Origin: Candidatus Woesearchaeota archaeon
GTDB taxonomy: Archaea; Nanobdellota; Nanobdellia; Pacearchaeales; GW2011-AR1
NCBI GenBank assembly: GCA_964533515.1
Contig: CAZHMB010000001.1
Location: 8,640 to 72,639, forward strand
Length of the DNA: 64,000 nt
Direction: 5' to 3'
Shown here: piece after piece, positions 1 through 64,000 of the stretch
How positions within the stretch are numbered: position 1 is the stretch's first letter
How the letters are laid out: the number at the start of each line of letters is the position of its first letter
Notes under the pieces: generated by a model
The model's input: only the letters and a program-made list of their open reading frames with translations
Databases searched by the model: none
Told to the model about the DNA's origin: nothing
Translations under genes and position numbers: made by a program

Positions 1-19
1 GTTAGAGGAGTTTATAAAA

Positions 20-751
20 TTAGGGTTTCGCTTTCTTCCACATCCAGTTGAAATATTTTCTATAAGACTCAGCTATTTCTTTGTTTTTTATTAGGATAAT
101 TGTGGGAATTTGTGTGGAAACATGAATGCTTACATAATCTCCGAAGATAGATGTTGTGGATTGTGTTGGAAAATCTACATACCTTGTTTTTATTGCTTTG
201 ATTTTTGTCATTGGATGGCCTTTGAATTTTTCAGCAGTTAACATTCTCCCGCGCATTCCTCTTTTTGTCATTAATTCCGCAAGTGCAGGTGCTTCATATA
301 ATAAATCATAAGCACGCCCAGTTGCACCGAAAGTTAAAAATTCATCATTTAATTTTTCAGCATAAAAATGCATGATATTTCTAAACCCTTCTTTCCCTTC
401 ATAGACATTTATCTCCACGGGGGAATTTTTTTGTTTTTTGATCTTTGAAATGTCTTTGATTAAATCCCCAATCAAAACTTCTTTCGCTTTTACATCGTTT
501 AGAAGATTGTCTGGAGTTGATGCTTTGAAGAATTTTTTGTTTTCTTTTACAACATAACTTACTTGGCCCTTTTCTATTAGATGATTTAGAACAGTATATG
601 TTAAAGTTCTGTCTATAGAGATATTTTTAGCAATTTGGTTTGCAGTTAATTCTCCTTTTTTTACTAGCTCTAAGTAAACCTTGGATTCATTTCCAGTAAG
701 TCCTGCTTGTTGTAGTTTTTCTTGTATGTCCATCTTGTTGTTATCAAACAT
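20..751 (-). CDS. TrmB-family winged-helix transcriptional regulator
   Basis: 243-aa ORF. N-terminal HTH segment LTANQIAKNISIDRTLTYTVLNHLIEKGQVSYV followed by a C-terminal ligand-binding-like domain typical of the TrmB sugar-regulator family. Confidence 0.5.
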   Translation of the reverse strand: MFDNNKMDIQEKLQQAGLTGNESKVYLELVKKGELTANQIAKNISIDRTLTYTVLNHLIEKGQVSYVVKENKKFFKASTPDNLLNDVKAKEVLIGDLIKDISKIKKQKNSPVEINVYEGKEGFRNIMHFYAEKLNDEFLTFGATGRAYDLLYEAPALAELMTKRGMRGRMLTAEKFKGHPMTKIKAIKTRYVDFPTQSTTSIFGDYVSIHVSTQIPTIILIKNKEIAESYRKYFNWMWKKAKP

Positions 752-831
752 AACAACTTAAGTTTATAAGAGTTTCTGAGAGTTGCTATTTGTAGGTGGT
801 TGACTGCAGAGAATAGTTCTGGAAAAATAAG

Positions 832-1221
832 ATGGAAAAATTAGAATACAAATTGACCCCTGAATACCTAAGAGGAGCGTTAGAGAAGGCAAGAAAAGTT
901 CCTTTAGAAGATTGGACATTTTTAAAGACAGAAGAAGAACCATATGGAAAAGGAGAGCCGGTAGTAGAAGAAACAATAGTCACCAAACTGAATGGGGGAA
1001 CTGATTTAAGCATTATAGATAGGAAGTATTTCAGACGTATACTCTGTGATAAATCTTGTAGGGTAATTTTGGAAGGAGAGGACTTTAGGGCTGAATATAG
1101 GGGATCGAAAAATATTGATGAAGGATATGAACAAGTACACTCAGTTTACAATGGAATACAAGAAAGAATAAAGAATTGGAAAATGGCTGAGTTAAAGACA
1201 GAGTTAGGAATGACAAAATGA
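832..1221 (+). CDS. hypothetical protein
   Basis: 129-aa ORF with no recognisable motif. GC content is locally higher than the surroundings. Followed 20 nt later by the next ORF. Confidence 0.35.
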   Translation: MEKLEYKLTPEYLRGALEKARKVPLEDWTFLKTEEEPYGKGEPVVEETIVTKLNGGTDLSIIDRKYFRRILCDKSCRVILEGEDFRAEYRGSKNIDEGYEQVHSVYNGIQERIKNWKMAELKTELGMTK

Positions 1222-1240
1222 TAAAAAAATTAATGGAGAA

Positions 1241-1933
1241 ATGAAAATGATAAACCAAGAAGAAGAATCTAAACCAATTGAAATAGAAGGCTTTCCTTCA
1301 AGAGAACCAAATGTAGAATACGTTGGGGTCGTGCATGATGCGCGTGTTCCTACTGAAAGAATTATTGCTGGAAAGAGAATTAACTCTTGGAAGAGAACTT
1401 GCTGGCCACCTGTAATGGGTTGTGGAAGCAGAGCCCGAACAATTTCTGGGAGTCTTGCTTATATGGATTTTAAGGAAATTTCATTGAGCTACCTTACTAA
1501 ATATGGACATAACGAAGGGGATAGGGACCCTCTTGAATTTCCCCATCTCGGAGAAGATGCGTTAATGATTGAAATGTTTGGTATTGAGCCTGCTGAAGTA
1601 GAAAGATTTAGTGAAGCCCCTAACTGGATTGATCCCCCTCAAAAAAAAGTTTTGGGGGCATTGCTTAATAAATTGTCAGGGATAGCAATCAAAAGAGATA
1701 TTTTTCTTTTGGCAATAGCAACTGGAGGAATATATAATTTTTATTATGGTGGAAGAGTCGCTGAAACTCACGCAAGTTTGGTTTCTCAAATCTATAATAA
1801 TCAAAATACAGGAATCAATTTTAAACGATTTGCCAAAAAAAGTGGAAACCCGCTGAACTTTGTTTATGCTCCAAGGAAAAACGAACATTTGTGTTTGTAT
1901 GGAACAATTCCTAAAGAATCTGAGGAAGAATAA
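1241..1933 (+). CDS. hypothetical protein
   Basis: 230-aa ORF, not low-complexity. Contains the Cys-containing segment CWPPVMGCGS. No family recognised. Confidence 0.4.
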   Translation: MKMINQEEESKPIEIEGFPSREPNVEYVGVVHDARVPTERIIAGKRINSWKRTCWPPVMGCGSRARTISGSLAYMDFKEISLSYLTKYGHNEGDRDPLEFPHLGEDALMIEMFGIEPAEVERFSEAPNWIDPPQKKVLGALLNKLSGIAIKRDIFLLAIATGGIYNFYYGGRVAETHASLVSQIYNNQNTGINFKRFAKKSGNPLNFVYAPRKNEHLCLYGTIPKESEEE

Positions 1934-1934
1934 A

Positions 1935-2228
1935 ATGAAACAAGAAAATAAACCTCAAAGAGAAAGTGGAAAAAGCAAATTGATTAGATTCCTCAAAGAA
2001 GAATTAGAAGATACTCCTTTGAATAGCTTACTTGGAATTCCTACCGGTTTTCTTCTAGGTCTTGGTCTTGGGGCTACTGGAAAACATACGGGCCATTGGG
2101 AAATTCCTTGTATTTTGCCTGCTATAAATTTTGTCACAGTTGGTTTTCCTACAAATACGGGGGACCTCGCATACATTTTAGGCGTTGCTACAAATTATTT
2201 TCCAGAAATTATCCAGATGTACTCTTAA
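1935..2228 (+). CDS. small membrane protein, hypothetical
   Basis: ATG at 1935 is 2 nt after the stop of the preceding ORF. Gly-rich hydrophobic stretch GFLLGLGLGATG. Confidence 0.3.
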   Translation: MKQENKPQRESGKSKLIRFLKEELEDTPLNSLLGIPTGFLLGLGLGATGKHTGHWEIPCILPAINFVTVGFPTNTGDLAYILGVATNYFPEIIQMYS

Positions 2229-2233
2229 TTCTT

Positions 2234-4714
2234 TTACTCCAAATAAACGCCAACCATGCCGGGCCTTGCTTTTTTTGATTTGTTTTCTGGATCGTGTTTG
2301 TCTTTTTGGTTTGTCGCAAAGACATCAACTAACTTTCCTATTGTCTTACTAATCTTTTTCGCGTTTATCTTTTCAATTTCGGAAGGGATCGCATAAAGAT
2401 AAATCTTCTCTTTGTCCGCAAACTTTTCAACGATCGGTTTTATCTGGTTTATTATTTTTTCAGTTAGATCTTCTTTCGAAGCCGACTTCTTTTTTATTTT
2501 TGACTTGCCGGCTTCTGGCCATTTTGATTTTGAGATAAAATTTTTTCCTGTTTTATTGTTCCCAATCTTTTCCCAAAGCTCTTCAGCAATATGTGGGCAG
2601 AACGGGGAAAGAAGTTTCAAAGAGGATTCTAAAGTTTTCTTTGAAACTTGTTTTTGCTCGGCAATTAAATCAAATAATTCTCTTAGTTGGATTGTTGCTC
2701 TACGATATTCATAGATTCCCTCTATATCTTGAGTGATATCTTTAATTGATTGGTTAATCTTTACTATCATCTCCTCGCTGTCTTTTCCGATTTTTATCTT
2801 TTGAATGGTTTCAATAACTTTTTTTAAAAATTTTAGGCTACCCTGAATACCTGATTCAGACCAATCCCTTGGTTTATCTGGTGAAGCTAAAGAAAGAAGG
2901 AAGAATCTTGCAGTGTCCATCCCGTAACTTTCAGAGACAGTATCTGGATTTATTACATTTCCTTTTGATTTTGACATCTTTTCTCCGTCAGGACCATGTA
3001 ACATTCCCTGATTGAATAAAGACAAGAAGGGTTCATCAAAATTAAGAAAACCCAGGTCTCTCAAAACTTTCGTGAAGAATCGTGCATAAATCAAATGCAA
3101 GCAAGCATGTTCTGCCCCACCAATGTATTGGTCTACTGGTAGCCATTCTTTTATCTTTTTCTTATCAAAAGGTTCTTTATTATTTTTATTGTCGGGATAT
3201 CTCAAGAAATACCAAGAAGAATCAAAGAAAGTGTCCATTGTTTCTGTTTCTCTTTTTGCGTTCCCTTTACATTTTGGACATTTCGCATTTATCCATTCTT
3301 TGTTTGTTTCTAATGGATTTCCTTTACCGAATTTGACTTTCTCTGGAAGTTTAACAGGTAAATCTTTTTCAGGGACAGGAACGGCGCCACATTTTTCACA
3401 ATTAATTATCGGTATTGGAGTTCCCCAATATCTCTGTCGAGAGAATCCCCAATCTCTTAATTTATAATTAATTACTTTTCTCGCCAGCTCTTTTCTTTCA
3501 AGATCTTTAGTGATTATATCTTTTGCAAGTTCATTGTCACATGTCAGCTTTCCAGAATTAACCATCTGGCCTTCTCCAGTATAAGCCCTCGTTAAAGTTT
3601 CTCCTTTTAAATTTGTATGAATCTCCGGATCTGGATTAATAACAATCTTAATAGGAATTCCATATTTCTTAGCAAATTCGAAATCTCTTTGGTCATGTGC
3701 TGGAACTGCCATAACCATCCCGCTTCCATAATCAGCGACGACAAAGTTTCCTGCATAAACAGGGACTTTTTCATTTGTCGCAGGATTAATCGCATAACTC
3801 CCTGTGAAAACTCCTTCTTTTTCTAAAGTCTCTAATTCTTTTTCTGAGACAGAACCTATTTTCTTGAGAAATTTTTCAACTTTCTTTTTCTGTTCTTTTG
3901 TAACGAGAGTCATTAACTCCGGATGCTGTGCAGCAACTACCATAAATGTTACTCCAAAAATTGTATCTGGCCTTGTTGTGAATATCGGCCAGGTTTTTCC
4001 ATTAATCTCAAAGTCAATTTCAGTTCCGTGAGATTTTCCTATCCAATTTTTTTGCATTGACTTTATCTTTTCTGGCCAATTTAAATCTTTCAAGCCAGAC
4101 AATAATTCATCTGCATATTTTGTTGTTTTCAAATACCATTCATCAAGATGCTTTATCTCAATCTTGCTTTCACACCTTTCACAAATCCCTCCCTGAGACT
4201 GTTCGTTTGATATAACCGTTTTACAAGAAGGACACCAATTCACAGCTGCCTTTTTTCTATAAACTAATCCTGCTTCTAAAAACTTCAAGAAGAAATATTG
4301 ATTCCATTTATAATATTCTGGGGCCATAGTAGAAATTGTCTTTGACCAATCATAACTTACTCCTAATTCCTTCATTTGTCGAATATAATTCTTTATCGCT
4401 TTTTCTATGAACGGCCTTGGGTGTTCGCCTGCTTTTATTGCTGCATTTTCTGCTGGTAGACCAAGAGCGTCAAAGCCCATCGGATATAAAACATTAAAAT
4501 CATTCATTCTTTTGAATCTTGCAAAGACATCTCCAATAGAATAATTAAGAGCATGGCCCATATGCAAACCTGCAGAAGAGGGATAGGGGAACATTTCAAG
4601 AACATAATACTTCTTCTTTTTTGAATTTTCAGAAACTTCAAAAGCCTTCTCTTTCTCCCAAGCCTTTTGCCACTTCTTTTCAATCTTGCTGAAATTTATT
4701 TCTTTTTCTTCCAT
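2234..4714 (-). CDS. leuS: leucyl-tRNA synthetase (class I aaRS)
   Basis: 826 aa. N-terminal EMFPYPSSAGLHMGH (HIGH-type motif) and C-terminal KMSKS. CP1/editing-domain-like insertion. Cys clusters WCPSCKT and CERCES typical of archaeal LeuRS. Confidence 0.8.
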   Translation of the reverse strand: MEEKEINFSKIEKKWQKAWEKEKAFEVSENSKKKKYYVLEMFPYPSSAGLHMGHALNYSIGDVFARFKRMNDFNVLYPMGFDALGLPAENAAIKAGEHPRPFIEKAIKNYIRQMKELGVSYDWSKTISTMAPEYYKWNQYFFLKFLEAGLVYRKKAAVNWCPSCKTVISNEQSQGGICERCESKIEIKHLDEWYLKTTKYADELLSGLKDLNWPEKIKSMQKNWIGKSHGTEIDFEINGKTWPIFTTRPDTIFGVTFMVVAAQHPELMTLVTKEQKKKVEKFLKKIGSVSEKELETLEKEGVFTGSYAINPATNEKVPVYAGNFVVADYGSGMVMAVPAHDQRDFEFAKKYGIPIKIVINPDPEIHTNLKGETLTRAYTGEGQMVNSGKLTCDNELAKDIITKDLERKELARKVINYKLRDWGFSRQRYWGTPIPIINCEKCGAVPVPEKDLPVKLPEKVKFGKGNPLETNKEWINAKCPKCKGNAKRETETMDTFFDSSWYFLRYPDNKNNKEPFDKKKIKEWLPVDQYIGGAEHACLHLIYARFFTKVLRDLGFLNFDEPFLSLFNQGMLHGPDGEKMSKSKGNVINPDTVSESYGMDTARFFLLSLASPDKPRDWSESGIQGSLKFLKKVIETIQKIKIGKDSEEMIVKINQSIKDITQDIEGIYEYRRATIQLRELFDLIAEQKQVSKKTLESSLKLLSPFCPHIAEELWEKIGNNKTGKNFISKSKWPEAGKSKIKKKSASKEDLTEKIINQIKPIVEKFADKEKIYLYAIPSEIEKINAKKISKTIGKLVDVFATNQKDKHDPENKSKKARPGMVGVYLE

Positions 4715-4744
4715 GTTCTTTTATGAATAAGCTAGTTTTTAAAA

Positions 4745-5023
4745 TTAATCACAAACAAATTTCCTAAATGCCTCCCTTGTTTCTTCAGTTTTTTCTTTTG
4801 TGGTGAGAAAACAGGGATCGAAGTCTAAAACTTCTATGTCGAATTCTTCGCCGATAGGGGGCCTGTGTTCTGTTCTAATATATACTGCATTCTTTGCAAC
4901 GAGGCAATTGGGACCAGCCATAAAGGAGTATTTTTCGCAGGATCCATTTCGTCTAAGAGTAGCATAAAAAAATCCGGGATAAAATCTTGATTTTTCAATC
5001 TCTGCGGATTCTATAACTTTCAT
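4745..5023 (-). CDS. hypothetical protein
   Basis: 92-aa ORF with no recognised motif. Confidence 0.3.
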   Translation of the reverse strand: MKVIESAEIEKSRFYPGFFYATLRRNGSCEKYSFMAGPNCLVAKNAVYIRTEHRPPIGEEFDIEVLDFDPCFLTTKEKTEETREAFRKFVCD

Positions 5024-5225
5024 CGTCTAGACTTATAAAAACCGCCTGCAAATTTAATTAGGATATATTTTTTGTAAGTCATTTTTCTTGAAAGAAGTTA
5101 GAAAAATAACTCTCTATAAAATTAAGAGAGTTAAGACTAGCACGACTAGAATTGTCAAATTCATCTTGTTGAATTTTTGTGCCAGTTTCATACTGTTAAT
5201 TCAAGTAAACCCATATTTTTAAATA

Positions 5226-5777
5226 TTGTTGTTTTGTAGGTTATATATGCTTAAAGGAAAATTCCCGATTAATTTGACTAAAGAGGTTCTTACTAGCAAT
5301 AGCTCGGAGGCTTTTTCGCTGTATGATAAAAGTTGTTTTGGTGAACCCTCTAAAGGCAAAGATAAAATTTCTTATGGGTATTCAGAGGCTGTTTATTTAG
5401 TGGAGACTAAGAAAGCGGAAGTTTTTTCTGGTAAAAAGAAAATTGATGTAAAAGAACTGATGAAGAAACTTTCAAGGGTTGATAAGAAAATTTATATTAA
5501 ATATCCTGTATATAGCGACTTGAGGGAAAAGGGTTACATTGTTAAAACGGCTTTGAAGTTTGGTGCGGACTTTAGAGTTTATCCGAAAGGGAAACGTCCG
5601 GGGAATGCTCATGCGAAATGGGTTGTTTTTGTTGATCACGAAGCCGCTAAGACGAACTGGCAAGAATTTTCTGCGAAGAACAGGGTCGCACATAGCACAA
5701 AGAAAAAACTTTTATTGGGAATAGTAGATTCGGAGGAGGATGTTACATATTACGAGGTGGGGTGGGTGAGGCCGTAA
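5226..5777 (+). CDS. endA: tRNA-splicing endonuclease (homotetramer-type EndA)
   Basis: 183 aa. C-terminal catalytic signature YSDLREKGYIVKTALKFGADFRVYPKG...HAKWVVFV matches the EndA catalytic domain (Tyr, His and Lys triad context). Confidence 0.75.
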   Translation: MLFCRLYMLKGKFPINLTKEVLTSNSSEAFSLYDKSCFGEPSKGKDKISYGYSEAVYLVETKKAEVFSGKKKIDVKELMKKLSRVDKKIYIKYPVYSDLREKGYIVKTALKFGADFRVYPKGKRPGNAHAKWVVFVDHEAAKTNWQEFSAKNRVAHSTKKKLLLGIVDSEEDVTYYEVGWVRP

Positions 5778-5778
5778 A

Positions 5779-5991
5779 ATGTTCGGGAAAATAAAATCCA
5801 TGAAACCTTGGAAACAAATTTCTTTTGCTATTCTAATTGCTTTTGCAGTCATATCTTTTTGGAGAGGGATTTGGGGTTTGCTTGACGAATATCTTTTTCC
5901 TTCAAGTATGGAATTAAGTTTATGGATATCTGTTTTGATTGGGTTGGTAATTCTTATTGTTACACATTATACTACTAAAGAATTGATGTGA
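5779..5991 (+). CDS. small two-TM membrane protein, hypothetical
   Basis: Translationally coupled to endA: ATG is 2 nt after its stop. Two hydrophobic helices. Confidence 0.3.
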   Translation: MFGKIKSMKPWKQISFAILIAFAVISFWRGIWGLLDEYLFPSSMELSLWISVLIGLVILIVTHYTTKELM

Positions 5992-6036
5992 GTTAGTTTC
6001 ATTTTATCTCCACAATCTTTATAACTTTGACATCTC

Positions 6037-6927
6037 TTGAAATTTTGTAAAATGCCTCAACGAGATACATTGCCTACAAAAGAAAAGATTTTGGAAATTC
6101 TCAGATTAAAAGGTCCTAGCTTGCCGGTCAGAATAGCGAGGGAAATAAATACAGATGGTTTATTCGCTTCTGCATTTTTATCCGAATTGATTTCAAATAA
6201 GAAAGTTAAAATAAGTAATATGCGGGTTGGAAATTCTCCGCTTTATTTTTTGCCCGGTCAAGAAGACCAACTTGAAAATTTTTCGGAGCATATTAAAGGA
6301 AGAGAAAGAGAGGCATTTGATTTATTGAAAGAGAAAAGTTTTTTGAAGGATGATGAACAGCACCCCGCAATCCGTGTCGCCCTTAGATCAATTCGTGATT
6401 TTGCTATTCCATTTAGAGATAGTGAGGAGAATATCATTTGGAGATTTTTTAAAGTTAGTCAAGAAGATTTTGGGAGAGTGGTTGAAGAGAAAAAGTCTGA
6501 AAAAGACTTGGGAATTTTTGAGGGCCGGGGAGATATGGAAGAAGAGATTCCTAAAAAAGTCGAGAAGCCAAAAATTATTGATGGGCCAAAAGTGAAAAAA
6601 TCCGTTAAGAAAAAAGTCTCAACAAAGAGCGACAAGTTCTTTAACATAGTTAAGGAATTTCTCGAGAAAAGAAACATGGGGATAGTTGGTATCGAAGGTA
6701 TGAGCAAAACAGATTTAATTTTGAAAATAAAGTCTGGTGGGGAGGAGAAAACCCTTGTGGCATTTAACAAAAAAAGGATTAATGATGCTGATTTGATTAA
6801 AGCTTACAAGAAGGCGTCTGAATATAAGAGAAAATTTTTGGTTCTTAGCAAAGGCGGGGCATTGAAGAAACTCGAGGAACTTATTGAAGCTGCTAAGGGT
6901 CTTGAAAGCCTTGAGAAAATAGAATAG
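6037..6927 (+). CDS. winged-helix domain protein (possible TFE/TFIIE-alpha-like) with K/E-rich linker
   Basis: N-terminal ~110 aa looks like a winged helix followed by a beta-hairpin wing (RVGNSPLYFLPG). No zinc ribbon. The C-terminal half is a K/E-rich low-complexity linker plus a small domain. Confidence 0.35.
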   Translation: MKFCKMPQRDTLPTKEKILEILRLKGPSLPVRIAREINTDGLFASAFLSELISNKKVKISNMRVGNSPLYFLPGQEDQLENFSEHIKGREREAFDLLKEKSFLKDDEQHPAIRVALRSIRDFAIPFRDSEENIIWRFFKVSQEDFGRVVEEKKSEKDLGIFEGRGDMEEEIPKKVEKPKIIDGPKVKKSVKKKVSTKSDKFFNIVKEFLEKRNMGIVGIEGMSKTDLILKIKSGGEEKTLVAFNKKRINDADLIKAYKKASEYKRKFLVLSKGGALKKLEELIEAAKGLESLEKIE

Positions 6928-6961
6928 TAACTTTTAAAAAGCCTCGGCAAGAGATTAAAAT

Positions 6962-7171
6962 ATGGGAAAGATAAAAACGCGTTTAGTGAAGAGAACTGCA
7001 AGAACTCTATTTGGAAAAGACTTTCCGTTTACAGAGGATTTCGCAGAGAATAAAAAGATTCTTGGAATGGACATGCCAAGTAAGAAAATTAGAAATCAAA
7101 TTGCAGGATATTTGTCTAGATTGAAAAGGCAAGATAATGCTAGACTTAAATCTTTAAGTGTTGAAGAATAA
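6962..7171 (+). CDS. rps17e: 30S ribosomal protein S17e
   Basis: 69 aa. MGKIKTRLVKRTARTLFGKDFPFTEDFAENKKIL matches the conserved eS17 N-terminus. Confidence 0.8.
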   Translation: MGKIKTRLVKRTARTLFGKDFPFTEDFAENKKILGMDMPSKKIRNQIAGYLSRLKRQDNARLKSLSVEE

Positions 7172-7174
7172 AAA

Positions 7175-7426
7175 TTATTTTTTCTTGTTTGAGTTTTTCA
7201 GAAGTTTATCAATTTTTTTCTCAACCCTTTGCAAATCTCCACGTATTGTGTAAAGTGCTTTCCTTTTTTTTCTGTTGACTATTAAATTTATCACTTGAAA
7301 GACTATCCAGAGGAATATTATTACTCCTGCCGCGCTTAGCCAGAGGGCTATTCTTCCAAGATTCCCTATTAGCCATAGCGGAACCTCTACTACGTTGCTG
7401 GCGTTTATCACCTCACCTACTACCAT
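7175..7426 (-). CDS. small membrane protein with basic C-terminal tail
   Basis: 83 aa. One or two TM helices followed by KKRK and K-rich tail. Confidence 0.3.
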   Translation of the reverse strand: MVVGEVINASNVVEVPLWLIGNLGRIALWLSAAGVIIFLWIVFQVINLIVNRKKRKALYTIRGDLQRVEKKIDKLLKNSNKKK

Positions 7427-7467
7427 GGCTTAGTTAATATAATGAGATTTATAAAACTTGGGGAAAC

Positions 7468-7480
7468 CCAAAACTTTTAA
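7468..7480 (+). promoter_or_regulatory. BRE/TATA element for tRNA-Met
   Basis: aaacttttaaact lies 26-38 nt upstream of the tRNA 5' end, which is archaeal promoter spacing. Confidence 0.5.
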
Positions 7481-7505
7481 ACTGTTCAAATCTGTGAAAT
7501 GTTAT

Positions 7506-7578
7506 GGCTCTGTAGCTCAGTGTTTAGAGCGCTGCTCTCATGAGGCAGAGGCCGGGAGTTAAAATCTCCCCAGAGCCA
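7506..7578 (+). tRNA. tRNA-Met (CAU), elongator type
   Basis: Cloverleaf read by hand: acceptor GGCTCTG/CAGAGCC, D arm GCTC..GAGC, anticodon stem CTGCT/GGCAG, loop CTCATGA (anticodon CAT), T arm GGGAG-TTAAAAT-CTCCC, discriminator A. Lacks the three consecutive G:C pairs in the anticodon stem that an initiator tRNA carries. Confidence 0.85.
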
Positions 7579-7592
7579 TATTTATCTAAATA

Positions 7593-8078
7593 TCATTCTA
7601 AATTCTTTTTTATCTTTTCTGTAATTTCTTTCATTTCTTCGTCAGAAAGTTTTGGAATAGGATTTGTTATCTTTGTGAAACCTTCTTTTGATAGGGGACA
7701 TACTTTAATGTGAACATGCTCAAATTCTAAACCTTCAACAAGCAAACCCGTCTTCAGAGGTTTCATTGTTTTGTCCACCGCTTTTGCGATCTTCTTTGAG
7801 ACAATCATTAAACTCGAATAAATTTTATCGTCCAAATCAAATAGCCAGGGAGCAAGATGTTGTTTAGGAATAACTAATGTTTGACCCTTTGAAAATGGAA
7901 ATGCGTCCAGAAACGCTATAGAAAAGTCATCCTCATATATTTTGTAACATGAAATCTCCCCTTTGACAATTTTGCAAAAAATACAATCTTCTTTTTGTCC
8001 CATGTCCAAATAACCTCTCTGAACTTTAAATACTTTTTTATAAAAAAATAAAAAAAGAATCAACGCCTTCTCTTTCAA
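7593..8078 (-). CDS. HIT-family (histidine triad-like) hydrolase
   Basis: 161 aa. CIFCKIVKGE...YEDD..AFLDAFP..KGQTLVIPKQH followed by a degenerate triad EHVHIKVCP. Confidence 0.55.
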   Translation of the reverse strand: MKEKALILFLFFYKKVFKVQRGYLDMGQKEDCIFCKIVKGEISCYKIYEDDFSIAFLDAFPFSKGQTLVIPKQHLAPWLFDLDDKIYSSLMIVSKKIAKAVDKTMKPLKTGLLVEGLEFEHVHIKVCPLSKEGFTKITNPIPKLSDEEMKEITEKIKKNLE

Positions 8079-8118
8079 TAAGTCCCTAATAAATAAAAAA
8101 TAAAAATCTTGCTAAGAC

Positions 8119-8296
8119 TTATCTTCTTTTTTTCTTAGCTTTCTTCTTAGCTTTCTTCTTAGCTTTCTTCTTAGCTTTCTTCTTAGCTTTCTTCTTAGCT
8201 TTCTTTTTCACAGCTTTCTTTTTCACAGCTTTCTTTTTCACAGCTTTCTTTTTCACAGCTTTCTTCTTAACTGCTTTTTTCTTTTTTGCGGCCATT
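8119..8296 (-). CDS. 59-aa lysine/alanine-rich basic protein, (AVKKK)4(AKKK)7, histone H1-tail-like
   Basis: Minus-strand ORF just under the 60-aa cut-off of the ORF track. Translates to MAAKKKKAVKKKAVKKKAVKKKAVKKKAKKKAKKK...KKRR*. GAGGTG Shine-Dalgarno-like motif lies 7-12 nt upstream of the ATG. Encoded entirely by the tandem repeat. Confidence 0.45.
8134..8266. repeat. tandem micro-repeat: 12-mer cttagctttctt x~6 then 15-mer tttcacagctttctt x4
   Basis: Direct perfect tandem copies visible in the sequence. They encode the AKKK and AVKKK units of the small basic ORF. Confidence 0.9.
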
Positions 8297-8420
8297 ATAA
8301 AAACACCTCTTTTTAATTAGTTATACTAAGAATTAATTGTTTAAAAACTCTTCGGTGAAATTGAAATTGAAATTTTTCAAAAATAAAAAGATAACTTTGC
8401 CGACGGAAAAATTAAGAATA

Positions 8421-10163
8421 TTATTTTACAATTTTCCCTGCGTTTTCTAATTTTATTTCAGAATTTATTAATTTTCTCAAAATTTCTTTTAATTCAGAAA
8501 TTTTTACACGAATTTGTTTTTCAGAATCGCGATCTCTTAAGGTGACGTCGCTGTTTTTTAAGGAATCAAAATCTATTGTTATTGCGAAAGGCGTCCCTGC
8601 AATTGCAGATCTTAAGTATCTCTTACCAATAGAACCAGATTCATCATAATCAACAACCACTTCATTCTCAAGATTTTCTTTTATCTTCTTTGCAACTTTA
8701 ATCAACTCTGGTTTTTTCATCAAAGGAAAAATAGAAACCGCTATAGGTGCCATTGAATATGGGACCCTAAAGATTGTTTTTCCTTCTCCTTCAGATTTTC
8801 GGTCATAAAAAAGATCAATCAGCGTGTAAGTTGGCCTATCAGTACCAAAAGCAATTTCTAATACGTGGGGGACAAACTTTTCTCCATTTTCTCTTGTGGC
8901 TTCTAATTTTTTCCCAGAAAATTTTGCATGTTGCTTTAGATCATAATCCGTTCTATCATGAACCCCACAACACTCTGTCCATCCAAAACTATTTAATTTT
9001 ATTTCTATATCCCATGCGTCGTCAGCATAAAATGCTTTTTCGTCGGGATGGTGTTGTCTTAATCTAATTCTCTCTTTTGGAATTCCAAAACCTAAAAATT
9101 GTTGGTAGGCTAACCAAATGCACCACCCATATGCTTGACTCTTAATGAATTTCTTTTTCAACGCTTCTTCGAGAGTAATCGTAATCGGTTCTTTTTCTGC
9201 GTCTTGAGATTTGTGATCCCAGAATGGAAGCTTCTCCTTTTTTATTTCCTGAAATTGTTCCCAATCATTTTTTGTCTTCGGATCAACAAATATCTGGCCT
9301 TCTGCCTGAGTAAATTCCCTTCCCCTTAATACATTCTGTCTTGGAGAGATCTCATTTCTATAGGCCTTACCTATTTGGAAAACTCCAAGAGGTAATTTTT
9401 TCCTGAAATAATTATAAAATCTTAAATAGGGAAGATAAGTGACCGTTGCAGTTTCTGGTCTCAGCGAGGCTTCCACTCCAGCAACTTTGGTCTTCATCAT
9501 CAAACTTTGTGTTTCAATCGCTTTTTCGAAATTTCCTTTGCAAGAAGGACACTTAATATCCTTTTGATTAATAAAATTAATTAATTTTTCGTTGCTCCAT
9601 GCGTCTGCCGCCACATCAAATTTCTCTTCAATGATTTTATCCGCTCTGAAAACAGCCTTACACTTTGAACATTTAATTGTTCTATCTTTGAAGGTTTCTA
9701 AATGTCCTGAAGCTTTCCAAACAACATCCGGTAAAACTGTTGGCCCTTCCAATTCTCGCAAACCGTTTGCATTAAAAATTTTTCTTACAGAATTCTCCAC
9801 TTTATTTTTTAATAATTTCCCTAAGGGACCATATGTATAAAAACCCGCTAGCCCCCCATAAATTTCTGGTTCTGGGCCCCAAATAAAACCCGATTCACTT
9901 ACGAAGCTAGCAAACTCTTTTTCATCATCGGTTGAATTGCTTGTTTTTTCTACTGCATTATCTTCTTTTTGTTCTTCCATGTTTTGTTGTTTATTTTTTT
10001 GCTTATTTAAATCTTTCATAATTTTTTTAGATTTCTCCTCGGCTTGTTTCTTGTTTGCCCCCAGATAAGCGAGGGTTATTGCTTTTACTTTGCCATCTAT
10101 CCTTTTTGATTCTCTTAAATAAAAGTAATCTTTATCGTTGATCTTCTTTTTTACTACAAACAT
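8421..10163 (-). CDS. glyS: glycyl-tRNA synthetase (archaeal/eukaryal-type dimeric class II)
   Basis: 580 aa. GFIWGPEPEIYGGLAGFYTYGPLG is the class II motif-1 region typical of archaeal GlyRS. Anticodon-binding C-terminal domain. ~80-aa K/E/Q-rich N-terminal extension. Confidence 0.85.
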   Translation of the reverse strand: MFVVKKKINDKDYFYLRESKRIDGKVKAITLAYLGANKKQAEEKSKKIMKDLNKQKNKQQNMEEQKEDNAVEKTSNSTDDEKEFASFVSESGFIWGPEPEIYGGLAGFYTYGPLGKLLKNKVENSVRKIFNANGLRELEGPTVLPDVVWKASGHLETFKDRTIKCSKCKAVFRADKIIEEKFDVAADAWSNEKLINFINQKDIKCPSCKGNFEKAIETQSLMMKTKVAGVEASLRPETATVTYLPYLRFYNYFRKKLPLGVFQIGKAYRNEISPRQNVLRGREFTQAEGQIFVDPKTKNDWEQFQEIKKEKLPFWDHKSQDAEKEPITITLEEALKKKFIKSQAYGWCIWLAYQQFLGFGIPKERIRLRQHHPDEKAFYADDAWDIEIKLNSFGWTECCGVHDRTDYDLKQHAKFSGKKLEATRENGEKFVPHVLEIAFGTDRPTYTLIDLFYDRKSEGEGKTIFRVPYSMAPIAVSIFPLMKKPELIKVAKKIKENLENEVVVDYDESGSIGKRYLRSAIAGTPFAITIDFDSLKNSDVTLRDRDSEKQIRVKISELKEILRKLINSEIKLENAGKIVK

Positions 10164-10248
10164 GTTATAGGCACTACAAATAAGTTTATAAATTTTGGGG
10201 TGTGGTGGGTAATGTAGTGGTTAAGGGGGGTTTAGGTACTACAAAAAA

Positions 10249-10899
10249 CTATTTACGTGAAAATTTCCCATTAATAATAAAACTCTTTATCTGCTCAAAA
10301 ACTTCGGGGCTTGAAACCAGTTCTCTATGGGCCAAGTTTAACTTTATAAAATCTCTTGAATTTATCAGCTTTGTTTCTTCTAAAAAAACCTTGCTATCAG
10401 AACCTTTATTATTAACAAAAAAAGGTAAGAGATAAGAATCTGGATTGAAAAAATGGAATCTTTTTGTTCCAGCTATTATTCCTATTTCTCCTTTAAACTT
10501 CATCTTGAATATCTCTTGCTTATTCTCTAAAAAATCTTCAACAACACTTCCTATCCGGGTCTTTTTTATTAATTTGTATTCAGACATTTTTTGGAGAATC
10601 TTTGCCCCGCTATTGATCGGCGCTGTCTGAACAATCCTCTCCTTTTTGGTATTGAATCTATTTAAAAAAAGTCTCAGGATAATTGCTCCAAAACTGTGGG
10701 TTACAAAATTAGGTTTATTGATATTATTCCTCCTGATGAAATCCTTTAATTCATTGATTATTTCATTAAATTTAGATTCGCTAGACCAATTGAAGAAATA
10801 AACATTAAAATATTTTGAGAGATAATCAATCATCTTCTGAAAATCTCTCTTCTTTCTTTTATCAATACCAAGCCCGGGAATAATTATTACATTTTTCAT
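10249..10899 (-). CDS. alpha/beta-hydrolase fold esterase/lipase-like protein
   Basis: The ORF-track start at 10986 overlaps tRNA-Cys. Trimmed to the Met of MKNVIIIPGLG. THSFGA nucleophile-elbow-like motif. Confidence 0.5.
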   Translation of the reverse strand: MKNVIIIPGLGIDKRKKRDFQKMIDYLSKYFNVYFFNWSSESKFNEIINELKDFIRRNNINKPNFVTHSFGAIILRLFLNRFNTKKERIVQTAPINSGAKILQKMSEYKLIKKTRIGSVVEDFLENKQEIFKMKFKGEIGIIAGTKRFHFFNPDSYLLPFFVNNKGSDSKVFLEETKLINSRDFIKLNLAHRELVSSPEVFEQIKSFIINGKFSRK

Positions 10900-10911
10900 C
10901 TTGAATATAAA

Positions 10912-10984
10912 AGCGCAGGCTGGGACTCGAACCCAGGAATTTCCGGGCTGCAACCGAAAGCAGTAGCCGCTGTGCCACCTGCGC
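10912..10984 (-). tRNA. tRNA-Cys (GCA)
   Basis: Reverse complement folds as acceptor GCGCAGG/CCTGCGC, anticodon stem TTCGG/CCGGA, loop TTGCAGC (anticodon GCA), T arm CTGGG-TTCGAGT-CCCAG, discriminator T. Confidence 0.8.
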
Positions 10985-10987
10985 AAA

Positions 10988-11062
10988 CGCCCGGGACAGG
11001 ATTCGAACCTGCGACCTACTGCTTAGAAGGCAGTCGCTCTATCCAGGCTGAGCTACCCGGGC
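10988..11062 (-). tRNA. tRNA-Arg (UCU)
   Basis: Reverse complement: acceptor GCCCGGG/CCCGGGC, D arm GCTC/GAGC, anticodon stem ACTGC/GCAGT, loop CTTCTAA (anticodon TCT), T arm GCAGG-TTCGAAT-CCTGT, discriminator G. Only 3 nt separate it from tRNA-Cys. Confidence 0.85.
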
Positions 11063-11085
11063 ATGAAAATATCACCAATGAATTG

Positions 11086-11094
11086 TATTTAAAG
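11086..11094 (-). promoter_or_regulatory. TATA box for the tRNA-Arg/tRNA-Cys transcript
   Basis: CTTTAAATA on the minus strand, 24-32 nt upstream of the tRNA-Arg 5' end. Confidence 0.45.
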
Positions 11095-11134
11095 TTTCCG
11101 ACAAGCATAAAAACCCTTCTCGCCTCTACCAATT

Positions 11135-12043
11135 ATGACTGAAAAAGTTAAAATAACCTTCTTAGGAACGGCGGGAAGCATGCCCAGTGCGAACAGGAAT
11201 CCGACGAGTATCTTGCTTTCATATAACCAAGAGAATATCCTTATTGATTGCGGAGAGGGAACGCAAAGACAAATGAGAAAAGCGAAAATTAATCCTTGTA
11301 AGATAAACAAGGTTTTGATAACTCATTGGCACGGCGACCATATTTTTGGATTGCCCGGACTTTTTCAAACTCTTGTTTTAAGTGGATACAACAGAGAAAT
11401 GCAAATATTTGGACCCCCTGGAACTAAAGACTTTCTTAAAAACTTTATAGGGATCTTTGTTCCGGTTTTCAAATTTTCTGCTGATTCAAAAGAAGTTTCA
11501 TCTGGGAAGTTCTTTGAGGATAAGGATTTTTATCTCGAAGCAGAGAAAATGACCCACGGCGGTACTAAATGTAATGCATATTCTTTTGTTATAAAAGACA
11601 AGATCAGAATTGATAAAAAGAAATTAAAGAAATCTAAAATTCCTGCGGGGCCTTTATTGCAGAAAATTTCGCAAGGAAAGGACGTTGTTTACAAAGGTAA
11701 AAAGTTCAAGTCAAAGAACTTGACTTATGTTGAAAAAGGTAGGAAGATCTCTTTTGTTTTGGATACAAGTATCAATTCGAAGATTTCAAAATTTGTTAAA
11801 GACGCTGATTTATTAATTATTGAATCAACTTTAGAAGAAAGTTTAGAAAAGCTAGCTAAAGAACACGGGCACCTAACTTCAAAGCAAGCTTCTGAGATTG
11901 CGAAGAAAGCAAAAGTGAAAAGATTGATTATTACACATTTGAGCCCGAGATATGAAAAATCTTCGGAGAAGATTTTGGCAGAGGCAAAAAAGGTTTTTAA
12001 GAAAACAGAATTGGTTAGGGACTTTGATGTTTTGGAATTGTAA
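11135..12043 (+). CDS. rnz: ribonuclease Z (tRNA 3'-processing endonuclease, metallo-beta-lactamase fold)
   Basis: 302 aa. ITFLGTAGSMPS...LIDCGEGTQRQM...ITHWHGDHIFGLPGL (HxHxDH motif), typical short-form RNase Z. Directly downstream of the tRNA pair. Confidence 0.8.
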   Translation: MTEKVKITFLGTAGSMPSANRNPTSILLSYNQENILIDCGEGTQRQMRKAKINPCKINKVLITHWHGDHIFGLPGLFQTLVLSGYNREMQIFGPPGTKDFLKNFIGIFVPVFKFSADSKEVSSGKFFEDKDFYLEAEKMTHGGTKCNAYSFVIKDKIRIDKKKLKKSKIPAGPLLQKISQGKDVVYKGKKFKSKNLTYVEKGRKISFVLDTSINSKISKFVKDADLLIIESTLEESLEKLAKEHGHLTSKQASEIAKKAKVKRLIITHLSPRYEKSSEKILAEAKKVFKKTELVRDFDVLEL

Positions 12044-12058
12044 GAATAGAATTGGGAA

Positions 12059-12472
12059 TCAAGAAGTTGAGGCATAATCTAATCTCGCTAGTAAAGGGTT
12101 TCTATGTAAAAATCCTTTTCTTTGTAACCTTCTTGCCATTGCTTCGTCTTGTTTTTGCCTTTTAATTTCATCTTGTGCTCTGACTTCTGTAATTTCTTCT
12201 TCACTTAACCTCCTCAAATCAAATTTCTGATTATGTATCCATAATTGCCTTGGGCGCGGATTTGTGGGGGGCTGTAAATTTTGAACCGCCAACCACATAG
12301 AAGGGTCTCTTAAAGCATAACCCTCTCCAAATCCAAATCTCATAAAATCCCTATAAAGTTTCAAAGTTGTCCTGGTATTTAAAGAGGCTAAATCCAAATC
12401 TTGAGAAGTTATCTTCAAAACCAGATCATTATTGTACAAAACATTCATGCGAGCAACACCCCCATATTTCAT
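12059..12472 (-). CDS. hypothetical protein, Q/R/P-rich C-terminal half
   Basis: 137-aa ORF with locally elevated GC. C-terminal DEIKRQKQDEAMARRLQRKGF resembles a MIM1/UIM-like amphipathic helix. No family assigned. Confidence 0.4.
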   Translation of the reverse strand: MKYGGVARMNVLYNNDLVLKITSQDLDLASLNTRTTLKLYRDFMRFGFGEGYALRDPSMWLAVQNLQPPTNPRPRQLWIHNQKFDLRRLSEEEITEVRAQDEIKRQKQDEAMARRLQRKGFLHRNPLLARLDYASTS

Positions 12473-12596
12473 TTTAACTAAAATTAATCGAGGTTATTAA
12501 AGATTGTTGTAATTGAGAATATATCCCAGTCTCAACTATCCTCAATTACTTGAAGAAACCTGCCGTAGCGAAATCAATTCGACAAACGCTTTGTTA

Positions 12597-12845
12597 TTAT
12601 TCCTTTGATGCTGTTGATGCAGGAGAGATATAAATTATTGTATCTCCTCGAAGAAAAGTCAATCCGATGTTTTTTTTCACTTCACCGTCGACCATTTCTT
12701 TTGCATTGTCTAAGACAAGGTTTATATGTATATCAAAAGCCAAAAGCTTTCCTACAAATTGCCTGTCTCCTTTCAACTGAACAAGAACTTCTTTCTCTTT
12801 CGAGTTGTTCAGCAGATCCAAAGGTCTTTCAATTCCATTAACCAT
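12597..12845 (-). CDS. Sm-like archaeal protein (LSm/SmAP)
   Basis: 82 aa. Sm1/Sm2 fold signature VQLKGDRQFVGKLLAFDIHINLVLDNAKE...GLTFLRGDTIIYI. Confidence 0.7.
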   Translation of the reverse strand: MVNGIERPLDLLNNSKEKEVLVQLKGDRQFVGKLLAFDIHINLVLDNAKEMVDGEVKKNIGLTFLRGDTIIYISPASTASKE

Positions 12846-12959
12846 TTTATTTTACGCCCAATAAAGGACTAAACTTATTTTGGGCAAGGAGTTTTTAAAT
12901 CTGTTGGTGAGTTGGAAATGTTTGGAAACATTTTTAAACAACATTGAATTTTTGTTGAC

Positions 12960-13673
12960 ATGAATTTTATAAAAAAGATTTTCGATGATGTAGTCGACGA
13001 AGATACACATTTGCAATTCCAAAAATTTTCTAAAGGTGAATTCAAAAATAAAGCATTTATTCAAGCAAAGCAACAAGCAAAGAAATGGAAAATAAACACT
13101 TCTGCAGAATTTGCAAATGGGCTTGTCAGAGATGTTGCTGAAAAGTTATTTGAAGGTGAGAGAGTTCAAGTTACTGGGGCGATTGTTTATACTGGTGACT
13201 TGCCTGAGGGAGTTGAATATAAGGACAAGAAACAATTTCAAGGTGTTAAAAGATATCTTTTAGATACTGAACTTTCAAAAGAAGAAATTTTGGGCATGAT
13301 GGACACTTTGCCGAAGGCTTTTTTTGCTTTGAGTTTCAAAACTTCTGACGGGGCAACAGACTTGAAAATAAAACCTAAAGCTCCAAAATCTGGAAAGCCC
13401 GGGAAAGGAGATGAAAAACCAAAGATTAATTTTTGCAGATTGACAACAACAGATAAATCTTTTACAGAAGATTTTGTTTTCGAAAATCCTAATTTCAAAG
13501 AAGTTTTGTTGAGTCATACTTTTGTTATAGACAATCTTGAGATCCCCGAGGAATCTAAAAAATCTGGAGATTTCAAAAAAATGAGAGAAGATGCTTTTAG
13601 AGTTGGAAAATTGGTCAGAACAGGTGAGATTGACGGTCAGAAAATAGAAAAAGAAATTGAGATGAAAGTTTAA
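12960..13673 (+). CDS. hypothetical protein
   Basis: 237-aa ORF of normal composition with no recognised motif. A possible coupled 51-aa ORF follows at 13676..13831. Confidence 0.4.
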   Translation: MNFIKKIFDDVVDEDTHLQFQKFSKGEFKNKAFIQAKQQAKKWKINTSAEFANGLVRDVAEKLFEGERVQVTGAIVYTGDLPEGVEYKDKKQFQGVKRYLLDTELSKEEILGMMDTLPKAFFALSFKTSDGATDLKIKPKAPKSGKPGKGDEKPKINFCRLTTTDKSFTEDFVFENPNFKEVLLSHTFVIDNLEIPEESKKSGDFKKMREDAFRVGKLVRTGEIDGQKIEKEIEMKV

Positions 13674-14397
13674 AATGAATTTGGAGATTAAAGAGTCGGA
13701 TAATTTTGGATATGATGTTCTTTTGGACGGCGGTTTATTCAGATATTGTAAAACTTATTCTGAATTGGTGACTACTGTTGATTCTTTGGTGAAATCAAGG
13801 TTTAATGAAGATGCTGAAGGATTTGCTTGAAAAAATAGTTACTCCATAATAATTCTAAAAGGTTAAATATACATGATGCTTGGATAAAGAATGAGCCGAA
13901 TTATTAAAGAAAATGTGGACAAGGCAAGTCTTGCTAAATTTTTGACTGAAATTTGCGGTGTTTCCTTGCCTTGTGCAATGGATCCCGATGTAATCAATTT
14001 GGATGTGGCCTAGGTAGAAAGAACTTTGGAACTTGAGGGTCGAGATTACTATCAGCTCTGTTTAGAACCAACAAAAGAACATGGAAGAGTTGATTATAAA
14101 ATCCGTGGAAAACCCCGATTTCCCTATAAAAACCGCGGAAAAGCATATCTCTGTTCCAATCCCGAAAGAGTTATTGATGGGCGATTCCATAAGATGCATC
14201 CGAGATATGAACACCGAGATACCGAAGCCGTCGATTAAGATTCCCACCAAAACGCTTATAAACCTAATTTTTCTTGCAAATATATTCCAGGGTAAATAAA
14301 ATGTTAACCGCTAGTTATACAAATACAATAAGAAATGCCAACAATGAAAATAAGGAAATTTTCAAGCCGGCATTTTCAAGGACACCAGGAATAAAAA

Positions 14398-15360
14398 ATG
14401 CCAACAAGAAAATCACCAAGGAAAGGAAGTTTACAATTTTGGCCAAGAAAACGGGCTAAAAAGTTTTTACCTAGAGTTAACTGGAACCACATTAATTCTA
14501 AATTATCCTCTGAGGCAAAAGGTTTGTCGGGCTTTATATGTTATAAGGCCGGGATGAAATCTGCTTATCTAACGGACAACACCGAAAAATCGATGACCGC
14601 CGGAAGGAAGATGACAATTCCCTGCACAATTCTTTCTTGCCCGCATATGAAGATTCTCTCTGTGCGATTCTATAAAGACCAACTTCCTATTTCTGACATA
14701 TTAAACATTAATTCTCTCGACAAAGAACTTAAGAGAAAAATAAAAATTCCAAAAACTTATACTAAAAAAATTGAAGACGTGAAATCTGAAGATTACGATA
14801 ATCTTTCTATCGTTGCTTATTCTGTTGTTAAAAGTTCTGGCCTGAAAAAAACTCCAGACATCGTTGAAATTGGCTTGGCTGGAAGTAAAGAAGATAAACT
14901 TAATTTTGTTAAAGAAAATTTGGTGAAAGAGTTGAGCGTTGTTGATTTTTTCCAAGATGGTGAACTAACTGATCTTCGAGGATTGACAAAAGGTAAAGGA
15001 ACTCAGGGGCCGGTTAAGAGATTCGGTTTAAATCTAAAAGTTGCTAAATCGGAAAAAGGGCAGAGAAGGCCGGGAAGTCTTGGCCCATGGCATCCTGCAA
15101 GAGTTATTTTTAGAGTTCCAATGATGGGACAAATGGGTTTGAACACAAGAGTTATTTATAATAATAAAATAATTAATGTTGGAAAATCCGGAGAAAAAAA
15201 TATTTTAGGTCTGAAAAATTTCGGAGACGTGAAAACGGATTATGTTGTCGTTGCTGGAAGCGTTCAAGGCCCTTCAAAAAGACAACTTGTTTTGACAAGA
15301 GCGATGAGACCGACTAAAGCCCAATTAAAAAAGAATTACGACTTTGTGGAGTTAAGATAA
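14398..15360 (+). CDS. rpl3: 50S ribosomal protein L3
   Basis: 320 aa. MPTRKSPRKGSLQFWPRKRAKK is the uL3 N-terminus. First gene of the conserved archaeal ribosomal cluster. Confidence 0.9.
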   Translation: MPTRKSPRKGSLQFWPRKRAKKFLPRVNWNHINSKLSSEAKGLSGFICYKAGMKSAYLTDNTEKSMTAGRKMTIPCTILSCPHMKILSVRFYKDQLPISDILNINSLDKELKRKIKIPKTYTKKIEDVKSEDYDNLSIVAYSVVKSSGLKKTPDIVEIGLAGSKEDKLNFVKENLVKELSVVDFFQDGELTDLRGLTKGKGTQGPVKRFGLNLKVAKSEKGQRRPGSLGPWHPARVIFRVPMMGQMGLNTRVIYNNKIINVGKSGEKNILGLKNFGDVKTDYVVVAGSVQGPSKRQLVLTRAMRPTKAQLKKNYDFVELR

Positions 15361-15848
15361 TGACAGAAGATACATTAAAAGATTTGAAAGAAAAATTTGA
15401 AGCTGAGAAAAAGAAACTTGGTTTTAGTTCAAGCTTTGAAGAACTGGATGAAATATTCTACGTGAAAGATGCAATTATGGAAAAAGGTTTTGTTAGTGAA
15501 GAATTTTCTAGGCAACTTTGTGGAAGAATTGTTGAAACTTACCAGGGATGGGCAGCTTATTTACATAGTTTGATCATGCCGAATCCACAAAACTTGTTGA
15601 ATATGGGCGAGAGTAAGATATTCAACAATGATGAGAAAACAAAAATTACAAACTTGATGAAAATCGCAATGGAAATTAGTAGCAGAAATAGCTGGATTGG
15701 TCTAGCTAAGGATGTTGGAGAAGAGAAAAATTTTATTGACGATTCTGTTAACGTATGGAAAGAAAAATTCGGGGAAGAATTAACAGAAATAATGAAAAAA
15801 GTTAACAAAGAATGGAAAGAAGAAGCGGACGAGGAGGTCGCAGAATAA
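15360..15848 (+). CDS. acidic hypothetical protein inserted between rpl3 and rpl4
   Basis: 162 aa. The start overlaps the L3 stop (TAATG), and its stop abuts the L4 start. E/K-rich with no ribosomal-protein similarity. Confidence 0.5.
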   Translation: MTEDTLKDLKEKFEAEKKKLGFSSSFEELDEIFYVKDAIMEKGFVSEEFSRQLCGRIVETYQGWAAYLHSLIMPNPQNLLNMGESKIFNNDEKTKITNLMKIAMEISSRNSWIGLAKDVGEEKNFIDDSVNVWKEKFGEELTEIMKKVNKEWKEEADEEVAE

Positions 15849-15849
15849 A

Positions 15850-16644
15850 ATGACAAAAATAGAAGTTTATGATTTGAATGGGAAAAAGAAATCTCAGGCA
15901 GAATTGCCTAAAGTCTTCTCTGCTCCTATAAAAGAAGAAATTGTTGCTAAGGTTCTTGAGACAATGAAAATTCAACAGCCCTATGGTCCGAATCCAATGG
16001 CAGGAAAAAACACAAGTGCAAGTGGACAACTTGTTCGTAGAAGACATGTTTGGAAAAGTGGTTATGGAAGAGGGGCAAGCAGAGTCCCGAGAAAAATAAC
16101 CTCGAGAAAAGGTAGCCAATTTATATGGGAAGGTGCACAATCACCGAATACAAAAGGCGGTAGAAGAGCGCATCCTCCGATTCCAATCTCTCACATCAAT
16201 ATTAAAAGAATAAATAAAAAGGAAAAGGTACTTGCTCTTAAAAGTGCCTTGAGTGCAACTGCAGATTCGAAGATGGTGCAAGAAAAATATTCTTGTCTTG
16301 CAGATAAAAAAGTCGAGGGCGTTCCTTTTGTTATTGAGATGAAAAATTCTGTGAAGACTAAACAACTTGCTTCTGGAATGAAGAGTATGTTGGGAGATTT
16401 GTATTGCGTTGCTGAAAGGAAAAAATCTATCCGAGGGACAAAAGGAAAATCTAGGGGAAGGAAATACAAGAGATCGGCGGGAATGTTGATAGTTATTGGT
16501 AATGAGGAAATTTTGAAAACGAAATTATTCGAAGTTAAAAAAGCAAGGGAGCTTAATTTAACTGACTTGGCTTCTGGCGGGTTGGGAAGATTGGTTGTTT
16601 ATACTGAAAAAGCAATTAAAGAGATAGGGGAGAATTTCAAATAA
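15850..16644 (+). CDS. rpl4: 50S ribosomal protein L4 (uL4)
   Basis: 264 aa. MTKIEVYDLNGKK...ELPKVF is the uL4 N-terminus. Operon position. Confidence 0.85.
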   Translation: MTKIEVYDLNGKKKSQAELPKVFSAPIKEEIVAKVLETMKIQQPYGPNPMAGKNTSASGQLVRRRHVWKSGYGRGASRVPRKITSRKGSQFIWEGAQSPNTKGGRRAHPPIPISHINIKRINKKEKVLALKSALSATADSKMVQEKYSCLADKKVEGVPFVIEMKNSVKTKQLASGMKSMLGDLYCVAERKKSIRGTKGKSRGRKYKRSAGMLIVIGNEEILKTKLFEVKKARELNLTDLASGGLGRLVVYTEKAIKEIGENFK

Positions 16645-16645
16645 A

Positions 16646-16960
16646 ATGGCTGAGAAAAAAGAAAAACCAAAAGTGAAGGAAAAGGTTGTAGAGAAAAAAC
16701 CTGCGAGAAAAAAATTCATCCAGCTAAAACCCAGAGTAACTGAAAAAGCAATCATGATGCTTGAGTCTCAAAATACTCTTGGATTTGAAATTCCTAAAAT
16801 TGTTAGTAAGGATGAATTGAAGGAAAAAGTTGAGGAAACTTTTGAAGTTAAAGTTGAAAATGTTCGGACACACATTCAGAAAGGAAAGAAATATGCTTAC
16901 GTTAAATTAAAACCAGAGAACTTGGCTATTGATATTGCAACCAAGTTGGGAATGATATAA
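16646..16960 (+). CDS. rpl23: 50S ribosomal protein L23 (uL23)
   Basis: 104 aa. KPRVTEKAIMMLESQNTLGFEI. Operon position. Confidence 0.85.
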   Translation: MAEKKEKPKVKEKVVEKKPARKKFIQLKPRVTEKAIMMLESQNTLGFEIPKIVSKDELKEKVEETFEVKVENVRTHIQKGKKYAYVKLKPENLAIDIATKLGMI

Positions 16961-16961
16961 G

Positions 16962-17657
16962 ATGGGAAAGAGAATAATCCAACAGGCTCGTGGAAAAGGA
17001 AGTTTTAGTTATAGAGTTCCTAAGAAATCTTTTATTTACAAAATGCAATTCCCAAGAAATCTTTCTGGGAAAGGAAAAATTGTTTTGTTATTGAATTCAA
17101 AGGCACATAGTGCTCCTTTGGCTAAGATCAAAGATTCCTCTGGAAATCTTTTTTACGTTCCTGCTGTTGAAGGAATCTATGAGGGACAAGAGATTGAATT
17201 TGGTGGGAAAAACAAAGGGGATATAACTGCTCTGAAAGATATCCCTGTGAAAACAAAGGTTTCAATGATTGAATCTCGTCCGGGCGATGGCGGAAAGTTT
17301 ATAAAAACTGCTGGAAGTTTTTCAACGGTGAATAGAATTATCGAGGGAGATATTTTCCTTGTTATGCCCTCGAAAAAGGAGAAGAAATTCAAAGGAGTTT
17401 GCAGGGCAGTGATAGGAGAAATTGCTGGCGCGGGAAGATTGGACAAACCACTTATGAAAGCGGGGAAGCAACATCACATTAAAAAAGCTAAAAACAAACT
17501 ATGGCCTAGGACGTCTGCATTGAAATTCAATGCGATTGATCACCCTTTCGGTTCTGGTCGTGGAAAGAATCCTAAACCAAAAATCGCGAAGAGAAATGCT
17601 CCTCCGGGGGCTAAAGTTGGCCTATTGAGACCAAGGAGGACCGGTAAGAAAAGATAA
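16962..17657 (+). CDS. rpl2: 50S ribosomal protein L2 (uL2)
   Basis: 231 aa. MGKRIIQQARGKG...GDGGKFIKTAGSF...HPFGSGRGK are uL2 signatures. Confidence 0.9.
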   Translation: MGKRIIQQARGKGSFSYRVPKKSFIYKMQFPRNLSGKGKIVLLLNSKAHSAPLAKIKDSSGNLFYVPAVEGIYEGQEIEFGGKNKGDITALKDIPVKTKVSMIESRPGDGGKFIKTAGSFSTVNRIIEGDIFLVMPSKKEKKFKGVCRAVIGEIAGAGRLDKPLMKAGKQHHIKKAKNKLWPRTSALKFNAIDHPFGSGRGKNPKPKIAKRNAPPGAKVGLLRPRRTGKKR

Positions 17658-17716
17658 AATGGCAATTAATAAAATTAAAAATTTTAAATCCCCCATTTTC
17701 AGGGGAACGAAATAAA

Positions 17717-18130
17717 ATGGCGGAATCAAAAAAAATAAAATCCGGAAAGAAAGAATTCGAATACAGAGGAATCTCTCTTGAAGAATTGAAAAAGTTAGAT
17801 GTACGAGAATTTGCAAAGTATGTTAAGTCGAGAAAAAGAAGAACTCTTTTGAGACAATTCAGCGAGATCGAGGATTTTCTTACTAGAGCAAGAAAAAAGA
17901 TCGAAAAGAATAAACCGATTAGAACACATAAAAGACACATCATTATCGTCCCTGAGATGGTTGGAATGAAACTACACGTTCACAATGGAAGAAAATTCGA
18001 GCCTTTCGAGGTTGTTGTTGAAATGCTCGGGCATCGATTTGGAGAATTTTCACTTACAAGATCATTAGTAAAGCACGGCGCTGCAGGTGTTGGTGCAACT
18101 AAAGGAAGTAAAGCTTTGAGTAAAGCATAA
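17717..18130 (+). CDS. rps19: 30S ribosomal protein S19 (uS19)
   Basis: 137 aa. HIIIVPEMVGMKLHVHNGRKFEPFEV..GHRFGEFSLTRS. Confidence 0.9.
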   Translation: MAESKKIKSGKKEFEYRGISLEELKKLDVREFAKYVKSRKRRTLLRQFSEIEDFLTRARKKIEKNKPIRTHKRHIIIVPEMVGMKLHVHNGRKFEPFEVVVEMLGHRFGEFSLTRSLVKHGAAGVGATKGSKALSKA

Positions 18131-18137
18131 AAACAAA

Positions 18138-18737
18138 ATGCCGAATACAGAAAAACCACAAGGAAAAACTGAACAGAAGAAAAATGCAGTTGGACCTGGA
18201 AAAGAAAAGAAAAAAATGCCGACGCCAAAGGCAGGGGATGCTCCTAAAGACAAAAAGGAAGATAAGAAAGTTGAAGAAAAAGATAAAAAGAAAGTTATTA
18301 CCAAACCTAAAGTTCAAAAAACATCTGCTATAGTTGATGCTAAAAGTATTCCGATTTCAAACAAGACCGGAAAGGGAATTTGTAAATTCATAAAAGGCAA
18401 ATCAATTGAGAAAGCTATTGCAGATCTTGAGCAAGTTATATTGTTAAAAAAACCGGTTCCTTTGACTGGAGAAATTCCCCATCGGCACGGGAAAGGAATC
18501 TCAAGTGGGAGATTTCCAATTAACGCAAGCAAGGAGTTCATAGTCTTATTGAAAGGTTTAAGAGGCAATGTTGCAGTTAATGAATTGCAAGACCCAGTAA
18601 TTATCTCGGAAGCGATAATCAATAAAGCTCAAAGACCTTTCGGAAAATTCGGAAGAGTGAAAAGAAAAAGGGCGCACGTGAAATTAATTGCAAGATCAAA
18701 ACTAAATAAAAAGAAAAGCAGTGAGGAGAAAAAATAA
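18138..18737 (+). CDS. rpl22: 50S ribosomal protein L22 (uL22) with ~65-aa K-rich N-terminal extension
   Basis: 199 aa. Core uL22 runs from ISNKTGKGICKFIKGKSIEKAIADLE to the C-terminus. Confidence 0.85.
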   Translation: MPNTEKPQGKTEQKKNAVGPGKEKKKMPTPKAGDAPKDKKEDKKVEEKDKKKVITKPKVQKTSAIVDAKSIPISNKTGKGICKFIKGKSIEKAIADLEQVILLKKPVPLTGEIPHRHGKGISSGRFPINASKEFIVLLKGLRGNVAVNELQDPVIISEAIINKAQRPFGKFGRVKRKRAHVKLIARSKLNKKKSSEEKK

Positions 18738-18738
18738 T

Positions 18739-19428
18739 ATGGAAGAAAGAAATGTTGTAAAATTTAAGAAAGAAGAATTCGCTATGAAGAATTATATCAA
18801 AACTAATTTGGGAAAGGGTAAAGTTAGCAGGGTAAGAATAGAATACACTCCTGTTGGAGAAAAAGTTATTATATCTACAGCAAAACCCGGATTGGTTATC
18901 GGCCGAGGCGGAGAAACAATCAATGAACTAACTCAAGTTTTGAAAAGAGTTTTCCATTTCGAAAATGTTCACATAGAAATCGATGAGATAAAAGTTCAAG
19001 AATTGGATGCGCAGCTCATGGCAGATGAAATTGCCCTGAGTCTTGAGAGATTTGGCCCAATTAGATTTAAAGTTATTGCATATAAAACTTTGCAAAGAAT
19101 CGTTGAAGCTGGAGCTTTGGGAGTAGAACTTCGATTGAATGGAAAACTTCCTAGTTCAAGAGCAAAGTCGTGGAGATTCGCTCAAGGATACCTAAAGAAA
19201 ACTGGGGAAAGCGCGAATGTTGTTGATGTTGCACATTCTACGGCTCAAACAAAACCGGGAACTGTCGGAATCAAAGTTAGTATATTAAGGCCAGATGCAA
19301 AATTGAAGGATAGAATCCCTCTTGATGACGAACTTTTTGAGAAACTTAATAAAAATGTTGAAGGGATGAAAAATGAAGAAACTCCTGCAAAGAAAAAGAA
19401 GAAAACAAAAAGGAAGGCTGAAAAATGA
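18739..19428 (+). CDS. rps3: 30S ribosomal protein S3 (uS3), KH domain, K-rich C-terminal tail
   Basis: KH motif VIGRGGETINEL. The start was moved to MEERN (18739), 2 nt after the L22 stop. Confidence 0.85.
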   Translation: MEERNVVKFKKEEFAMKNYIKTNLGKGKVSRVRIEYTPVGEKVIISTAKPGLVIGRGGETINELTQVLKRVFHFENVHIEIDEIKVQELDAQLMADEIALSLERFGPIRFKVIAYKTLQRIVEAGALGVELRLNGKLPSSRAKSWRFAQGYLKKTGESANVVDVAHSTAQTKPGTVGIKVSILRPDAKLKDRIPLDDELFEKLNKNVEGMKNEETPAKKKKKTKRKAEK

Positions 19429-19595
19429 AAATCGCAGATATAAAAAAAATGGACGCAAAGGAAAGGGAAAAGAAATTTAAAGAATTAGAAATGGAATTGA
19501 TTAAGTCCAATGTAAGTTCAGCTAAAGGTAGCGGAAGTGGGAAGACAAAAGAAATTAAAAAAACTATCGCAAAGATACTCACATTCAATAAATGA
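19425..19595 (+). CDS. rpl29: 50S ribosomal protein L29 (uL29)
   Basis: 56 aa, below the ORF-track cut-off. ATGA overlap with the S3 stop. MKIADIKKMDAKEREKKFKELEMELIK is a typical uL29 helix. Confidence 0.75.
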   Translation: MKIADIKKMDAKEREKKFKELEMELIKSNVSSAKGSGSGKTKEIKKTIAKILTFNK

Positions 19596-19903
19596 ATATG
19601 GAAATATGCCCAAAGTGTGGCTTGCCACAGCAAGCATGTGTTTGTGAACAAATCGCAAAAGGTTCACAAAAGATACAAGTGACAACAGACCGTAAGCGAT
19701 ACGGTAAGATAGTTACTGTTGTTACAGGCTTCGACCAAGGAGTCGACATCAAGCAAACAGCTAAGGACCTGAAAAACAAGCTGGCTTGTGGAGGGACTTT
19801 CTACCCCGAAGGCGGGAAGATTGAACTTCAAGGAGACCACAAAGGAAAGATAAAAGGTCTCTTGGTCGAGATGGGATTCGGCGAAGAATCTATCGAAGCA
19901 TGA
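19592..19903 (+). CDS. sui1: translation initiation factor aSUI1 (eIF1 homologue) with N-terminal CxxC..CxC zinc ribbon
   Basis: 103 aa. CPKCG...CVCEQ, then SUI1 fold KIVTVVTGF...LACGGTF..IELQGDH. Sits at its conserved position after L29. Confidence 0.8.
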   Translation: MNMEICPKCGLPQQACVCEQIAKGSQKIQVTTDRKRYGKIVTVVTGFDQGVDIKQTAKDLKNKLACGGTFYPEGGKIELQGDHKGKIKGLLVEMGFGEESIEA

Positions 19904-19988
19904 AAAGAATTTCCTTCAGGAAATTCTTATACATTACCCCCTTCGCCGCACCCAGGCTCAGAGGGTAATAAACACACACAAAAACAAA

Positions 19989-20381
19989 ATGGAAAAGAAA
20001 AAAACAGGAGCAAAAGTGGAAAAGAAAGAAAACACAAAGGTAGCTAAAGCTGAAATGAAAAAATGCGAAGATCCTAAATGTCCTTTCCACGGAAATTTGA
20101 AAGCGCGAGGAAGAATCTTCCAAGGAAAAGTTATTAGAAAACATCCAAAGAAAATAACAATTGAATTTGATAGAGATGTTTACGTGAAAAAATATGAAAG
20201 ATTCTCAAAATCAAGGACCAAAATTCACGCAAGACTTCCAGACTGTATGGCAGACCAGATTAATATTGGAGACCACATCAAGATACAAGAATGTCGTCCA
20301 TTAAGTAAGATTATACATTTTGTAGTTATTGAAAAAGTTAAAGACGCTGAAAAAGTAAATACTGGCGAGGATAAACAATGA
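19989..20381 (+). CDS. rps17: 30S ribosomal protein S17 (uS17)
   Basis: 130 aa. CEDPKCPFHGNLKARGRIFQGKVIRKHPKKITIEFDR is the uS17 OB fold. K-rich N-terminal extension. Confidence 0.85.
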   Translation: MEKKKTGAKVEKKENTKVAKAEMKKCEDPKCPFHGNLKARGRIFQGKVIRKHPKKITIEFDRDVYVKKYERFSKSRTKIHARLPDCMADQINIGDHIKIQECRPLSKIIHFVVIEKVKDAEKVNTGEDKQ

Positions 20382-20779
20382 AAGCAGTAAGTGCAAGAAC
20401 AACAGCTGGATTAAATATCGGGGCTAAGATGGTCTCAAGTGATAATAGTGGGGCTAAGATAGTAAAAATAACTGGAATTAAAAAAGGTAAGGGAAAGAAA
20501 GGCCAACAAAATCGTGCGAAGATTGGCGATTGGGTTAAAGTCTCTGTGAAGAAAGGAATTCCAGATATGAAAGGGAAAGTTTTTGATGCGGTTGTTATAA
20601 GACAGAAAAAATCTTTCAGAAGATTGACTGGAGAAAGAATAGCCTTCCAGGATAATGCTGTGGCTATATTGAAAGACGAAAAAGGTAATCCGAAAGGAAC
20701 ACAAATTAAAGGAGCAATCGCGAGAGAGATCATGGAAAGATGGCCTCAAGTTGCAAAGATTGCATCAATAGTATACTAA
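20378..20779 (+). CDS. rpl14: 50S ribosomal protein L14 (uL14)
   Basis: 133 aa. AKMVSSDNSGAKIVKITGIKKG...GDWVKVSVKKG. ATGA overlap with S17. Confidence 0.9.
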   Translation: MKAVSARTTAGLNIGAKMVSSDNSGAKIVKITGIKKGKGKKGQQNRAKIGDWVKVSVKKGIPDMKGKVFDAVVIRQKKSFRRLTGERIAFQDNAVAILKDEKGNPKGTQIKGAIAREIMERWPQVAKIASIVY

Positions 20780-20780
20780 A

Positions 20781-20966
20781 ATGAATAGAGCATATCAACT
20801 ACTAAAATTGGCAGGGTCCGCTTTAAATAGGGAAGCTTATGGATTAGCAAGAAAGTTATTTTTAGAATCTCGGGAACTGGATACGCTCGGGGTTTCTCGT
20901 CTTGCAACAACCCAAGGATTAGAGTGGGTTGAAAATGAATTAAAACAACGATCATCCACAGCATAA
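20781..20966 (+). CDS. 61-aa R/L-rich hypothetical ORF inserted between rpl14 and rpl24
   Basis: Fills a 188-nt gap between genes that are normally adjacent. Composition is atypical for the region: GC-richer and Arg- rather than Lys-rich. Confidence 0.3.
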   Translation: MNRAYQLLKLAGSALNREAYGLARKLFLESRELDTLGVSRLATTQGLEWVENELKQRSSTA

Positions 20967-20967
20967 A

Positions 20968-21396
20968 ATGAAAAAGAAATTTTCAAAACACTGGAAAGCG
21001 AGTAAACAACCTCGGAAACAGAGGAAATATCTAGCTAATGCCCCATTACATATTAAAAGAAAGTTCCTTAGTGTGAACCTTGTAAAAACTCTCAGAGAAA
21101 AACACAAAACGAGAAACGTTCCAGTTAGAAAAGGTGACAAGGTTAAAGTTATGCGTGGAAGTTACAAAGGAAAATCTGGAAAGGTTGTTGAAGTTAAAAT
21201 AAAGCTGGGGAAAATTTATATGGAAAATGTTCAAAGGAAAAAACTTGATGGTTCAAGTGTGAATGTTCCTATTAAAGCTTCAAACTTGCAGATACTAGAA
21301 CTGAACACTGAGGATAAAAAAAGAAAATTGGGGAAAAGGGAAGAAGTTAAAAAGGAAACCCAAAAGGAATTAAATAAGGAAATTAAGAAGAAATAA
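20968..21396 (+). CDS. rpl24: 50S ribosomal protein L24 (uL24, KOW)
   Basis: 142 aa. VRKGDKVKVMRGSYKGKSGKVVEV is the KOW motif. K-rich C-terminal tail. Confidence 0.85.
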   Translation: MKKKFSKHWKASKQPRKQRKYLANAPLHIKRKFLSVNLVKTLREKHKTRNVPVRKGDKVKVMRGSYKGKSGKVVEVKIKLGKIYMENVQRKKLDGSSVNVPIKASNLQILELNTEDKKRKLGKREEVKKETQKELNKEIKKK

Positions 21397-21397
21397 A

Positions 21398-22054
21398 ATG
21401 GCACATTTAAAAAGACAAAAAGTTCCGAAAATCTGGCCGCTTCATAGAAAGGGTAATACTTTTGTAGTTAGGCCCAAAGGGAGCATCGAGAAAGGAATTC
21501 CTTTGCTTGTTGGTTTAAGAGATATGCTGGTGGTTGCGAAGACTAAAAAGGAAGTTAAGAAAGCGATTTCTGAAGGAAATATTTTGATAAATAAAAGAAA
21601 AGCAAGAGACGTGCGGGAAGCTCTAACTCTCTTCGATAATGTCAGTTTGGTTCCTGTGAAAAAATCATATAAATTAGTTATTTTAGAATCTGGAAGATTT
21701 GGTTTTGAAGAGATCAAAGATGCCGAGGCCGGTAAAAAGATTGCTAAGGTCATTGATAAAAAGATCTTGAAAGGGAAAAAAATCCAGATTAATTTGGAAG
21801 ATGGAAGAAACTATCTCCTGGATTCAAAAGAAAAATATAACATCGGAGATTCTGCTGTGATTGATGTTGAAAAAAAGAAAATTGAAGAATATCTTCCTAT
21901 GGATAAAGGCTCAAAAGTCTTGGTCTTTGAGGGAAAACATACCGGCAAAACAGGAGAGATAAAAGCCATAGAAAAAGATAGAAAAATGGTAATGGTAAAA
22001 ATAGCAGAAAAGGAAGTTGAAGTCTTAATTAAACAGGTTATAGTTATAAAATAA
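21398..22054 (+). CDS. rps4e: 30S ribosomal protein S4e
   Basis: 218 aa. MAHLKRQKVPKIWPLHRKGNTFVVRPKG is the eS4 N-terminus. Confidence 0.85.
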   Translation: MAHLKRQKVPKIWPLHRKGNTFVVRPKGSIEKGIPLLVGLRDMLVVAKTKKEVKKAISEGNILINKRKARDVREALTLFDNVSLVPVKKSYKLVILESGRFGFEEIKDAEAGKKIAKVIDKKILKGKKIQINLEDGRNYLLDSKEKYNIGDSAVIDVEKKKIEEYLPMDKGSKVLVFEGKHTGKTGEIKAIEKDRKMVMVKIAEKEVEVLIKQVIVIK

Positions 22055-22055
22055 A

Positions 22056-22589
22056 ATGGCTGAAGAAATAAAGAAATCCGCAAAAGAAATCAAAGAAAAT
22101 ATTATGAGAACAATAAAGATAGATAAAGTTGTATTAAGCATGGGTGCTAACGGAGAAGAGTTGGACAAGGCTGTTGCCTTACTTAAATTGATAACAAATA
22201 GGACTCCGATGAAAACGAGATCAACAAAAAGGATTCCTTCTCTTGGAGTTAGGCCAGGGCTTGAAATTGGGGCTGTTGTAACAATAAGGAAGGATCCCGA
22301 GGATATTTTGCGTAAATTGTTAGGTGCTAAAGATAATCTCCTGAAAGAAAAGCAAATTGTTGCAGACCATTTTTCATTTGGAATCGCAGAGTATATCGAG
22401 ATTGCCGGAATGGAATATCAAAGAGATATTGGAATCATGGGATTAGATGTAACAGTCGTTTTCAAAAGAAGTGGGAGAAGAGTAAAACTCAAAAAGATAA
22501 AGCGTGGGAAATTTTCAAAGAGGCAATCTGTCTCTAAAGAAGAAATAATTAAATTTATGGAAGACAATTTCGAAACGGAGTTCGCTTAA
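22056..22589 (+). CDS. rpl5: 50S ribosomal protein L5 (uL5)
   Basis: 177 aa. RTIKIDKVVLSMGANGE...GMEYQRDIGIMGLDVTV. Confidence 0.85.
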   Translation: MAEEIKKSAKEIKENIMRTIKIDKVVLSMGANGEELDKAVALLKLITNRTPMKTRSTKRIPSLGVRPGLEIGAVVTIRKDPEDILRKLLGAKDNLLKEKQIVADHFSFGIAEYIEIAGMEYQRDIGIMGLDVTVVFKRSGRRVKLKKIKRGKFSKRQSVSKEEIIKFMEDNFETEFA

Positions 22590-22590
22590 A

Positions 22591-22821
22591 ATGACTGCAA
22601 GTGATTGGAAAAAGATTTTGAAGCAACTTGGGAAGAAGCCAGCGATAAGAGAGAAGTTTTTGAAGCATTGCAGACCAAAGAAAAGAAAGTTCGGTGTGGC
22701 TGCTCAAAAATGCGAACGGTGCGGAAGATTCGGGGCGCGTGTTTCAAGTTACGGATTAAATTTATGCCGTCATTGTTTCAGAGAAATCGCTGAAGAGATT
22801 GGATTTAAAAAATATTCATAA
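22591..22821 (+). CDS. rps14: 30S ribosomal protein S14 type Z (zinc-binding)
   Basis: 76 aa. CERCGRFGARVSSYGLNLCRHCFRE (Cx2C...Cx2C). Confidence 0.85.
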   Translation: MTASDWKKILKQLGKKPAIREKFLKHCRPKKRKFGVAAQKCERCGRFGARVSSYGLNLCRHCFREIAEEIGFKKYS

Positions 22822-22844
22822 TTAAATAAGGAGAAAAAATAAAA

Positions 22845-23225
22845 ATGTCACATGATGTCGTTGCTGATGGGTTGAATATGATAAAAAATGCCAACAGAGC
22901 TAGAAAGGAATCTGTAAAAATTACCCTCATCTCAAACTTACTTATAGAAGTCTTGAAGATTATGAAACAGAAAGGTGCTGTTAAAAGATATAAAATAAAT
23001 CCCCAGGAAAAATCTGTAGAAGTTGTAATCGGTGATTTGAAAGATTGTAAATCGGTGAAACCAAGATTTAAAGTTAGCAAAGAACAAATTGAAAATTACA
23101 GAAGAAGATATCTTCCTGCAAGAAACCTTGGGACTTTGGTAGTCTCAACAAGTAAAGGTTTGATGACGCACGAAGAAGCTCAACAAGAAAATATCGGGGG
23201 ATGCTTAATAGCTTACTTTTACTGA
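22845..23225 (+). CDS. rps8: 30S ribosomal protein S8 (uS8)
   Basis: 126 aa. MSHDVVADGLNMIKNANRARKESVKI. Confidence 0.85.
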   Translation: MSHDVVADGLNMIKNANRARKESVKITLISNLLIEVLKIMKQKGAVKRYKINPQEKSVEVVIGDLKDCKSVKPRFKVSKEQIENYRRRYLPARNLGTLVVSTSKGLMTHEEAQQENIGGCLIAYFY

Positions 23226-23276
23226 TGAAAAAATTAAAAATTTTATGCATTTTCCAAAAGGGAGATTTTTTATAAA

Positions 23277-23819
23277 ATGAAACAGAAATTATTCACAGAA
23301 GTTGAAATTCCTGGAGGCGTTGAAGTTTCTATAGAAGGAAATCTTGTAAGTGTTAAAGGCCCTGAAGGGGAAAACAAGAAAGAATTTAATTTCGGAAAGT
23401 TAAAGATTGAGAAAAAAGATTCAAAAATAGAAATTGGCTGTGATAGGGCCACAAAACGAGAAAAGAAAATGATGAATACTATTATTGCACACCTAAAAAA
23501 TATGTTTGGAGGGGTTCAGGAAAAGTATGAATACAAATTGAAAATATGCTTCAACCATTTTCCTATTACCGTAAAAGCCGAGGGCAAAAAAATTGGTATA
23601 AGCAATTTCTTGGGAGAGAAAGTCGCGAGAGAATCAACAATTAATGAGAATGCTGAAGTTGACATTCAAAAAGAAATCATAATCGTCACCTCTGTTGATA
23701 AAGAGGCCGCAGGCCAAACAGCTGCAAATTTGGAGATTGCCACTAAAATCCGCGGTAAAGATAGAAGGGTCTTTCAGGATGGTATTTTCATAACACACAA
23801 ACCTTCGGGGGAAATATAA
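23277..23819 (+). CDS. rpl6: 50S ribosomal protein L6 (uL6)
   Basis: 180 aa with the two-domain uL6 pattern. VEVSIEGNLVSVKGPEGE. Confidence 0.85.
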   Translation: MKQKLFTEVEIPGGVEVSIEGNLVSVKGPEGENKKEFNFGKLKIEKKDSKIEIGCDRATKREKKMMNTIIAHLKNMFGGVQEKYEYKLKICFNHFPITVKAEGKKIGISNFLGEKVARESTINENAEVDIQKEIIIVTSVDKEAAGQTAANLEIATKIRGKDRRVFQDGIFITHKPSGEI

Positions 23820-23820
23820 A

Positions 23821-24216
23821 ATGGCTAGAATAAAATTTTTACGTAGAGATATTAAATTGAAGAAATTCAAGAGAAAGAAAAATCAGAAATGGAATGCACC
23901 GAAAGGAAGACATAACAAAATGAAGGACAAGCAAAAAGGTAAACCAAGAGTTGTAAGTATTGGATATGGTAATTCAAAAGATAAACGTGGAAAGGTTGAT
24001 GGAAAAGAACTTTTTATGATTAAGAATGTTTCTGATCTGGGAAAGATTGGAACAGGGCAAGTTGGATTCATCGGGAAAGTTGGTGGAAAGAAAAAATTAG
24101 AGATTGTTAAAGAAGCGGAGAAGCAAGGAATAAAATTGAAGAACTCAAAGATAAATAAAAACTTGAAAATTCCGGAAGTGAAAAAGGAAGAAAAAGTTAA
24201 AGGAGATAAAAAATGA
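23821..24216 (+). CDS. rpl32e: 50S ribosomal protein L32e
   Basis: 131 aa. RRDIKLKKFKRKKNQKWNAPKGRHNKMKDKQKG. K-rich tail. Confidence 0.8.
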   Translation: MARIKFLRRDIKLKKFKRKKNQKWNAPKGRHNKMKDKQKGKPRVVSIGYGNSKDKRGKVDGKELFMIKNVSDLGKIGTGQVGFIGKVGGKKKLEIVKEAEKQGIKLKNSKINKNLKIPEVKKEEKVKGDKK

Positions 24217-24623
24217 ATTTGCGTAAAAAACGAGAACTAGCTGCAAGAACTCTTGGTGTTGGAAAAGAAAAACTTGTTTTTACTAGATCGAGACTTGAAG
24301 AAATTAAAGAAGCTATTACGAAACAGGACATAAAAGATCTTGTCCAGGAAGGGGCTATAAGAATTAAGCCGCCTAAGGGCCGTAGAAAAACTGTGAAGAG
24401 AAAGAGAAGAAGGGGACCCGGAAAGATTAAAAAGACAGTAAGGAACAGAAAAAAAGGGTATGTTATAATAACGAGAAAATTAAGAAGTTATGCTAAAGAA
24501 ATGGAAAACCAGGGACTTGTGTCAAGAGAACAAGTTAGAGAAATTCGGAAAAATATTCGGAACAGGGGATTCAAGACTAAAGCACATTTGAAAGAACACA
24601 TAGGCGGATTGAATAAACAATGA
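24213..24623 (+). CDS. rpl19e: 50S ribosomal protein L19e
   Basis: 136 aa. MNLRKKRELAARTLGVGKEKLVF...IRIKPPKGRRK. Confidence 0.85.
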   Translation: MNLRKKRELAARTLGVGKEKLVFTRSRLEEIKEAITKQDIKDLVQEGAIRIKPPKGRRKTVKRKRRRGPGKIKKTVRNRKKGYVIITRKLRSYAKEMENQGLVSREQVREIRKNIRNRGFKTKAHLKEHIGGLNKQ

Positions 24624-24675
24624 AAAGCAATAAAATTGAAAATTTTGGGCTTTCCATTTTAAAACACAAAAGAAA

Positions 24676-25170
24676 ATGAAAAGAATACAAAAACGAAGAA
24701 GACGAGAAAATAGGACCGGCTATAAGAAAAGATTAGATCTTTTGAAGAGCGAGAGGCCTAGAGTAGTTTTTAGGCTTACAAACAAGCAAGCTATTTCGCA
24801 GTATGTGACAAGTTCTAATGCGCAAGATAAAGTTGAGATTTCTTTAAACTCTCAAGAGCTTATGAAGTATGGGTGGCCAAAAGAATTTGCAGGTAGTTTG
24901 AAATCAATTACTGCTTGCTATCTAACAGGATACTTGATGGGAAAGAAGATATTGAAAGAAAATCCTATTTTGGATTTCGGGATGTTGAGAATGTTGCACA
25001 AGGCAAGGCCGTATGCTTTTATTAAAGGTTTAATAGATGCTGGAGTAAAGATCCCCTGTAAAGAAGAAGCTTTTCCTGAAGAAGAAAGAATAAAAGGTAA
25101 AAGTATGAAAAAAGATTTTTCGGCGGAGTTTGAAAAAATTAAATCAGAGATAGATTCAAAAGAAAAATAA
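24676..25170 (+). CDS. rpl18: 50S ribosomal protein L18 (uL18)
   Basis: 164 aa. RRRRENRTGYKKRLDLLKSERPRVVFRLTNKQ. Confidence 0.8.
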   Translation: MKRIQKRRRRENRTGYKKRLDLLKSERPRVVFRLTNKQAISQYVTSSNAQDKVEISLNSQELMKYGWPKEFAGSLKSITACYLTGYLMGKKILKENPILDFGMLRMLHKARPYAFIKGLIDAGVKIPCKEEAFPEEERIKGKSMKKDFSAEFEKIKSEIDSKEK

Positions 25171-25171
25171 A

Positions 25172-26131
25172 ATGACAGAAAAAACAAATAAACCTGAAGA
25201 AGAATTAAAGAAAACTGTAGAAGCTCAAGGAACTGTTTCTGAAAAAGCTGTAGCTGAAAAAGCGAAAGATGCTGAGAAGGTAAGTGAGGAAATGATCAAA
25301 ACTGAGAACGAGAAAGAAGAAGTTGAAACTGAAGCAGAAAAGAAAAAGAAGATTGCAGAAAAAGAAGTGAAGGAAAAAGTTGATGAGAAATCAGATAATG
25401 TTAGAGGGAAACCTTTCAAAAGAAAAAGCAGAGAAGAGCGGGACGCTGAAGATCGTCAACAGCATTTATTGAAATGGGATCCGAAAACAAAACTTGGAAG
25501 AGACGTGAAAGAAGGAAAGGTAAAAGATTTTGATCAAATTTTGGAAGAGAAGAAAAAGATTCTTGAGGATGAAGTTATTGATCTTTTATTGAATGTTAAA
25601 TCTGATTTAATCTCTGTTGGACAATCGAAAGGAAAGTTCGGCGGCGGTAAAAGAAGGGCTTGGAGACAAACCCAGAAAAAAACTAAAGAGGGAAATGTTC
25701 CAACTTTTTCAGCTTATGCTGTTGCAGGCGATGGTGAAGGGCATATTGGGGTTGGACAAGGAGAAGCCCAAGAAACTCTCCCCGCCAGAGATAAAGCAAT
25801 AAGAAAAGCTAAGCTAAATATTAAAAAAATAAATCGGGGATGCGCATCTTTTGATTGTTCATGTTCAGAGCCGCACACTGTTCCTTTTAAAGTTACAGGA
25901 AAATGTGGAAGTGTTAAGCTTACATTAATTCCGGCACCGCAAGGAACAGGGTTGGTTGTTGGTGGAGAGTTAAAAAAGATTTTGCAACTTGCAGGAATAA
26001 AAGATATTTATTCTAAGTCCGAGGGTAAAACAAGAACAACCTTTAATTTGATTAAGGCATGTATGAATGCTCTTGAGAAAACGAATGACGACAATTTAAA
26101 GATTAAAAAGGTAGATGGGGGCGAAGAATAA
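25172..26131 (+). CDS. rps5: 30S ribosomal protein S5 (uS5) with ~85-aa acidic/K-rich N-terminal extension
   Basis: 319 aa. The core starts at WDPKTKLGRDVKEGKV. dsRBD-like and S5 C-terminal domain motifs GVGQGEAQE...VPFKVTGKCGSVKL. Confidence 0.85.
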   Translation: MTEKTNKPEEELKKTVEAQGTVSEKAVAEKAKDAEKVSEEMIKTENEKEEVETEAEKKKKIAEKEVKEKVDEKSDNVRGKPFKRKSREERDAEDRQQHLLKWDPKTKLGRDVKEGKVKDFDQILEEKKKILEDEVIDLLLNVKSDLISVGQSKGKFGGGKRRAWRQTQKKTKEGNVPTFSAYAVAGDGEGHIGVGQGEAQETLPARDKAIRKAKLNIKKINRGCASFDCSCSEPHTVPFKVTGKCGSVKLTLIPAPQGTGLVVGGELKKILQLAGIKDIYSKSEGKTRTTFNLIKACMNALEKTNDDNLKIKKVDGGEE

Positions 26132-26132
26132 A

Positions 26133-26504
26133 ATGGTTGACAAAATTGCAGTAATAAGAATCGCTGGGCAAGTGAATTTGAGGGATGAGACTAAAGAAAC
26201 TCTCAAAAGATTGAGATTAAAAAAGAAATATACCTGTTTGATTATTCCGGGGGATCACGATGAGCTTTTAGGAATGATAAAAAATGTAAAAGACAGAGTT
26301 GCGTTTGGAAGAATTAATGAAGAAACATTGAAAAAACTTGAGGAAGCTCGAGGGAATACTAAAACGCAGAATAAGACTAAGACCCTTTCTGTTTACAGAT
26401 TGCACCCTCCAAGAGGCGGAATCGAAACAAAGCATCATTTTCCCAAAGGAGTTCTAGGAAACAACAAGGAAGAGATAAATAAATTGATCGAGAGGATGTT
26501 GTAG
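26133..26504 (+). CDS. rpl30: 50S ribosomal protein L30 (uL30)
   Basis: Start moved to MVDKIAVIRIAG (26133), 2 nt after the S5 stop. uL30 fold. Confidence 0.8.
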   Translation: MVDKIAVIRIAGQVNLRDETKETLKRLRLKKKYTCLIIPGDHDELLGMIKNVKDRVAFGRINEETLKKLEEARGNTKTQNKTKTLSVYRLHPPRGGIETKHHFPKGVLGNNKEEINKLIERML

Positions 26505-26505
26505 G

Positions 26506-27123
26506 ATGCCCTTAAAAAAATCTAAGAAAACAAAGAAAGTGAAAAAAATGCATGGGAAAGGAAGAGGAACTCATGGAACAGGTTCAAGAAAGAATAAAAG
26601 GAAATCTGGGAACCGTGGCGGATGTGGAATGGCTGGAACTGGAAAACGAGCAGACCATAGAAAAACATGGGTTACAATGATGTATGGACATGATTATTTT
26701 GGAAAAGCAGGAATAACTTCACGAGGGACAAAGAGAGATAAAAGAAACAGAATCAATTTGATGGCGATAAAAGAAAAGTTTTTCAAGAAAGACGGGGACA
26801 AAATAGAATTGAAGAGCTTTAAGATTCTTTCAGAAGGCGAAGGTTTCAAAGCAACTATCATTGCTCAAGCAGCTTCTAAAAACGCTATCGAGAAAATGAA
26901 AAAAGCTGGTGGCGAGATTCAAGTTCCTAAGATTGTTGCACCGCTCGGTGTACCCCAAAGTACGGAATTCGGGGGCAAGAAAGAAGTGAAGGGCGAAGGT
27001 GGAAAGAATTCTAAGGAGAAGAAGGATTCTAAGGAAAAGCCGAGTGAGGTTAAAGTTGAGAAGAAGGAAGTTAAGGCCAAGGTTGTCAAAAAGATAAAAC
27101 CTGAAGAAGCTAAAAAAGAATAA
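26506..27123 (+). CDS. rpl15: 50S ribosomal protein L15 (uL15) with K/E-rich C-terminal extension
   Basis: 205 aa. HGKGRGTHGTGSRKNKRKSGNRGGCGMAGTGKRADH is the Gly-rich uL15 N-terminus. Confidence 0.85.
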   Translation: MPLKKSKKTKKVKKMHGKGRGTHGTGSRKNKRKSGNRGGCGMAGTGKRADHRKTWVTMMYGHDYFGKAGITSRGTKRDKRNRINLMAIKEKFFKKDGDKIELKSFKILSEGEGFKATIIAQAASKNAIEKMKKAGGEIQVPKIVAPLGVPQSTEFGGKKEVKGEGGKNSKEKKDSKEKPSEVKVEKKEVKAKVVKKIKPEEAKKE

Positions 27124-27167
27124 TCACCCCGCATAAACTTTAAAAACCAATTTCTTCTCAATAAAAC

Positions 27168-28661
27168 ATGTCATTAAGAAGCATATTCAATTTTATCCCC
27201 GAGGTGCGGAAACCCGAGGAAAAGAAAGTTAGTTTTAACGTTAAACTTAAATGGACAATTATAATCCTTGCTTCTTTTTTTATACTAGCCAACATCCCTC
27301 TTTTCGGTTTGTCTAACAACGCTCTTGAGCGATTCAAATATCTTGCGATCATACTTGGTACTCAATTCGGAAGTATTATCTCATTGGGTATTGGGCCGAT
27401 CGTAATGGCTTCGATTATTCTGCAATTATTGACGGGAAGTGGGATTATTAATATTGATCAGTCAACAGCAGAAGGAAAGAAATTTTTTCAGGGGATCCAA
27501 AAGTTATTAGTTTTCTTTTTCATCATATTCGAGGCAATTATTTACGTTATGCTTCAAGGGCTTCAGGCATTGCCTGGCTTGGGCTGGCTTGTTATAATTC
27601 AACTTATCTTGGGTGGTCTGGCTATTTTCTATATGGACGATCTTGTGCAAAAATGGGGTTTCGGTTCGGGAGTTAGTTTGTTCATCGCGGCAGGTGTTTC
27701 ATGGAGATTAATAACCCAGGCGTTCCAATTTGTGAACCAGCAAGGACAAAATTGTTTATTGAATTTCTCTGGAACTGGTGCTGTTGCTTGTCCGGGTAGG
27801 GTTTTATCTTTAATGCAAGAACTGATCTTGCAACATCCTATAGAAGTTGTTTCAGCAGCAGCAGCAATTGTTGCAACGATTGTCATCTTTTTGGCTGTTG
27901 TTTGGGCACAATCATTGAAGGTTGAAATCCCCTTGAGTTTTGGAAGTGGAATGTATAGTAATAGGGGAATTAGAAAAGGTTATGGTGTTAAATGGCCCTT
28001 GTCATTTTTCTATGCTGGAGTTATTCCGGTTATTTTAACGGCCGCCTTAATCGCAAATGTTCAATTGTTTGGGGGGATGGTAGAAAATGCGGCTGCACCT
28101 TGTATCAATCCGGTTGTTAATTCAACGCTTGTAGAAAGCGCTTGTACTGGCGGAGCGAGAGTTGCTTCATGGTTTACTTTCTTAGGGAGTTTTTCTCAAG
28201 GGCAGGCAGTTTCAGGACTTGCGTTTTGGATGGGCTCGACAAATCTTCTTGAGCTGATAATTCGTGGGGGCGTTCTTCCCAAATTTATTTTCCAGGGGCT
28301 GACGCACATATTGTTTTTTATGATCTTATCTACAATTTTTGCTGTGTTCTGGGTGAAAACTTCGGGACAAGATTCAAAAAGCCAGGCAGAAAAAATTGCG
28401 GCTTCGGGATTGCAAGTTGCAGGCTTTAGACAAGACATAAGGATTTTAGAAAGTATATTGGATAGGTATGTAATGCCCTTGACGATTATGGGTGGTGCTA
28501 CCATTGGTTTGCTCGCAGCCTCTACAGATTTGCTTGGAGCATTGGTATCTGGAACAGCCATCCTATTAGTAATTATGATTATGTTCCAGCTCTATCAAAG
28601 TATTGCGCAACAACACATGACCGATATGAATCCTGCGTTCAGGAAATTTATGGGTGGTTAA
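27168..28661 (+). CDS. secY: preprotein translocase subunit SecY
   Basis: 497 aa with 10 TM helices. Conserved position after L15. Plug and TM2 regions GIGPIVMASIILQLL. Confidence 0.85.
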   Translation: MSLRSIFNFIPEVRKPEEKKVSFNVKLKWTIIILASFFILANIPLFGLSNNALERFKYLAIILGTQFGSIISLGIGPIVMASIILQLLTGSGIINIDQSTAEGKKFFQGIQKLLVFFFIIFEAIIYVMLQGLQALPGLGWLVIIQLILGGLAIFYMDDLVQKWGFGSGVSLFIAAGVSWRLITQAFQFVNQQGQNCLLNFSGTGAVACPGRVLSLMQELILQHPIEVVSAAAAIVATIVIFLAVVWAQSLKVEIPLSFGSGMYSNRGIRKGYGVKWPLSFFYAGVIPVILTAALIANVQLFGGMVENAAAPCINPVVNSTLVESACTGGARVASWFTFLGSFSQGQAVSGLAFWMGSTNLLELIIRGGVLPKFIFQGLTHILFFMILSTIFAVFWVKTSGQDSKSQAEKIAASGLQVAGFRQDIRILESILDRYVMPLTIMGGATIGLLAASTDLLGALVSGTAILLVIMIMFQLYQSIAQQHMTDMNPAFRKFMGG

Positions 28662-28708
28662 TCATTTATCACATAAATCCTTAAATAGTCTTCAAAATTA
28701 ATTTTCTC

Positions 28709-28894
28709 ATGGCATACGGAATTAGATGTAAAAATTGTGGATTACAAGAAACTCCACACGTAGAGAGCGTGGATCCAGGTTTAGTAAATGATGATGACTT
28801 CAAGGACTTAGATCATTGTATTGAAAAGTTGGGGGGATATGAACCAGAAGACCCTGTTTCTGAAGCGATTGCTTATTTAGATGAATATGGTTAG
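28709..28894 (+). CDS. small hypothetical protein (single CxxC)
   Basis: 61-aa acidic ORF after secY, in the slot usually occupied by adk. No motif. Confidence 0.25.
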   Translation: MAYGIRCKNCGLQETPHVESVDPGLVNDDDFKDLDHCIEKLGGYEPEDPVSEAIAYLDEYG

Positions 28895-29093
28895 AGGAAA
28901 AGTTGGTCGGAGCTGGGTAGTAAATGAAGAAGGGGACTCAATCTCAACAAGTCTTGAACTCCCAGGAGAAGGGAGAATAAAAGGATATATTCAAGACCAC
29001 CGGGAAAAGGTTGGAGAGGAGATTAGAAAAACAAAGGATTCGGAATTATTAAGAGCACTAGAGAGCGTTTGTCCTTCAAAAGTTCCTGCTTAA
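28881..29093 (+). CDS. small hypothetical protein
   Basis: 70-aa ORF overlapping the previous one by 14 nt. Confidence 0.25.
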   Translation: MNMVRGKVGRSWVVNEEGDSISTSLELPGEGRIKGYIQDHREKVGEEIRKTKDSELLRALESVCPSKVPA

Positions 29094-29138
29094 TCTCAAA
29101 AAAGTTACCTTTAAAAACTTCCCTAATCTTTTTTCCGT

Positions 29139-29687
29139 ATGGAAAAAGAAGGCAGTATGCATAAATTTATGTTTTGGATGGTGGGTTTTTCTTTAGTTGG
29201 TTTTGCAATTATTGGGTTGTGGAATAACATTCCTATAATCAAATCTTCAGTCCATTCTGTTTTAGATCCCAGCCTTGGAACCTTGCTTAACTGGAATGTT
29301 ACTTTAGGTATGTTAATTGTTGTTTTAGGATTGACAATTATTATGACTCTTGTTCAAAAATATGGGACGGACCAAGAAACAATTAGGGAGCTGAAAAAAG
29401 ATCAGAAAGAAGTTCAGAAAGAGATGCAGAAATATAAAGAAGATCCTCAGAAAATGATGGAGATTCAGAAATCTCTTATGCCAACGACGTTTAAGTTGAT
29501 GGAACTTTCAATGAGGGGAACAATTATTACTCTAATTCCGTTTATTCTTTTATTCAGATGGTTCTGGGATTATTTTGAAGTTATTCCGGAGTTTAGATTC
29601 TTCGGATTTCTGAGTTGGTTCTGGTTTTATCTAATCTTCTCAATTGTGTTTTCAAGTATATTGAGAAAGGTTATGGATGTTGCTTGA
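29139..29687 (+). CDS. DUF106-like membrane protein (archaeal YidC/Oxa1/EMC3-type insertase candidate)
   Basis: 182 aa. TM1, then a charged coiled-coil hairpin (KKDQKEVQKEMQKYKEDPQKMMEIQKS), then TM2 and TM3. Both the topology and the location next to secY are characteristic of the Mj0480-type family. Confidence 0.5.
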   Translation: MEKEGSMHKFMFWMVGFSLVGFAIIGLWNNIPIIKSSVHSVLDPSLGTLLNWNVTLGMLIVVLGLTIIMTLVQKYGTDQETIRELKKDQKEVQKEMQKYKEDPQKMMEIQKSLMPTTFKLMELSMRGTIITLIPFILLFRWFWDYFEVIPEFRFFGFLSWFWFYLIFSIVFSSILRKVMDVA

Positions 29688-29822
29688 AAAGGCTCTGACT
29701 TGCTTCGCAAGAATTAACTGATAAAGCCTGTGAGATTTGTTCTAGAATTTTGTAATGAAGAAACTATTCTGGAAAATTTTGATTTCCAAAACTCTTAAAA
29801 ACCTATTAATTCTCAAATTTTC

Positions 29823-30227
29823 ATGGCTGAAGAGAAACAAATAGATCAACAAGAACTTATGATGAAGTTTGCGATGTTCGAGCAAGAGATTAAACAGTTA
29901 CAAGAACAACAACAAGCTGTTGAACAAGGCATGCAGGAAATTATGGCAGTAAATTTTGGTCTTGATGACTTGGTTGGAAAGAAGGGAAAAGAAATTCTTG
30001 CTCCGATTGGCCGTGGGATTTATGCTAAGGCAGAATTGAAATCTGAAGACTTGCTTGTCGACATTGGAGAAAAGAAATTTGTTTCCAAATCTATTCCAGA
30101 TGCTAAAAAATTGATTGAAAGCCAGATTAAAAAGTTGCAAGATGTTAAAAAGCAACTTGATGAAACTCTTGAAGAAAAAAGTCAAGAAGTTCAGAAAATG
30201 ATTGAAGGTGTGCAAGGTTCTGCGTGA
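29823..30227 (+). CDS. pfdA: prefoldin alpha subunit
   Basis: 134 aa. Coiled coil, then a beta-hairpin region KEILAPIGRGIYAKAELKSEDLLVDIGEKKFVSKS, then a second coiled coil. Confidence 0.65.
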   Translation: MAEEKQIDQQELMMKFAMFEQEIKQLQEQQQAVEQGMQEIMAVNFGLDDLVGKKGKEILAPIGRGIYAKAELKSEDLLVDIGEKKFVSKSIPDAKKLIESQIKKLQDVKKQLDETLEEKSQEVQKMIEGVQGSA

Positions 30228-30230
30228 TTA

Positions 30231-31064
30231 TCACTTTCCAACTTTATTCAAAAAATTGTCATAACTTTGTAAACCAAATTCTGTTACAATTCCTTTTAGG
30301 TATTTTTTTGGAACAAATTCAAAAGCCGGATTTTGGATCTTAATATCCTTGGGGGCCTGGTCCCAAACCTCGTTTAGTTCCCTATTTTCCATCGGAATGT
30401 TTTTCTTTTTTGAATGTTTCCAGCTATCGGCAATTATGTAAACGGGGATTTTGTTTTGTTTTGCAAGAATTGCAATTGTTTCACTTCCTACTTTGTTTAT
30501 TATTCCTTTGCTCGTTAAAGCGTCGGCTCCGAGGAAGACTTTGTCGACGGCTTTTGTTCCTTGTTCCTTGCTTAAAGCAATCCCGACGGCAGAGTCAACA
30601 AATTGCGTCACTGAAATCCCTGCGTTCTTCAATTCTTTTGCGGTCTTTCTTCCCTGAAACAGGGGCCGGGTTTCGGTATTATAGACTGAGAATTTTTTCT
30701 TTTTTCTTTTTGCATTGATTAACGCATTAACGACATTTGTCGAATGGCAATGTGTGAAGAGAATGTCTTCTGATTTTATTAGTTTTAAAACTGAAAGGTT
30801 TATTTTTTCTTGGCTAGAAGAGAAATGTTTTAATATTTCATTTTTTGTCTTTCCTTTTTCTGCCAAATCCAAAACATTTTCCATCATCGGTTCTGTCGGA
30901 CGAAGCTTCAAGAGTTTTTTCTTGGATTTTTTTTTCGGGATTAAACAATATGCTTTCAAGGCAGCGAGAGCGATGTTTCTGGCGCCCTGGATTTTCACTT
31001 TCTTTATGTCCTTAGAGATTCTTTTGAATTCCCTCTTCTTTTTTAACGAACTAAAAACACTCAT
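30231..31064 (-). CDS. eIF-2B alpha/beta/delta-family protein (aIF-2B subunit or ribose-1,5-bisphosphate/MTR-1-P isomerase-like)
   Basis: 277 aa. ILFTHCHSTNVVNAL...GADALTSKGIINKVGSETIAILAKQNKIPVYII is the IF-2B fold signature. Confidence 0.65.
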   Translation of the reverse strand: MSVFSSLKKKREFKRISKDIKKVKIQGARNIALAALKAYCLIPKKKSKKKLLKLRPTEPMMENVLDLAEKGKTKNEILKHFSSSQEKINLSVLKLIKSEDILFTHCHSTNVVNALINAKRKKKKFSVYNTETRPLFQGRKTAKELKNAGISVTQFVDSAVGIALSKEQGTKAVDKVFLGADALTSKGIINKVGSETIAILAKQNKIPVYIIADSWKHSKKKNIPMENRELNEVWDQAPKDIKIQNPAFEFVPKKYLKGIVTEFGLQSYDNFLNKVGK

Positions 31065-31114
31065 AGGTATATTAGATTAAGAAGGTTTAAAAAATCTATT
31101 TTTTTAGTAATTTC

Positions 31115-31978
31115 ATGTTAGAGATGTTGATTAAGCCTAAATCTGGTGAGAAGCGGCCGTGGAAGATGTTTTTTATTGGTTTGCTTTATGCGTCGTTGGC
31201 GATTATCCTTGTGCATTTCTTATTCTCAAATGATCCTGCGCTTTCAAAAGCCTCTGGTATGACTGTTATTGCGTTCTGTATAATGTTCACTTTGCCGTTC
31301 ATGTATTATATTATTAAGATTGAAGAAAAAGAAGACGAGGAGATAGAGGGAGTTTTTAGGGTTTGGCAAGCGCATAAAGATGCTTTGTTTGCATTTATGT
31401 GGTTATTCTTGGGATTTGTTGTTGCTTTTGCTTTCTGGAATATCTTTCTACAAAATCCAGATCTACTAAACTTCCAGGTTGAGACCTATTGTTATATTAA
31501 TCAGCCCGGCAATGTCCAAGGTTGCGTTAATGAATATAGTATTGGAAGTGATATAACAAGAGTTACTGGGGGTGCTGCAGGAAGCGTCGCAAGGTTTTTG
31601 TCTATCCTTGAGAATAATGTTTATGTGATGATATTTACTTTAGTCTTCTCTTTAATCTTTGGGGCGGGGGCAATCTTTATCTTGGCCTGGAATGCTTCTG
31701 TTATCGCGGCTGCCATCGGCATATTTACCCAACATCGGCTCTCAGAGATTCCTTTGGGAATTGCTAGATATATGATTCATGGTTTTCCAGAAATTGCGGC
31801 CTATTTTATAACTGCTTTAGCTGGGGGCATGTTCGGCGTTGGTTTCATAAGACACGGATTTAGGGATCAAAAATTCTTGAAGGTTGTTCAAAATGTCATA
31901 ATCCTCCTTTTTATTTCGATAGTTATTTTAGTCATAGCAGCCCTTATAGAAGTGTATATAACCCCAAGATTATTCTAG
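31115..31978 (+). CDS. polytopic membrane protein, hypothetical
   Basis: 287 aa with about 6 TM helices. No motif. Confidence 0.35.
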   Translation: MLEMLIKPKSGEKRPWKMFFIGLLYASLAIILVHFLFSNDPALSKASGMTVIAFCIMFTLPFMYYIIKIEEKEDEEIEGVFRVWQAHKDALFAFMWLFLGFVVAFAFWNIFLQNPDLLNFQVETYCYINQPGNVQGCVNEYSIGSDITRVTGGAAGSVARFLSILENNVYVMIFTLVFSLIFGAGAIFILAWNASVIAAAIGIFTQHRLSEIPLGIARYMIHGFPEIAAYFITALAGGMFGVGFIRHGFRDQKFLKVVQNVIILLFISIVILVIAALIEVYITPRLF

Positions 31979-32005
31979 AGGAATATTTAAATATCTCTCA
32001 TTCGG

Positions 32006-33058
32006 GTGAATCTTATGGTATTTCAACAACCTTTGATAATATTAAGTTTCGTTATTAGTTTTTTAGTTGCATTAGTTGGAACTTTCTTTTGGATTAAAAA
32101 AATGAAGGAAAGGGATTTTTTGTGGGAAGATATGAACAAGCCAGGATATCCTCGAGAAGTTCCGGGTTCGGGAGGGATGGTCGTAATACTTGGTTTCTTG
32201 TTAGGGGTGTTGTATTATGTTGCTATCAGAAGTTTTATCTTCAATGTGAATGACGGAATTTCTGTTAAAATATTTGCCTTGCTTAATGTTCTTCTCATTT
32301 TGGCATTGGTTGGTTTAGTTGACGATTTTTTCCAGATTAAAAAGGCTTTTGGGGGGACAGTCCATGTGGAGGGTTTATCTACTCGATTTAGAATTATTGC
32401 TGCACTACTTGCTGCGATTCCCTTGATTGTTATTAATGCGGGAGTCTCAACCCTTGCAATCCCTTTTTTAGGGAATGTTAACTTTGGGGGGGTGTATCCT
32501 TTAATTTTAATTCCTATAGGAATCGCGGGTTCGACAATTGTTTATAATTTCTTGGCAGGGTTTGACGGATTGGAAGCGGGACAGGGAATCTTGATTTTGG
32601 GCTTTTTGAGTTATATTGCATATTCATCTGGAAATAGCTGGTTAGCTATTGTTGGGTTGTCGATGGTTGCTTCTCTTTTTGGGTTTTGGCTTTTTAATAA
32701 ATTCCCAACAACAATTCTTCCGGGGGACTCTCTTACATGGGGAGTTGGCGCTTTAATTGCATGTATGGCCATTTTGGGAAACTTTGAAAAAATTGCTTTA
32801 ATTGTTTTTATCCCATATATTATTGAATTTTATTTAAAGGCTATTCGTGGCAAGTTTAAATATTATTCATTCGGTTTACCGAATGAAGATGGAAGTTTAG
32901 AAGTCCCTTATGAAAAAATCTACGGATTAACTCACTTTGCTATTTTTTGTTTGAAAAAAATAAAACCTTCGAAAAAAGTCTATAAACAAGATGTTGTCTG
33001 GTTTATACATGGAATACAGCTTATTTTCATATTGATTGCTTGGGCCGTATTTTTATAA
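32006..33058 (+). CDS. aglH: polyprenyl-phosphate HexNAc-1-phosphate transferase (MraY/WecA/AglH family)
   Basis: 350 aa, polytopic. LVGLVDDFFQIKK (DD motif) and NFLAGFDGLEAG (NxxNxxDGxDGL-type motif). Confidence 0.65.
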   Translation: MNLMVFQQPLIILSFVISFLVALVGTFFWIKKMKERDFLWEDMNKPGYPREVPGSGGMVVILGFLLGVLYYVAIRSFIFNVNDGISVKIFALLNVLLILALVGLVDDFFQIKKAFGGTVHVEGLSTRFRIIAALLAAIPLIVINAGVSTLAIPFLGNVNFGGVYPLILIPIGIAGSTIVYNFLAGFDGLEAGQGILILGFLSYIAYSSGNSWLAIVGLSMVASLFGFWLFNKFPTTILPGDSLTWGVGALIACMAILGNFEKIALIVFIPYIIEFYLKAIRGKFKYYSFGLPNEDGSLEVPYEKIYGLTHFAIFCLKKIKPSKKVYKQDVVWFIHGIQLIFILIAWAVFL

Positions 33059-33112
33059 GACCTTCTGCCTGAAAATAAAACATTTTTTAAATGCCTAATA
33101 CCAAAATAGAAC

Positions 33113-34642
33113 ATGGCCAATATACAAAAAACTGTTGAAAGTTTAAGCCCTAATGAGAGAAAGATCTTGCCTTATCTGGAAGACTCCTTACAAAATATCT
33201 GCAAGAAATCCAATCTGGATAAAATTTCTGTTTTAAGATCTTTAGAATATCTTCAGAATAAAAAAATAATCTTTTTAGGGGCTGAAAAAAAGAAAATAAT
33301 AAGGCTTGATGTGAATGGGATCCTGTACAAAAAAAAGGGTCTTCCTGAAAGACGCTTGTTAAATTTGCTTGAGGATAAAAGAGTCTTGAGCTTACAGGAT
33401 GCCAGAAGTCTTTCAAAATTGAGTGACAATGAATTCAAAGCTTCTCTTGGAGTTTTAAAATCTAAGGCTATGGCTGAGCTTAAAAACGGAAAACTAATCT
33501 TAAATGCAAATCCCAAAGAGATTGGAAAAAAGAACCTTGAAGAAGTTTTGATCGAACAACTCCCTCTCGAGATTGAGAAATTGCTCCCAGAACAAGAATT
33601 TGCTTTGAAGTCTCTACAAAAACGGAAAAAGATTATAGAACTAATCGAGCAAACAAGCCACAATATTGAAATCACGGAAATGGGAAAACAATTAATAGAT
33701 TATTTCGGAAAAACGAAACAAACAGAAATGCTAGAACAGATAACTCCTGAACTTTTGAAATCTGAAAAGAATTGGAAAAATAAAAAATTCCGTCGATATG
33801 ACCTGACTAGCCCTGTCCCGGAAGTTTCCGGAGGAAAAAGACATTTTGTTAATCAATCTCTTGATTATGCTAGGAAAATTTGGACCGAACTTGGTTTTCA
33901 AGAAATGCCTGGGCCAATTGTTCAAAGTAGCTTCTGGGTTTTTGATGCACTTTTTACTGCACAAGATCACCCTGTTCGAGAGATGCAAGATACTTTTTTT
34001 CTTGATCATGTAAGTGAACTTCCAGATAAAAAACTTGTTGAAACTGTAAAGTCAACTCATGAAGAAGGTGTTGATGGGAGCAAAGGTTGGCAATATTCTT
34101 GGGATGAAGAAGAGTCAAAAAAATCTGTTTTGAGAACCCATACAACTTGCCTGTCGGCTATGAAACTTTTCGAGCTTTCAAAACTTAAGGATGAAGAAAA
34201 ACGAGGGAAATTTTTCTCATTAGGAAGAAATTTTAGAAATGAAACTATTGATTGGAGCCATGGTTTTGAATTTTATCAAACAGAAGGGATGGTTGTCGAC
34301 GAAAATGTTAACTTTCAACATCTATTGGGCTATCTAAAACAATTTTACAAAAAAATGGGTTTTGAAAAGATAAGATTTTCTCCGGCCTACTTTCCTTATA
34401 CTGAACCAAGTGTTGAAATTTCTGTTTGGCATCCTGAAAAGAAGGTCTGGCTTGAATTGGGTGGGGCCGGAATATTTCGCCCGGAGATTACAATTCCTCT
34501 TTTAGGAAAGAAGATTCCGGTTTTAGCATGGGGACAAGGTTTTGATAGAATCATAATGGATTACTACAAAACGCAAGACCTAAGAGAACTTTACAAAAAC
34601 AATATAACTAAATTGCGAGAGAAAAAGTTTTGGATAAAATAA
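33113..34642 (+). CDS. pheS: phenylalanyl-tRNA synthetase alpha subunit
   Basis: 509 aa. Class II core FSPAYFPYTEPSVEISVWHPEKKVWLELGGAGIFRPEI and motif 3 AWGQGFDRIIM. Confidence 0.85.
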   Translation: MANIQKTVESLSPNERKILPYLEDSLQNICKKSNLDKISVLRSLEYLQNKKIIFLGAEKKKIIRLDVNGILYKKKGLPERRLLNLLEDKRVLSLQDARSLSKLSDNEFKASLGVLKSKAMAELKNGKLILNANPKEIGKKNLEEVLIEQLPLEIEKLLPEQEFALKSLQKRKKIIELIEQTSHNIEITEMGKQLIDYFGKTKQTEMLEQITPELLKSEKNWKNKKFRRYDLTSPVPEVSGGKRHFVNQSLDYARKIWTELGFQEMPGPIVQSSFWVFDALFTAQDHPVREMQDTFFLDHVSELPDKKLVETVKSTHEEGVDGSKGWQYSWDEEESKKSVLRTHTTCLSAMKLFELSKLKDEEKRGKFFSLGRNFRNETIDWSHGFEFYQTEGMVVDENVNFQHLLGYLKQFYKKMGFEKIRFSPAYFPYTEPSVEISVWHPEKKVWLELGGAGIFRPEITIPLLGKKIPVLAWGQGFDRIIMDYYKTQDLRELYKNNITKLREKKFWIK

Positions 34643-34643
34643 A

Positions 34644-36341
34644 ATGGCAAACATAAAATTTTCAAAAAGTCAATTTGAAAGAGAAGTCGGAAAACTAAAC
34701 AAAGAGATGGAAGAAAAGATAGCTTTGTTTGGAACCCCTCTTGAATTTGTTACAGATGAAGAAATAGAATTAGAAATTTTCCCTAACCGCCCAGATTTAC
34801 TCTCATATCAAGGATTTAAAAGATCTTTTTTAAATTTTATAGGAAAATCAAAGGGGATAAAGAATTACAAAATCAATAAGCCTGAAAAAGATTACGAAGT
34901 GAAAGTTGATTCTTCGTTGAAAGATATTCGGCCTTTCACTGCTTGCGCAATTGTGAAGAATCTTAAACTTGATGATGAAAAGATAAAGGAAATGGTTGAT
35001 CTCCAAGAAAAACTCCATGGGACCCTTGGAAGAAATAGAAAGAAAGTTGCGATTGGGATTTATCCCTTGGAGAAAATAGAAATGCCAATCGTCTTTAAAG
35101 CCCTTGAACCGGATAAGATTAAATTTCAACCACTAGAATCTGAAAGAGAAATGACTGGGTTGCAAATATTACAAAGGCATCCTGCTGGAAGGGAATATGC
35201 CCATCTGCTTGCGGGTAAATCCAAGTTTCCAGTTTTTGTAGATGCAAAACAAAACGTTCTGAGTATGCCCCCAATAATAAATTCCCATCTTACTGGAAAG
35301 ATTACAGAAAAGACAAAAGAAGTTTTTATCGAATGCTCTGGTTTTGACTTTAATACTCTGCAAAAATGCTTGAATATAATTATCACCACTCTCGCTGACC
35401 TTGGAGGAAAAATATATCAAATAAACCTGAAACTCCCTGGACAAAGTATCGGAAACCAAGTGACTCCTAATTTAGATACTGAAAAAAATAAAATCTCTCT
35501 TGAAGCTACCAATAAACTTCTCGGATTAGATCTGAATGAAAAGCAACTCAAACAACTTCTTGAAAAGGCGGGTCATGAGTATGATACTAAAACTAAGACC
35601 GTTGAAAGTCCGGCTTGGAGAACTGATCTTTTACACGAAGTAGATTTAATTGAAGATGTAGCAATTTCTTATGGCTATCAGAATTTTGTTCCGGAGATAC
35701 CAGAAATTTCTGCAATAGGAACAGAAGATCAAAAAGAGACTGTTAAGAGAAAAATTTCTGATATCCTCGCTGGTTTAGGAATGCTTGAAACTTTAAATTA
35801 TTTTTTAACCACCCGGTCGGATCAACTTGAAAAGAATTTCTCTATATCAGAACAAGAAGTAAAAAAAGATTCTTTAATAGAAATTCAAAGTTCAAAAACC
35901 GACTATAGTTTTTTACGGAATGATTTAACACATTATGCTTTAAAAAATTTATCTGAAAATAGTGATTCGGAATATCCTCAGAAGATATTCGAAACGGGCA
36001 GAGTTTTTGAAATAGACAATCAAACTAAAAAAATTGATGAAAGTGAGAGTCTTGCTGTGGCAATGGCCCCGGGAAATTATACCGATATCAAACAAACGCT
36101 GGAATACTTATTCAAAATGTTGGGATTAGAAGAAACTTTGAAGATTGAAGATGTTCAAGATTCTAGTCCGGTCCCAGGGTATTTTGTTAAGGAGAGGGTT
36201 GCGGGGATTCTTTTTAAGAAAAAGCTAATTGGTTATATCGGAGAAATTCACCCCAAGATATTGAGAAAGTGGAAAATAAAAATGCCCGTTGCACTTTTTG
36301 AACTTTCTCTCGAGGATATTTTTGAAAACCTTGGAACATAA
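34644..36341 (+). CDS. pheT: phenylalanyl-tRNA synthetase beta subunit (archaeal type)
   Basis: 565 aa. Translationally coupled to pheS. B3/B4 and B5-like domain layout of archaeal PheT. Confidence 0.8.
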   Translation: MANIKFSKSQFEREVGKLNKEMEEKIALFGTPLEFVTDEEIELEIFPNRPDLLSYQGFKRSFLNFIGKSKGIKNYKINKPEKDYEVKVDSSLKDIRPFTACAIVKNLKLDDEKIKEMVDLQEKLHGTLGRNRKKVAIGIYPLEKIEMPIVFKALEPDKIKFQPLESEREMTGLQILQRHPAGREYAHLLAGKSKFPVFVDAKQNVLSMPPIINSHLTGKITEKTKEVFIECSGFDFNTLQKCLNIIITTLADLGGKIYQINLKLPGQSIGNQVTPNLDTEKNKISLEATNKLLGLDLNEKQLKQLLEKAGHEYDTKTKTVESPAWRTDLLHEVDLIEDVAISYGYQNFVPEIPEISAIGTEDQKETVKRKISDILAGLGMLETLNYFLTTRSDQLEKNFSISEQEVKKDSLIEIQSSKTDYSFLRNDLTHYALKNLSENSDSEYPQKIFETGRVFEIDNQTKKIDESESLAVAMAPGNYTDIKQTLEYLFKMLGLEETLKIEDVQDSSPVPGYFVKERVAGILFKKKLIGYIGEIHPKILRKWKIKMPVALFELSLEDIFENLGT

Positions 36342-36371
36342 TTTTATATATCAATTTTATTTAGTTCCATC

Positions 36372-36578
36372 ATGAAAAACAACAGCCGTTCTAATGACTG
36401 TGGATGTGATCCCAGCAATATTGCGCCAAACAAGATGTGTCAATTGACAAAACAAGCGCATAAATTTGATGTCGAGAAGGTCAAAAAGTTAACTTCAAAT
36501 CCGAAGTTTATTTGCAAGTGTTGCGGAAGGACCGCAAATGACAAAGAAAATTTGTGCAGCCCTGTTTATTTAAATTGA
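36372..36578 (+). CDS. small Cys-rich protein (8 Cys, CGCD...CKCCG)
   Basis: 68-aa ORF with CGC and CKCC clusters. Possible metal-binding mini-protein. Confidence 0.3.
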   Translation: MKNNSRSNDCGCDPSNIAPNKMCQLTKQAHKFDVEKVKKLTSNPKFICKCCGRTANDKENLCSPVYLN

Positions 36579-36579
36579 A

Positions 36580-36691
36580 AGCCTGCGCTGAGGATTGAAC
36601 TCAGGATAACCTAAAGGTCACGAGAACCCCTTCTGACGAAGAGGGCCTCTTCGTTACCAACGAAACGCTCTACCAACTGAGCTACACGGCC
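36580..36691 (-). tRNA. aberrant tRNA-Thr (GGU)-like gene with ~39-nt insertion in the variable-loop region and mismatched acceptor stem
   Basis: 5' part is canonical: GGCCGUG-UA-GCUC-AGUUGGUA-GAGC-G-UUUCG-UUGGUAA-CGAAG, anticodon GGU. 3' end has a canonical T arm CUGAG-UUCAAUC-CUCAG followed by CGCAGGC-U. Between them is an insertion that contains a 7-bp hairpin, CCUCUUC-GUCA-GAAGGGG. An intron at 46/47 would leave variable loop AGGUC. Only 5 of 7 acceptor pairs form. TATA ttttttatag lies 22-31 nt upstream. Confidence 0.45.
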
Positions 36692-36730
36692 TAAGAGATA
36701 AAGAAAATTAACACTATAAAAAACTTACAC

Positions 36731-37060
36731 TTATTTGTTGGCAAGTTTCATTATGAATAAAACCAATAAAACAATCAAGAAAGCCAGATCTATAACCCCG
36801 AAGATTATTACCAAAAGCATAAATATGTTTGACAAGAGAACATTGGCGATTGCCATCGATATTAAATAAGAGACTAAAGAAAGAACCAAAAATAGAATAA
36901 AATTTTTGAGAGCTATTTTTAGTTTTCTTGGGGTTGATCTCGCATAAACTTTTTTAGATTTTTTCGGAGACTTCTTTACTTTTTTTGAAGCCAGTTTGCT
37001 CTTTGATTTTTTCACAACCTTCTTGGAAACTTTCTTTTTTGTCACCTTCTTTTTTGCCAT
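36731..37060 (-). CDS. membrane protein with K-rich N-terminal tail (KKKVTKKKVSKK...)
   Basis: 109 aa. ~45-aa poly-Lys/Ser basic N-terminus followed by 2 TM helices. Confidence 0.4.
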   Translation of the reverse strand: MAKKKVTKKKVSKKVVKKSKSKLASKKVKKSPKKSKKVYARSTPRKLKIALKNFILFLVLSLVSYLISMAIANVLLSNIFMLLVIIFGVIDLAFLIVLLVLFIMKLANK

Positions 37061-37101
37061 CTTATGTAATTAGATAGTAGCTCTCTTTTTTAAATGTTTC
37101 T

Positions 37102-37434
37102 TTATTCGTTATCGGAAGTGAAATTTTCTCCGTCATCCTTCCAATCTAATTTAACTGCGTGGGAGGTTATTGATTTGAAATTTCCGAAAAGCGCCCCGAC
37201 CCAAACGAAGTATAATCTTCCTGCCTCTGTTAAACCTTCTACAGACTTTAAATCAACCTCATGAGTGTTAATTATCGCAGAAAAACTAAAATAAGTAAAT
37301 AATATTAGGCAGATTAAGAAGATAGCGAAAATTTTATGTTTTAATCTCTTTAACTCGATGATTGTCCAGATCGCTACCACTAATACCCCCACAACTAAAA
37401 GAGTCACCCCGATTACCATGTTTGGATAATACAA
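37102..37434 (-). CDS. small membrane protein, hypothetical
   Basis: 110 aa with 3 TM helices. Confidence 0.35.
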   Translation of the reverse strand: MYYPNMVIGVTLLVVGVLVVAIWTIIELKRLKHKIFAIFLICLILFTYFSFSAIINTHEVDLKSVEGLTEAGRLYFVWVGALFGNFKSITSHAVKLDWKDDGENFTSDNE

Positions 37435-37602
37435 AGAAGATTTATAAATTTATTGCAAGGCATAGCCCACCAGTTCTCGCACTTGACTAAGCAGTTATCA
37501 CAATACTAATTTGTCTCTTAGCCAAATGCTCGTCGAACCTTCAGGTTCTCATTCCTAGAATATTTGGTGATACTATTTCGCCTTCGCTCAATAGCATTCG
37601 AA

Positions 37603-37737
37603 TAGCCCCACCAGGATTCGAACCTGGGTCAACAGGTATTCCCAAGCTCGCTCGCGTTATCAACGCACGCAAATTTAATCGTGCTCGCGAACTTGCTCAC
37701 CAGAACCTGTCATACTTGACCGCTGTACTATGGGGCT
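37603..37737 (-). tRNA. tRNA-Gln (CUG) with 62-nt intron after position 37
   Basis: Exon 1 (37737..37700): AGCCCCA-UA-GUAC-AGCGGUCAA-GUAU-G-ACAGG-UUCUGG. Exon 2 (37637..37603): A-CCUGU-UGAC-CCAGG-UUCGAAU-CCUGG-UGGGGCU-A. Perfect acceptor and anticodon stems. TATA attttttaaa lies 24-33 nt upstream. Confidence 0.7.
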
Positions 37738-37779
37738 CTAAAAATTATAAAAAGCGCTTGTTTAAAAAATCTTCTAAAA

Positions 37780-39273
37780 CTAAAAACTGCTAAATCCTGT
37801 GGCTTCCTGAAATCTATAAAGGAGATACTTTCCTCTTGAAGAATCTTCGTATTTTGAAAAATCCGCGGTGAAATCCCCTAACTTATTTTCCCAGAGCATT
37901 TCAAAATAATCTTCTATCTCTTTTGATAAAATTGTCTCTTCAGGAGAAGATACTTTTACGTTCATCTCAAGATTAAAGTTTCCGATGTTTCTTTTTGTTA
38001 AATTTGCGCTGCCCAAATATACAATTATTGAACCATCTGATTTTCTTAAAATGATCATCTTGCTGTGAAACTGTTCTCCCTGAGTGTCATACCACCGGAT
38101 CTTTATTTTTCCTTTCGATTTTTTTACCAGCTCAAAAGCCGCCGGCCGATTTGGCACTCCGTTTTTCTCTCTCGCAAAAGCATCTTTGTTGGGATCCAAG
38201 ATTAATCTAACTTCAACACCCCTCTCTGACGCACCCAATATTGAACGAATTATTTTTCTGTCTGAGAAGTAAAACATTGCGATCTCTAATTCTTCTCCAG
38301 CTTCAAGAGAATCTATATCCTTAACCAAATTTTCTCTTATTTTTCCTTCAGTGAATAATTGAACTTGTATGTTTCCGGAATTATTTTCTTCTGAAAATTT
38401 AGAAACGTCAAAATCTATTTTACTTCCAGAAAATTCGGCTACAGCTTTTTCAGTATCTAGGACATCTTTCCAAATTCCTTTTTTTATTAAAATTCCTATA
38501 TTGCTATGTTTACTGCTTGCTTCATGAGGGTTGGCAGAAGTCACTATCGTATAAACCTCTGATCCCTTTTCAGCGTCGGCTATTATCACTTTTCTGTGAT
38601 TCGCTTTTGTATTCATCAATTTAAGGACAGATCTTAATGTAACTTTTCTTTCTGAATTTCCTAAAAGATGATTTATCCAACCTTTTCCTGAAGTTCCAAA
38701 CCATTGAAAATATGCCCGATATAATCCTGCGTAAACAAAGTTTAAATCCCGCATTTTGTTTAAATCTGTTATGACCACCTCAATGCCTGCATCTTTCATT
38801 TCTTTGAGTTCATCTGAAGTATAAGAACCATAAAAATTATTTATTGGGTCTGTTATAAAAAAGACTTTCAGTTCCGGGTTAGATTTTTTTTGCTTTATCA
38901 AAAGGTTTTTCATATCAGTTGTTAGATTTTTATAACGAACGTTCTCAGAATAATCTGTATTGAATAAAAACATGTCTATAACAATAAATTTTTCCGCTTT
39001 ACGAATCATCTCAAAGACGTTGTCAAATATTTCTTGTTCTATTACTGTTTGATTGTCTTTTAAATAATTGAGATCGTGGAGAAATTCGATTTCGCCCTCT
39101 GAAACATTGTAGATCTGTCCTTCTACATTTATCCCTTTTGGAAGAGGGTAGAATCTAGAATATATTGAAACTAGAATCCAGATTATCAGCAAACCTAAAA
39201 GTATATATCCAATCATCTTCCTTTTTGAAACTCTTTTTCCATTTTTTTTATCTGAACTCATTTTCAAATTCAA
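37780..39273 (-). CDS. phospholipase D-family protein (two HKD motifs, cardiolipin/phosphatidyl-transferase-like), N-terminal TM anchor
   Basis: 497 aa. HKD motifs HRKVIIADAEKGSEVYTIVTSANPHEASS and HSKMIILRKSDGSIIVYLGSANLTKRN. Confidence 0.7.
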   Translation of the reverse strand: MNLKMSSDKKNGKRVSKRKMIGYILLGLLIIWILVSIYSRFYPLPKGINVEGQIYNVSEGEIEFLHDLNYLKDNQTVIEQEIFDNVFEMIRKAEKFIVIDMFLFNTDYSENVRYKNLTTDMKNLLIKQKKSNPELKVFFITDPINNFYGSYTSDELKEMKDAGIEVVITDLNKMRDLNFVYAGLYRAYFQWFGTSGKGWINHLLGNSERKVTLRSVLKLMNTKANHRKVIIADAEKGSEVYTIVTSANPHEASSKHSNIGILIKKGIWKDVLDTEKAVAEFSGSKIDFDVSKFSEENNSGNIQVQLFTEGKIRENLVKDIDSLEAGEELEIAMFYFSDRKIIRSILGASERGVEVRLILDPNKDAFAREKNGVPNRPAAFELVKKSKGKIKIRWYDTQGEQFHSKMIILRKSDGSIIVYLGSANLTKRNIGNFNLEMNVKVSSPEETILSKEIEDYFEMLWENKLGDFTADFSKYEDSSRGKYLLYRFQEATGFSSF

Positions 39274-40303
39274 TTATATTTCTGATTGCCTCCTCTTTTT
39301 CGTAATCACTTAATAGAACATAGTTTGATATTTTAAAGATAACTAATTCCTTTTTATCGCTTGAGACCTTTTCATAAACCAGCTTGGAGCTTTTTACATC
39401 TACAGTATCGTCGTTTTTTGATTGTTGGATTAAAATTGGATTTGAAATCTTATTTAGGTTAGCTTCAACTAATTTTATGTCTTTGAAGGAATTCTTTAGT
39501 GATTGCCAAGGTAAGTTTTTGTATCCAATAAAACTTTTTAGTCCTTCTGGAGAATTTATTTGCGCGGGATCTCCTTTCTTTTTGAAAACGATTATATCTG
39601 CAAAAATATTTATTATTGTCTCTTTCTTCAGGACATTCCACCACTTGTATCTTAATCGGATAAACGGGGAGATTAAATAAATTCTTTGAATTTTATCTTC
39701 TCCAGAATGTTCTTCTGCAAGTTTTAAAGCCAGTGCACCTCCAAAACTAAAGCCCACCAGATTAATCTTTGAACATTCCTGATCAAGAGACTTGTAATCT
39801 CCTTCTGCTTGGGCGTACCAATCTGAAAAACTTAAACCTAATAGTTTGCTTGGGATTTCTCCATGCCCTTTTAACCTTGGAACAGAAACATAATCTCCAA
39901 ATTCTGAATTAATCTCCTTGCTTAGTCCTTTGAAATCATTTGGTGTAGAGCCATATCCATGAATCATTAACCAACAGGTTTCTTTGTCTCCAGGAAGATA
40001 AAATTCCTCCGCACCGGCAATTGTCCCAGCCATCGAATAGTCCCAATATTCTAAATCCCTTTCATCAATTTTTTCAGATTGCAAAAATCCTGTTTTGAGA
40101 TACAATGAAAAAAAGATTATGCCGATTAAGAAAACTACTGCTACAAGAAAAAAGGTAATCTTCTTTTTTCTAGAACTCCGTTCCTTTTTCCCTCTTTTTT
40201 TCATAGAATCATCAAAGAAGAAGAGTTTAAAATTGTTTTGAAAAGAAAGGTTTTTAAGTTGTGCGGGTTTGATTTTGGCATGCCCTCGTAGTACAGAGGC
40301 CAA
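39248..40303 (-). CDS. membrane-anchored alpha/beta hydrolase
   Basis: 351 aa. N-terminal TM. Nucleophile elbow GFSFGGALA (GxSxG) and Asp/His later in the sequence. Confidence 0.6.
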   Translation of the reverse strand: MASVLRGHAKIKPAQLKNLSFQNNFKLFFFDDSMKKRGKKERSSRKKKITFFLVAVVFLIGIIFFSLYLKTGFLQSEKIDERDLEYWDYSMAGTIAGAEEFYLPGDKETCWLMIHGYGSTPNDFKGLSKEINSEFGDYVSVPRLKGHGEIPSKLLGLSFSDWYAQAEGDYKSLDQECSKINLVGFSFGGALALKLAEEHSGEDKIQRIYLISPFIRLRYKWWNVLKKETIINIFADIIVFKKKGDPAQINSPEGLKSFIGYKNLPWQSLKNSFKDIKLVEANLNKISNPILIQQSKNDDTVDVKSSKLVYEKVSSDKKELVIFKISNYVLLSDYEKEEAIRNIIEFENEFR

Positions 40304-40451
40304 GTATGCCGCCCTCTCAAATTGCCGGAGTTTTAATCGATGAGATAAAAATTCCTATCCTCTCAAGGAAAGGCATTTTGTTTTAGCTCCAAAGAATTTT
40401 TCGGGAGCACGGAGAACGGCGGTGACCCGAGTTCGAATCTCGGCGAGGGCG
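40282..40451 (+). tRNA. tRNA-Glu (CUC) with 97-nt intron after position 37
   Basis: Exon 1 (40282..40319): GCCCUCG-UA-GUAC-AGAGGCCAA-GUAU-G-CCGCC-CUCUCA. Exon 2 (40417..40451): C-GGCGG-UGAC-CCGAG-UUCGAAU-CUCGG-CGAGGGC-G. D arm almost identical to tRNA-Gln. TATA tttttaag lies about 27 nt upstream. Confidence 0.7.
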
Positions 40452-40461
40452 TTTTAATCAA

Positions 40462-41130
40462 ATGAAAAATTCTTATGAAAAAAATATCCCTAAGGTCATG
40501 GGTGTTCTAGAAAAACATTTTAATGCATATGAAAGGACAACTTTGAATCGGATGCGAAAACATAAAACTAAATCTCCATTCAAGATTCTTATTTCATGTT
40601 TGTTGAGCTTGAGATCTCGAGACGAAAATACTGAAAAAGTTTCCAAGCAATTATTTCGCATTGCTGACACTCCTAAAAAGATTATTAAACTCCCATTGAA
40701 AAAACTTGAAAAATTAATTTTCAGTTCGGGGCATTATCATAAAAAAGCTTTGACTTTGAAATCTGTTTCAAAAGATTTGATAAAAATTTTCAAAGGAAAA
40801 GTTCCGCAGACACGAGAGGAACTTTTGTCTATGAGAGGAATTGGTCCGAAAACAGCTAATATCGTCTTGAATTTTGCATTTGGCCAATCAGTAATTCCTG
40901 TCGATGTTCATTGCCATAGAATTCCAAATCGTTTGGGCTGGGTTAAAACAAAAACCGCCGAAAAAACAGAGGGAGAACTTGTTAAAACTATTCCTAAAAA
41001 ATATTGGAAAGAGTTCAATGGTGTTTTTGTTCTATTTGGAAGAACAATATGCCAACCCGTTTCTCCCTGGTGTAGCAAATGTCCTGTAAGGAAATATTGT
41101 CCAAGAATCGGTGTTGGAAGAAGTAGGTGA
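40462..41130 (+). CDS. nth: endonuclease III / HhH-GPD DNA glycosylase with [4Fe-4S] cluster loop
   Basis: 222 aa. HhH-GPD region LLSMRGIGPKTANIV plus CQPVSPWCSKCPVRKYC (Cx6Cx2Cx5C). Confidence 0.75.
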   Translation: MKNSYEKNIPKVMGVLEKHFNAYERTTLNRMRKHKTKSPFKILISCLLSLRSRDENTEKVSKQLFRIADTPKKIIKLPLKKLEKLIFSSGHYHKKALTLKSVSKDLIKIFKGKVPQTREELLSMRGIGPKTANIVLNFAFGQSVIPVDVHCHRIPNRLGWVKTKTAEKTEGELVKTIPKKYWKEFNGVFVLFGRTICQPVSPWCSKCPVRKYCPRIGVGRSR

Positions 41131-41147
41131 ATATATATTTTACTAAA

Positions 41148-41876
41148 CTATCTTGCCAAACCTGCCTCGGATAAACTCAATAATCCAATAAAGCTTCTCC
41201 AAACCTTTTTTCTAGAATGTTTAAAATCCGTTGCCAAGCGGTATACCCACTCCAGACCAATGGCCTGAATTAAACCGCTTTGTTCTTTCTTTTTCTCAAG
41301 AAAAAAATCTAATGCTGCCCCGACATTGAGGAACGATGCCCTTCCGGTTCTTTTGAATAGGGCTGATGTTAAAATGTTCTGCTTTGGACAACCGACACCG
41401 ACCCAAACATAATCTATCTTTTTGCTGCGGATTAACCCCACCATCTTATCTATTTCCCCCTCAGAGAACTCTATTCCATTAATAAACGGGGGATTGTAAC
41501 TCCAGATGTTCTGCCTAGATAAATGTGGAAATTTCTTGCTCATTCTCTCCAAATCTTCTTTTTCTAGGCCAATGAATAAATGTTTTTTCCCTCCAGAATA
41601 CTCTGGATTACTTAAAAAGAGCTTTGTAAAAACAGGCCCCCTAAATCGATTAACAGCCCGGAGGTACCTTAAGCCTAAAAATAAAGATACTAAAAATCCA
41701 TCTATAAAATTTATATTTTGCTTCTCTAAAAGAGATTTTCTAAACTGAGGTTCTTTATTAAACCAATATAGATCATGATTATTTAAGAAGTTTAGAGAGC
41801 GTCTTTTTTTCTCTTTCCCTAAACTACTCATAACTCTTTCCCCCCCTTTACTGGTTACAAAAATTAATTTGGGCAT
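41148..41876 (-). CDS. WecB/TagA/CpsF-family glycosyltransferase (GT26)
   Basis: 242 aa. VWVGVGCPKQNIL matches the GLGSPKQE signature of N-acetylmannosaminyl/UDP-ManNAcA transferases. Confidence 0.65.
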   Translation of the reverse strand: MPKLIFVTSKGGERVMSSLGKEKKRRSLNFLNNHDLYWFNKEPQFRKSLLEKQNINFIDGFLVSLFLGLRYLRAVNRFRGPVFTKLFLSNPEYSGGKKHLFIGLEKEDLERMSKKFPHLSRQNIWSYNPPFINGIEFSEGEIDKMVGLIRSKKIDYVWVGVGCPKQNILTSALFKRTGRASFLNVGAALDFFLEKKKEQSGLIQAIGLEWVYRLATDFKHSRKKVWRSFIGLLSLSEAGLAR

Positions 41877-41899
41877 GTTTTTACTGATTAACTAAGGAA

Positions 41900-42886
41900 T
41901 TAATCTTTATTATTCTTTTCTACCTGTTCCTTAATCCAAGCATAAGTTTTTTCCATCCCATTTCTTAAAGGATAGTCTGGGGCCCAGCCAAGTTTTTCCT
42001 TTATTAAAGAATTTTCTGAATTTCTTCCCCTTACTCCTAAGGGACCTTCGATATGCTTTATTAAAATTTTCTTTCCTGCAATTTCTGCAGCCATCTCAGC
42101 TAATCTATTAATAGAAACTTTTTCATCAGAGCCTATATTAACTGGGCCTATGAGGCCAGAGTCCATTAACCTTCTTATACCTTCAAGGCATTCGTCAATA
42201 TATAAAAATGAACGTGTCTGTTCACCATCTCCCCACATCTCCAGTACCCCTCCTTCTGCAGGGGCCATTGCAACCTTTCGGCACATCGCGGCTGGTGCTT
42301 TCTCCCTTCCATCGTTCCAAGAACCTTCTGGACCAAAAATGTTATGAAATCTTGCTATTCTTACTTGTATTCCCTTATTTCTGTAGTAGGAAAGGAACAG
42401 ATGCTCGCTAAATAATTTCTCCCAACCGTATTCGCTGTCGGGATCGGCAGGATAGGCAGCAGATTCTTTTAGGCCAGTTATCCCCGGATCCTCTTGAGCA
42501 TATTCGGGATATACGCACGCAGAAGAAGAATAAAATATTTTTTTTACATTTCTTTTATAAGATTCATCAAGAACGTTTAAATTTATCGTTGCTGAATTGT
42601 GCATTATTTCTGCATCATTCTCTCCAGTAAATACAAATCCTGCCCCCCCCATGTCTGCTGCTAATTGATAAACTTCGTCGAATCCTTGATCGATAACTCT
42701 TTGAACAACATTTAAATCCCTTAAGTCCCCTACAATAAAATCGTCTGCTTCCGTCTTTGCATATCTCGGAAATTTCAAATCTACTCCCCTCACCCAAAAA
42801 CCTTTTTTCTTTAGAAATTTCACTAGGTGACTTCCAATGAAACCTCCAGCTCCACAAACCAACGCTGTTTTTTGTTGTGTTTCCAT
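41900..42886 (-). CDS. NAD-dependent sugar-nucleotide epimerase, GDP-mannose 3,5-epimerase-like (SDR extended family)
   Basis: 328 aa. Rossmann motif GAGGFIGSHL. LAADMGGAGFV and SSACVYPE closely match the GME signatures LAADMGGMGFI and SSACIYPE. Confidence 0.55.
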   Translation of the reverse strand: METQQKTALVCGAGGFIGSHLVKFLKKKGFWVRGVDLKFPRYAKTEADDFIVGDLRDLNVVQRVIDQGFDEVYQLAADMGGAGFVFTGENDAEIMHNSATINLNVLDESYKRNVKKIFYSSSACVYPEYAQEDPGITGLKESAAYPADPDSEYGWEKLFSEHLFLSYYRNKGIQVRIARFHNIFGPEGSWNDGREKAPAAMCRKVAMAPAEGGVLEMWGDGEQTRSFLYIDECLEGIRRLMDSGLIGPVNIGSDEKVSINRLAEMAAEIAGKKILIKHIEGPLGVRGRNSENSLIKEKLGWAPDYPLRNGMEKTYAWIKEQVEKNNKD

Positions 42887-42980
42887 GCTTTAATCAAAAT
42901 AATTCTGTTTATAAAGATTCTGAACTAAAAATATATAGTTAAACTACTTTTATCAAATGAGCAAAGCTTAAATAATTGAA

Positions 42981-43682
42981 TTGGTTTCTGAAAGAATGTT
43001 AGTTGAATGGATACTTGCTAATAGGGAATTGTTGCAGATAGTTTATGCTCTCGTCATCGGTTTTGTGTGCTCGATGATTGTCCTAGAGACTGATAGGATG
43101 TTTAAGATTAGTGATTATCAGGGGCTAAGATATTTTAGAAATTCCTTTTTCTTCTATGGGCTAGCTTTTATAGTTAGATTTATTCTGGGGAATTCTCTTT
43201 TTGTAAATCTGTCTTCTAATTATTTTCTAGGAACAAATTTCTTTTTTGAGTTTTTTATAAATCTTGCAGGTTTATTTTTGCTTTATAGTCTAATATGGAA
43301 AAAGATGGAAACTGAGAAAAAACACCATTCACTTTTGAACATCAATGCGGCAGTTTTGTATCTGGTTGCTTTTCTGATAGCGATGTTGGACCTCATGCTA
43401 GGCACTAATTTGTACCTTTATTCATCTCAAGTAATTCTCTTCTTGATAATGGGAATAATCAGCTATAGAAATTATTCAAAAAACAAAGGTCCGAATAATC
43501 TTTCTAAACTTCATTTTTTTACAATCAGCGTTGGTCTTCTTGTTTGGATTGCTAATTTTGTTGTAAATTATTTCCTCCCCCAAAATAATCCGTTAAAAAT
43601 TGTTGCATACTTTATCAACCTTGTTTTCTTTTTATTATTTCTATATGGAACAATTAAATTGATCCGGAAGAAAAATGGCTAG
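42981..43682 (+). CDS. polytopic membrane protein, hypothetical
   Basis: 233 aa with about 6 TM helices. Confidence 0.35.
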   Translation: MVSERMLVEWILANRELLQIVYALVIGFVCSMIVLETDRMFKISDYQGLRYFRNSFFFYGLAFIVRFILGNSLFVNLSSNYFLGTNFFFEFFINLAGLFLLYSLIWKKMETEKKHHSLLNINAAVLYLVAFLIAMLDLMLGTNLYLYSSQVILFLIMGIISYRNYSKNKGPNNLSKLHFFTISVGLLVWIANFVVNYFLPQNNPLKIVAYFINLVFFLLFLYGTIKLIRKKNG

Positions 43683-43944
43683 AAAGCGAAATCGTTTAGA
43701 GATTATTAGAGACATATTAAAGATAACTAACGAGAAAGGGAGAATTCCTCCCACACGACTAATCCACTCAACAAATTTATCCCCTCAAATGTTCAAAGAG
43801 TATATCTTAGAATTGACAGCCAAGGGACTTATCTTAGAGAAACATGAAAAAAATAAAAGATATTTTGCTTTGACAAAAAAGGGTGTTACTTATTTGGAAG
43901 AGTATCGAGCTTTCTCTAATCTTATCGAGAATTTCGGTTTATAG
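43675..43944 (+). CDS. small winged-helix DNA-binding protein
   Basis: 89 aa with HTH and wing layout. Overlaps the previous ORF by 8 nt. Confidence 0.4.
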   Translation: MARKRNRLEIIRDILKITNEKGRIPPTRLIHSTNLSPQMFKEYILELTAKGLILEKHEKNKRYFALTKKGVTYLEEYRAFSNLIENFGL

Positions 43945-43999
43945 ATTCGTGGAGATGGCCGACCGAAGGGTTTTAAAATAAAAACATTCATATTCTAAC

Positions 44000-46744
44000 A
44001 TGGAAGAAAGTTCAAATCAGATTTTTAATTTTATGAAATCGAAAAAAGGGCAATGGTTATTGGTTGGGATTTTACTTTTAGTTATACTTATCGCAAGTTC
44101 TGCTATAAGGTTACAAAATCTTCCCCTGTTAGTTGATCAGACAACCGGAGAAAATATTCCCCTTGCATTAGATCCTTTTTATTTTTTGAGAATCGCAGAA
44201 ACGCTTGATGCGAACAATGGTCAGCTTCCTGCTATTGATGAAATGAGATATCCTGCTGAATCTCCAACGTTTTTAAAAGAACTCCATCCTTATGCTGTTT
44301 ATTACATCTTCAAAGTAACCAAGATATTTAATCCAGAAATAACTCTCAGGTATATCAATGTTATATCCCCGGTGATATTTTTTGCCTTAGGAATAATTGT
44401 ATTTTTCTTTCTTATCTTAGTATTGACAAAATCTAAAATTACGGCATTGGTCTCCTCCCTACTCCTTTCGTTGATTCCGTCTTATCTCTATAGGACAACG
44501 GCGGGTTTCTCTGATCACGAAGCCTCTGGGATAATTGCTTTTTTTTTGGTTCTTTTGGTTCTCACATTGGGAATGAAATCTTTAGATAAACAAAAAAACG
44601 AGCAAAACTCAAAAAGGAAAATATATTGGAGTTCCTTTTGGGGAATTCTCTTAGGTTTTGTTACTGCTCTGACAATAGCGAGTTGGGGAGGAATTGCAAA
44701 TTATGCCTTCATGATTGTTCCTTTAGCCTTTCTGTTGTTTTGGGTTTTGAAGACTCGGGAAACTGAGCAAACTTCATTTTCCCAGCTTCTTAACTATATT
44801 CTGTTTTATGTCTTGTGGTTGGTCTCTGGAATTTTCCTCTCTTCTCTGTTTGGATTTTCTCCTATAGAAATATTAAATCGGGCTGTATTTGGAACTCAAG
44901 GCCTGCTCACCCTATTTGCGTTGGGTTTTGTTGTTGTTGATGCTTTCTTTATATACTTATTAAGCAAGAAAAGAAGCGTCTGTCCAGAGATAATTAAGAA
45001 GAATGAAAAATTCAGAGTGATCTTTGTTTTGGGAATTGTATTAATTCTCGGTTTGATTGGCTTGCAGATCTTAAAAGGAAGTTTGATAACAGCAATTCAA
45101 GACATCATTAACCTTCTATTGAGGCCTGCTGGAACTGGAAGGCTTTCTGCAACTGTTGCTGAAAATGCTGCCCCTTATTTAAATGATTGGATTTCGCAAG
45201 CGGGCAAATTCTTTTTCTGGGTCTCGTTGATAGGGATTGTCTTTATTGGGTTTAATCTATCTAAAGGGGTTGAGAGTAAAAAAAGTAAAATTCTATTTAA
45301 CTTGCTCTGGATTACACTTATCGTGGGGATATTATTCAGTAGGATCTCTGCTAGTTCTGCTTTGGATGGAGATAACTTTTTGAGCCATTTAGTTTACTTT
45401 GGCAGCATCCTTATCTTTCTTGCGGGGATAATGAAAATTTATTTTAGTTCTCGGATAAAGATTAGACCAGAACTTTTGGTTGTCTCTTCGTGGACCCTTC
45501 TTATGCTAATCTCTGGAAGATCAACAATCAGGGTTTTATTTATAATGACCCCGTTTTTTTGTTTTGCTGGTGCTTACACTTTAATAAACTTTTATTCTCT
45601 CTTTAAGAAGAATAAAGATGAACTGGTAAAAATCTTTTCGATTATTGGAATTATCGTAATTGCAATTATGCTTGTTATAAGCATCGGAAGATTTTATTCA
45701 ACATCGAGTGAACAGGCAAAATACACTGGACCTTCTGCGAATGCTCAATGGCAACAGGCAATGAAATGGGTGAGAGAAAATGCAGGGGAAGACTCTATAT
45801 TTTTACATTGGTGGGATTATGGTTATTGGGTACAAACTCTTGGGGAGAGAAAGACTGTGGCTGATGGGGGTCACACCGAGGGTGAATTTCAAGACCACCT
45901 TATTGGAAGATATGTCCTTACAACCCCCAATCCTAATTCTGCTTTAAGCTATATGAAATCGCACAAGGTTTCTCATTTATTAATTGATCAAACAGATTTA
46001 GGAAAATACGGGGCGTATTCTAGAATTGGCAGCGATGAAACCTTGGAAGATCGGGTAAGTGCTATTCCACTAATGTCCTTAGACCCTAAACAGACTCAAG
46101 AAACTTCAAACGAAACTATTAATGTTTATGTTGGAGCAATGACTGTTGATGAAGACATTATTTACACGCCGGATAATGGGACCCAGATATTTCTACCGGA
46201 CAATCGGGCACTTGTTGTGGGGGTTATAACCAGAACAAAACAAGATTCAGATTCCGGAACTTTGCTTCAGCCAGAAGCTGTTTATATTTATAATAATAAG
46301 CAGTATAGAATTCCTGTTAGATACATCTATTTTCAAGGACAGATAATGGACTTTGGTTCTGGTATCGAGGCTACTTTTATGATTGTCACTTCAGCCCAGC
46401 CCACTGGCCAGAGTGTTAGTATTAACCCTGTTGGAGTTGGAATCTACTTGTCTCCGATGGTCTCTAAATCTCTCTTTGCAAGATTATATTTAATGGACGA
46501 TCCTTTCGAACAATACTCTTCTTTAAAACTCGTCCATGAAGAAAATGACTTTGTCGTTGAAAGTCTGCAACAGCAAGGAGTTATTGAAAATGATCAGGAG
46601 TTTGTATATTACCAAGGTTTTAGGGGACCCATAAAAATATGGGATACGGCAGAGATTCCGGAGAATATTATTGCTTATGAAGAATTAACGGATAGATACT
46701 CTGAAGAATGGGCTAAATTTGACAACTGGGGGTTTATTGAGTAA
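44000..46744 (+). CDS. aglB: archaeal oligosaccharyltransferase AglB (STT3 homologue)
   Basis: 914 aa. 13-TM N-terminal domain. WWDYGYW catalytic motif at HWWDYGYWVQTL. Large C-terminal soluble domain. Confidence 0.85.
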   Translation: MEESSNQIFNFMKSKKGQWLLVGILLLVILIASSAIRLQNLPLLVDQTTGENIPLALDPFYFLRIAETLDANNGQLPAIDEMRYPAESPTFLKELHPYAVYYIFKVTKIFNPEITLRYINVISPVIFFALGIIVFFFLILVLTKSKITALVSSLLLSLIPSYLYRTTAGFSDHEASGIIAFFLVLLVLTLGMKSLDKQKNEQNSKRKIYWSSFWGILLGFVTALTIASWGGIANYAFMIVPLAFLLFWVLKTRETEQTSFSQLLNYILFYVLWLVSGIFLSSLFGFSPIEILNRAVFGTQGLLTLFALGFVVVDAFFIYLLSKKRSVCPEIIKKNEKFRVIFVLGIVLILGLIGLQILKGSLITAIQDIINLLLRPAGTGRLSATVAENAAPYLNDWISQAGKFFFWVSLIGIVFIGFNLSKGVESKKSKILFNLLWITLIVGILFSRISASSALDGDNFLSHLVYFGSILIFLAGIMKIYFSSRIKIRPELLVVSSWTLLMLISGRSTIRVLFIMTPFFCFAGAYTLINFYSLFKKNKDELVKIFSIIGIIVIAIMLVISIGRFYSTSSEQAKYTGPSANAQWQQAMKWVRENAGEDSIFLHWWDYGYWVQTLGERKTVADGGHTEGEFQDHLIGRYVLTTPNPNSALSYMKSHKVSHLLIDQTDLGKYGAYSRIGSDETLEDRVSAIPLMSLDPKQTQETSNETINVYVGAMTVDEDIIYTPDNGTQIFLPDNRALVVGVITRTKQDSDSGTLLQPEAVYIYNNKQYRIPVRYIYFQGQIMDFGSGIEATFMIVTSAQPTGQSVSINPVGVGIYLSPMVSKSLFARLYLMDDPFEQYSSLKLVHEENDFVVESLQQQGVIENDQEFVYYQGFRGPIKIWDTAEIPENIIAYEELTDRYSEEWAKFDNWGFIE

Positions 46745-47088
46745 TGGAAACCTCGATATACATAATTCTAATTGTCTTAATATGCGCGCTTCTTGGTGCG
46801 ACGGGGCAAATTATGTTTAAGCTCTCGGCAGACAAATTTTCGTTTAATCCGCTGACCTGGCTCAAAAACTGGCATTTTCTTGTAGGGGTTTTACTTTATG
46901 GTTCCTCAGCAATTTTATTTGTTTGGAGTTTGAAACACGGAGATCTATCAATATTATATCCTATAATAGCAACAAGTTATATCTGGGTTGTTTTGCTTGC
47001 CACATTTATATTAAAAGAGGATTTTCCAATAGTTAAGTGGCTTGGAGTTATTCTTATTCTATTGGGAATTGTGGTGATAACGAAATAA
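46744..47088 (+). CDS. SMR/EamA-like 4-TM small membrane protein (ArnE/ArnF-like flippase subunit candidate)
   Basis: 114 aa with four TM helices. ATGA overlap with the aglB stop. Confidence 0.5.
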   Translation: METSIYIILIVLICALLGATGQIMFKLSADKFSFNPLTWLKNWHFLVGVLLYGSSAILFVWSLKHGDLSILYPIIATSYIWVVLLATFILKEDFPIVKWLGVILILLGIVVITK

Positions 47089-47798
47089 TGCAAAAGGAAA
47101 AATTATCTCTTATAATCCCTGTGTATAACGAAGAAGAGAGTCTTAGGAATCTTATAAAAAAAGTTTTGGAAGTTAAGCTTCCCTTAGAAAGAGAGATTAT
47201 TATCGTCGACGATTGTTCGAAAGACGATAGTTATAAAATTGCTTTGGAACTTTCGGAGAAAAATAAAAGAATTAAATTAATAAAACATGGAAAAAATATT
47301 GGGAAAGGCGGGGCAATAAGAACCGGTTTGAAAAATGTCGGGGGAACAATAATTGGAATTCAGGACGCCGATTTAGAATACAATCCGAAGGAGTATTCAA
47401 AACTTATAAAGCCGATTTTGGAAAATAAAACAAAAATCGTTTATGGATCTAGATTTCTAGGAAAGAAAGGGTCACAAGGTTCCTTTATATTTTATATGGG
47501 AAATAGAGCTCTTTCTTGGACTACTGGCTTGTTGTATGGGCAAAAAATAACAGATATGGAAACCTGCTACAAATTTTATAGGAGAGAACTCTTGAAAAAA
47601 ATAAAGTTAAAATCCGATGGTTTTGATATCGAGCCGGAGATAACCGCGAAATTTTTAAAGTGTGGATATAAAATATTGGAAGTTCCAATAACTTATCTGC
47701 CCCGTACGAAAAAAGATGGCAAAAAGATTAAGGTAAAGGATGGTTTTGTTGCACTTTGGGTTTTATTGAAACAGAAGTTTGAGAGAATTAATTATTAA
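47088..47798 (+). CDS. GT2 polyprenyl-phosphate glycosyltransferase (DPM1/ArnC/AglD-like)
   Basis: Start moved to MQKEKLSLIIPVYNEE (TAATG overlap). IIVDDCSKDDS, GKGGAIRTG and IQDADLEY are GT2 DxD and acceptor motifs. Confidence 0.7.
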   Translation: MQKEKLSLIIPVYNEEESLRNLIKKVLEVKLPLEREIIIVDDCSKDDSYKIALELSEKNKRIKLIKHGKNIGKGGAIRTGLKNVGGTIIGIQDADLEYNPKEYSKLIKPILENKTKIVYGSRFLGKKGSQGSFIFYMGNRALSWTTGLLYGQKITDMETCYKFYRRELLKKIKLKSDGFDIEPEITAKFLKCGYKILEVPITYLPRTKKDGKKIKVKDGFVALWVLLKQKFERINY

Positions 47799-49320
47799 GA
47801 TATTGTGCAGTAATATCTTTTACTCCAAAAATAAGTGCGGTGGAATTTTCATAATCTTCACTTCCTAGCCCAAATTTTGGACTTTGCTCCTTATTAATTA
47901 GATTTACTAAAATAGTTATCCCTATTGGTCTTCCTTGAGGGGTTCTTGAATTGATAATAATTTTTCCGGATTCCCCCTGCATATATGGGCCGGTTAACCA
48001 GGGGTGCAAATTGTCGGCAAAGATAAAAATATTTTCCTTGGAGAGGGATTCTTGCAAAAGCCAATTTACCCCTTCACTATAATACATAAGATCTTTATTG
48101 TTTGAATAAAGAGAATATACTGCAACGTCAGGAACTACGTAAATGGAACCTTTAGGTAGATTTACATCGGCCCATGATACGGCATCTCTTACAGAATCAT
48201 ATCTGCTTATTGTCTTAATTGTTGTTTCTTGATTAATAATTCCGGAGAAAAGTATAACCATCTGAATAACTAGGATAACCAAAAGGATGATTACTATTAA
48301 TTTATTTTTTGTTTTTGTTTTTCTAGTAAATCTTTCAGTGAAGAAGACAATGCCAAAAGAACAGAAAAGAGAGATTACTGGAAGGATGCTTGCATAAAAC
48401 CTGAAGATTCCACCCCCCCACCAAATAGAATGAATAATAAAATAAACAAAAAGCCAGACTAGAAACATTTTTGCAAGATTATTTTTTGACTTTATCAGAG
48501 ATAAAATCCCCATTAAAGAGAATGTGGAAAATAGGGGGCCCAAATAAAAGAAAAGTTTTGAAAAAGAGACTAACCCCTTGAAAAAGCCAACATTAAATTG
48601 ATTTGAATAAGAAGTATAAAATGGATTATGGAAGGCCATAAAGTTTCTAATCAACCAAGGACTCACAACTAAAATCCCAAGAAAGATTCCAATCAGAAAT
48701 TTATCTGAGAGGATAATCTCTTTTGTTCTCTTAAAATTTCTTAACAAAAGATATAACATTGGAAGTATCAGGAATGCCCCCGGATAACGAATTAAAATGC
48801 AATACGCCAAGGTGGGAAATGCTAGAAGGAAATATTTGGTGTTTTCAAATCCTTTTGCAAAGAGAAATAGGCCCAATAACGAAAAGAACATGAAGGGCAT
48901 CTCAGTCATGACTGATACTGAATTGAATAAAAAAAGATTGTGGGCCGCGAGTAAAAAGGCTGCAATTAATCCCACTTCCTTAGAGAAAGATTTTCCTACG
49001 TTGTAAGTCAAAACAATTGTAAGAAGCGCCAAGATTCCCATTAAGATTAATCCTGCAAGTTGAACATTCCCTAGCAACAGGTAAAAAGGCAGAATCAAAA
49101 CCGGTAACCCTGGGGGGTATTGGGAATGGGGATAAACTCCTTCAAGAGTATAGCCATTTCCGTCCGCAAGATTTTTTGCTAAAGACATTTGCCAATGGGA
49201 ATCTTGTGCCCATTGAGTTCCTGTTTGAGAGGCTAAATAAACCCAAACCAAGAGAAAAATAATGCAGATCCCTAACAAGAGTAAGTTCTCTCGAGATTTA
49301 TACTTTGAAAAATTAAACAT
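47788..49320 (-). CDS. GT-C fold glycosyltransferase, PMT/ArnT-like (PMT_2 family)
   Basis: 510 aa with about 12 TM helices. N-terminal loop WQMSLAKNLADGNGYTLEGVYPHSQYPPGLPVLI resembles the ArnT/PMT first periplasmic loop. Confidence 0.45.
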   Translation of the reverse strand: MFNFSKYKSRENLLLLGICIIFLLVWVYLASQTGTQWAQDSHWQMSLAKNLADGNGYTLEGVYPHSQYPPGLPVLILPFYLLLGNVQLAGLILMGILALLTIVLTYNVGKSFSKEVGLIAAFLLAAHNLFLFNSVSVMTEMPFMFFSLLGLFLFAKGFENTKYFLLAFPTLAYCILIRYPGAFLILPMLYLLLRNFKRTKEIILSDKFLIGIFLGILVVSPWLIRNFMAFHNPFYTSYSNQFNVGFFKGLVSFSKLFFYLGPLFSTFSLMGILSLIKSKNNLAKMFLVWLFVYFIIHSIWWGGGIFRFYASILPVISLFCSFGIVFFTERFTRKTKTKNKLIVIILLVILVIQMVILFSGIINQETTIKTISRYDSVRDAVSWADVNLPKGSIYVVPDVAVYSLYSNNKDLMYYSEGVNWLLQESLSKENIFIFADNLHPWLTGPYMQGESGKIIINSRTPQGRPIGITILVNLINKEQSPKFGLGSEDYENSTALIFGVKDITAQYLNN

Positions 49321-49376
49321 AAATGTAATAGATTCAAAACATATATAAAGTTTATTGTAAAAGATAAATTATCAAA

Positions 49377-49889
49377 ATGGGACTAAAATTAAACCTTGGA
49401 GGTGGGCCAAACAAATTAAAGGGGTACGTCAATTGTGATTGGTGCAAAGATATTGGAGTAGATAAAGTCTTTGACATGAATAAAATGCCTTGGGCATTCG
49501 ATGATAACTCAGTTAGTGAGATTGTGATGTGCCATGTTTTGGAACATTTTCATGAGCCAATAAAAATACTAAAAGAAATTTATAGAATTTGTGAGAATGG
49601 AGCGATTATTAAAATAAATGTCCCTTATTTTTCACACGAAAGTGCCTATTCCATGCTGGATCATTACCACCAATTTACTTGGACGAGTTTTGATGCTTTG
49701 GATCCTAAACACCCTTGCCATTGGCAATCTATCGGAAAATTTAAAACAATAAAGAAAAAATTGTTGTGGAGAAAACAGATGAAATTTTGTGAGCTAATTT
49801 TTAATAGAATGCCTCGAATTTATCAAGAAGTTTTCTGCTGGATTTTCCCTGCAAAAGATCTATACATTGAACTTGGAGTGGTGAAATGA
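49377..49889 (+). CDS. class I SAM-dependent methyltransferase (small, paralog set A)
   Basis: 170 aa. Motif I LNLGGGPN..GYVNCD, post-I acidic residue, VLEHF. Confidence 0.6.
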   Translation: MGLKLNLGGGPNKLKGYVNCDWCKDIGVDKVFDMNKMPWAFDDNSVSEIVMCHVLEHFHEPIKILKEIYRICENGAIIKINVPYFSHESAYSMLDHYHQFTWTSFDALDPKHPCHWQSIGKFKTIKKKLLWRKQMKFCELIFNRMPRIYQEVFCWIFPAKDLYIELGVVK

Positions 49890-49943
49890 AGGCTATGAAG
49901 ATTCATCCGCAAAAGGTAAAAGGAATTATTCATAGTGAATTTT

Positions 49944-50087
49944 TTATTTAAAGATAATCCAGTCGGTTCCATATCCCCATACTACCTTTTTACCTATAGA
50001 TTCACCAAATTGATTTACGGCATTGATAACATCTCTAAAAAATTCTACATAATCATGCCCAGAGATAATGCCACCTTTTTTAATGTT
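49944..50087 (-). pseudogene. C-terminal remnant of a class I methyltransferase (…KGGIISGHDYVEFF…), no start codon
   Basis: Minus-strand frame gives NIKKGGIISGHDYVEFFRDVINAVNQFGESIGKKVVWGYGTDWIIFK*, directly preceded by an in-frame stop. The GG-I-I-x-x-D-Y segment is the typical C-terminal beta-strand of TylF/class-I methyltransferases. Confidence 0.4.
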
Positions 50088-51183
50088 TCAAATAGGTCTT
50101 TGTGAAGAATCGTCCAAAGATGTTTACAAAAGACCTCTTGATAATCTTTAGTGTCCTTATTCTTACCAATCTCTCCATTGTCCTCGTTTTTATATCCTTT
50201 ACAGAATACCTTTTCCTGCACAATTCACAAGAATCGCATAGTCCCTTTATTCCTCCGCTCTCTATACTTTTTAATGCCCTCTCATGATTCTCTTTGAACA
50301 AGGAAGCGTAATCATCTTTAAGAAGATTACCCAAAATGCCTTTCAATCCGTAATCCATACAACACACAGTCACATCTCCAGATGGTAGCAATATATTTCG
50401 TTGAAGAAGTGGACTATCTGCACAATAATATTCTCCACTTCTTTTCTCAAACTCGGTGAACTCTTTTACATTTGACCTATTTTCTATTATGCCTTTTACC
50501 ACTTTTACTTTACATCTTTTTAGAATATTTATAATATCCTTGTGTATGGTGTCAAAATAAACTAGACTAAACTTATCCTTATCTACCCTATTTGTGGGCT
50601 GATTCTTTAGAATAAACTCTAATAACTCTAGATAATCATTGTCTACATTAATCCTTGTTTTATCCTCATTGTCTGGGATATGAATAGTAAAAAAGAAGAA
50701 TGGCAAGTCTTTTAGACGAAGATAGTCTTTCTTCGTTAATCCCACTAGTGTTGTATATATAGATACATTGTCATGTCCTTCAGAAAAAGTATGTAATATC
50801 ATTTCTGTGCAATCCGGATTTAAGAATGGTTCCGCCATTCCTGCGAAGTTGATTGTAATATCTTTGGGTATTTTGGATAGACATGTTTTAAAATTATCTA
50901 AAGTAAGAACCATTTCATTTGATCTTTTTAAATAATTATTAATAAGTAATTTTTGTGGACAATAGGAACAATTATTTCTACATCCAATTCTTGTTGTAAT
51001 GTCCATTCCTTTTTTACTATCTGGTTTTGCTTTCGTCTTCTTGGCTGTCTCGCTTTGCAAGCCACCGGTTCCACCCCGACGATTTTCGTGTTTATGAGAA
51101 CTATCCCCACTTATTACACTACCCCTTTTCGCACCAAAGCCCTCTAGCCCTCCAGCTTGCAACACTTCTTCGTTTCCTTCCAT
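50080..51183 (-). CDS. radical SAM protein with C-terminal SPASM/twitch-like Cys cluster
   Basis: CX3CX2C at GCRNNCSYCP. C-terminal CCMDYG...CDSCELC. The first 60 aa, up to MDITTRIG, form a GC-rich Gly/Arg-rich extension. The true start may be Met60, near 51006. Confidence 0.65.
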   Translation of the reverse strand: MEGNEEVLQAGGLEGFGAKRGSVISGDSSHKHENRRGGTGGLQSETAKKTKAKPDSKKGMDITTRIGCRNNCSYCPQKLLINNYLKRSNEMVLTLDNFKTCLSKIPKDITINFAGMAEPFLNPDCTEMILHTFSEGHDNVSIYTTLVGLTKKDYLRLKDLPFFFFTIHIPDNEDKTRINVDNDYLELLEFILKNQPTNRVDKDKFSLVYFDTIHKDIINILKRCKVKVVKGIIENRSNVKEFTEFEKRSGEYYCADSPLLQRNILLPSGDVTVCCMDYGLKGILGNLLKDDYASLFKENHERALKSIESGGIKGLCDSCELCRKRYSVKDIKTRTMERLVRIRTLKIIKRSFVNIFGRFFTKTYLKH

Positions 51184-51306
51184 AAAATAATTGTCTAAAT
51201 AAACTTTATAAATCTAACTTTTTCATCTATTCTCCTGTAGCCCCTTTTTGACATTTCATAATTTTAAAAAGGTAATGGGATGCAACTATTTTTCAGTTTT
51301 AATTAA

Positions 51307-52248
51307 TTACCAGGCAGAGTAGAAAGATTGCCGGATACCAGATTCAAATTTTCCACTGGCCGACCCATGTTCAAAAAAAGGGGGGTGCGCATGCCTGCAA
51401 TCAGTGGTGATATTTTCAGCTAATTGCATAATAAACAACTTGTTAAGAAGCCAGTCAGAACCAAGATATCTCAGAGATGGATTTTTTGTTAAGAAGTGAT
51501 TAAATATCATCAACTGTTTTTTATTCAGAAGATAGCAACAAGTGGTATTAGTGGCCGGTCTTGAGTAATGTCTGAATTCAGCAGACCTTCGAGTCTCTAA
51601 CTCGCCAAGCCCCAAAGAGTCTAAGTCAAAGCCCCCACCTAAATCCATATACAAAGGACTTTTTGTGGTGTTCTTAAGTTGTAACAATAGATTATGCAAT
51701 TTTATAACAGAGTCCTTTTTGAAGATAGCGTCATCTTCAAAAACCAACAGGTAGTCAGTATTTCCATATAAAGAATTATCTATGGCACTCAGATGTTTAT
51801 TCGATAGTATCATTTCTATTGCACAAGATTTTAACCACCCACGTAAACGTCTAGGATGAGAATATTTGATAATTGATTTAATAACAAACTTCGCGAAATG
51901 AAAGGGCAAAAAGGGATTTCTAACCTTTCTATATCTCGCCCATTCTCTGTCTAGTTTCCAGTACATAATGTCTCTAAAGATGCCCATCTTTAAACTCACC
52001 GGCCTTATTTTGGGTTGGTATCCGATTTCATCTATTGTTGTTTCTATATTAGGAGTAAGTTTTTTGGAAAGAGAGGCTATGTTGGGCCTTATTTTATTCA
52101 GCCGGGCCTTATCATTATTATGGATTAGTGCAATCGTCAGTTTTATTTTTCTAAAAGACTCCCGGTCATTATTCAGATGGCCCATACAAATCAGGCAATT
52201 TACCCCTTTATATATTTTAGGGTCAATCACCTTTACTGTACAATCCAC
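51307..52248 (-). CDS. putative GT-A-like glycosyltransferase / hypothetical
   Basis: 313 aa. DxD-like LLVFEDDAIF. Sits inside the glycan cluster. Confidence 0.35.
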   Translation of the reverse strand: MDCTVKVIDPKIYKGVNCLICMGHLNNDRESFRKIKLTIALIHNNDKARLNKIRPNIASLSKKLTPNIETTIDEIGYQPKIRPVSLKMGIFRDIMYWKLDREWARYRKVRNPFLPFHFAKFVIKSIIKYSHPRRLRGWLKSCAIEMILSNKHLSAIDNSLYGNTDYLLVFEDDAIFKKDSVIKLHNLLLQLKNTTKSPLYMDLGGGFDLDSLGLGELETRRSAEFRHYSRPATNTTCCYLLNKKQLMIFNHFLTKNPSLRYLGSDWLLNKLFIMQLAENITTDCRHAHPPFFEHGSASGKFESGIRQSFYSAW

Positions 52249-52313
52249 GGGCAGATGTCCCTTGCCTCTACAGTAAAAAAAAGATTTATAAATATGTTTA
52301 AATTTGAGAGTCT

Positions 52314-53369
52314 ATGAAAATCAGAGAAGTATTTAATTCAGATAAACTTCTTGCAATAGCCCCCTTTGTTGCAAAATATACATCTAAATATGGAACAATA
52401 TTATATGATCTAAAAAGTTTAATACATTCCCATATCCTAAAAACAAAGATTACTAAAGAACCAAATATGAAAGATGTTATTAAAAATGGGCTCCTAATAG
52501 GAACGACAACAATATGTAATGGTAATTGTACCTTTTGCCCATATAGATATTTTGAAGATAAGAAAGAGTCTATGGATTTTAATACATTTAAAAAAATAAT
52601 TGATGATTACTATTCATGTGGAGGGAGAAAAGTAGAATTAACTCCAACCCAGGGAGAGCCATTGCTTGATAGGGGATTTTTCGAAAAAATAAAATACCTA
52701 AACAAAAAAGGTATTTCTTGTACATTTTGCACAAACGGCATCTTGTTAGAAAGAAACATAGAAAAACTTATAAAATTAAAAGTGAAAGATATAGCGATAG
52801 ATATTGGGGACATAATACCCGAAAATGACTCTAAGGTTTTTCAAATACCAATAGAATTGTCTAAAAAGAAAATTAATTCAATTCTAAAGTTACTAGAGAG
52901 AGCAAAAGAAACTGGGTGGGATGCTAGAATTTCCATCTTTTTTAGACCACTAAGAAGCCCATCAAAAGTTTTTAAAGATTTAAAGAAGTCTAAATTTTGG
53001 AAGTATTATAAAGAAGGATTATTATATTTTCAATTTTTGCAAGTATACGATAACTGGGGTGGAAGTATTACAAAAAAAGATTTGATAGGAAATCAGGAGC
53101 TTAAAAGACCAACAGGTATAAGAAAATTTCCCTGTGCTAATTTCTATAAATTGGCTTTTCTTCCCAATGGCGACGCTAGGGTCTGTGGATGTCGTTGTGA
53201 TAAAACACTTAAAGATGATTTGGTTGTTGGAAACATAAATGAAATAAGTCTAAAGGATATTATAAAATCAAAGAGATGGAAAGACATTATCAAAAACAGT
53301 AAAGGGGGGGAACTTCCAAGCGTATGCAAAAAGTGTAGCTTTTTTGAACCAATATTTAAAAATGATTAA
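52314..53369 (+). CDS. radical SAM protein with SPASM/twitch-like C-terminal Cys cluster (paralog of 50080..51183)
   Basis: 351 aa. CX3CX2C at CNGNCTFCPY. C-terminal CGCRCD...CKKCSFF. Confidence 0.65.
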   Translation: MKIREVFNSDKLLAIAPFVAKYTSKYGTILYDLKSLIHSHILKTKITKEPNMKDVIKNGLLIGTTTICNGNCTFCPYRYFEDKKESMDFNTFKKIIDDYYSCGGRKVELTPTQGEPLLDRGFFEKIKYLNKKGISCTFCTNGILLERNIEKLIKLKVKDIAIDIGDIIPENDSKVFQIPIELSKKKINSILKLLERAKETGWDARISIFFRPLRSPSKVFKDLKKSKFWKYYKEGLLYFQFLQVYDNWGGSITKKDLIGNQELKRPTGIRKFPCANFYKLAFLPNGDARVCGCRCDKTLKDDLVVGNINEISLKDIIKSKRWKDIIKNSKGGELPSVCKKCSFFEPIFKND

Positions 53370-53458
53370 ATTGTCAAAACGTTTAGAAAAAAATAGAACT
53401 AATAATAAAAAATGGGGAAAATCAGAGTTTCTCTGATTAGGAATAAAAAGGAAATTAC

Positions 53459-54568
53459 TTGACAATGAAGAAGATAAAAATTTATTTGCAAAAACCTTGG
53501 AGATTTTCTGAAGATTCACAATATTATGAATCTCTTTGTGGGGAACCTCCAAAAGGAATTGAATATGTTTCTCAAAATAAAACTCAGCTACTTCAAAAGG
53601 GTAGTCGGGTGGCGATATTTGATTTAGTAAAAATATTAATAAGAAAATTGGTTGATAAATTTTATCCTTCTATGCCCAATGCACATTATGACAAAGATGC
53701 AGGCAAGTACGATCTTATCCACTGCATTAGGTGTATTCCTAAGACAAAGAAACCATGGGTTTGCGATCTTGAATTTGCGGGAAGCTTGTGGATCAAGGGC
53801 TATGGAACCTTAAAAGATAAAAAAAAGGTTCTTGGATATCTAAAGAGCCCTTATTGCAAAAAAATTCTTCCGTGGACAAAATGGTGTGCGAGGGAGATAC
53901 AAAGAATTTTTCCAGAGATAAGTGATAAGGTGGAAGTTGTTTATCCGGCTATTAGAGAAAGAAAATTTAAGAAGTTGAAAACAGGAAAGACCATTCTGCT
54001 TTATGTTTCAAGAAGATTTTATTTCAAAGGAGGTTTATATGCTTTAGAGACCATGGATAAAATAACTAAAAAAAATAAAAATGTTGAGGGGTGGGTTGTT
54101 TCAGATGTGCCAAAAGAGATCTATGATAAATACCGGGCAAACCCCCAGATAAAATTTATTGGAACAAAATCACATGCAGAACTTTTCGAAGAGATTTATC
54201 CTAAAGCAGATATTTTTTTATATCCTAGTTTCACAGATACTTTTGGCTATGTAATTTTAGAGGCGATGAGTTTTGGATTACCAGTTATAAGTGCCAGCGG
54301 ACAATCGCGAAAAGAGTTAATAGAAGATAATGTCACCGGGAGGATAATTGAGTCGGGGTTGGGTCCAAATCCAGATCCCAGAGATTTGGAAAAGCTAGAT
54401 GAAAAGATAGTAAATAAATTAGTTAATGCCACGTTTAAACTCATTAAAAATAAGGGTTTAAGAGACAAAATGTCTAAGAAGTGCATAGCTGAAACGACCA
54501 TTGGTAAATTTTCTATTGAGAGAAGAAATAAAAAATTAAAAAAGATAATTTCGGAGGCGTTAAGATGA
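53459..54568 (+). CDS. GT4 glycosyltransferase
   Basis: 369 aa. C-terminal GT-B domain with ILEAMSFGLPVISASGQSRKELIEDNVTG (EX7E motif). Confidence 0.7.
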   Translation: MTMKKIKIYLQKPWRFSEDSQYYESLCGEPPKGIEYVSQNKTQLLQKGSRVAIFDLVKILIRKLVDKFYPSMPNAHYDKDAGKYDLIHCIRCIPKTKKPWVCDLEFAGSLWIKGYGTLKDKKKVLGYLKSPYCKKILPWTKWCAREIQRIFPEISDKVEVVYPAIRERKFKKLKTGKTILLYVSRRFYFKGGLYALETMDKITKKNKNVEGWVVSDVPKEIYDKYRANPQIKFIGTKSHAELFEEIYPKADIFLYPSFTDTFGYVILEAMSFGLPVISASGQSRKELIEDNVTGRIIESGLGPNPDPRDLEKLDEKIVNKLVNATFKLIKNKGLRDKMSKKCIAETTIGKFSIERRNKKLKKIISEALR

Positions 54569-55431
54569 AAGATGGAAATGAGAAATTTGACTTGCTTTTT
54601 CTTTGCCATGAAAAAGATGTTGATGCCCTAAGGAGAAACCTAGATTATGCTCGAAAGAATGTTGGGGGGTATCGAAAAATTTTTGTTCTTAGCAAGGAGA
54701 ATTTCTTTAAAGAAGACAAGGACTTGATTTTTATAGATGAGAAAATATTTCCATTCAATAAGGAAGAGATTGCTAAGTACGCCCCAGAAGGTCGGGCGGG
54801 GTGGTATTTTCAACAGTTCCTTAAACTCTATTTTATTGAGGCGATGGGCAAGAAGTGTTTAGACAATGTCTTAATCATAGATGCAGACTGCGCGTTTATA
54901 AGAAAAACAAGTTTTTTCAGGGGTAAGAAACCGCTGTATAATTTTGAAATAGGGTATCATGACCCCTACTATAAAATCTTGGAGAAAGTATTTGGATTTG
55001 GTAAACAAGATTCCAATTTGTCTGGAACAGTGCACCATCTGATGTATCAAAGAAAATACATGTCTGAAATCTTAAATTTTGTGCGTAAAAGAAGTGGAAA
55101 TGAACTTTGGAAGGAGATCATGGACAAAGCAAATAAGAACACGATTTCAGGATTCTCAGAACAGGACCTCTATTTTAACTACATTCTTAAATTTCACAAG
55201 GATAAGATAAAAATAAGAAGGATAAAATTCATTGATTTCCCCTACAATAGTAGATTTTGGGTTTGGCTATTTAAGCATCTGGGCTATAGTTATATTGCAT
55301 CCCACGATTATCTTCAAAAAAAAAGATTTTCTGCAACAAGAAGTCTTTTAATTGAATTTCTAAAAGTACTTGGAATAAAAGTTTTGATAAAAAGAATACT
55401 TATAAAGCTAAGAATCTTGAGGGTTAAATAA
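54565..55431 (+). CDS. hypothetical protein, possible nucleotide-sugar transferase
   Basis: 288 aa. GWYFQQFLKLYFIEA...LIIDADCAFI suggests a GT-A-like DxD pocket. ATGA overlap with the upstream GT4. Confidence 0.3.
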   Translation: MKDGNEKFDLLFLCHEKDVDALRRNLDYARKNVGGYRKIFVLSKENFFKEDKDLIFIDEKIFPFNKEEIAKYAPEGRAGWYFQQFLKLYFIEAMGKKCLDNVLIIDADCAFIRKTSFFRGKKPLYNFEIGYHDPYYKILEKVFGFGKQDSNLSGTVHHLMYQRKYMSEILNFVRKRSGNELWKEIMDKANKNTISGFSEQDLYFNYILKFHKDKIKIRRIKFIDFPYNSRFWVWLFKHLGYSYIASHDYLQKKRFSATRSLLIEFLKVLGIKVLIKRILIKLRILRVK

Positions 55432-55432
55432 G

Positions 55433-55981
55433 ATGAAATTGAATTTGGGTTGTGGAAGGGAAACGATAAGAGGGTATGTTAATTGCGATATCTCCAAGGA
55501 CGTAAATCCCGACAAGGTTGTTGACTTAGAAAAAAAGTTACCTTTCAAAGATAATTCTGTGGAGGAAGTAGTAATTAACCACGTACTTGAACATATAATA
55601 AACTTTATTCCATTAATGCATGAGCTTCGGAGAATATGCGGGCCCGGTGCAAGAATTTATGCAAGGGTTCCATTTTATAGCTCATGGTCCCAGTTTACCG
55701 ATCCTACCCATGTTAGATTTTTTACTCCAAGAACATTTGACTATTTTAAGAAAGGGGAGCTGGGTCATGAGGCAGGTGCAAATGAAGATTTGTTTATAGT
55801 TAAAAAGGTTAAGATTAATTTTTTCTTTGGGAAGATGGCCATACTGAATCCCATAATAAATCCCCTAATCAATCTTAGTCAAAGAGCTTACTGTAGACTT
55901 TTTGCTTGGACTTTTCCAGCATCAGAGATTTGTTACGAATTAGAGGTTGTTAAAAATAAATCCATAAAAGAAAAAGATTAA
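55433..55981 (+). CDS. class I SAM-dependent methyltransferase (paralog set A)
   Basis: 182 aa. MKLNLGCGRETIRGYVNCD...VLEHI. Clear paralog of 49377..49889 and 58367..58864. Confidence 0.6.
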   Translation: MKLNLGCGRETIRGYVNCDISKDVNPDKVVDLEKKLPFKDNSVEEVVINHVLEHIINFIPLMHELRRICGPGARIYARVPFYSSWSQFTDPTHVRFFTPRTFDYFKKGELGHEAGANEDLFIVKKVKINFFFGKMAILNPIINPLINLSQRAYCRLFAWTFPASEICYELEVVKNKSIKEKD

Positions 55982-55982
55982 G

Positions 55983-56705
55983 ATGGGATTATATCAATTG
56001 CAAATTAAGGTGAATCAGTTTTTGAACGGGGTTGGAAGAAAGAGAGTTTATCATCTTAAAAGGAAAGAAGTGGGAATTAATATTGGTAGTGACATAGAAA
56101 CTACCCCAGCATTTGTTGGAATTGATGGAAGCTTTCTAATCTCTTTTATGGGGAACAGATTTTTTCCCAGATTCTTTAAGAAGATTCTGTACAAGAGAAC
56201 ATGTTCTAGTAGAAATTATCCCTTTGAGACAGTTATGAAAAAGATTAGCAATGTTCGGATAATACATCATAATTTGGTATATGGAGTGCCATTTAAAAAA
56301 GAATCTGCGCAATTTATTTTTACATCACATTTCTTAGAACATCTTACTGATGCAAATGCCAAGAAATTGTTAAAGGATTGTTTTAGAGTTCTTAAGAAGA
56401 ATGGAATAATAAGAATAACGATACCCGATTTAGATGAGGAAGTGGGTAAGATCAAAAAAGATATATTAAATTACAAGAGTAATAGAAAAATAGAGCCTAT
56501 TCAGAAATATTTAACCCCGATATTCGCCCCTGAGGGGGAGTTTGCTACTCATAAAATAATCTATAATTTTGAAACTTTAAAAAAGGTTCTTGAATCTGTG
56601 AAGTTTAAAGGCGTAAAGAAAATGAATCGCTTTGAAGGAAATCTCCCTGGATTAAACAAGTTAGATACAAGAGAAGGTGGCCTTATTGTTGAAGCTAGAA
56701 AATGA
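55983..56705 (+). CDS. class I SAM-dependent methyltransferase
   Basis: 240 aa. FIFTSHFLEHLTDANAKKLLKDCFRVLKKNGIIRITIPD (motifs II and III). Confidence 0.55.
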   Translation: MGLYQLQIKVNQFLNGVGRKRVYHLKRKEVGINIGSDIETTPAFVGIDGSFLISFMGNRFFPRFFKKILYKRTCSSRNYPFETVMKKISNVRIIHHNLVYGVPFKKESAQFIFTSHFLEHLTDANAKKLLKDCFRVLKKNGIIRITIPDLDEEVGKIKKDILNYKSNRKIEPIQKYLTPIFAPEGEFATHKIIYNFETLKKVLESVKFKGVKKMNRFEGNLPGLNKLDTREGGLIVEARK

Positions 56706-57446
56706 CTAATTTGGCAAATTCTTTCCTGGAAGTATTGCGCAAATCAGATGATTTCCGTTGCTTCCGGGGATAAAAGACAAAAGCCATCCTAACAAATTAA
56801 AGAATTTTACTAATGAAGGAAATTTACCATTGAACCGATTGCTCATCCAGCAACTAGAAAAATTAACTTTATAATCCGATTCCAAATAATAGCTATTCAG
56901 CAACTTTACAATTTCTTTTTTTCTCCAACGGTAAACAAAGTTATCCCTAAATTTTTGATTGCCAAACTGATTTTTTTCGTATTTACTAGTTAAATTAAAA
57001 AGGTTTAAGATATTTCCGAACCAAGATTCTTGTGGCTCTATGAAAATAATTGCTTTTTTGGCAACTCTAAGCATCTCGTAGAATGCAAGAATTGGGCGGG
57101 AAACATGATGCAATGCTTCTTTCGCGAAGATCAAATCAAATGATTTGGGGGGTAGTGAAACTTTTTCCATATTCAACTTTACGTAAGAGACTCTTCGGTC
57201 TATATTCATTATCTCTTTTGTTTTTTCATCTGGAGGAGATATGCCACTTAAGACTATTTTTTTAAAGGGATATTTTATAAATCCTTCTGCTTCAACATGA
57301 TTTGCACCCAATACCAATACGGTATTGATTTTTCTTTTCATAAGATTGTCTAGCGACGTCTTAATAAAAAACTCATGAAAGTTTTTTGTATTTGTTACAG
57401 AAAGTATTTCTTTGAGTATTGGTCTAGATAAGATAACCTTATTCAT
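56706..57446 (-). CDS. class I SAM-dependent methyltransferase
   Basis: 246 aa. VLVLGANHVEAEG...DLIFAKEALHHVSRP...LRVAKKAIIFIEP. Confidence 0.55.
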   Translation of the reverse strand: MNKVILSRPILKEILSVTNTKNFHEFFIKTSLDNLMKRKINTVLVLGANHVEAEGFIKYPFKKIVLSGISPPDEKTKEIMNIDRRVSYVKLNMEKVSLPPKSFDLIFAKEALHHVSRPILAFYEMLRVAKKAIIFIEPQESWFGNILNLFNLTSKYEKNQFGNQKFRDNFVYRWRKKEIVKLLNSYYLESDYKVNFSSCWMSNRFNGKFPSLVKFFNLLGWLLSFIPGSNGNHLICAILPGKNLPN

Positions 57447-57487
57447 TCGATCATAAAAAAGGTAGAGTTTATAAATTAATCTCTGTT

Positions 57488-58375
57488 TTGTGCATTATGG
57501 CCAATCTAAAAACCCCTATTCTCTACCTAGTATTTAATAGACCCGAACTCGTTAAAAGAACGTTTGTGGAGATACAAAAAGCGAAACCCGTGCGGCTTTT
57601 TATTGCTGCAGATGGTCCAAGAGATGAAGAAGAAAAGAAGAAAACGGACGAAGTCAGACAATACATTCTAAAAAATATAAATTGGAAATGTGAAGTAAAA
57701 ACTCTTTTTAGAAAAAAGAACCTCGGGTGTAAGAATGCGGTTAGTTCGGCTATAACATGGTTTTTCGAGAATGTGGAAGGTGGTATCATACTTGAGGACG
57801 ATTGCCTTCCTGACCGTAGTTTTTTTAGATATTGCCAGGAGTTATTAATAAAATATAAAAATAATAAAAATATTATGCATATTGGTGGGAGTAATTTTTG
57901 TGGATGTGGGTGGAATAATAATTCTTATTACTTCTCTAAATATCCTCATATTTGGGGGTGGGCTACATGGAGGGGGGCATGGGAAGGATACGATAAGAAT
58001 GTTTCTACTCTGACTAATGATAAAATTAAAAGACAATATCCTTCTTTGATAGAACAAAAATTTATGCTAAAGAGATTTGAGAGAATTAAGCTTGGGATTT
58101 CTGACACTTGGGATTACCAATGGATGTGGAATATAAAAATAAATAATGGAATATGTATAACTCCTACTCAAAATATGGTAGGAAACATTGGGTTTTCTGA
58201 TGAGGCATCTTCTCACACCTCAAAAAACTTTTGGGACAACTTTTTTGTTGTTAAAAAAGTTAGGGCTACATCTTTTCCATTAAAACATCCAAAAAAAATA
58301 AAACTATCTTCTTATCAGGATAAAAAAGAACTCTGCGCAGATGCAATAAGGGTAATCCTTAAGAAATTATTTTAA
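57488..58375 (+). CDS. putative glycosyltransferase (GT-A-like, EDD motif) / hypothetical
   Basis: 295 aa. ILYLVFNRPELVKRT...LFIAADGP...IILEDDCLPD. Confidence 0.35.
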   Translation: MCIMANLKTPILYLVFNRPELVKRTFVEIQKAKPVRLFIAADGPRDEEEKKKTDEVRQYILKNINWKCEVKTLFRKKNLGCKNAVSSAITWFFENVEGGIILEDDCLPDRSFFRYCQELLIKYKNNKNIMHIGGSNFCGCGWNNNSYYFSKYPHIWGWATWRGAWEGYDKNVSTLTNDKIKRQYPSLIEQKFMLKRFERIKLGISDTWDYQWMWNIKINNGICITPTQNMVGNIGFSDEASSHTSKNFWDNFFVVKKVRATSFPLKHPKKIKLSSYQDKKELCADAIRVILKKLF

Positions 58376-58864
58376 AACTTTAACTTCTGTATCTAATATA
58401 ACTACCACATTTCCAAATAATTTTTTTAAAACATTCAAAATAGATTTTGGTAAAATTTTTAAATATCTCTGTGGAACTGCTTTCATTTTTAATATCTCAA
58501 ATTGTTCTTTTTGTTTTTTATGGAGGTATCCTGACTGCCCTAATGCTTGCTGGAGAGACCACTCATTAAAAAAATTCACGTGAGTGTGATCTCCGTAGGC
58601 TATGTAACTGTTATAATACGGGACTATAATCCTTATAATTGCGCCCTTTTTACTAATTCTCCAAAGTTCCTTCATTACTTCTTGGGGATTGGAGATATGT
58701 TCCAAGACATTATCCAATAGAATCTCTTCAAAAGTGTTATCTTTGAAAGGATAAGGATATTTTGTAAAATTGAAAGATTTATCGATGCCCCTTCCTTTCT
58801 GAAGATCCACATTTGTCCATCCTTTTTTTATTACTTTTCCACAACCCAAGTTTAATTTTTTCAT
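58367..58864 (-). CDS. class I SAM-dependent methyltransferase (paralog set A)
   Basis: 165 aa. MKKLNLGCGKVIKKGWTNVD...VLEHIS...GAIIRIIVPYY. Confidence 0.6.
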   Translation of the reverse strand: MKKLNLGCGKVIKKGWTNVDLQKGRGIDKSFNFTKYPYPFKDNTFEEILLDNVLEHISNPQEVMKELWRISKKGAIIRIIVPYYNSYIAYGDHTHVNFFNEWSLQQALGQSGYLHKKQKEQFEILKMKAVPQRYLKILPKSILNVLKKLFGNVVVILDTEVKVLK

Positions 58865-59161
58865 AATAATAGTTGTGTGTCAGCTTTTTTAAAAGTTAGG
58901 GTTTGTTCAATCCTTTAGTTATATCTTCTACGCATTTCTTCCAATTATATTTTATTATAGTTTTGGTTAAATTTAGGGTTTATAGCATTCTGTATGGAAT
59001 ATATCTAAAACCTTTAAACAAGTTTTGTATTCTTTTATGATTGGTAAAAAATGTCTTAACCAAAGGAAATCCTCCCATGGTGGAAAGGTTACTTATCTTA
59101 TCCATGCATTCTAGGTATTCTTTATCTTAATAATGTCTTCGTATTGTAGCTTGGGATTGAA

Positions 59162-59959
59162 TTAGTTTCTAATTATAAAAGTTTTAATTTTTCCTTCTTC
59201 TTTTGAAATGTTTGTAACCAATATCTCTTTTATGTTTTTTACATCAAATGGAGACTTATCTAGGTAAACTGCAGAATTTTCTGCTAAACGTATATCTTGC
59301 CCGTGAGACTTATCTTTATTAGGCCATGAGTTTTCTTCGCTGAATGGGTAATGTTCTACAATGAAGATATATTTGTATTTTGATAATTTTTTGAGAATTT
59401 TTTGAATTTGATTATTTGATAGGTGCTGAAAAACTTGCCGTATTATACATATATCCCCATCTGGAAGTTTGTTTTCTATTATATCTAAACACTCAAACTT
59501 TATATTTTTTGCGGAGAATTCAAAACGGTTTTTTTGTATTAACTCTGGTACAACATCTATCCCTACGTAATCTATATTTTCAGAGATTAAGTTTCTGCTT
59601 ACTCTAAAATCCCCACAGCCTAAATCTATAATTTTTAATTTTAATTTCTTTAATTTTAATTTCTTGATATAATCTTTGACGACCTCTATATATTCCTTAC
59701 TTGCTGCCTCATCTGATCCTGATCCTGAATAGAATTCTCCAGCTTTCCCCCCCCATTTATTTTTAGAGTATGTTTCTTGAAATACCTGCTTAACGGATTT
59801 CCGAGAATTTTGTTTTCTAACCCTTTTAATGTTTAAATCTCTACAAATCTCTACAAATCTTTTTGGGATTAGTTTTTTTATTTTTGCTTTACTCATAAAT
59901 TTTATTATTGATTTGTGTATATAAAGTTTATTATCTCTTTTTGTTTTGCGCAGGGTCAC
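59162..59959 (-). CDS. class I SAM-dependent methyltransferase
   Basis: 265 aa. IIDLGCGDFRVSRNL...IDYVGIDVVPELI (motifs I and II). Confidence 0.55.
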   Translation of the reverse strand: MTLRKTKRDNKLYIHKSIIKFMSKAKIKKLIPKRFVEICRDLNIKRVRKQNSRKSVKQVFQETYSKNKWGGKAGEFYSGSGSDEAASKEYIEVVKDYIKKLKLKKLKLKIIDLGCGDFRVSRNLISENIDYVGIDVVPELIQKNRFEFSAKNIKFECLDIIENKLPDGDICIIRQVFQHLSNNQIQKILKKLSKYKYIFIVEHYPFSEENSWPNKDKSHGQDIRLAENSAVYLDKSPFDVKNIKEILVTNISKEEGKIKTFIIRN

Positions 59960-60087
59960 GATAGGGAAGATATATCCAAAACCCTTTAAATGAATTTTGA
60001 ATTTTGTTTTCAGGGTTGGTAAAAAAATGTCTTGATTTTATAAATACTTTAACCTATTATATTCTCTATATTCCCTTTTTCAGAAAG

Positions 60088-61182
60088 TTAGAATTTCACA
60101 ATTTCTTTAGTTATATCCTCCACGCATTTTTTCCAATTATATTTTTTTAATAACATACTTCTCGATGCTTGAATATCTTTCTTTTTCAAATCTAAAACTT
60201 CATTTATTGCATTAAATACGCTCTGATCATCTTCTACATTACACTTTCCTGGTAAAGATTTTCCCAATTCTGCTAAAGAAGTTGCATTATTAAAGACTAC
60301 TGGGGTTTCATAAAAATATGATTCTATTAAGGGTAATCCAAAACCTTCTATTGATGAGAGAAACATTGTGAATTTTGCATTTTTGTAATAGCCTGCAAGC
60401 TCTTCTTCCGACAAACTTCCATCAGGATAATATGGCTCGTAATTTGTTCCGTATTTTTTATTATATTTCTTTATTAAATCTAACGTCCTCCCCATATTCT
60501 TATGGGGAGCCCCGCTCCCAGCTATAAAAATATATTCATTCTTTTTAGGTTTAATTTTTCCTACGGGGACTTGATTACACCCTTCGGGAACAACCAATAT
60601 CTTATTTTTTGTGAATTTTTTAACTACCTTCTTGGTATAGTTTGAATTTACTAAAACTATATCTGAAAACTTTAGAGAAAATAAAAGGAGTGCTGTTGTT
60701 ATGGCTAAATCCAAGCGCCCTTTTTTTAAATAATATAACGGGATAAGGTCGTGCACGAAGGAAACATATTTTGTTTTTTTAACTTTAACTAATGACATAT
60801 GTCCTTTAGGGAAAAATAAAAAATCCAGTTTTTCTTTTTTTGCTATTTTATTTGCCGCTCCTGGATAGAAAAATATCTTTCTTAAAAGGTATGGGGCATT
60901 TGATTTAACTACTACTTTCTTAGACTTAAACTCTTTGAAATATTTTTTATTTTTTTTTGTTAAGATAATTACCACTTCAAACTTATCTTGTTTCTCTAAC
61001 TCTCTAAGGATTTCTAAGGTTGTCTTATAAATTCCTATAGATCCTGTTTTCTGAGGGTTTACATCCGCACAATAATAACCAAGTTTAACTTTCTTCATTA
61101 TAAATTTAAATAAAATCCCGTATAAAAAACTATTTGTTGTGGTTATCTTTTCCCCCAAAAACCAACAATCCCAAATAGGCAA
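60088..61182 (-). CDS. GT4 glycosyltransferase
   Basis: 364 aa. EGFGLPLIESYFYETPVVFNNATSLAELG (EX7E region). Confidence 0.65.
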   Translation of the reverse strand: MPIWDCWFLGEKITTTNSFLYGILFKFIMKKVKLGYYCADVNPQKTGSIGIYKTTLEILRELEKQDKFEVVIILTKKNKKYFKEFKSKKVVVKSNAPYLLRKIFFYPGAANKIAKKEKLDFLFFPKGHMSLVKVKKTKYVSFVHDLIPLYYLKKGRLDLAITTALLLFSLKFSDIVLVNSNYTKKVVKKFTKNKILVVPEGCNQVPVGKIKPKKNEYIFIAGSGAPHKNMGRTLDLIKKYNKKYGTNYEPYYPDGSLSEEELAGYYKNAKFTMFLSSIEGFGLPLIESYFYETPVVFNNATSLAELGKSLPGKCNVEDDQSVFNAINEVLDLKKKDIQASRSMLLKKYNWKKCVEDITKEIVKF

Positions 61183-62476
61183 ATCTTGAAATTATAGTGG
61201 CTATTCCTGCCCCTATAACTGCAGGGTACATCTCCCCCGTTATTGCCAAGGCCCAGGTAATTAATAAATAATTTAAAAGTATATTTAGGGCAGTTGAAAT
61301 AACTACTGCAAATGCTATCTTTTTTGTTTTTCCTTGGGCTCCCCAGTAACCGCTGAAAATTCCTAAAAGAGGGTCTGTAAAAAGTACCAATGAAAGAATT
61401 CTTAATAAAAATACCGAATTTGAATAATCCCTTCCTGTGACAAAATTTACAAAATTAAAAATATACGGGGCAAGCACCCAGATACCTATAATCGCTAATA
61501 TTGAAAGAGGGATGGTTGCGATTAAGGATTTTTTTAATCCTAACTTTAGTCTTGATTTTTTTAATTTAGCAAAGATAGGAAATAAAACTGCTGAAAAAGA
61601 AATAAGCCCCAGGACTGCGACAACTAAGTAAAATGCTGCCTGGTAATGGGCAATAAATTCTGGAGCTACAAACCTTCCCAGCATTATAGTATCAATCTGG
61701 CCGAAGAAAACTCCTGCAAAGGCGGTAACTGAAAGTGGAAAAATGAAACTTCTTATCCCCATTTTCTTCGAAGAAGATATTTTCTTTCCGACATATTTCG
61801 GAATTTTGAACAATAAAAAAGTTGAGATAATAAGATAAGAAAAACCTAAACAAAGGAATAGGGTAAATAAAATTATCCTGCTTGAAGAAGATGCCGTCAA
61901 AAAAAGTGCCAGCCCGATCAAGACTATCCTTGAGATTTGGAAGAGTATCTCTTTATGGAAGGGTGTTTTAAAGTCATTTTTTGATTGGAATAATGAAGAT
62001 AAAAAAGCAGATAAATTAAGAAAAATTATATAGAAAATTCCAGCTAATAAAGCAAGGAAAAGAGGTTTTTGATAATAATAATTAGCTATAAAATATGCTG
62101 AAAAAAATAAAACCAAAGAGACTGTGATAGTTAATAAAAACTTTAACTTTGCTAAATACTCTACATATCCTTTCGAATTTTTTTGATATTTGGAGGCATA
62201 TCTAATCAGAGCGGTTCCAATCCCCAGATCACAGAAACCTGCAAAAACTAAAATCGTGGAAAGTGCTAAAGAGTAAAGCCCAAAAAGTTCTTCAGACAAA
62301 ACCCTCATTAATATCAAGTAGATAAATATTAAACTTCCAAATTTTGCCACCAGATTAGTTGAAAATTGATAAATTGAATTTTTCACAGCCATTCCAGCAT
62401 TCCCGGAAAAGTCTCTTTTTAAGAGTCTTCTTGTTATTCCGAAAGCCTCTTTTTCAAAAATTTTTAGTTTTCCCAT
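61130..62476 (-). CDS. Wzx-type oligosaccharide flippase (MOP/polysaccharide biosynthesis protein family)
   Basis: 448 aa with about 14 TM helices. Length and hydropathy fit PST-family flippases. Overlaps the GT4 by 53 nt. Confidence 0.55.
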   Translation of the reverse strand: MGKLKIFEKEAFGITRRLLKRDFSGNAGMAVKNSIYQFSTNLVAKFGSLIFIYLILMRVLSEELFGLYSLALSTILVFAGFCDLGIGTALIRYASKYQKNSKGYVEYLAKLKFLLTITVSLVLFFSAYFIANYYYQKPLFLALLAGIFYIIFLNLSAFLSSLFQSKNDFKTPFHKEILFQISRIVLIGLALFLTASSSSRIILFTLFLCLGFSYLIISTFLLFKIPKYVGKKISSSKKMGIRSFIFPLSVTAFAGVFFGQIDTIMLGRFVAPEFIAHYQAAFYLVVAVLGLISFSAVLFPIFAKLKKSRLKLGLKKSLIATIPLSILAIIGIWVLAPYIFNFVNFVTGRDYSNSVFLLRILSLVLFTDPLLGIFSGYWGAQGKTKKIAFAVVISTALNILLNYLLITWALAITGEMYPAVIGAGIATIISRFAYLGLLVFGGKDNHNK

Positions 62477-62482
62477 CCCTTT

Positions 62483-62941
62483 TTATCCCTCAATAAACAT
62501 TAACTTCCTCAACTTTAAAAAATCATGTATTATAGAAATTTTATGTATTCTTGCTTTTAATTTTATTGTTGCAATAAAATCTAAGATTAAATGAATGCTA
62601 AACCCCAGAAGAATGTAGAAAAAATATTTTGAAAAGAAAGCGAGAAATCCCAGAACAATCAAAACCTCAATTCCGTGAAGAAAGTAAAACCCCTTGTAAA
62701 ACTTTTTTCTATTTTCCCTTGAGTAACCCATAGCCAACCTCTGATTGGCAAAGCACCTCTTTGTTACCTTGATTGGATTGGTCTCTCCCCTCTTGAAAAC
62801 ATAATAAATATAATGGTCTACATCAATCAAGAAACTTGAAAGGAAAACTATCGTCGCTCCTATTAATCCAATCTGTGGAAAAAATAGAAAAAGAAGGGCA
62901 GAAAAAATTGCTCCCAGAATAAGGTGTGTTTTTGGAAGCAT
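62483..62941 (-). CDS. membrane-bound metal-dependent hydrolase-like protein (DUF457/YdjM-like)
   Basis: 152 aa. 4 TM with conserved His/Asp (IDVDHYIYY, HGIE). Confidence 0.35.
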   Translation of the reverse strand: MLPKTHLILGAIFSALLFLFFPQIGLIGATIVFLSSFLIDVDHYIYYVFKRGETNPIKVTKRCFANQRLAMGYSRENRKKFYKGFYFLHGIEVLIVLGFLAFFSKYFFYILLGFSIHLILDFIATIKLKARIHKISIIHDFLKLRKLMFIEG

Positions 62942-62942
62942 C

Positions 62943-64000
62943 TTATTCCTCTATCTTCTTTATGATATCTGTGAATGCCGGACGAGTTATCAAAACCCCA
63001 ATTGAAATTCCTATTATTGTTGTTATCGCAAAACCTTTTAATAAGCCTGCGCCTGCCCAGATTAAAGGGAGTAGGGCAACTAGTGCTGTGAAATATGCTC
63101 CGAGAATTATTTTGAAGGCCCTTTTTATTTTCTGCTTTATGCTCAGTTGAACCTTAGAATGTGTTTCATCTAAAACAATTATCTGACTATCTATTCCTGT
63201 TCCGATTGTCGCTAAAACTCCCGCAATTGCTGGAAGATCAAAATTAACGTTAAACAGCGAGGAGATTCCAAGGATGATAATTATTTCAGAAATGCTTGTC
63301 AATAATAATGCCAGAACAGATTTGATATTCCTATATCTGAAAAATATTACTAGTGAAATTGCAAACAGTGCTGCAACACCCGCGATTAAGATGCTTCTGA
63401 TGAATTCTTTTCCAAGCGTCGGAGAAATTGTGTCGAGTTTTACTATCTCTAATTTGTAAGGTAAGCTTCCAGTCTTCAAAATTGTTTGCAGATGCTTCAT
63501 ATCTTTTTCGGTATTTGTTATCGCATCCTCTCTCGTCTCCCCTTGACCGGATCCGGAAATTGAAATTTGTGTTGTGACTTGTCCTTTAAGACCCTCGCTG
63601 ATTAATAAGCTATCTAAAAGCGTGCCATCAACATAAAGGTCTAATTTTTCGCTTAGATAATTTCCTTGTTGAGTTCTGTTCACTTCTAATTCAGAAGTTA
63701 TTCTTGCGTGCCTTTCTGCTGCTTGTTGAGTTAAATAAATTGTAAATTGGAAATTACAATAATGTGTTCCGTCTTGAGCTTGATCGCATTCCCTGATTCC
63801 TGCTTGTTGTCCACTTGTTCCAACAGAGGCTATTCCATTATCTGCTCCGCCCACGAAAACAGTTTCGTTCCCTATTTTTGCTTCGAATTTTCCTTGCTGC
63901 CCGATTAAATCTCTTAAATCATCCGGAGTTGTTCCTGCAATTTCTACAAGCATGAAATTTTCTCCAGACAAGTCTGAAACTGGCGCAATGGCCATGTCTG
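62943..64000 (-). CDS. SecD/SecF-family protein-export membrane protein (partial; 5' end beyond the window)
   Basis: ~230-aa periplasmic-type domain followed by TM segments with SecDF signature SILIAGVAALFAISLVIFFRY...LPAIAGVLATIGTGIDSQIIVLDE. No N-terminal TM is visible, so the gene probably continues past position 64000. Confidence 0.55.
   Translation of the reverse strand, partial: DMAIAPVSDLSGENFMLVEIAGTTPDDLRDLIGQQGKFEAKIGNETVFVGGADNGIASVGTSGQQAGIRECDQAQDGTHYCNFQFTIYLTQQAAERHARITSELEVNRTQQGNYLSEKLDLYVDGTLLDSLLISEGLKGQVTTQISISGSGQGETREDAITNTEKDMKHLQTILKTGSLPYKLEIVKLDTISPTLGKEFIRSILIAGVAALFAISLVIFFRYRNIKSVLALLLTSISEIIIILGISSLFNVNFDLPAIAGVLATIGTGIDSQIIVLDETHSKVQLSIKQKIKRAFKIILGAYFTALVALLPLIWAGAGLLKGFAITTIIGISIGVLITRPAFTDIIKKIEE

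Follow-up and report, generated by a model that had tools for sequence, protein, structure and literature searches.

Our analysis of the window (the whole 64,000-nt stretch of archaeal DNA, 30–38% GC and with intron-containing tRNAs) identified a short minus-strand ORF, lying between the genes for a class-II glycyl-tRNA synthetase (GlyRS) and a HIT-family hydrolase, whose 58-aa product reads MAAKKKK(AVKKK)5(AKKK)7RR (Table 1). Genes for ribosomal protein S17e, the tRNA-splicing endonuclease EndA and RNase Z are also found near this mini-ORF. A preliminary description of the locus had given the product 59 aa, four AVKKK and seven AKKK units and an end coordinate of 8296; reading the ORF yields 58 aa, five AVKKK units and an end at 8295, one base less, and the seven AKKK units stand. 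The protein consists of 37 lysines, two arginines, 13 alanines and five valines with no acidic residue at all, which amounts to 64% Lys and 22% Ala, a mass of 6.6 kDa, a net charge of +39 and a pI of about 12; it has neither proline nor S/TPKK motifs. Three of the six reading frames are open through the repeat, with a start codon and a stop present in the K/A frame only, while the two open plus-strand frames (Leu/Phe/Ser-rich) have no ATG, GTG or TTG and are absent from the ORF list. An exact look-up among 153 billion gene calls returned no record of the 58-aa product, and an exact look-up of the neighbouring 136-aa HIT protein returned none either.

Table 1. The mini-ORF and the features around it, in window coordinates.
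Feature	Coordinates	Strand	Details
HIT-family hydrolase, downstream neighbour and syntenic anchor	7593..8003	(-)	Pfam HIT; has its own TATA/SD-like signals
T5 and T6 runs	8091..8106	(-)	13–28 nt after the stop; candidate archaeal-type oligo-T terminator
Protein-coding mini-ORF	8119..8295	(-)	ATG 8295–8293, TAA 8121–8119; 58 aa
12-nt tandem array (AKKK units)	8128..8205	(-)	TRF period 12, 6.5 copies, 98% matches, score 149
15-nt tandem array (AVKKK units)	8197..8277	(-)	TRF period 15, 5.4 copies, 95% matches, score 141
SD-like GAGGTG	8304..8309	(-)	8 nt 5’ of the ATG (-14..-9)
Conserved promoter block	8327..8347	(-)	TATA-like TTTTTAAA (8347–8340, -52..-45 from the ATG), then CAATTAATTCTTA
Glycyl-tRNA synthetase (GlyRS), upstream neighbour and syntenic anchor	8421..10163	(-)	Pfam tRNA-synt_2b, HGTP_anticodon

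The DNA of the mini-ORF is built from two repeat units: a 15-nt unit, GCTGTGAAAAAGAAA, present in four perfect copies preceded by one synonymous variant (GCAGTTAAGAAGAAA), and a 12-nt unit, GCTAAGAAGAAA, present in six perfect copies plus one variant. The tandem array that had been described as perfect is therefore perfect in four 15-nt and six 12-nt units, with a variant unit in each part. Three independent assemblies (JGI 3300025669, ENA ERZ27315536 and Logan SRR5581654) contain an identical GlyRS gene with the same gene start and repeat downstream of it. L001 and L002 are 99.8–99.9% identical to the window across 8 kb, with three mismatches, and differ from it in the array: as read from short-read assemblies, in which all short-read contigs are broken at or within the array, there are five AVKKK units in the window versus seven in L001 and L002, and seven AKKK units in the window versus eight in L001, which brings the L001 product to at least 72 aa. 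Variation in repeat number, which the preliminary description had proposed, is thus seen between near-identical strains (5+7 versus 7+8 units, short-read assemblies compared). Contig breaks at the array are expected for a repeat and are compatible also with population heterogeneity. All alleles examined were free of frameshifts and premature stops; since the units are 12 and 15 nt long, the frame is kept automatically.

The breaking of short-read contigs at the repeat, together with the three of six frames that are open across it, could also be read as the mark of a non-coding tandem repeat, or of an assembly artefact, that is open by accident in one frame. Such an explanation has to contend with the same start and repeat structure in independent assemblies, with non-repetitive orthologues that fill the same slot behind the same promoter and SD (see below), and with the result of an Rfam search of the locus, which gave no match at the gathering threshold or at E ≤ 1, and we find it scarcely credible. 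With gene start and repeat recurring in three independent assemblies, and with slot, promoter and SD kept in distant relatives, the arrangement is not due to chance, and the mini-ORF is, judging from these sequence comparisons, very probably a real gene.

The GAGGTG upstream of the mini-ORF is among the strongest SD-like 6-mers in the window genome, where a 4-mer SD core precedes 26% of proxy genes against a background of 9%. Alignment of the upstream regions of eight orthologous loci showed (A)GAGGTG, GAGGTT or GGGGTG at equal spacing, which bears out the earlier view of the ORF as a real small gene preceded by an SD-like motif of its own. Conservation covers about 60 nt upstream of the gene: the eight orthologues share TTTWTAAA at approximately -52 to -45, followed by AAAA(G)AGGTG and a 7–8-nt spacer to the ATG. 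The promoter block, which contains AATTAATT, has been kept although the neighbouring proteins of the orthologous loci are only about 40–70% identical. The window has a single match to a 20-mer taken from this block (TTWTAAACAATTAATTCTTA), even when three mismatches are allowed, and metagenomes probed with this 20-mer yielded the loci L091, L098, L100 and L111, all syntenic by tblastn. The 20-mer is also present, with a HIT gene nearby, in L067 and L110, yet the small basic ORF there is a different one in a different context, and these two loci were not counted as orthologues for that reason.

On the 3’ side, runs of at least five Ts were found within about 30 nt after the stop in 8/8 orthologous loci examined, and a search of the locus for bacterial-type hairpin terminators found no terminator-like site. 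A sigma-70 scan, which applies a bacterial model that is inapplicable to an archaeon, gave promoter-like sites no more frequently than in shuffled controls. Since the HIT gene has TATA/SD-like signals of its own, the mini-ORF looks like a single-gene unit.

The GlyRS of the window is 74–78% identical to the GlyRS of MAGs labelled Pacearchaeota or Woesearchaeota, which together with the neighbouring genes and the intron-containing tRNAs assigns the window to a DPANN archaeon of the Nanoarchaeota/Pacearchaeota/Woesearchaeota group. The order GlyRS, mini-gene, HIT, (Alba) S17e, a protein of about 300 aa and EndA is kept in L005, L098, L100 and L116–L123. At these loci and in L111 the positional orthologues of the window ORF are small basic proteins. 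A search for similar K/A repeat ORFs in relatives, suggested earlier as a check, was rewarded with small basic ORFs in the slot and with orthologues that carry Lys-rich tails. In L005, a Pacearchaeota MAG with a GlyRS 74% identical to that of the window, the slot holds a 26-aa ORF, MAKKKAKKKAKKKTKKKAAKKKKKKR, made of imperfect repeats with different codons, in an intact gene order (GlyRS, mini-gene, HIT, tRNA-Met, a small TM protein, S17e and the ~300-aa protein); in L098 the slot is occupied by an 18-aa version, MPKKKRRTTKKKTARKKR. A contig look-up for three distant members of the family described below gave GlyRS, sometimes MscS, the mini-gene, sometimes HAD, and HIT, and then Alba, S17e, the ~300-aa protein and EndA. 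Among 61 GTDB-representative GlyRS loci, a Lys-rich mini-ORF was found in L005 only, and the closest GlyRS relatives, L004 and L007, where synteny is lost, have none downstream of GlyRS. Pairwise identities of S17e, of p296 and of HIT conflict with the grouping obtained from GlyRS.

In L100 and L111 the orthologue is more than a simple repeat (for example, MARAKTPKQLAVKIKSLKKQVTKLEQQRKKALTTKKKKPARRKAAKRRPARRKAKRRRR). A profile built from these two sequences found 30 proteins in a collection of 5.8 billion sequences, and when 1.84 billion cluster representatives were searched exhaustively with an HMM, only 40 clusters passed E ≤ 1e-3, nine of which reached E ≤ 1e-10. Members of this undescribed and narrowly distributed DPANN family, which we refer to as the KTPKQL family, are nearly all 33–83 aa long, carry no Pfam domain and are in every case named ‘hypothetical protein’. 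Full-length members begin with MA[KR]AKTPKQLxIKIKSLKKQVxKLE, a module in which T6, P7, Q9, S16 and E25 are invariant and in which positions 10, 14, 17, 21 and 24, with the 4-3-4-3 spacing of heptads, are occupied by L, I, V, M or F in 96–100% of members. AF2 predicts a helix here (pLDDT 90–97), and this amphipathic, heptad-patterned helix is probably a dimerisation or docking module. It is followed by a hypervariable tail of 9–51 residues, 50–77% K+R with A, V, P or T as fillers, which ends in RR or KR in 51/64 members. The tail of P0038 (KKKVVKKKVVKKKVSKKKKKR; ...KKKTTKKKVVKKKVVKKKVSKKKKKR) matches the units of the window protein, and those of P0041 and P0062 are likewise nearly indistinguishable from it.

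The N-terminal KTPKQL motif has no match in the window protein, where the shared part is the initial MA only. An HMM of the N-terminal module, run on all six frames, found nothing in the 64-kb window, in L005 or in L098, while scoring 1e-12 to 1e-20 in L100, L111 and L116–L123. Profile methods cannot confirm homology of the tails: when the window protein was compared with the profile of the family by hhalign, a single column was aligned, which is meaningless. A phmmer search with the 58-aa protein returned 8000 candidates, none of them at E ≤ 1e-3, which is uninformative because the composition correction strips low-complexity matches. At the same time, the window protein retains the slot, the promoter, the SD, the initial Met-Ala, the composition and periodicity of the tail and the basic C-terminal end, in its case KKKRR. 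By position and by these tail features it is a tail-only derivative of the KTPKQL family, and so are its counterparts in L005 and L098. The tails of other members show a decayed 12-, 15- or 30-nt periodicity (72–84% matches), which indicates that tandem duplication of four- and five-codon units is recurrent in the family; the window array, with a repeat identity of 95–98%, is the youngest of them. The ancestor of the window gene may have encoded an N-terminal helix module with a polybasic K/R/A/V/P tail, the module then having gone in the window lineage and the tail having been lengthened recently by in-frame tandem duplication of the 15-nt (AVKKK) and 12-nt (AKKK) units, presumably by replication slippage or unequal recombination.

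Since the window protein lacks the N-terminal helix, which is where the family is best conserved, its function may be reduced or changed, and orthologue lengths of 18 to at least 72 aa point to weak constraint. The gene might therefore be a decaying remnant, that is, a polybasic ORF that drifts after losing its N-terminal module, with an array of neutral length, perhaps expressed but serving no selected function. The missing invariant module, a spread of lengths (18, 26, 58 and at least 72 aa) suggestive of relaxed constraint, and the youth of the repeat would all fit this explanation. What speaks against it is that the promoter block, the SD, the ATG, the MA- start and the -KKRR end have been kept in three tail-only lineages, and that frameshifts and premature stops are absent from every allele examined. 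DPANN genomes, moreover, are compact and seldom retain dead genes.

Codon choice in the mini-ORF also counts against such drift. AAG makes up 49% of its Lys codons (18/37) versus 29% across 65 long ORFs of the window, and the Lys codons are arranged as AAA-AAG-AAA or AAG-AAG-AAA, so that this alternation holds A-runs to 7 nt or less, contrary to the genomic codon bias. When the ORF was recoded synonymously at genomic usage, the longest A-run averaged 10.6 nt and was 7 nt or shorter in 0/10,000 recodings; in the orthologues, A-runs do not exceed 8 nt in 7/7 examined. Iterated AAA codons make ribosomes slide and lower the output (PMC4363877), so a pattern that limits A-runs is as expected from selection for translatability. 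The codon choice is consistent with selection against poly-A ribosome sliding, bearing in mind that the repeat copies are non-independent observations. Taken with the conserved start, end and upstream signals, it makes the drifting remnant improbable in our estimation.

Searches against known families, those of characterised DNA-binding proteins among them, placed the protein in none. A Pfam scan of the 58-aa protein, at E ≤ 0.01 and at E ≤ 10, gave no family, Linker_histone, Hc1 and HC2 included; full-length orthologues gave no Pfam hit either, Hc1 included; and a PDB sequence search found no relative of the window protein or of its orthologues. Csm1_N, Osmo_CC, Ribosomal_L29 (E=0.37) and PspA (E=0.43), which appeared in the Pfam, NCBIfam and PDB searches, are sub-threshold coiled-coil noise and were rejected as identities. 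AF2 models the window protein as one continuous helix with a pLDDT of 96, which is physically meaningless for an isolated +39 peptide; we read the model only as a possible helical propensity after charge neutralisation. The C-terminal tail of H1, for comparison, turns helical once its charges are neutralised.

The preliminary description had placed the protein, as a possible chromatin or RNA chaperone, in a lineage lacking canonical histones. The 64-kb window, which is a fraction of the genome, contains no homologue of histones, Alba, Sul7d, MC1 or HU; surveys, however, list both Pacearchaeota and Woesearchaeota with histones and Alba (PMC6136690), and in relatives Alba genes lie four to six genes from the mini-gene, and that part of the description is not supported. 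The resemblance to H1 tails and Hc proteins that it had also drawn is upheld for composition and for the pentamer and tetramer repeats, which are alike (PMC2848022), and fails for membership of the H1, Hc1 and HC2 families according to Pfam.

Among known systems, chlamydial Hc2 (hctB) and BpH1 of Bordetella, which are bacterial histone-H1-like proteins, come close in design: they consist of consecutive Lys-rich pentamers with Ala, Val, Thr or Pro as fillers, vary in size between strains through the in-frame number of pentamers, and bind both DNA and RNA (PMC2848022). Strain-variable, in-frame numbers of Lys-rich pentamers are found at the window locus as well, as read from short-read assemblies. 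At the same time, Hc2 and BpH1 are bacterial proteins of 165–237 aa with two basic residues in five, whereas the window protein is archaeal, 58 aa long and has three basic residues in every four to five, with no detectable homology to them and no conserved flanking domains. Chlamydial Hc1 (hctA), in which a conserved N-terminal domain for dimerisation is coupled to a Lys-rich C-terminus that binds DNA (PMC2848022), resembles the full-length KTPKQL members, which also join an N-terminal helical module to a Lys-rich tail, but Hc1 is twice as large as the proteins of the family, and the module is missing from the window protein.

With the C-terminal domain of H1 the window protein shares a K/A-rich, low-complexity and highly basic composition, and like that domain it should be disordered in the free state and turn helical on DNA; Pro is present, too, in the tails of other KTPKQL members (PAKKK, KRKP), which begin with an N-terminal region containing KTPKQ. 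The window protein differs in having no winged-helix globular domain, no S/TPKK and no Pro, and in a Lys density of 64% compared with about 40% in the H1 C-terminal domain. An H1 that consists of a tail only is found in trypanosomatids.

The AlgP and PhaF proteins of Pseudomonas offer tandem four-residue Lys/Ala repeats, and in AlgP the repeat number, a hot spot for mutation, varies among isolates; the KPAA repeats of AlgP bind DNA and polyphosphate and localise to polyphosphate granules (PMC9239181). AlgP differs from the window protein in its 352 aa, its large N-terminal domain and its single basic residue in four (KPAA, compared with three in four for AKKK), and there is no homology between the two. 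By this precedent the mini-gene product might serve another polyanion such as polyphosphate, as a granule organiser or as a polyamine-like counter-ion of the kind proposed for the AlgP tail: that Lys-rich tail is found at polyphosphate granules with a variable repeat number (PMC9239181), and any +39 peptide would bind polyphosphate. The argument is pure analogy, though, and no polyphosphate-metabolism gene or granule-related context lies near the mini-gene, which leaves this role very improbable.

A role directed at RNA has more to do with the genes around the locus. The mini-gene product could be a lineage-specific microprotein of the ribosome, comparable to eL41, bS22 or bTHX, or a helper that binds tRNA or other RNA in trans, akin to the Lys-rich helical appendages of eukaryotic aminoacyl-tRNA synthetases (aaRSs). 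In most relatives the mini-gene lies directly 3’ of GlyRS, among translation genes (S17e, EndA, RNase Z and tRNAs), and the 18- and 26-aa orthologues of L098 and L005 are comparable to ribosomal microproteins in size and charge. The latter (eL41, bS22, bTHX) are extremely basic single-helix proteins of 18–40 aa; they are also Arg/Trp-rich, length-invariant and non-repetitive. Lys-rich domains of eukaryotic aaRSs are protein-RNA interaction modules that bind RNA (PMC4394549), and Hc2 binds RNA strongly (PMC2848022). Against this, no ribosomal microprotein or WHEP family was matched in Pfam, even with hits up to E = 10 allowed, and a four-fold range of lengths with strain-variable perfect repeats would be abnormal for ribosomal proteins. 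Moreover, the tie to GlyRS is loosened by the mini-gene’s own promoter, by the MscS gene that separates the two in L116–L118, and by the lack of a mini-gene downstream of GlyRS in L004 and L007. On balance we regard a dedicated RNA-directed function as unlikely.

The likenesses to Hc1, Hc2, BpH1 and AlgP favour an abundant polycation that coats nucleic acids. We infer that the mini-ORF is translated and that its product binds nucleic acids, with DNA rather than RNA as the favoured target. By analogy with these systems, there is about an even chance that the locus is a tail-only microprotein gene, transcribed independently, whose product is a polycationic nucleic-acid binder acting mainly on DNA. 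The +39 product would then behave as a sequence-unspecific polycation that binds and neutralises nucleic acid as the H1 tail, Hc2 and BpH1 do, and it would probably become helical upon binding. The best reading of these similarities is that the window protein is analogous, not homologous, to Hc1, to Hc2/BpH1 and to the H1 C-terminal tail.

A bolder proposal, which we put forward tentatively and think considerably more likely to be wrong than right, is that the window gene belongs to a so far undescribed class of microproteins, restricted to DPANN archaea and each a short zipper with a polybasic tail, that coat chromatin or RNA and whose tails slip in-frame time and again. In the window lineage such a protein might have become a pure, length-tunable, polylysine-like polycation under an unusually conserved promoter/operator, a counterpart of the H1 tail beside archaeal histones and Alba, with the repeat number acting as a quickly adjustable ‘charge dose’ in the manner of a contingency locus.

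DPANN archaea have tiny genomes in which many small genes lack annotation, and hardly any experiments have addressed the chromatin and RNA biology of these organisms. From this locus a conserved family of microproteins can be defined, one whose genes are often missed or cut short by gene callers, with an unusually conserved promoter and a predicted binding of polyanions at a dose that would be set by repeat number. Should the product prove abundant, archaeal chromatin would gain a component resembling the H1 tail, and the protein would be a natural example of reduction to a pure charge-carrying repeat. The locus also shows convergent evolution with bacterial Hc1, Hc2, BpH1 and AlgP; if the gene is instead a drifting remnant, it is a minor curiosity.

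Archaeal nucleoid proteins have been nominated by the criteria of forming a single-gene unit and of being small and basic (PMC7613761), and the mini-gene, with its single-gene arrangement and its small basic product, matches this description. A Lys-rich candidate nucleoid-associated protein of Methanomassiliicoccales, considered as a possible relative, is a folded protein of 74 aa with a pI of 9.6 (PMC7613761), and we regard it as a precedent only.

In the alignment of the regions upstream of the 58-aa polylysine microprotein gene and its orthologues (alignment A3), the stretch that separates the TATA-like box from the predicted start of transcription (CAATTAATTCTTARTAT...TAATTAA) shows higher conservation than the coding sequence does. 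The self-complementary AATTAATT/TAATTA occurs twice within it, a sign that a dimeric regulator may have its operator here, overlapping the promoter of the gene. The 20-nt promoter block recurs at two further loci, L067 and L110, but there merely 8 nt before the ATG, in a leaderless layout, and the gene behind it is another small basic ORF, conserved and distinct from the polylysine microprotein (MANGDSERRNKRKDKKREKKKHPYKIGGKFRGTKILKKK in L067; MASASEQRNKKKDKMREKKKNPYKKGGRQRCTPKHS in L110), with a multi-pass membrane protein, pilin-like genes and a HIT-domain protein as neighbours.

Features and their positions
Feature	Location	Strand	Length	Source
Conserved promoter stretch	window 8321-8347	-
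Promoter block and small basic ORF	L067:4126-4273	-
Promoter block and small basic ORF	L110:1559-1698	-
Palindromic motif	window approx 8398-8414	-
Palindromic motif	L005 approx 5726-5745
GlyRS	window 8421-10163	-
Membrane protein	window 7175-7426	-	83 aa
Lys-rich/transmembrane ORF	window 36731-37069	-
Long tRNA match	window 36580-36691	-	112 nt	Rfam
Long tRNA match	window 37603-37737	-	135 nt	Rfam

When the window GlyRS region was set against L098, L100, L111 and L116-L123, loci with positional orthologues of the microprotein gene, two types of GlyRS appeared in the same syntenic block: that of the window and L005 (574-580 aa, with an N-terminal extension of ~80 aa) and that of L098, L100 and L111 (about 485-496 aa). 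The two types are only ~37% identical, whereas across the same loci EndA is 65-68% and S17e 53-63% identical, which suggests from sequence comparison that two GlyRS lineages have occupied one slot, by in-situ replacement. Directly downstream of GlyRS lies a short palindromic motif, a T-run, CCGTCGG/CCGACGG and an A-run (e.g. TTTTTCCGTCGGCAAAG; TTTTTTTCCGACGGAAAAA in L098). The motif is conserved in the window, L005, L098, L100 and L111, in the last three just past the GlyRS stop, unlike the intergenic sequence around it, and could serve as a terminator or as a binding site for a protein.

Alba directly adjoins S17e in L116-L118 and L121-L123; in the window (6962-7426 compared) the membrane protein takes its place, and Alba was not found anywhere in the 64 kb.

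Lysine makes up 12% of the proxy proteome of this genome, and the Lys-rich/transmembrane ORF encodes a further polybasic low-complexity segment, which is N-terminal (MAKKKVTKKKVSKKVVKKSKSKLASKKVKKSPKKSKK...) and has a hydrophobic transmembrane region fused to it on the C-terminal side. Four proteins of the small basic 'KTPKQL' family (P0004, P0039, P0044 and P0054) have aberrant C-termini, hydrophobic or non-basic (e.g. ...KKRRRYIFIFPILNFSYLSIYF), for which a frameshift or read-through in the A-rich tail may be responsible, as may sequencing or assembly slippage in A-rich tracts.

Both long tRNA matches, missed by ARAGORN, presumably contain introns, which fits with the EndA gene in the window.

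Follow-up and report, generated by a model that had tools for sequence, protein, structure and literature searches.

To our knowledge, very little is known about how archaea balance the synthesis of their ribosomal proteins. The question is raised in concrete form by a 64,000-nucleotide stretch of DNA from a Candidatus Woesearchaeota archaeon (hereafter the window), in which the start region of rpl3, the first gene of the major ribosomal operon, occurs twice. A first-pass annotation had read the upstream occurrence as the beginning of a mini-ORF, and thus as a uORF or leader mimic that might serve either autoregulation by a ribosomal protein or termination-reinitiation coupling. How the repeated start arose, which reading frame around it is likely to be translated, and what the arrangement might achieve are considered here in turn. 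All features described lie on the plus strand.

The rpl3 operon and its promoter

The gene for ribosomal protein L3 (rpl3, uL3) occupies positions 14398..15360, and its product matches Pfam family PF00297 (Ribosomal_L3, E = 7.5e-51) over residues 1-309. The N-terminus, MPTRKSPRKGSLQFWPRKRA, is common to all close homologues, which identifies 14398 as the true start, as the first-pass annotation had proposed; the protein is identical to P0001. Its placement at the head of the major ribosomal operon was also right, the gene order being L3, a 162-aa ORF, L4, L23, L2, S19, L22 and S3. G-rich Shine-Dalgarno (SD) sequences precede the internal genes of the operon, for example CAGGGGAA before S19. 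Pfam gave no match for the 162-aa ORF, for a 72-aa ORF at 14081 or for the leader peptides described below, and a scan for intrinsic terminators found none.

The putative promoter of the operon (14247..14262), recognized from the consensus of related loci and from its spacing, consists of a BRE-like A-rich stretch (14247-14254) and a TATA box, TTATAAA (14256-14262); with CCAGGG as the anchor, 77 related loci show AAAAcc-TTTAAAA at positions -37..-25. It is followed by a T-rich promoter-proximal element, TTTTCTT (14269..14275), which is conserved at -18..-12 in the related loci and has counterparts in leaderless promoters of the window, such as that upstream of 27168. Further downstream lies TCCAGGG (14286..14292), which by its conservation at the related loci is a candidate for both the transcription start region and an SD-like sequence for the leader ORF described below. 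Beyond the CCAGGG anchor, its T is found in 77 of 77 loci and its GG in 76 and 74 of them. The motif is not a general promoter or start signal, as the other five copies in the window are in unrelated contexts.

The end of the TATA box is separated from TCCAGGG by 23 nt. The same spacing is found between the TATA box and the mature 5' end of four tRNA genes (23-24 nt), and between the TATA box and the ATG of leaderless genes of the window (21-23 nt). Since these spacings agree, transcription probably starts upstream of both copies of the rpl3 start, which would place the duplication in the mRNA leader. The possibility that L3 or the mini-ORF is leaderless, transcribed from an internal promoter, was also considered and rejected, as no TATA box can be read from the sequence at the needed 21-23 nt.

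A reading frame conserved across the L3 start

An invariant AAAATG is found 22-40 nt before the L3 ATG in ~75 related DPANN genomes. It is itself downstream of TCCAGGG and the TATA box, and AAATG is invariant in 76 aligned leaders. In the window this upstream ATG opens a leader ORF of 52 codons (14301..14459, MLTASYTNTIRNANNENKEIFKPAFSRTPGIKNANKKITKERKFTILAKKTG followed by a stop), identified by its conserved ATG, open frame and spacing. It spans both start copies, out of frame with rpl3, and ends 62 nt inside the gene. A GGG is present 4-14 nt upstream of the leader ATG, and the context ATAAAATG matches those of L4, L23 and S19. The first-pass annotation, which concentrated on the mini-ORF, had missed this conserved and apparently translated element in another frame.

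The leader frame was surveyed in 79 species-representative loci, taken from those listed by a genome scan that detected ~440 more L3 loci. No stop was found in 738 codons of the leader frame, compared with 168 in 738 and 46 in 666 codons of the other two frames. Measured from the leader ATG, the L3 ATG lies at a spacing of 3n+1 in 72 of the 79 loci (observed values of 22, 25, 28, 31, 34, 37, 40, 97 and 106 nt), 3n+2 in 7 and 3n in none, so that the leader ORF is almost always one base ahead of L3; the p value for this bias (~8e-27) is overstated, since the loci are species representatives that are phylogenetically non-independent. In the window and its nearest known relative, L002, the frame runs on without a stop for 21-24 extra codons. 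Within the leader ORF, codons 3-4 carry the CCGC (14308..14311) of a (T)CCGC motif that is nearly invariant in the alignment of leaders (A3). It is kept as nucleotides even where it falls in a different codon register (L009, L057 and L072), and the leader frame is restored even where CCGC is out of register.

The codon choice of L3 follows the leader frame as well, as synonymous codons that would create leader-frame stops are avoided for ~47 nt. ACT is absent at T3 (0 of 68), CCT at P7 (0 of 82) and GGT at G10 (0 of 81), against baselines of 30%, 48% and 14%, respectively, for the same contexts elsewhere in L3. At P16, CCT is used in 3 of 72 cases before AGR but in 6 of 12 before CGN. Avoidance of the tetranucleotide CTAG does not account for the missing ACT-AGA and CCT-AGA, given that the observed/expected ratio of CTAG in the window is 0.85, that the same dipeptides have T-ending codons in 30-48% of cases elsewhere in L3, and that CCT-AG is nearly universal at P25. 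A general preference for A at the 5' end explains the pattern only in part, as CCT makes up 32 of 72 Pro codons at P2 and the T absent from P7 is replaced by G.

The ordinary leader is therefore characterized by an invariant, SD-preceded ATG near the putative 5' end, and by a frame that is kept open across the L3 start wherever it is present among the surveyed loci. RNAalifold predicted 0 pairs in the 76 leaders; extending these by 78 nt into L3 gave 5 invariant pairs (-2 kcal/mol). Rfam searches returned no match at the gathering score and only chance-level matches with E up to 10. Taken from these comparisons, the leader ORF appears to be translated. A programmed +1 frameshift from the leader ORF into L3 was rejected: the L3 ATG is invariant, the N-terminus is conserved as protein, and there is no conserved shift site upstream. 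Literature searches found no description of the ordinary DPANN L3 leader, and this small reading frame across the L3 start, seen by sequence comparison in ~80 related archaeal species (the surveyed loci), appears to be previously undescribed.

The rpl3 start is duplicated in tandem in the window lineage

The 12-mer AAATGCCAACAA occurs exactly at 14333-14344 and 14396-14407, an offset of 63 nt; allowing at most one mismatch, it has 6 matches in the window against 0.94 expected. The first-pass annotation had pointed out this repeated start, and the similarity in fact extends over the whole 63 nt. The global alignment of 14335-14397 with nt 1-66 of rpl3 has z = 7.4 (0 of 2000 shuffles), and z = 4.3 once the first 10 nt are removed; the ungapped repeat between the two start copies is 23 nt long, with 87% identity. 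The ATGs at 14335 and 14398 share a frame, 21 codons apart, and the copies are arranged head to tail, the second abutting the end of the first, so that their spacing equals the unit length. The segment 14335..14397 is a decayed tandem duplicate of rpl3 codons 1-21 (nt 1-63), in frame with the gene, and includes the mini-ORF at 14335-14394. This arrangement is as expected when the 5' end of a gene is duplicated in tandem and in frame and one copy then decays, with similarity over the full unit. Unlike the product of simple decay, however, the window copy is not merely eroded: it has gained a GCCGGC insertion and point changes that generate a two-stem hairpin, while its length and ATG are kept in two deeply diverged genomes.

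In alignment A3, the ATG of the upstream copy aligns with the L3 ATG of 74 relatives, which represent the unduplicated state at that site. The upstream copy thus occupies the L3-start position of ~75 Pace-, Woese- and Nanoarchaeota, and the real L3 start of the window lineage has been displaced 63 nt downstream. Among the loci examined, the insert was found in two genomes only, those of the window and L002, which are reciprocal best L3 matches (498 bits, next 455). The two inserts are identical at 43 of 63 positions (68%) without indels, compared with 49% at four-fold sites of L3, and ATAAGAAATGC is identical in both. The likeness of the L002 upstream copy to its own L3 is gone (z 0.4). The presence of this 63-nt insert in L002, free of indels, shows it to be old and retained; the duplication predates the split of the window organism from this nearest known relative. 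The first-pass annotation had proposed looking for the repeat in relatives, with its absence from close ones as part of the grounds for refutation, and it is present in the closest one available.

Further members of the duplication clade were sought in several ways. A genome scan with a single protein gave none, a pattern scan of metagenomes gave three spurious matches only, and a second protein search, from P0002, found no closer relatives. The contigs of P0008, P0003, P0005, P0104 and P0121 have ordinary leaders, that of P0008 being cut 10 nt before L3.

The upstream ATG at 14335 opens the mini-ORF, MPTMKIRKFSSRHFQGHQE, which ends at TAA (14392-14394) and is followed by AAA and then by the rpl3 ATG at 14398. 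Its 19 codons, and the 3 nt between its stop and the rpl3 ATG, are as first annotated. TAA-AAA-ATG is also found in L002. Reassignment or readthrough of the in-frame TAA was rejected, as rpl3 itself ends at TAA where its homologues end. The true start is preceded in the window by an SD-like AGGA (14387..14390, read from the sequence), 7 nt before the ATG. This AGGA is absent from L002 and from the ordinary leaders, where the L3 AUG has no SD; it is found in a second leader type, which is without the leader ORF.

Predicted hairpins over the two starts

Structure prediction for the leader, another check that had been proposed with the first-pass annotation, gave a stable hairpin in both the window and L002 (hairpin 1, 14332..14376 in the window). 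In its outer stem, 14332-14339 (GAAAUGCC, which contains the old AUG) is paired to 14369-14376 (GGCAUUUU); the inner stem joins 14345-14351 to 14358-14364 around a loop at 14352-14357. The predicted energy is -12.9 kcal/mol in the window (z -3.8, 0 of 200 shuffles) and -12.4 kcal/mol in L002 (z -4.1), where the architecture is the same, and in both genomes the hairpin is part of the minimum free energy (MFE) fold of the whole leader. Among the 15 consensus pairs, comparison of the two genomes showed 1 compensatory change, 2 wobble changes and 0 broken pairs. The differences between the two inserts fall at 4 of 27 paired and 16 of 36 unpaired positions. According to these predictions, a segment that arose within the insert is complementary to the upstream copy, and their pairing forms a two-stem hairpin that would bury the old AUG in both genomes. 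Since the insert is present in only two genomes, the support for the hairpin consists of one compensatory pair plus thermodynamics.

An alternative hairpin 2 (14358..14413) is based on an inverted repeat (I1) of 19 nt with 79% complementarity. In this fold 14358-14376 is predicted to find its partners around the true start, at 14396-14402 and 14408-14413, and the rpl3 AUG would be buried. Its energy is -10.7 kcal/mol in the window and only -4.4 kcal/mol in L002, with z of -3.0 and -1.8, respectively. A segment complementary to one copy of a repeat is automatically complementary to the other, and hairpin 2 may thus be a by-product of the duplication.

Discussion

A translated overlapping leader ORF, with the duplication re-spacing L3 from it, is the most likely account of this locus. 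In its full form, in which the leader ORF is translated across the L3 start, the duplication has separated the two starts and the hairpin silences the old one, we consider this explanation the best available and probably correct. On this view, ribosomes would enter at the leader ATG close to the 5' end and continue translating past the L3 start, which would set leader-ORF translation against L3 initiation on one shared piece of mRNA. The exclusion of stops near the L3 start would ensure that no slow terminating ribosome sits on it. In the window lineage, the duplication would have separated the two initiation sites, and the hairpin would silence the redundant old start while leaving the new one open, the latter being A-rich and, in the window, potentially served by its own AGGA. 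The mini-ORF would then be a by-product of the duplication and not a functional peptide. We infer a regulatory role for the leader ORF and the duplication. Silencing may not be the only aim of the hairpin, as loss of the ATG would be simpler and yet ATAAGAAATGC is unchanged in both genomes; other roles, such as that of a stem arm or of leader-ORF codons, may account for its retention.

Translation of the mini-ORF from the old start, with L3 reached by termination-reinitiation at UAA-AAA-AUG, is what the first-pass annotation had suggested. The old start does have the exact consensus L3 context (ATAAGAAATGCC) and lies 34 nt from the leader ATG, inside the 22-40 nt of the relatives; the stop just before the L3 ATG and the retention of the mini-ORF ATG and of TAA-AAA-ATG in both genomes also fit. 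However, in both genomes the mini-ORF AUG is predicted to lie inside an 8-10 bp outer stem of a hairpin of ~-12.5 kcal/mol, which argues against efficient initiation there and hence against termination-reinitiation as the main route to L3. The mini-ORF is also not conserved as an ORF: in L002 it has 14 codons instead of 19, its first stop there comes 18 nt short of the L3 ATG with another TAA following at -6, its frame shows no codon-position bias of substitutions, and the leader ORF overlaps it entirely in another frame. We therefore regard this route as unlikely, and of the proposed uORF or leader mimic it is the duplication, apparently in the mRNA leader, that stands. A translational switch of three regions, namely the old start (region 1), an anti-start at 14358-14376 (region 2) and the true start (region 3), is rather doubtful but deserves somewhat more weight. 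Without a ribosome on region 1, regions 1 and 2 would pair and leave L3 open, whereas a leader-ORF ribosome on region 1 would allow regions 2 and 3 to pair and bury the L3 AUG, which would bring back, over a longer range, the competition with the leader ORF that L3 faced ancestrally. In favour of such a switch, I1 makes region 2 complementary to either copy, the fold of regions 2 and 3 has an energy of -10.7 kcal/mol (z -3.0) in the window and recurs in L002 as two stems laid out alike, and the leader ORF crosses all three regions and is open in both genomes. Against this are the weakness of that pairing in L002, where it reaches just -4.4 kcal/mol, and the comparison of the window with L002, in which no covariation specific to regions 2 and 3 was seen; as noted above, the pairing may simply follow from the repeat.

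The first-pass annotation had also proposed that a ribosomal protein binds a mimic of its own initiation region. In a related form, the hairpin would serve as an operator bound by one of the operon's own ribosomal proteins (L3, L4 or L23), with autogenous control through mimicry of its rRNA site, which we consider quite improbable. A stable, conserved hairpin with an internal loop does head the main ribosomal protein operon and adjoins the L3 ribosome-binding region, and there is a precedent in the 'L4' candidate leader upstream of rplC-rplD-rplW-rplB in Archaeoglobi (PMC7247131), the sole published archaeal leader candidate for the L3-L4-L23-L2 operon found within the literature searched. On the other hand, the hairpin has no Rfam match at any threshold, no test points to such binding, and the ~75 relatives without the insert have no conserved structure, so that control by a protein operator would be a novelty of one small clade. 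No rRNA genes were found in the window or the related loci. Least credible to us is that the insert is a functionless, tolerated scar whose hairpin and open frame are coincidental. Its restriction to two genomes, the lost likeness of the L002 copy to its own L3, and the inflation of identity by AT-rich, low-complexity sequence would be in keeping with a neutral relic. The exactly conserved length, an identity above the 49% at four-fold sites, a fold with z ~-4 in both genomes whose changes are all pair-preserving, the depletion of substitutions in the stems, and a leader frame kept open over the extra codons in both genomes all speak against it.

The translated overlapping leader ORF can be compared with several known systems. 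In overlapping inhibitory uORFs, such as uORF2 of mammalian ATF4, translation starts upstream of the main ORF and ends inside it out of frame, excluding initiation at the main AUG. The leader ORF likewise begins before the L3 start and ends inside L3 out of frame. It differs in being archaeal, in being preceded by an SD-like sequence and lying 13-20 nt from the putative 5' end, and in involving neither scanning nor a preceding uORF1; the main gene here heads a ribosomal protein operon, and translation of the leader ORF is indicated by comparison alone. Autogenous ribosomal protein leaders, including the Escherichia coli S10 leader with L4, the Methanococcus L1 leader and the archaeal L7Ae leader, are defined by conserved RNA secondary structure. 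As in these, a conserved element is present in the 5' leader, here of an operon beginning with L3, where feedback on ribosome synthesis would be expected; unlike these, the ordinary DPANN leader has neither conserved structure nor an Rfam match, and its signature is a reading frame. The hairpin is confined to the insert of the window and L002, with no protein ligand indicated.

Leader-peptide switches, such as trp-type attenuators and ermC, combine a translated leader ORF with a segment that has two pairing partners, one pairing hiding the downstream ribosome-binding site. The leader ORF of the window similarly crosses a segment able to pair with either of two partners. In contrast to those switches, however, both partners are copies of one duplicated start, the second of the pairings is weak in L002, and the leader ORF runs into the regulated gene rather than stopping before it, with no known stalling signal or ligand. 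The STAB-SD of Bacillus cryIIIA is a 5'-proximal, SD-like mRNA stabiliser that needs no ORF. The SD-like sequence described here is also a few bases from the mRNA 5' end as we place it, where a small subunit might be retained and a long polycistronic mRNA be shielded; here, however, constraint is seen on ATG, frame and stop position alike.

In ~80 species-level genomes, then, what heads the operon is a small reading frame and not an RNA fold, as indicated by three independent lines of comparison: the frame is maintained, it is without stops, and the codon choice of the overlapped L3 keeps it open. A wider and more tentative proposal, which we think possible though less than even in likelihood, is that a large DPANN group relies on a translated overlapping leader ORF, in place of a protein-binding RNA structure, to control its main ribosomal protein operon, and that the window lineage has turned its spare L3 start into an RNA switch that keeps this control at a distance. 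If so, with ribosomes from a 5'-proximal, SD-led AUG crossing the L3 start, the output of the operon would track the supply of initiating ribosomes, a ribosome-sensing feedback. The leader ORF offers a testable handle on translational control in tiny genomes with very few regulators, and shows that a universal ribosomal protein may owe the make-up of its first 16 codons to dual-coding constraints. As for the duplication, it may be regarded as a natural experiment, in which the L3 start was moved away from the leader start and the compensation would consist of a hairpin over the old start and a new SD.

The duplicated rpl3 start

The host of the window is an AT-rich DPANN archaeon with intron-containing tRNA genes, and the L3 homologs found are labelled Nanoarchaeota, Pacearchaeota or Woesearchaeota. 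The rpl3 gene (14398–15360, forward strand) is the first of an operon with the order L3, 162-aa ORF, L4, L23, L2, S19, L22, S3, and its start at 14398 is secure because all close homologs begin MPTRKSPRKGSLQFWPRKRA. The first-pass annotation described a duplicated AAATGCCAACAA and a mini-ORF accurately: exact matches lie at 14333 and 14396, and the ATG at 14335 opens MPTMKIRKFSSRHFQGHQE*, whose stop codon is the TAA of a TAA-AAA-ATG series leading to rpl3. That observation is extended here by the frame, the full 63-nt similarity, a hairpin and a leader ORF. The ATGs at 14335 and 14398 share one frame. Without gaps the repeat covers 23 nt, while a gapped alignment of the full 63 nt with rpl3 nt 1–66 gave z = 7.4 (z = 4.3 when the first 10 identical nt were removed). 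The upstream copy (14335–14397) is a decayed tandem duplicate of rpl3 codons 1–21.

For comparison, 80 species-level L3-homolog loci (among the matches listed) and some metagenome contigs were collected. A common architecture upstream of L3 was present in ~77 of the fetched loci. This ordinary leader consists of a BRE-like A-run, the TATA box TTTAAAA, TTTTTCT, an AT-rich stretch and an invariant TCCAGGG, followed after 4–14 nt by an invariant AAAATG, 1–2 codons, TCCGC, a variable stretch and TAAGAAATGCC, the L3 start. Window positions 14247–14339 contain the same series of elements. In the alignment, the counterpart of the relatives' L3 ATG is the ATG of the upstream copy, and the real rpl3 start is shifted downstream by exactly 63 nt.

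The TATA box lies 23 nt from TCCAGGG in the window. This matches the spacing at four window tRNA genes, measured to the mature 5' end (23–24 nt), and at four leaderless-looking genes with a cTTTAAAAAcc-type TATA box, measured to the ATG (21–23 nt; 27138–27170, 29109–29141, 29793–29825 and 31085–31117). The transcript most likely begins at ~14286, ahead of both copies. Two tRNA genes, found by Rfam and not by ARAGORN (36580–36691, 112 nt, and 37603–37737, 135 nt; reverse strand), presumably carry introns.

A leader ORF crosses the L3 start

The invariant leader AAAATG has the properties of a start codon: it follows a G-rich SD-like run and shares ATAAAATG context with L4, L23 and S19. Across 79 loci, the 738 codons of its frame that precede the L3 ATG include no stop, compared to 168/738 and 46/666 in the other two frames. 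The distance between the two ATGs takes at least seven different values; it is 3n+1 in 72 loci, 3n+2 in the remaining 7 and never 3n, and in three loci (L009, L057 and L072) the leader frame is restored although the CCGC motif is out of register. The leader ORF always crosses the L3 start and stops 50–115 nt inside L3, most commonly at nt 65. In the window it runs from 14301 to 14459 (forward strand), passing through both repeat copies; in L002, the locus of the nearest relative, it is open for 60 codons. RNAalifold detected no conserved structure in a set of 76 leaders, whether taken alone or extended by the first 78 nt of L3, and no Rfam or Pfam match explained the leader. The leader ORF is most likely translated, and we conclude that termination near the L3 start has probably been selected against; functional statements on the leader and the insert come from comparison of uncultivated genomes.

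Judging by codon counts, L3 codons are adjusted so that the leader frame stays open. A T-ending codon at T3, P7 or G10 would make a leader-frame stop, and none is used there (0/68, 0/82 and 0/81, compared to same-context baselines later in L3 of 30%, 48% and 14%, respectively). At P16, CCT occurs in 3/72 loci before AGR vs 6/12 before CGN, and two of the three CCT-AGR loci (L034 and L083) have the leader ORF in the other frame. CCT-AG is almost universal at P25, where it serves as a backstop. CTAG avoidance as the cause of the missing T-ending codons was ruled out, as CTAG is not avoided in the window. At codons 12–13 (window 14431–14436) among ~85 loci, Leu12 is TTG or CTG in 66/84 and CAG equals CAA in frequency at Gln13, in genomes that are AT-rich; this bias may be a further synonymous constraint from the leader frame (Ala/Val, not Thr/Ile).

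The usual archaeal 16S rRNA 3' region reads ...GCGG-CUGGA-UCACCUCC. UCCAG (14286–14290) and CCGC (14308–14311), motifs also present in ~75 related loci, are complementary to adjacent parts of this general sequence, which may not be the host's. SDs inside the r-protein operon are of the GGAGG or GGGG type, with ATAAAATG context.

Retention and folding of the insert

The window and L002 (CAYWQI010000004) L3 proteins are reciprocal best matches (68% identity, 498 bits; next match 455). L002 also contains the 63-nt insert, with no indel and 43/63 positions identical, compared to 49% identity at L3 four-fold sites (binomial p ~0.002). The duplication is therefore conserved in the nearest relative, with a putative transcript start ahead of it rather than downstream. 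It is old, because the L002 copy has lost its resemblance to L002's own L3. No more members of this clade were found in genome protein searches or a metagenome pattern scan.

The feature conserved in the insert is a hairpin, not the mini-ORF. The mini-ORF is 19 codons long in the window but 14 in L002, which has three stops in this frame, and no codon periodicity is seen among the 20 substitutions. The first interpretation thus holds for a real duplication with its upstream copy in the leader, but not for a mini-ORF conserved as an ORF. RNA structure prediction gave a significant hairpin over the old start in both genomes. Its outer stem pairs GAAAUGCC (14332–14339, holding the old AUG) with GGCAUUUU (14369–14376), and its inner stem UGAAAAU (14345–14351) with AUUUUCA (14358–14364). 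The predicted energy is –12.9 kcal/mol in the window (shuffles –4.6 ± 2.2) and –12.4 kcal/mol for the same fold in L002 (z = –4.1), and the whole-leader MFE contains the hairpin in both. Between these two sequences, which are its whole support, 15 consensus pairs include one compensated (C-G to U-A), two turned wobble and none broken, with substitutions at 4/27 paired and 16/36 unpaired positions. The upstream copy differs from the genuine 5' end of L3 by an acquired GCCGGC insertion and by point changes, which together form the stems; no comparable structure was found at ordinary L3 5' regions. The duplicated start is a relic, retained and restructured.

Being complementary to one copy of the repeat, the middle segment could also pair with the true start. 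This possible alternative fold (14358–14413), which would bury the rpl3 AUG, has a predicted energy of –10.7 kcal/mol in the window but only –4.4 kcal/mol in L002.

Other leader solutions among relatives

A second upstream type, without TCCAGGG and the leader ORF, is found in L022, L026, L036, L066 (about 2415–2455) and L093 (about 398–440). It carries a near-identical 37-nt element, GGATTGACTCTGAAAYCTATGAGTGTAAAAATAATCC, whose fold is a two-stem hairpin with 10 invariant pairs and which has no Rfam match, followed by TTATTTCT and an SD-like GGA or GGGA 9–10 nt before the L3 ATG. The AGGA 7 nt upstream of the new rpl3 start in the window resembles this minority arrangement. In another relative, L077 (about 2484–2510), the ATG that comes 7 nt after TCCAGGG is already that of L3 (MAAKKSPRKGS), and ATGGCCGCA retains a CCGC-like motif. 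The leader and L3 starts appear to have been fused here through deletion, making the SD-led first ATG the L3 start itself, the opposite of the solution in the insert lineage. This use supports the SD-led first ATG as a working initiation site.

Possible mechanism and relation to known systems

We hypothesize that the 5'-proximal leader AUG is a ribosome loading site, from which ribosomes would pass over the L3 start. Because leader ribosomes would cross this start, leader translation and L3 initiation would interact on the same 40–100 nt of mRNA. That stops are excluded between about –40 and +47 relative to the L3 AUG would fit a need to keep ribosomes that terminate slowly away from the region where L3 is initiated. 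The net effect on L3 could be repression of the kind exerted by overlapping uORFs, protection of the 5' end, or delivery of ribosomes. Duplication in the window/L002 lineage may have set the two initiation sites apart, with the old start folded away.

Among known systems, the nearest anatomical match to the leader ORF is an out-of-frame overlapping uORF, and that to the insert is a leader-peptide switch, here made from a duplicated start. Membership of the leader element in an Rfam family was rejected, with no match, as was the structured r-leader class, whose membership tests were run with negative outcome; nothing in these analyses points to the r-protein-bound mimic suggested in the first-pass annotation. 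The Archaeoglobi 'L4' motif, a structured RNA, is a leader candidate for the L3 operon (PMC7247131). The searched literature yielded no other published archaeal candidate for this operon and no earlier description of the DPANN leader ORF, which is the more notable result than the duplicated start and, as far as this literature shows, new.

Minor features of the L3 loci

The 162-aa ORF between rpl3 and rpl4 (15360–15848, forward strand) has no Pfam match, and its start codon shares bases with the stop of rpl3 (ATAATG). ORFs of other sizes occupy this place in L082 (119 aa), L085 (104 aa) and L092 (78 aa), and L4 directly follows L3 in L083, L090 and L093. In L092 (150–200), an extra in-frame ATG (AAATGCCGC, made at the TCCGC motif) precedes the L3 ATG by 27 nt without an intervening stop, and the gene caller therefore gives its L3 protein, P0091, an N-terminal extension of 9 residues; its leader ATG to L3 ATG distance is still 3n+1 (34 nt). 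In the window, a direct repeat, AATCCGTGGAAAA / AAACCGCGGAAAA, 30 nt apart (14100–14142), precedes the TATA box of L3 by ~110 nt. It lies in a 385-nt stretch without a called gene and is a possible binding site for a regulator.

What the first reader, a model, noticed from the sequence alone, without database searches (positions are those of the whole stretch)
15360..15848. Non-ribosomal acidic 162-aa gene inserted between rpl3 and rpl4 with perfect translational coupling on both sides
L3 and L4 are adjacent in virtually all archaeal clusters. Here an E/K-rich protein with no ribosomal signature is spliced in: TAATG overlap with L3, stop 1 nt before the L4 ATG. It is therefore co-expressed stoichiometrically with ribosomal proteins. 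It could be a lineage-specific ribosome-associated factor or a new r-protein.
Basis: seen in the sequence. Interest (0 to 1): 0.55.

Follow-up and report, generated by a model that had tools for sequence, protein, structure and literature searches.

The report
Unannotated helical protein inside ribosomal operon
A real, well-conserved gene of unknown function sits between ribosomal protein genes L3 and L4 in this tiny-celled (DPANN) archaeon; its relatives nearly always sit in ribosomal protein operons, though usually at another position, so it is a good but unproven candidate for a lineage-specific helper of the ribosome.

Summary
ORF 15360-15848 (+, 162 aa) overlaps the L3 stop by 1 nt (TAATG) and ends 1 nt before the L4 ATG. 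It is not a fragment of a ribosomal protein: L3 and L4 are full-length, and the ORF matches no Pfam, NCBIfam, PADLOC, PDB-sequence or operon r-protein profile.

It belongs to a large unannotated family of ~155-aa proteins (608 clusters at E<=1e-3) seen only in Pace-/Woese-/Nanoarchaeota metagenome genomes. AlphaFold models are confident (pLDDT 92 and 96) and show a seven-helix bundle. Foldseek finds no significant analogue in PDB or BFVD.

Among 56 distinct relatives, 27 lie between L19e and L18, 4 directly upstream of SecY (after L15 in 3), and 2 between L3 and L4 (this window and one other genome). One distant member precedes L7Ae-S28e-L24e. Others follow LeuRS or flank SRP54, methionine aminopeptidase or RtcB, and many are in unrelated contexts.

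So L3|L4 is a minority slot of an operon-resident gene. Acidity is peculiar to this member (family pI 4.7-9.2). Tight coupling is the operon norm (16 of 24 junctions).

Best reading: a non-enzymatic, translation-linked accessory factor (confidence ~0.45). The main rival is a housekeeping gene hitch-hiking in the operon. Function is unproven.

The parts
15360..15848 (+). Gene 'X': a 162-aa all-alpha protein belonging to an unannotated family specific to Pace-/Woese-/Nanoarchaeota.
   Evidence: ORF. Homologues. AlphaFold model with pLDDT 92.3 and pTM 0.86, seven helices. No Pfam, NCBIfam, PADLOC or PDB match.
14398..15360 (+). rpl3 (uL3), full length. Its stop codon overlaps the ATG of X by 1 nt.
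   Evidence: PF00297 E=7.5e-51; TIGR03626 E=1.9e-80.
15850..16644 (+). rpl4 (uL4), full length. It starts 1 nt after the stop of X.
   Evidence: TIGR03672 E=2.2e-47, covering positions 2-250 of 251. No similarity to X.
15348..15351 (+). SD-like GGAG, 8 nt upstream of the X start codon, lying inside the 3' end of rpl3.
   Evidence: Sequence; operon-wide scan.
15831..15838 (+). GAGGAGGT, the Shine-Dalgarno-like site for rpl4. It is encoded by the acidic C-terminal tail (DEEV) of X, a tail that other family members lack.
   Evidence: Sequence; scan; the alignment shows the tail is unique to this member.
15558..15593 (+). Codons for the family signature Y67-L-H-S-L-I-M-P-N-P-Q-N78, which covers the end of helix 4 and the conserved loop.
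   Evidence: Y67, H69 and M73-P76 are invariant, and L68, I72 and N78 are at least 90% conserved, among 28 close homologues (W64, just upstream, is also invariant). P74 is 98% conserved in the alignment of 94 diverse members.
14398..28661 (+). Ribosomal protein supercluster: L3-X-L4-L23-L2-S19-L22-S3-L29-SUI1-S17-L14-L24-S4e-L5-S14-S8-L6-L32e-L19e-L18-S5-L30-L15-SecY.
   Evidence: Pfam assignments; junction distances.
24624..24675 (+). The L19e-L18 spacer (52 nt). This is the slot where X sits in most relatives. It is empty here, and there is no second copy of X in the window.

Best explanation
What is shown:
- X is a genuine, single-copy, purifying-selected gene for a compact seven-helix-bundle protein of about 155 aa.
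- It belongs to a large, unannotated family found only in Pace-/Woese-/Nanoarchaeota (DPANN) genomes.
- In the sub-clade that includes this organism, the gene is a resident of the ribosomal-protein supercluster. It is usually between L19e and L18, sometimes directly upstream of SecY (after L15 in 3 of 4 lineages), and here and in one other genome between L3 and L4.
- It is translated from the same polycistronic arrangement as its neighbours, with the same overlap or 1-nt junctions.

What is inferred:
- The protein is a non-enzymatic binding or adaptor module that works with the translation apparatus. It could act in large-subunit assembly, as an r-protein escort, or in handling the nascent chain at the exit site.
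- It therefore benefits from being made in proportion to ribosomal proteins.
- It is more likely a peripheral or transient partner than an rRNA-embedded core ribosomal protein.
For: Real gene and family:
- 28 homologues at 45-61% identity with conserved length and start.
- 608 clusters at E<=1e-3 and 241 at E<=1e-10, nearly all full-length hits 150-180 aa.
- A single copy in the window.

Fold:
- pLDDT 92.3 and pTM 0.86 for the window protein.
- pLDDT 96.4 and pTM 0.88, with the same helix pattern, for a member only 26% identical.

Operon residence:
- Of 56 distinct sequences, 27 lie at L19e|L18, 4 directly upstream of SecY (after L15 in 3), and 2 at L3|L4.
- A distant member lies in GluRS-x-X-L7Ae-S28e-L24e.
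- Other members follow LeuRS, overlap the methionine aminopeptidase gene, overlap a gene that looks like RtcB by eye (not scanned), or precede SRP54.
- Within the same operons every other insert is sporadic: MazG occurs in 4 of 29 loci, NUDIX in 2, and the rest are singletons.

Non-enzymatic:
- Across 94 diverse members only P74, E84 and W152 are at least 90% conserved. H69 is replaced by N or Q, and there is no recognisable catalytic or metal motif.
- The only structural resemblances are generic four-helix-bundle interaction modules such as FAT and p130Cas domains and designed bundles, with TM no higher than 0.46 and E at least 0.26.

Coupling: junctions and SD-like sites are documented.
Against: - No direct evidence of ribosome binding or of expression level exists.
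- About 40% of the distinct relatives, including the most divergent ones, lie outside r-protein operons. Their contexts are heterogeneous: between A-ATPase subunits I and K, after glutamate dehydrogenase, and next to transporters or repair genes.
- Outside the operons, the share with a translation-related neighbour (about 8 of 23) is not clearly above what a small DPANN genome gives by chance.
- The same operons also carry clearly non-ribosomal enzymes such as MazG, NUDIX, a HAD-like hydrolase and an ITPase-like protein. MazG occupies at least two slots.
- The loci were fetched through X itself, so how many Pace/Woese operons lack X is unknown.
- The NJ tree is poorly resolved. The window+L007 pair has 86% bootstrap support, but its nesting inside the L19e|L18 clade has only 44%.
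Confidence: 0.45

Rival explanations
1. Operon hitch-hiker. X is a housekeeping protein with no ribosomal role. It sits in the r-protein supercluster only because that gives strong, constitutive expression in a streamlined genome, as SecY, adenylate kinase or MazG do.
For: - Relatives' operons carry MazG (L30|L15, and before L19e in L006), NUDIX, a HAD-like hydrolase, an ITPase-like protein and many singleton ORFs.
- Divergent X members lie in an A-ATPase operon, after GDH, and next to transporters.
- Family pI is near neutral, unlike typical r-proteins.
- Tight junctions are the operon norm.
Against: - X is far more persistent in the operon than any other insert: 33 distinct lineages in 3 slots, against at most 5 for MazG.
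- X stayed inside the operon when it changed slot.
- An independent, very divergent member is attached to a different r-protein cluster, L7Ae-S28e-L24e.
- No enzymatic signature is present.
Confidence: 0.35
2. X is a new lineage-specific structural ribosomal protein of Pace-/Woesearchaeota. It would be bound stoichiometrically to the large subunit, perhaps compensating for lost r-proteins or rRNA segments.
For: - The gene is embedded and translationally coupled among large-subunit r-protein genes in three slots plus the L7Ae cluster.
- It is conserved and single-copy.
- A few accepted r-proteins, such as L7Ae and the P-stalk proteins, are also not basic (general knowledge).
Against: - The family's net charge is about 0 and its pI ranges from 4.7 to 9.2.
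- The predicted fold is a compact, autonomous bundle without the extended tails typical of r-proteins.
- Many members are not linked to r-protein genes.
- There is no match to any chain of solved archaeal or eukaryotic ribosomes. This is expected if X is truly new, so it counts only weakly against.
Confidence: 0.12
3. Artefact or fragment. The ORF is a split, frameshifted or duplicated piece of L4, L3 or L19e, or a spurious ORF.
For: None was found. The only point in its favour is its position between two r-protein genes.
Against: - L3 and L4 cover their profiles end to end.
- BLASTP of X against L4 gives E=0.93.
- hhalign of the X profile against all 26 operon families gives probability below 1%.
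- Hundreds of full-length homologues exist.
- The structure prediction is confident.
Confidence: 0.01
4. Mobile, viral or defence cargo (for example a toxin-antitoxin or anti-phage gene) inserted into the operon.
For: The gene's position varies between genomes.
Against: - No PADLOC hit, PHROG hits only at E>=0.027, no tblastn hit in 50,697 phage records, and none in IMG/VR.
- The gene is single-copy, without repeats or a partner gene travelling with it.
Confidence: 0.02

Closest known systems
Non-ribosomal genes that are standard residents of the archaeal S10-spc supercluster (aIF1/SUI1, RNase P Rpp29, SecY, adenylate kinase, EMC3/DUF106).
   Same: X is embedded between r-protein cistrons, on the same strand, with overlapping or 1-nt junctions. 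SUI1 is embedded in the same way in this very operon, at 19592-19903.
   Different: Those genes are near-universal in archaea, hold fixed positions and have known functions. X is restricted to Pace-/Woese-/Nanoarchaeota, occupies at least 3 slots and has no known function or family.
Dedicated r-protein chaperones and escorts of eukaryotes (Acl4 for uL4, Syo1 for uL18/uL5, Rrb1 for uL3). This is a functional analogy from general knowledge.
   Same: They are soluble, all-helical, non-enzymatic proteins needed in step with r-protein synthesis. X sits next to uL4, uL3 or uL18.
   Different: There is no sequence or fold similarity, since Foldseek found nothing significant. Those chaperones are TPR/HEAT/WD proteins and are often acidic, whereas the X family is charge-neutral. 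No interaction has been tested.
Four-helix-bundle interaction modules (FAT domains of FAK/Pyk2, the p130Cas C-terminal domain, designed bundles).
   Same: These are the best structural neighbours of both models. They are long antiparallel helices of similar length.
   Different: The matches are not significant (E 0.26-3, TM 0.3-0.46, sequence identity about 10-16%) and reflect generic topology only. X has an extra three-short-helix cap and a conserved P-N-P loop.
Pace-/Woesearchaeota-specific hypothetical protein families (module 98 of Castelle et al. 2021, PMC8204110).
   Same: They share the taxonomic restriction and the 'unknown function' status. X is plausibly one of these 51 families.
   Different: Membership could not be checked because no family sequences were at hand. 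That paper does not describe this protein or its operon context in the passages retrieved by term search.
Archaeal ribosome hibernation or dimerisation factors (HibA, an HPF/RaiA-CBS protein, PMC13324472; also aRDF).
   Same: They are small accessory proteins that bind archaeal ribosomes.
   Different: HibA is an alpha/beta HPF-CBS protein, according to the abstract returned. X gave no significant match in the PDB sequence or fold searches, and its genes are constitutive-operon residents.

Membership tests
uL4 (Ribosomal_L4), tested as a split or frameshifted fragment | X matches the L4 profile, and the neighbouring rpl4 lacks the corresponding part. | tested here: not met
   X has no Pfam or NCBIfam hit at E<=1. 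rpl4 covers TIGR03672 positions 2-250 of 251. BLASTP of X against L4 gives E=0.93. hhalign probability is 0.07%.
Any known ribosomal protein family | A significant match to a curated r-protein profile or to a chain of a solved ribosome. | tested here: not met
   Pfam and NCBIfam gave nothing consistent for X or for 94 diverse members. The PDB profile search gave a best E of 0.01, to a designed protein. Foldseek against PDB gave no hit at E<=0.001. hhalign against the 26 operon families gave probability below 1% in every case.
Any known ribosomal protein family | Physical, stoichiometric presence in purified ribosomes. | not testable with these tools
   This needs proteomics or cryo-EM of Pace-/Woesearchaeota ribosomes.
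Typical rRNA-binding r-protein (property test) | Strongly basic composition and extended, non-globular segments. | tested here: not met
   Family pI ranges from 4.7 to 9.2 and net charge from -13 to +5, with a median about 0. The models are compact bundles with pTM 0.86-0.88.
Unnamed 'X' family of Pace-/Woese-/Nanoarchaeota | About 150-170 aa; a seven-helix pattern; the motif W-x2-Y/x-L-H-x-L-x-M/x-P-N-P at the end of helix 4; conserved E84, K/R93, W133 and W152. | tested here: met
   The window protein is the query and aligns end to end with 28 close and 93 diverse members. hmmsearch of the window with the family profile gives E=1.3e-65.
Operon-riding house-cleaning enzymes (MazG, NUDIX, ITPase) | A match to the enzyme family, or a conserved catalytic or metal-binding motif. 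| tested here: not met
   No Pfam hit. Only P74, E84 and W152 are at least 90% conserved, and there is no EExxE or Nudix box.
Anti-phage defence, viral or mobile gene | A match to PADLOC or PHROG models, or presence on viral contigs. | tested here: not met
Dedicated r-protein chaperone (Acl4/Syo1-like) | Direct binding to a specific newly made r-protein. | not testable with these tools
   Complex prediction and pulldown are not available here. There is no fold similarity to TPR or HEAT chaperones.

The most novel reading that the evidence does not exclude
X is a ribosome-bound protein that is new to science. It would be either a Pace-/Woesearchaeota-specific large-subunit protein or a factor acting at the tunnel exit or in subunit assembly. 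This is hinted at by its recurrent neighbours eL19, uL4, SecY, SRP54 and methionine aminopeptidase. Its helical fold has no analogue among solved structures. It would have evolved in ultra-small DPANN archaea whose ribosomes have never been seen.
Probability: 0.2. Interest if true: 0.75.

Novelty: new variant of a known kind. Interest (0 to 1): 0.5.

Why it matters
Ribosomal composition is thought to be nearly fixed within Archaea, and no ribosome from Pace-/Woesearchaeota (uncultured, ultra-small, probably symbiotic cells) has been characterised.

This family has several properties that make it a good candidate for a lineage-specific ribosome or translation accessory protein. It is well folded and widespread in the clade. 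It is absent from every curated family database searched here. It keeps its place inside ribosomal-protein operons even when it moves. It is a concrete target for metaproteomics, co-folding screens and heterologous binding assays.

If it turns out to be unrelated to translation, it still documents how the r-protein operon of streamlined genomes works as an expression platform that collects housekeeping genes.

Tried and rejected
1. Split, frameshifted or paralogous r-protein. Rejected by the full-length L3 and L4 profiles, BLASTP, and hhalign against all 26 operon families.
2. Known family by sequence. Nothing was found in Pfam, NCBIfam, PADLOC, PHROGs or PDB sequences, for the window protein or for 94 diverse members. 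Only scattered single-member noise appeared.
3. Known fold. Two independent high-confidence models were searched against PDB, and one against BFVD. No hit reached E<=0.001. The faint HEPN-like (1wwp), hemerythrin, FAT-domain and ArgRS anticodon-domain hits were judged to be generic helical-bundle noise.
4. 'Acidic protein' as a functional clue (stalk-like, or a polyanionic chaperone). Rejected because acidity is not conserved in the family, and because the acidic tail of this member encodes the SD-like site of rpl4.
5. A conserved spacer or 'scar' at the empty L19e-L18 slot. No similarity was found to the X-L18 spacers of relatives.
6. Viral or mobile origin. Rejected.
7. Metagenome scan with the diverse alignment A2. 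This failed because no conserved stretch was available. It was repeated with A1, so the sampled contexts are biased toward members that keep the HSLIMPNP motif.
8. Literature. Four full-text searches and three papers were checked, and no description of this family or of an insert between L19e and L18, or between L3 and L4, in DPANN was found.
9. Direction of relocation. The NJ bootstrap was too weak to establish it.
Full report
**1. Observation**

The window carries a canonical archaeal ribosomal-protein supercluster on the + strand: L3-X-L4-L23-L2-S19-L22-S3-L29-SUI1-S17-L14-L24-S4e-L5-S14-S8-L6-L32e-L19e-L18-S5-L30-L15-SecY, spanning 14398-28661. Every named gene was confirmed with Pfam.

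The ORF in question ('X', 15360-15848, 162 aa) is exactly as described. Its ATG shares one base with the TAA of rpl3 (TAATG). Its own TAA is followed by a single A and then the rpl4 ATG. It is E/K-rich and acidic, with pI 4.73.

Two details put the 'perfect coupling' in context. First, 16 of the operon's 24 junctions are overlaps or 1-nt gaps, and stop-A-ATG is the standard junction. X is therefore integrated like any other cistron, not specially. Second, X has an SD-like GGAG 8 nt upstream of its start, inside rpl3. The strong GAGGAGGT that serves rpl4 is encoded by X's own C-terminal DEEV codons. That acidic tail is absent from all homologues, so part of the acidity is probably a by-product of the SD-like site.

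**2. Not a fragment, not a known family**

- rpl3 and rpl4 cover their archaeal equivalog profiles end to end (TIGR03626 positions 2-320 of 331; TIGR03672 positions 2-250 of 251).
- X has no hit in Pfam or NCBIfam at E<=1 and no hit in PADLOC. Its PHROG hits are only at E>=0.027.
- There is no real hit among PDB sequences.
- BLASTP against L4 gives E=0.93.
- A profile of 94 diverse family members aligned with hhalign against profiles of all 26 families of the operon gives probabilities below 1%.

**3. A large, unannotated, lineage-restricted family**

- A word-indexed search of 5.8 billion proteins found 28 homologues (E 1.6e-53 to 3.9e-36, 45-61% identity, 148-166 aa). All are unnamed or 'hypothetical', and the named ones come from Pacearchaeota or Nanoarchaeota MAGs.
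- They align without large gaps. M1 is invariant, and so are F33, D37, Q52, W64, Y67, H69, M73-P74-N75-P76, E84 and W133.
- A full HMMER scan of 1.84 billion 50%-identity representatives found 608 clusters at E<=1e-3, 241 at E<=1e-10 and 105 at E<=1e-30. Nearly all full-length hits are 150-180 aa.
- All 23 species-representative genomes found by motif scan are titled Woesearchaeota, Pacearchaeota, Nanoarchaeota, Nanoarchaeia or unclassified 'archaeon', apart from two short contigs labelled 'uncultured Methanosarcinales'.
- None of 94 diverse members hits a Pfam or NCBIfam model consistently.
- Castelle et al. 2021 (PMC8204110) report a module of 51 mostly unknown families specific to Pace- and Woesearchaeota. 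X plausibly belongs there, but this could not be checked.

**4. Structure**

AlphaFold2 with the 28-sequence alignment gives pLDDT 92.3 and pTM 0.86. The model has helices at residues 3-20, 26-33, 35-42, 49-72, 79-86, 90-116 and 119-161. From the helix lengths alone (no coordinates were available), it looks like a bundle of four long helices with three short helices and the conserved M-P-N-P-Q-N loop between them.

A member only 26% identical to the window protein (P0183) gives pLDDT 96.4 and pTM 0.88 with the same helix pattern.

Foldseek finds nothing significant. Against PDB the best hits are E=1.1 and E=0.26, with TM no higher than 0.46. They are designed bundles and FAT/p130Cas-type four-helix bundles. 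Against BFVD the best hit is E=0.98.

Across the diverse alignment only P74 (98%), W152 (96%) and E84 (93%) are nearly invariant. H69 is often N or Q. There is no catalytic or metal-site pattern, which favours a binding or adaptor role over an enzyme. This is an inference.

**5. Genomic context of relatives (the key result)**

I collected 85 loci by exact-protein look-up and by motif scans of genomes and metagenomes. I labelled neighbours by BLASTP against the window's Pfam-verified proteins, with extra Pfam scans.

Clustering the first 83 X copies (the window plus L001-L082) at 95% identity gives 56 distinct sequences:

| Context | Distinct sequences |
|---|---|
| Between L19e and L18 | 27 |
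| Directly upstream of SecY (after L15 in 3; in one rearranged operon, L060, the nearest labelled upstream gene is L30, 464 nt away) | 4 |
| Between L3 and L4 (the window and one other genome, L007/L012) | 2 |
| Elsewhere or at a contig end | 23 |

Among those 'elsewhere':
- Two members follow LeuRS directly (L003, L027), and a third has LeuRS two genes away (L039).
- One precedes SRP54 (L033).
- One overlaps a downstream gene that looks like RtcB (L072, identified by eye only).
- One lies between A-ATPase subunits I and K (L031/L076).
- One follows glutamate dehydrogenase (L030).
- Others lie next to transporters, DNA-repair genes or unknown genes.

Three distant members looked up afterwards, outside the 56:
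- An acidic member (P0177) overlaps the methionine aminopeptidase gene (L084).
- P0183 lies in GluRS-59aa-X-L7Ae-S28e-L24e-NDK (L085).
- P0161 lies among unrelated genes (L086).

Thus the family sits in three slots of the supercluster and next to a second r-protein cluster, but it is not universally linked to translation genes.

In an NJ tree, the window and L007 copies pair with 86% bootstrap support. Their nesting among L19e|L18 copies has only 44% support, and the four copies upstream of SecY are not monophyletic. Counting lineages suggests L3|L4 is the derived, minority position, but the direction of movement is not proven.

The usual slot is empty in the window, where a 52-nt L19e-L18 spacer shows no recognisable remnant. 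There is no second copy in the 64 kb.

**6. How to read this**

In favour of a translation-linked role:
- The gene is persistent inside r-protein operons across many lineages.
- It remains in the operon despite at least two changes of slot.
- A very divergent member is independently attached to the L7Ae cluster.
- It has recurring neighbours that act on or at the ribosome: aminoacyl-tRNA synthetases, SecY, SRP54 and Map.

In the same set of 29 operon-bearing loci, all other inserted ORFs are sporadic. MazG occurs in 4, NUDIX in 2, and the rest are singletons, mostly at the L30|L15 junction.

Against:
- These operons demonstrably accept unrelated housekeeping enzymes. MazG also occurs in two slots.
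- Roughly 40% of distinct relatives are elsewhere.
- Outside the operons, the proportion with a translation neighbour (about 8 of 23) is not clearly above expectation for a small genome.
- The sample was ascertained through X itself and through one conserved motif.
- The near-neutral charge and compact fold argue against a classical rRNA-embedded r-protein. They do not exclude a peripheral one.

**7. Verdict**

| Reading | Confidence |
|---|---|
| Accessory, non-enzymatic protein linked to the translation apparatus (assembly or escort, or exit-site or nascent-chain function), co-produced with r-proteins | about 0.45 |
| Expression hitch-hiker | about 0.35 |
| True new r-protein | about 0.12 |
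| Fragment or artefact, or mobile/defence cargo | about 0.03 together |

Shown: the gene is real, and its family, fold prediction, lack of known relatives, operon integration and context distribution are documented above. Inferred: co-expression level, binding role and ribosome association.

As a kind of thing, an accessory gene embedded in the r-protein operon is well known (SUI1, Rpp29, SecY, Adk). The protein family itself is uncharacterised and has no detectable relatives. I rate it a new variant of a known kind, with interest 0.5. No literature describing it was found.

Noticed in passing
L001 6216-6545; L005 6511-6888; L009 6756-7133; L006 1-307 and 2763-3179; L046 2164-2697; L006 4449-5138: Ribosomal-protein superclusters of Pace-/Woesearchaeota relatives repeatedly carry 'house-cleaning' nucleotide hydrolases. 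MazG sits between L30 and L15, or before L19e. NUDIX sits between L30 and L15. An ITPase/YjjX-like 177-aa protein sits between X and L18. A HAD-like hydrolase sits between X and SecY. The L30|L15 junction is a hot spot for small lineage-specific ORFs.
   Followed up: partly
window 36580-36691 (-) and 37603-37737 (-): Rfam detects two tRNA genes, 112 and 135 nt long and presumably intron-containing, that ARAGORN did not report. ARAGORN found only tRNA-Met (7505-7579), tRNA-Cys (10912-10984) and tRNA-Arg (10987-11063).
   Followed up: no
window 12960-13673 and 13675-13830 (+): A 237-aa ORF and an adjoining 51-aa ORF lie immediately upstream of the r-protein operon and have no Pfam match. About 570 nt without a convincing ORF (13831-14397) precedes rpl3 and presumably holds the operon promoter.
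   Followed up: no
window 28709-29093 (+): Two small overlapping ORFs of 61 and 70 aa lie between SecY and the EMC3/DUF106-like gene. The first is Cys-rich. Neither has a Pfam match.
   Followed up: no
window 20780-20967, 19904-19988, 24624-24675: These are among the larger spacers in an otherwise tightly packed operon: L14->L24 188 nt (a 62-aa antisense ORF lies there), SUI1->S17 85 nt, and L19e->L18 52 nt. Four other gaps are 44-59 nt. They could hold internal promoters or regulatory leaders.
   Followed up: no
window 19592-19903 (+): aIF1/SUI1 lies between L29 and S17, and there is no RNase P Rpp29 gene at the place where it sits in the archaeal clusters described in PMC10833476. The L007/L012 genome has the same arrangement.
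   Followed up: no
L060 172-5837: One relative has a rearranged supercluster: L19e-L18-S5-S3-L29-SUI1-L30-(464 nt)-X-SecY. This shows that gene order in this operon is less rigid in the clade than in other archaea.
   Followed up: no
L031 2888-6440 / L076: In one Nanoarchaeia lineage the X homologue lies between A-type ATPase subunits I and K, upstream of subunit E. No translation-linked reading explains this placement.
   Followed up: partly
window 2234-4714 (-) and 20-751 (-): By N-terminal sequence similarity, judged by eye and not scanned, the window's 826-aa ORF is a LeuRS and its 243-aa ORF a TrmB-like regulator. Both are the same gene types that flank X in relatives where X is outside the r-protein operon (L039, L003, L027). 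This hints at an older LeuRS-linked location of X.
   Followed up: partly
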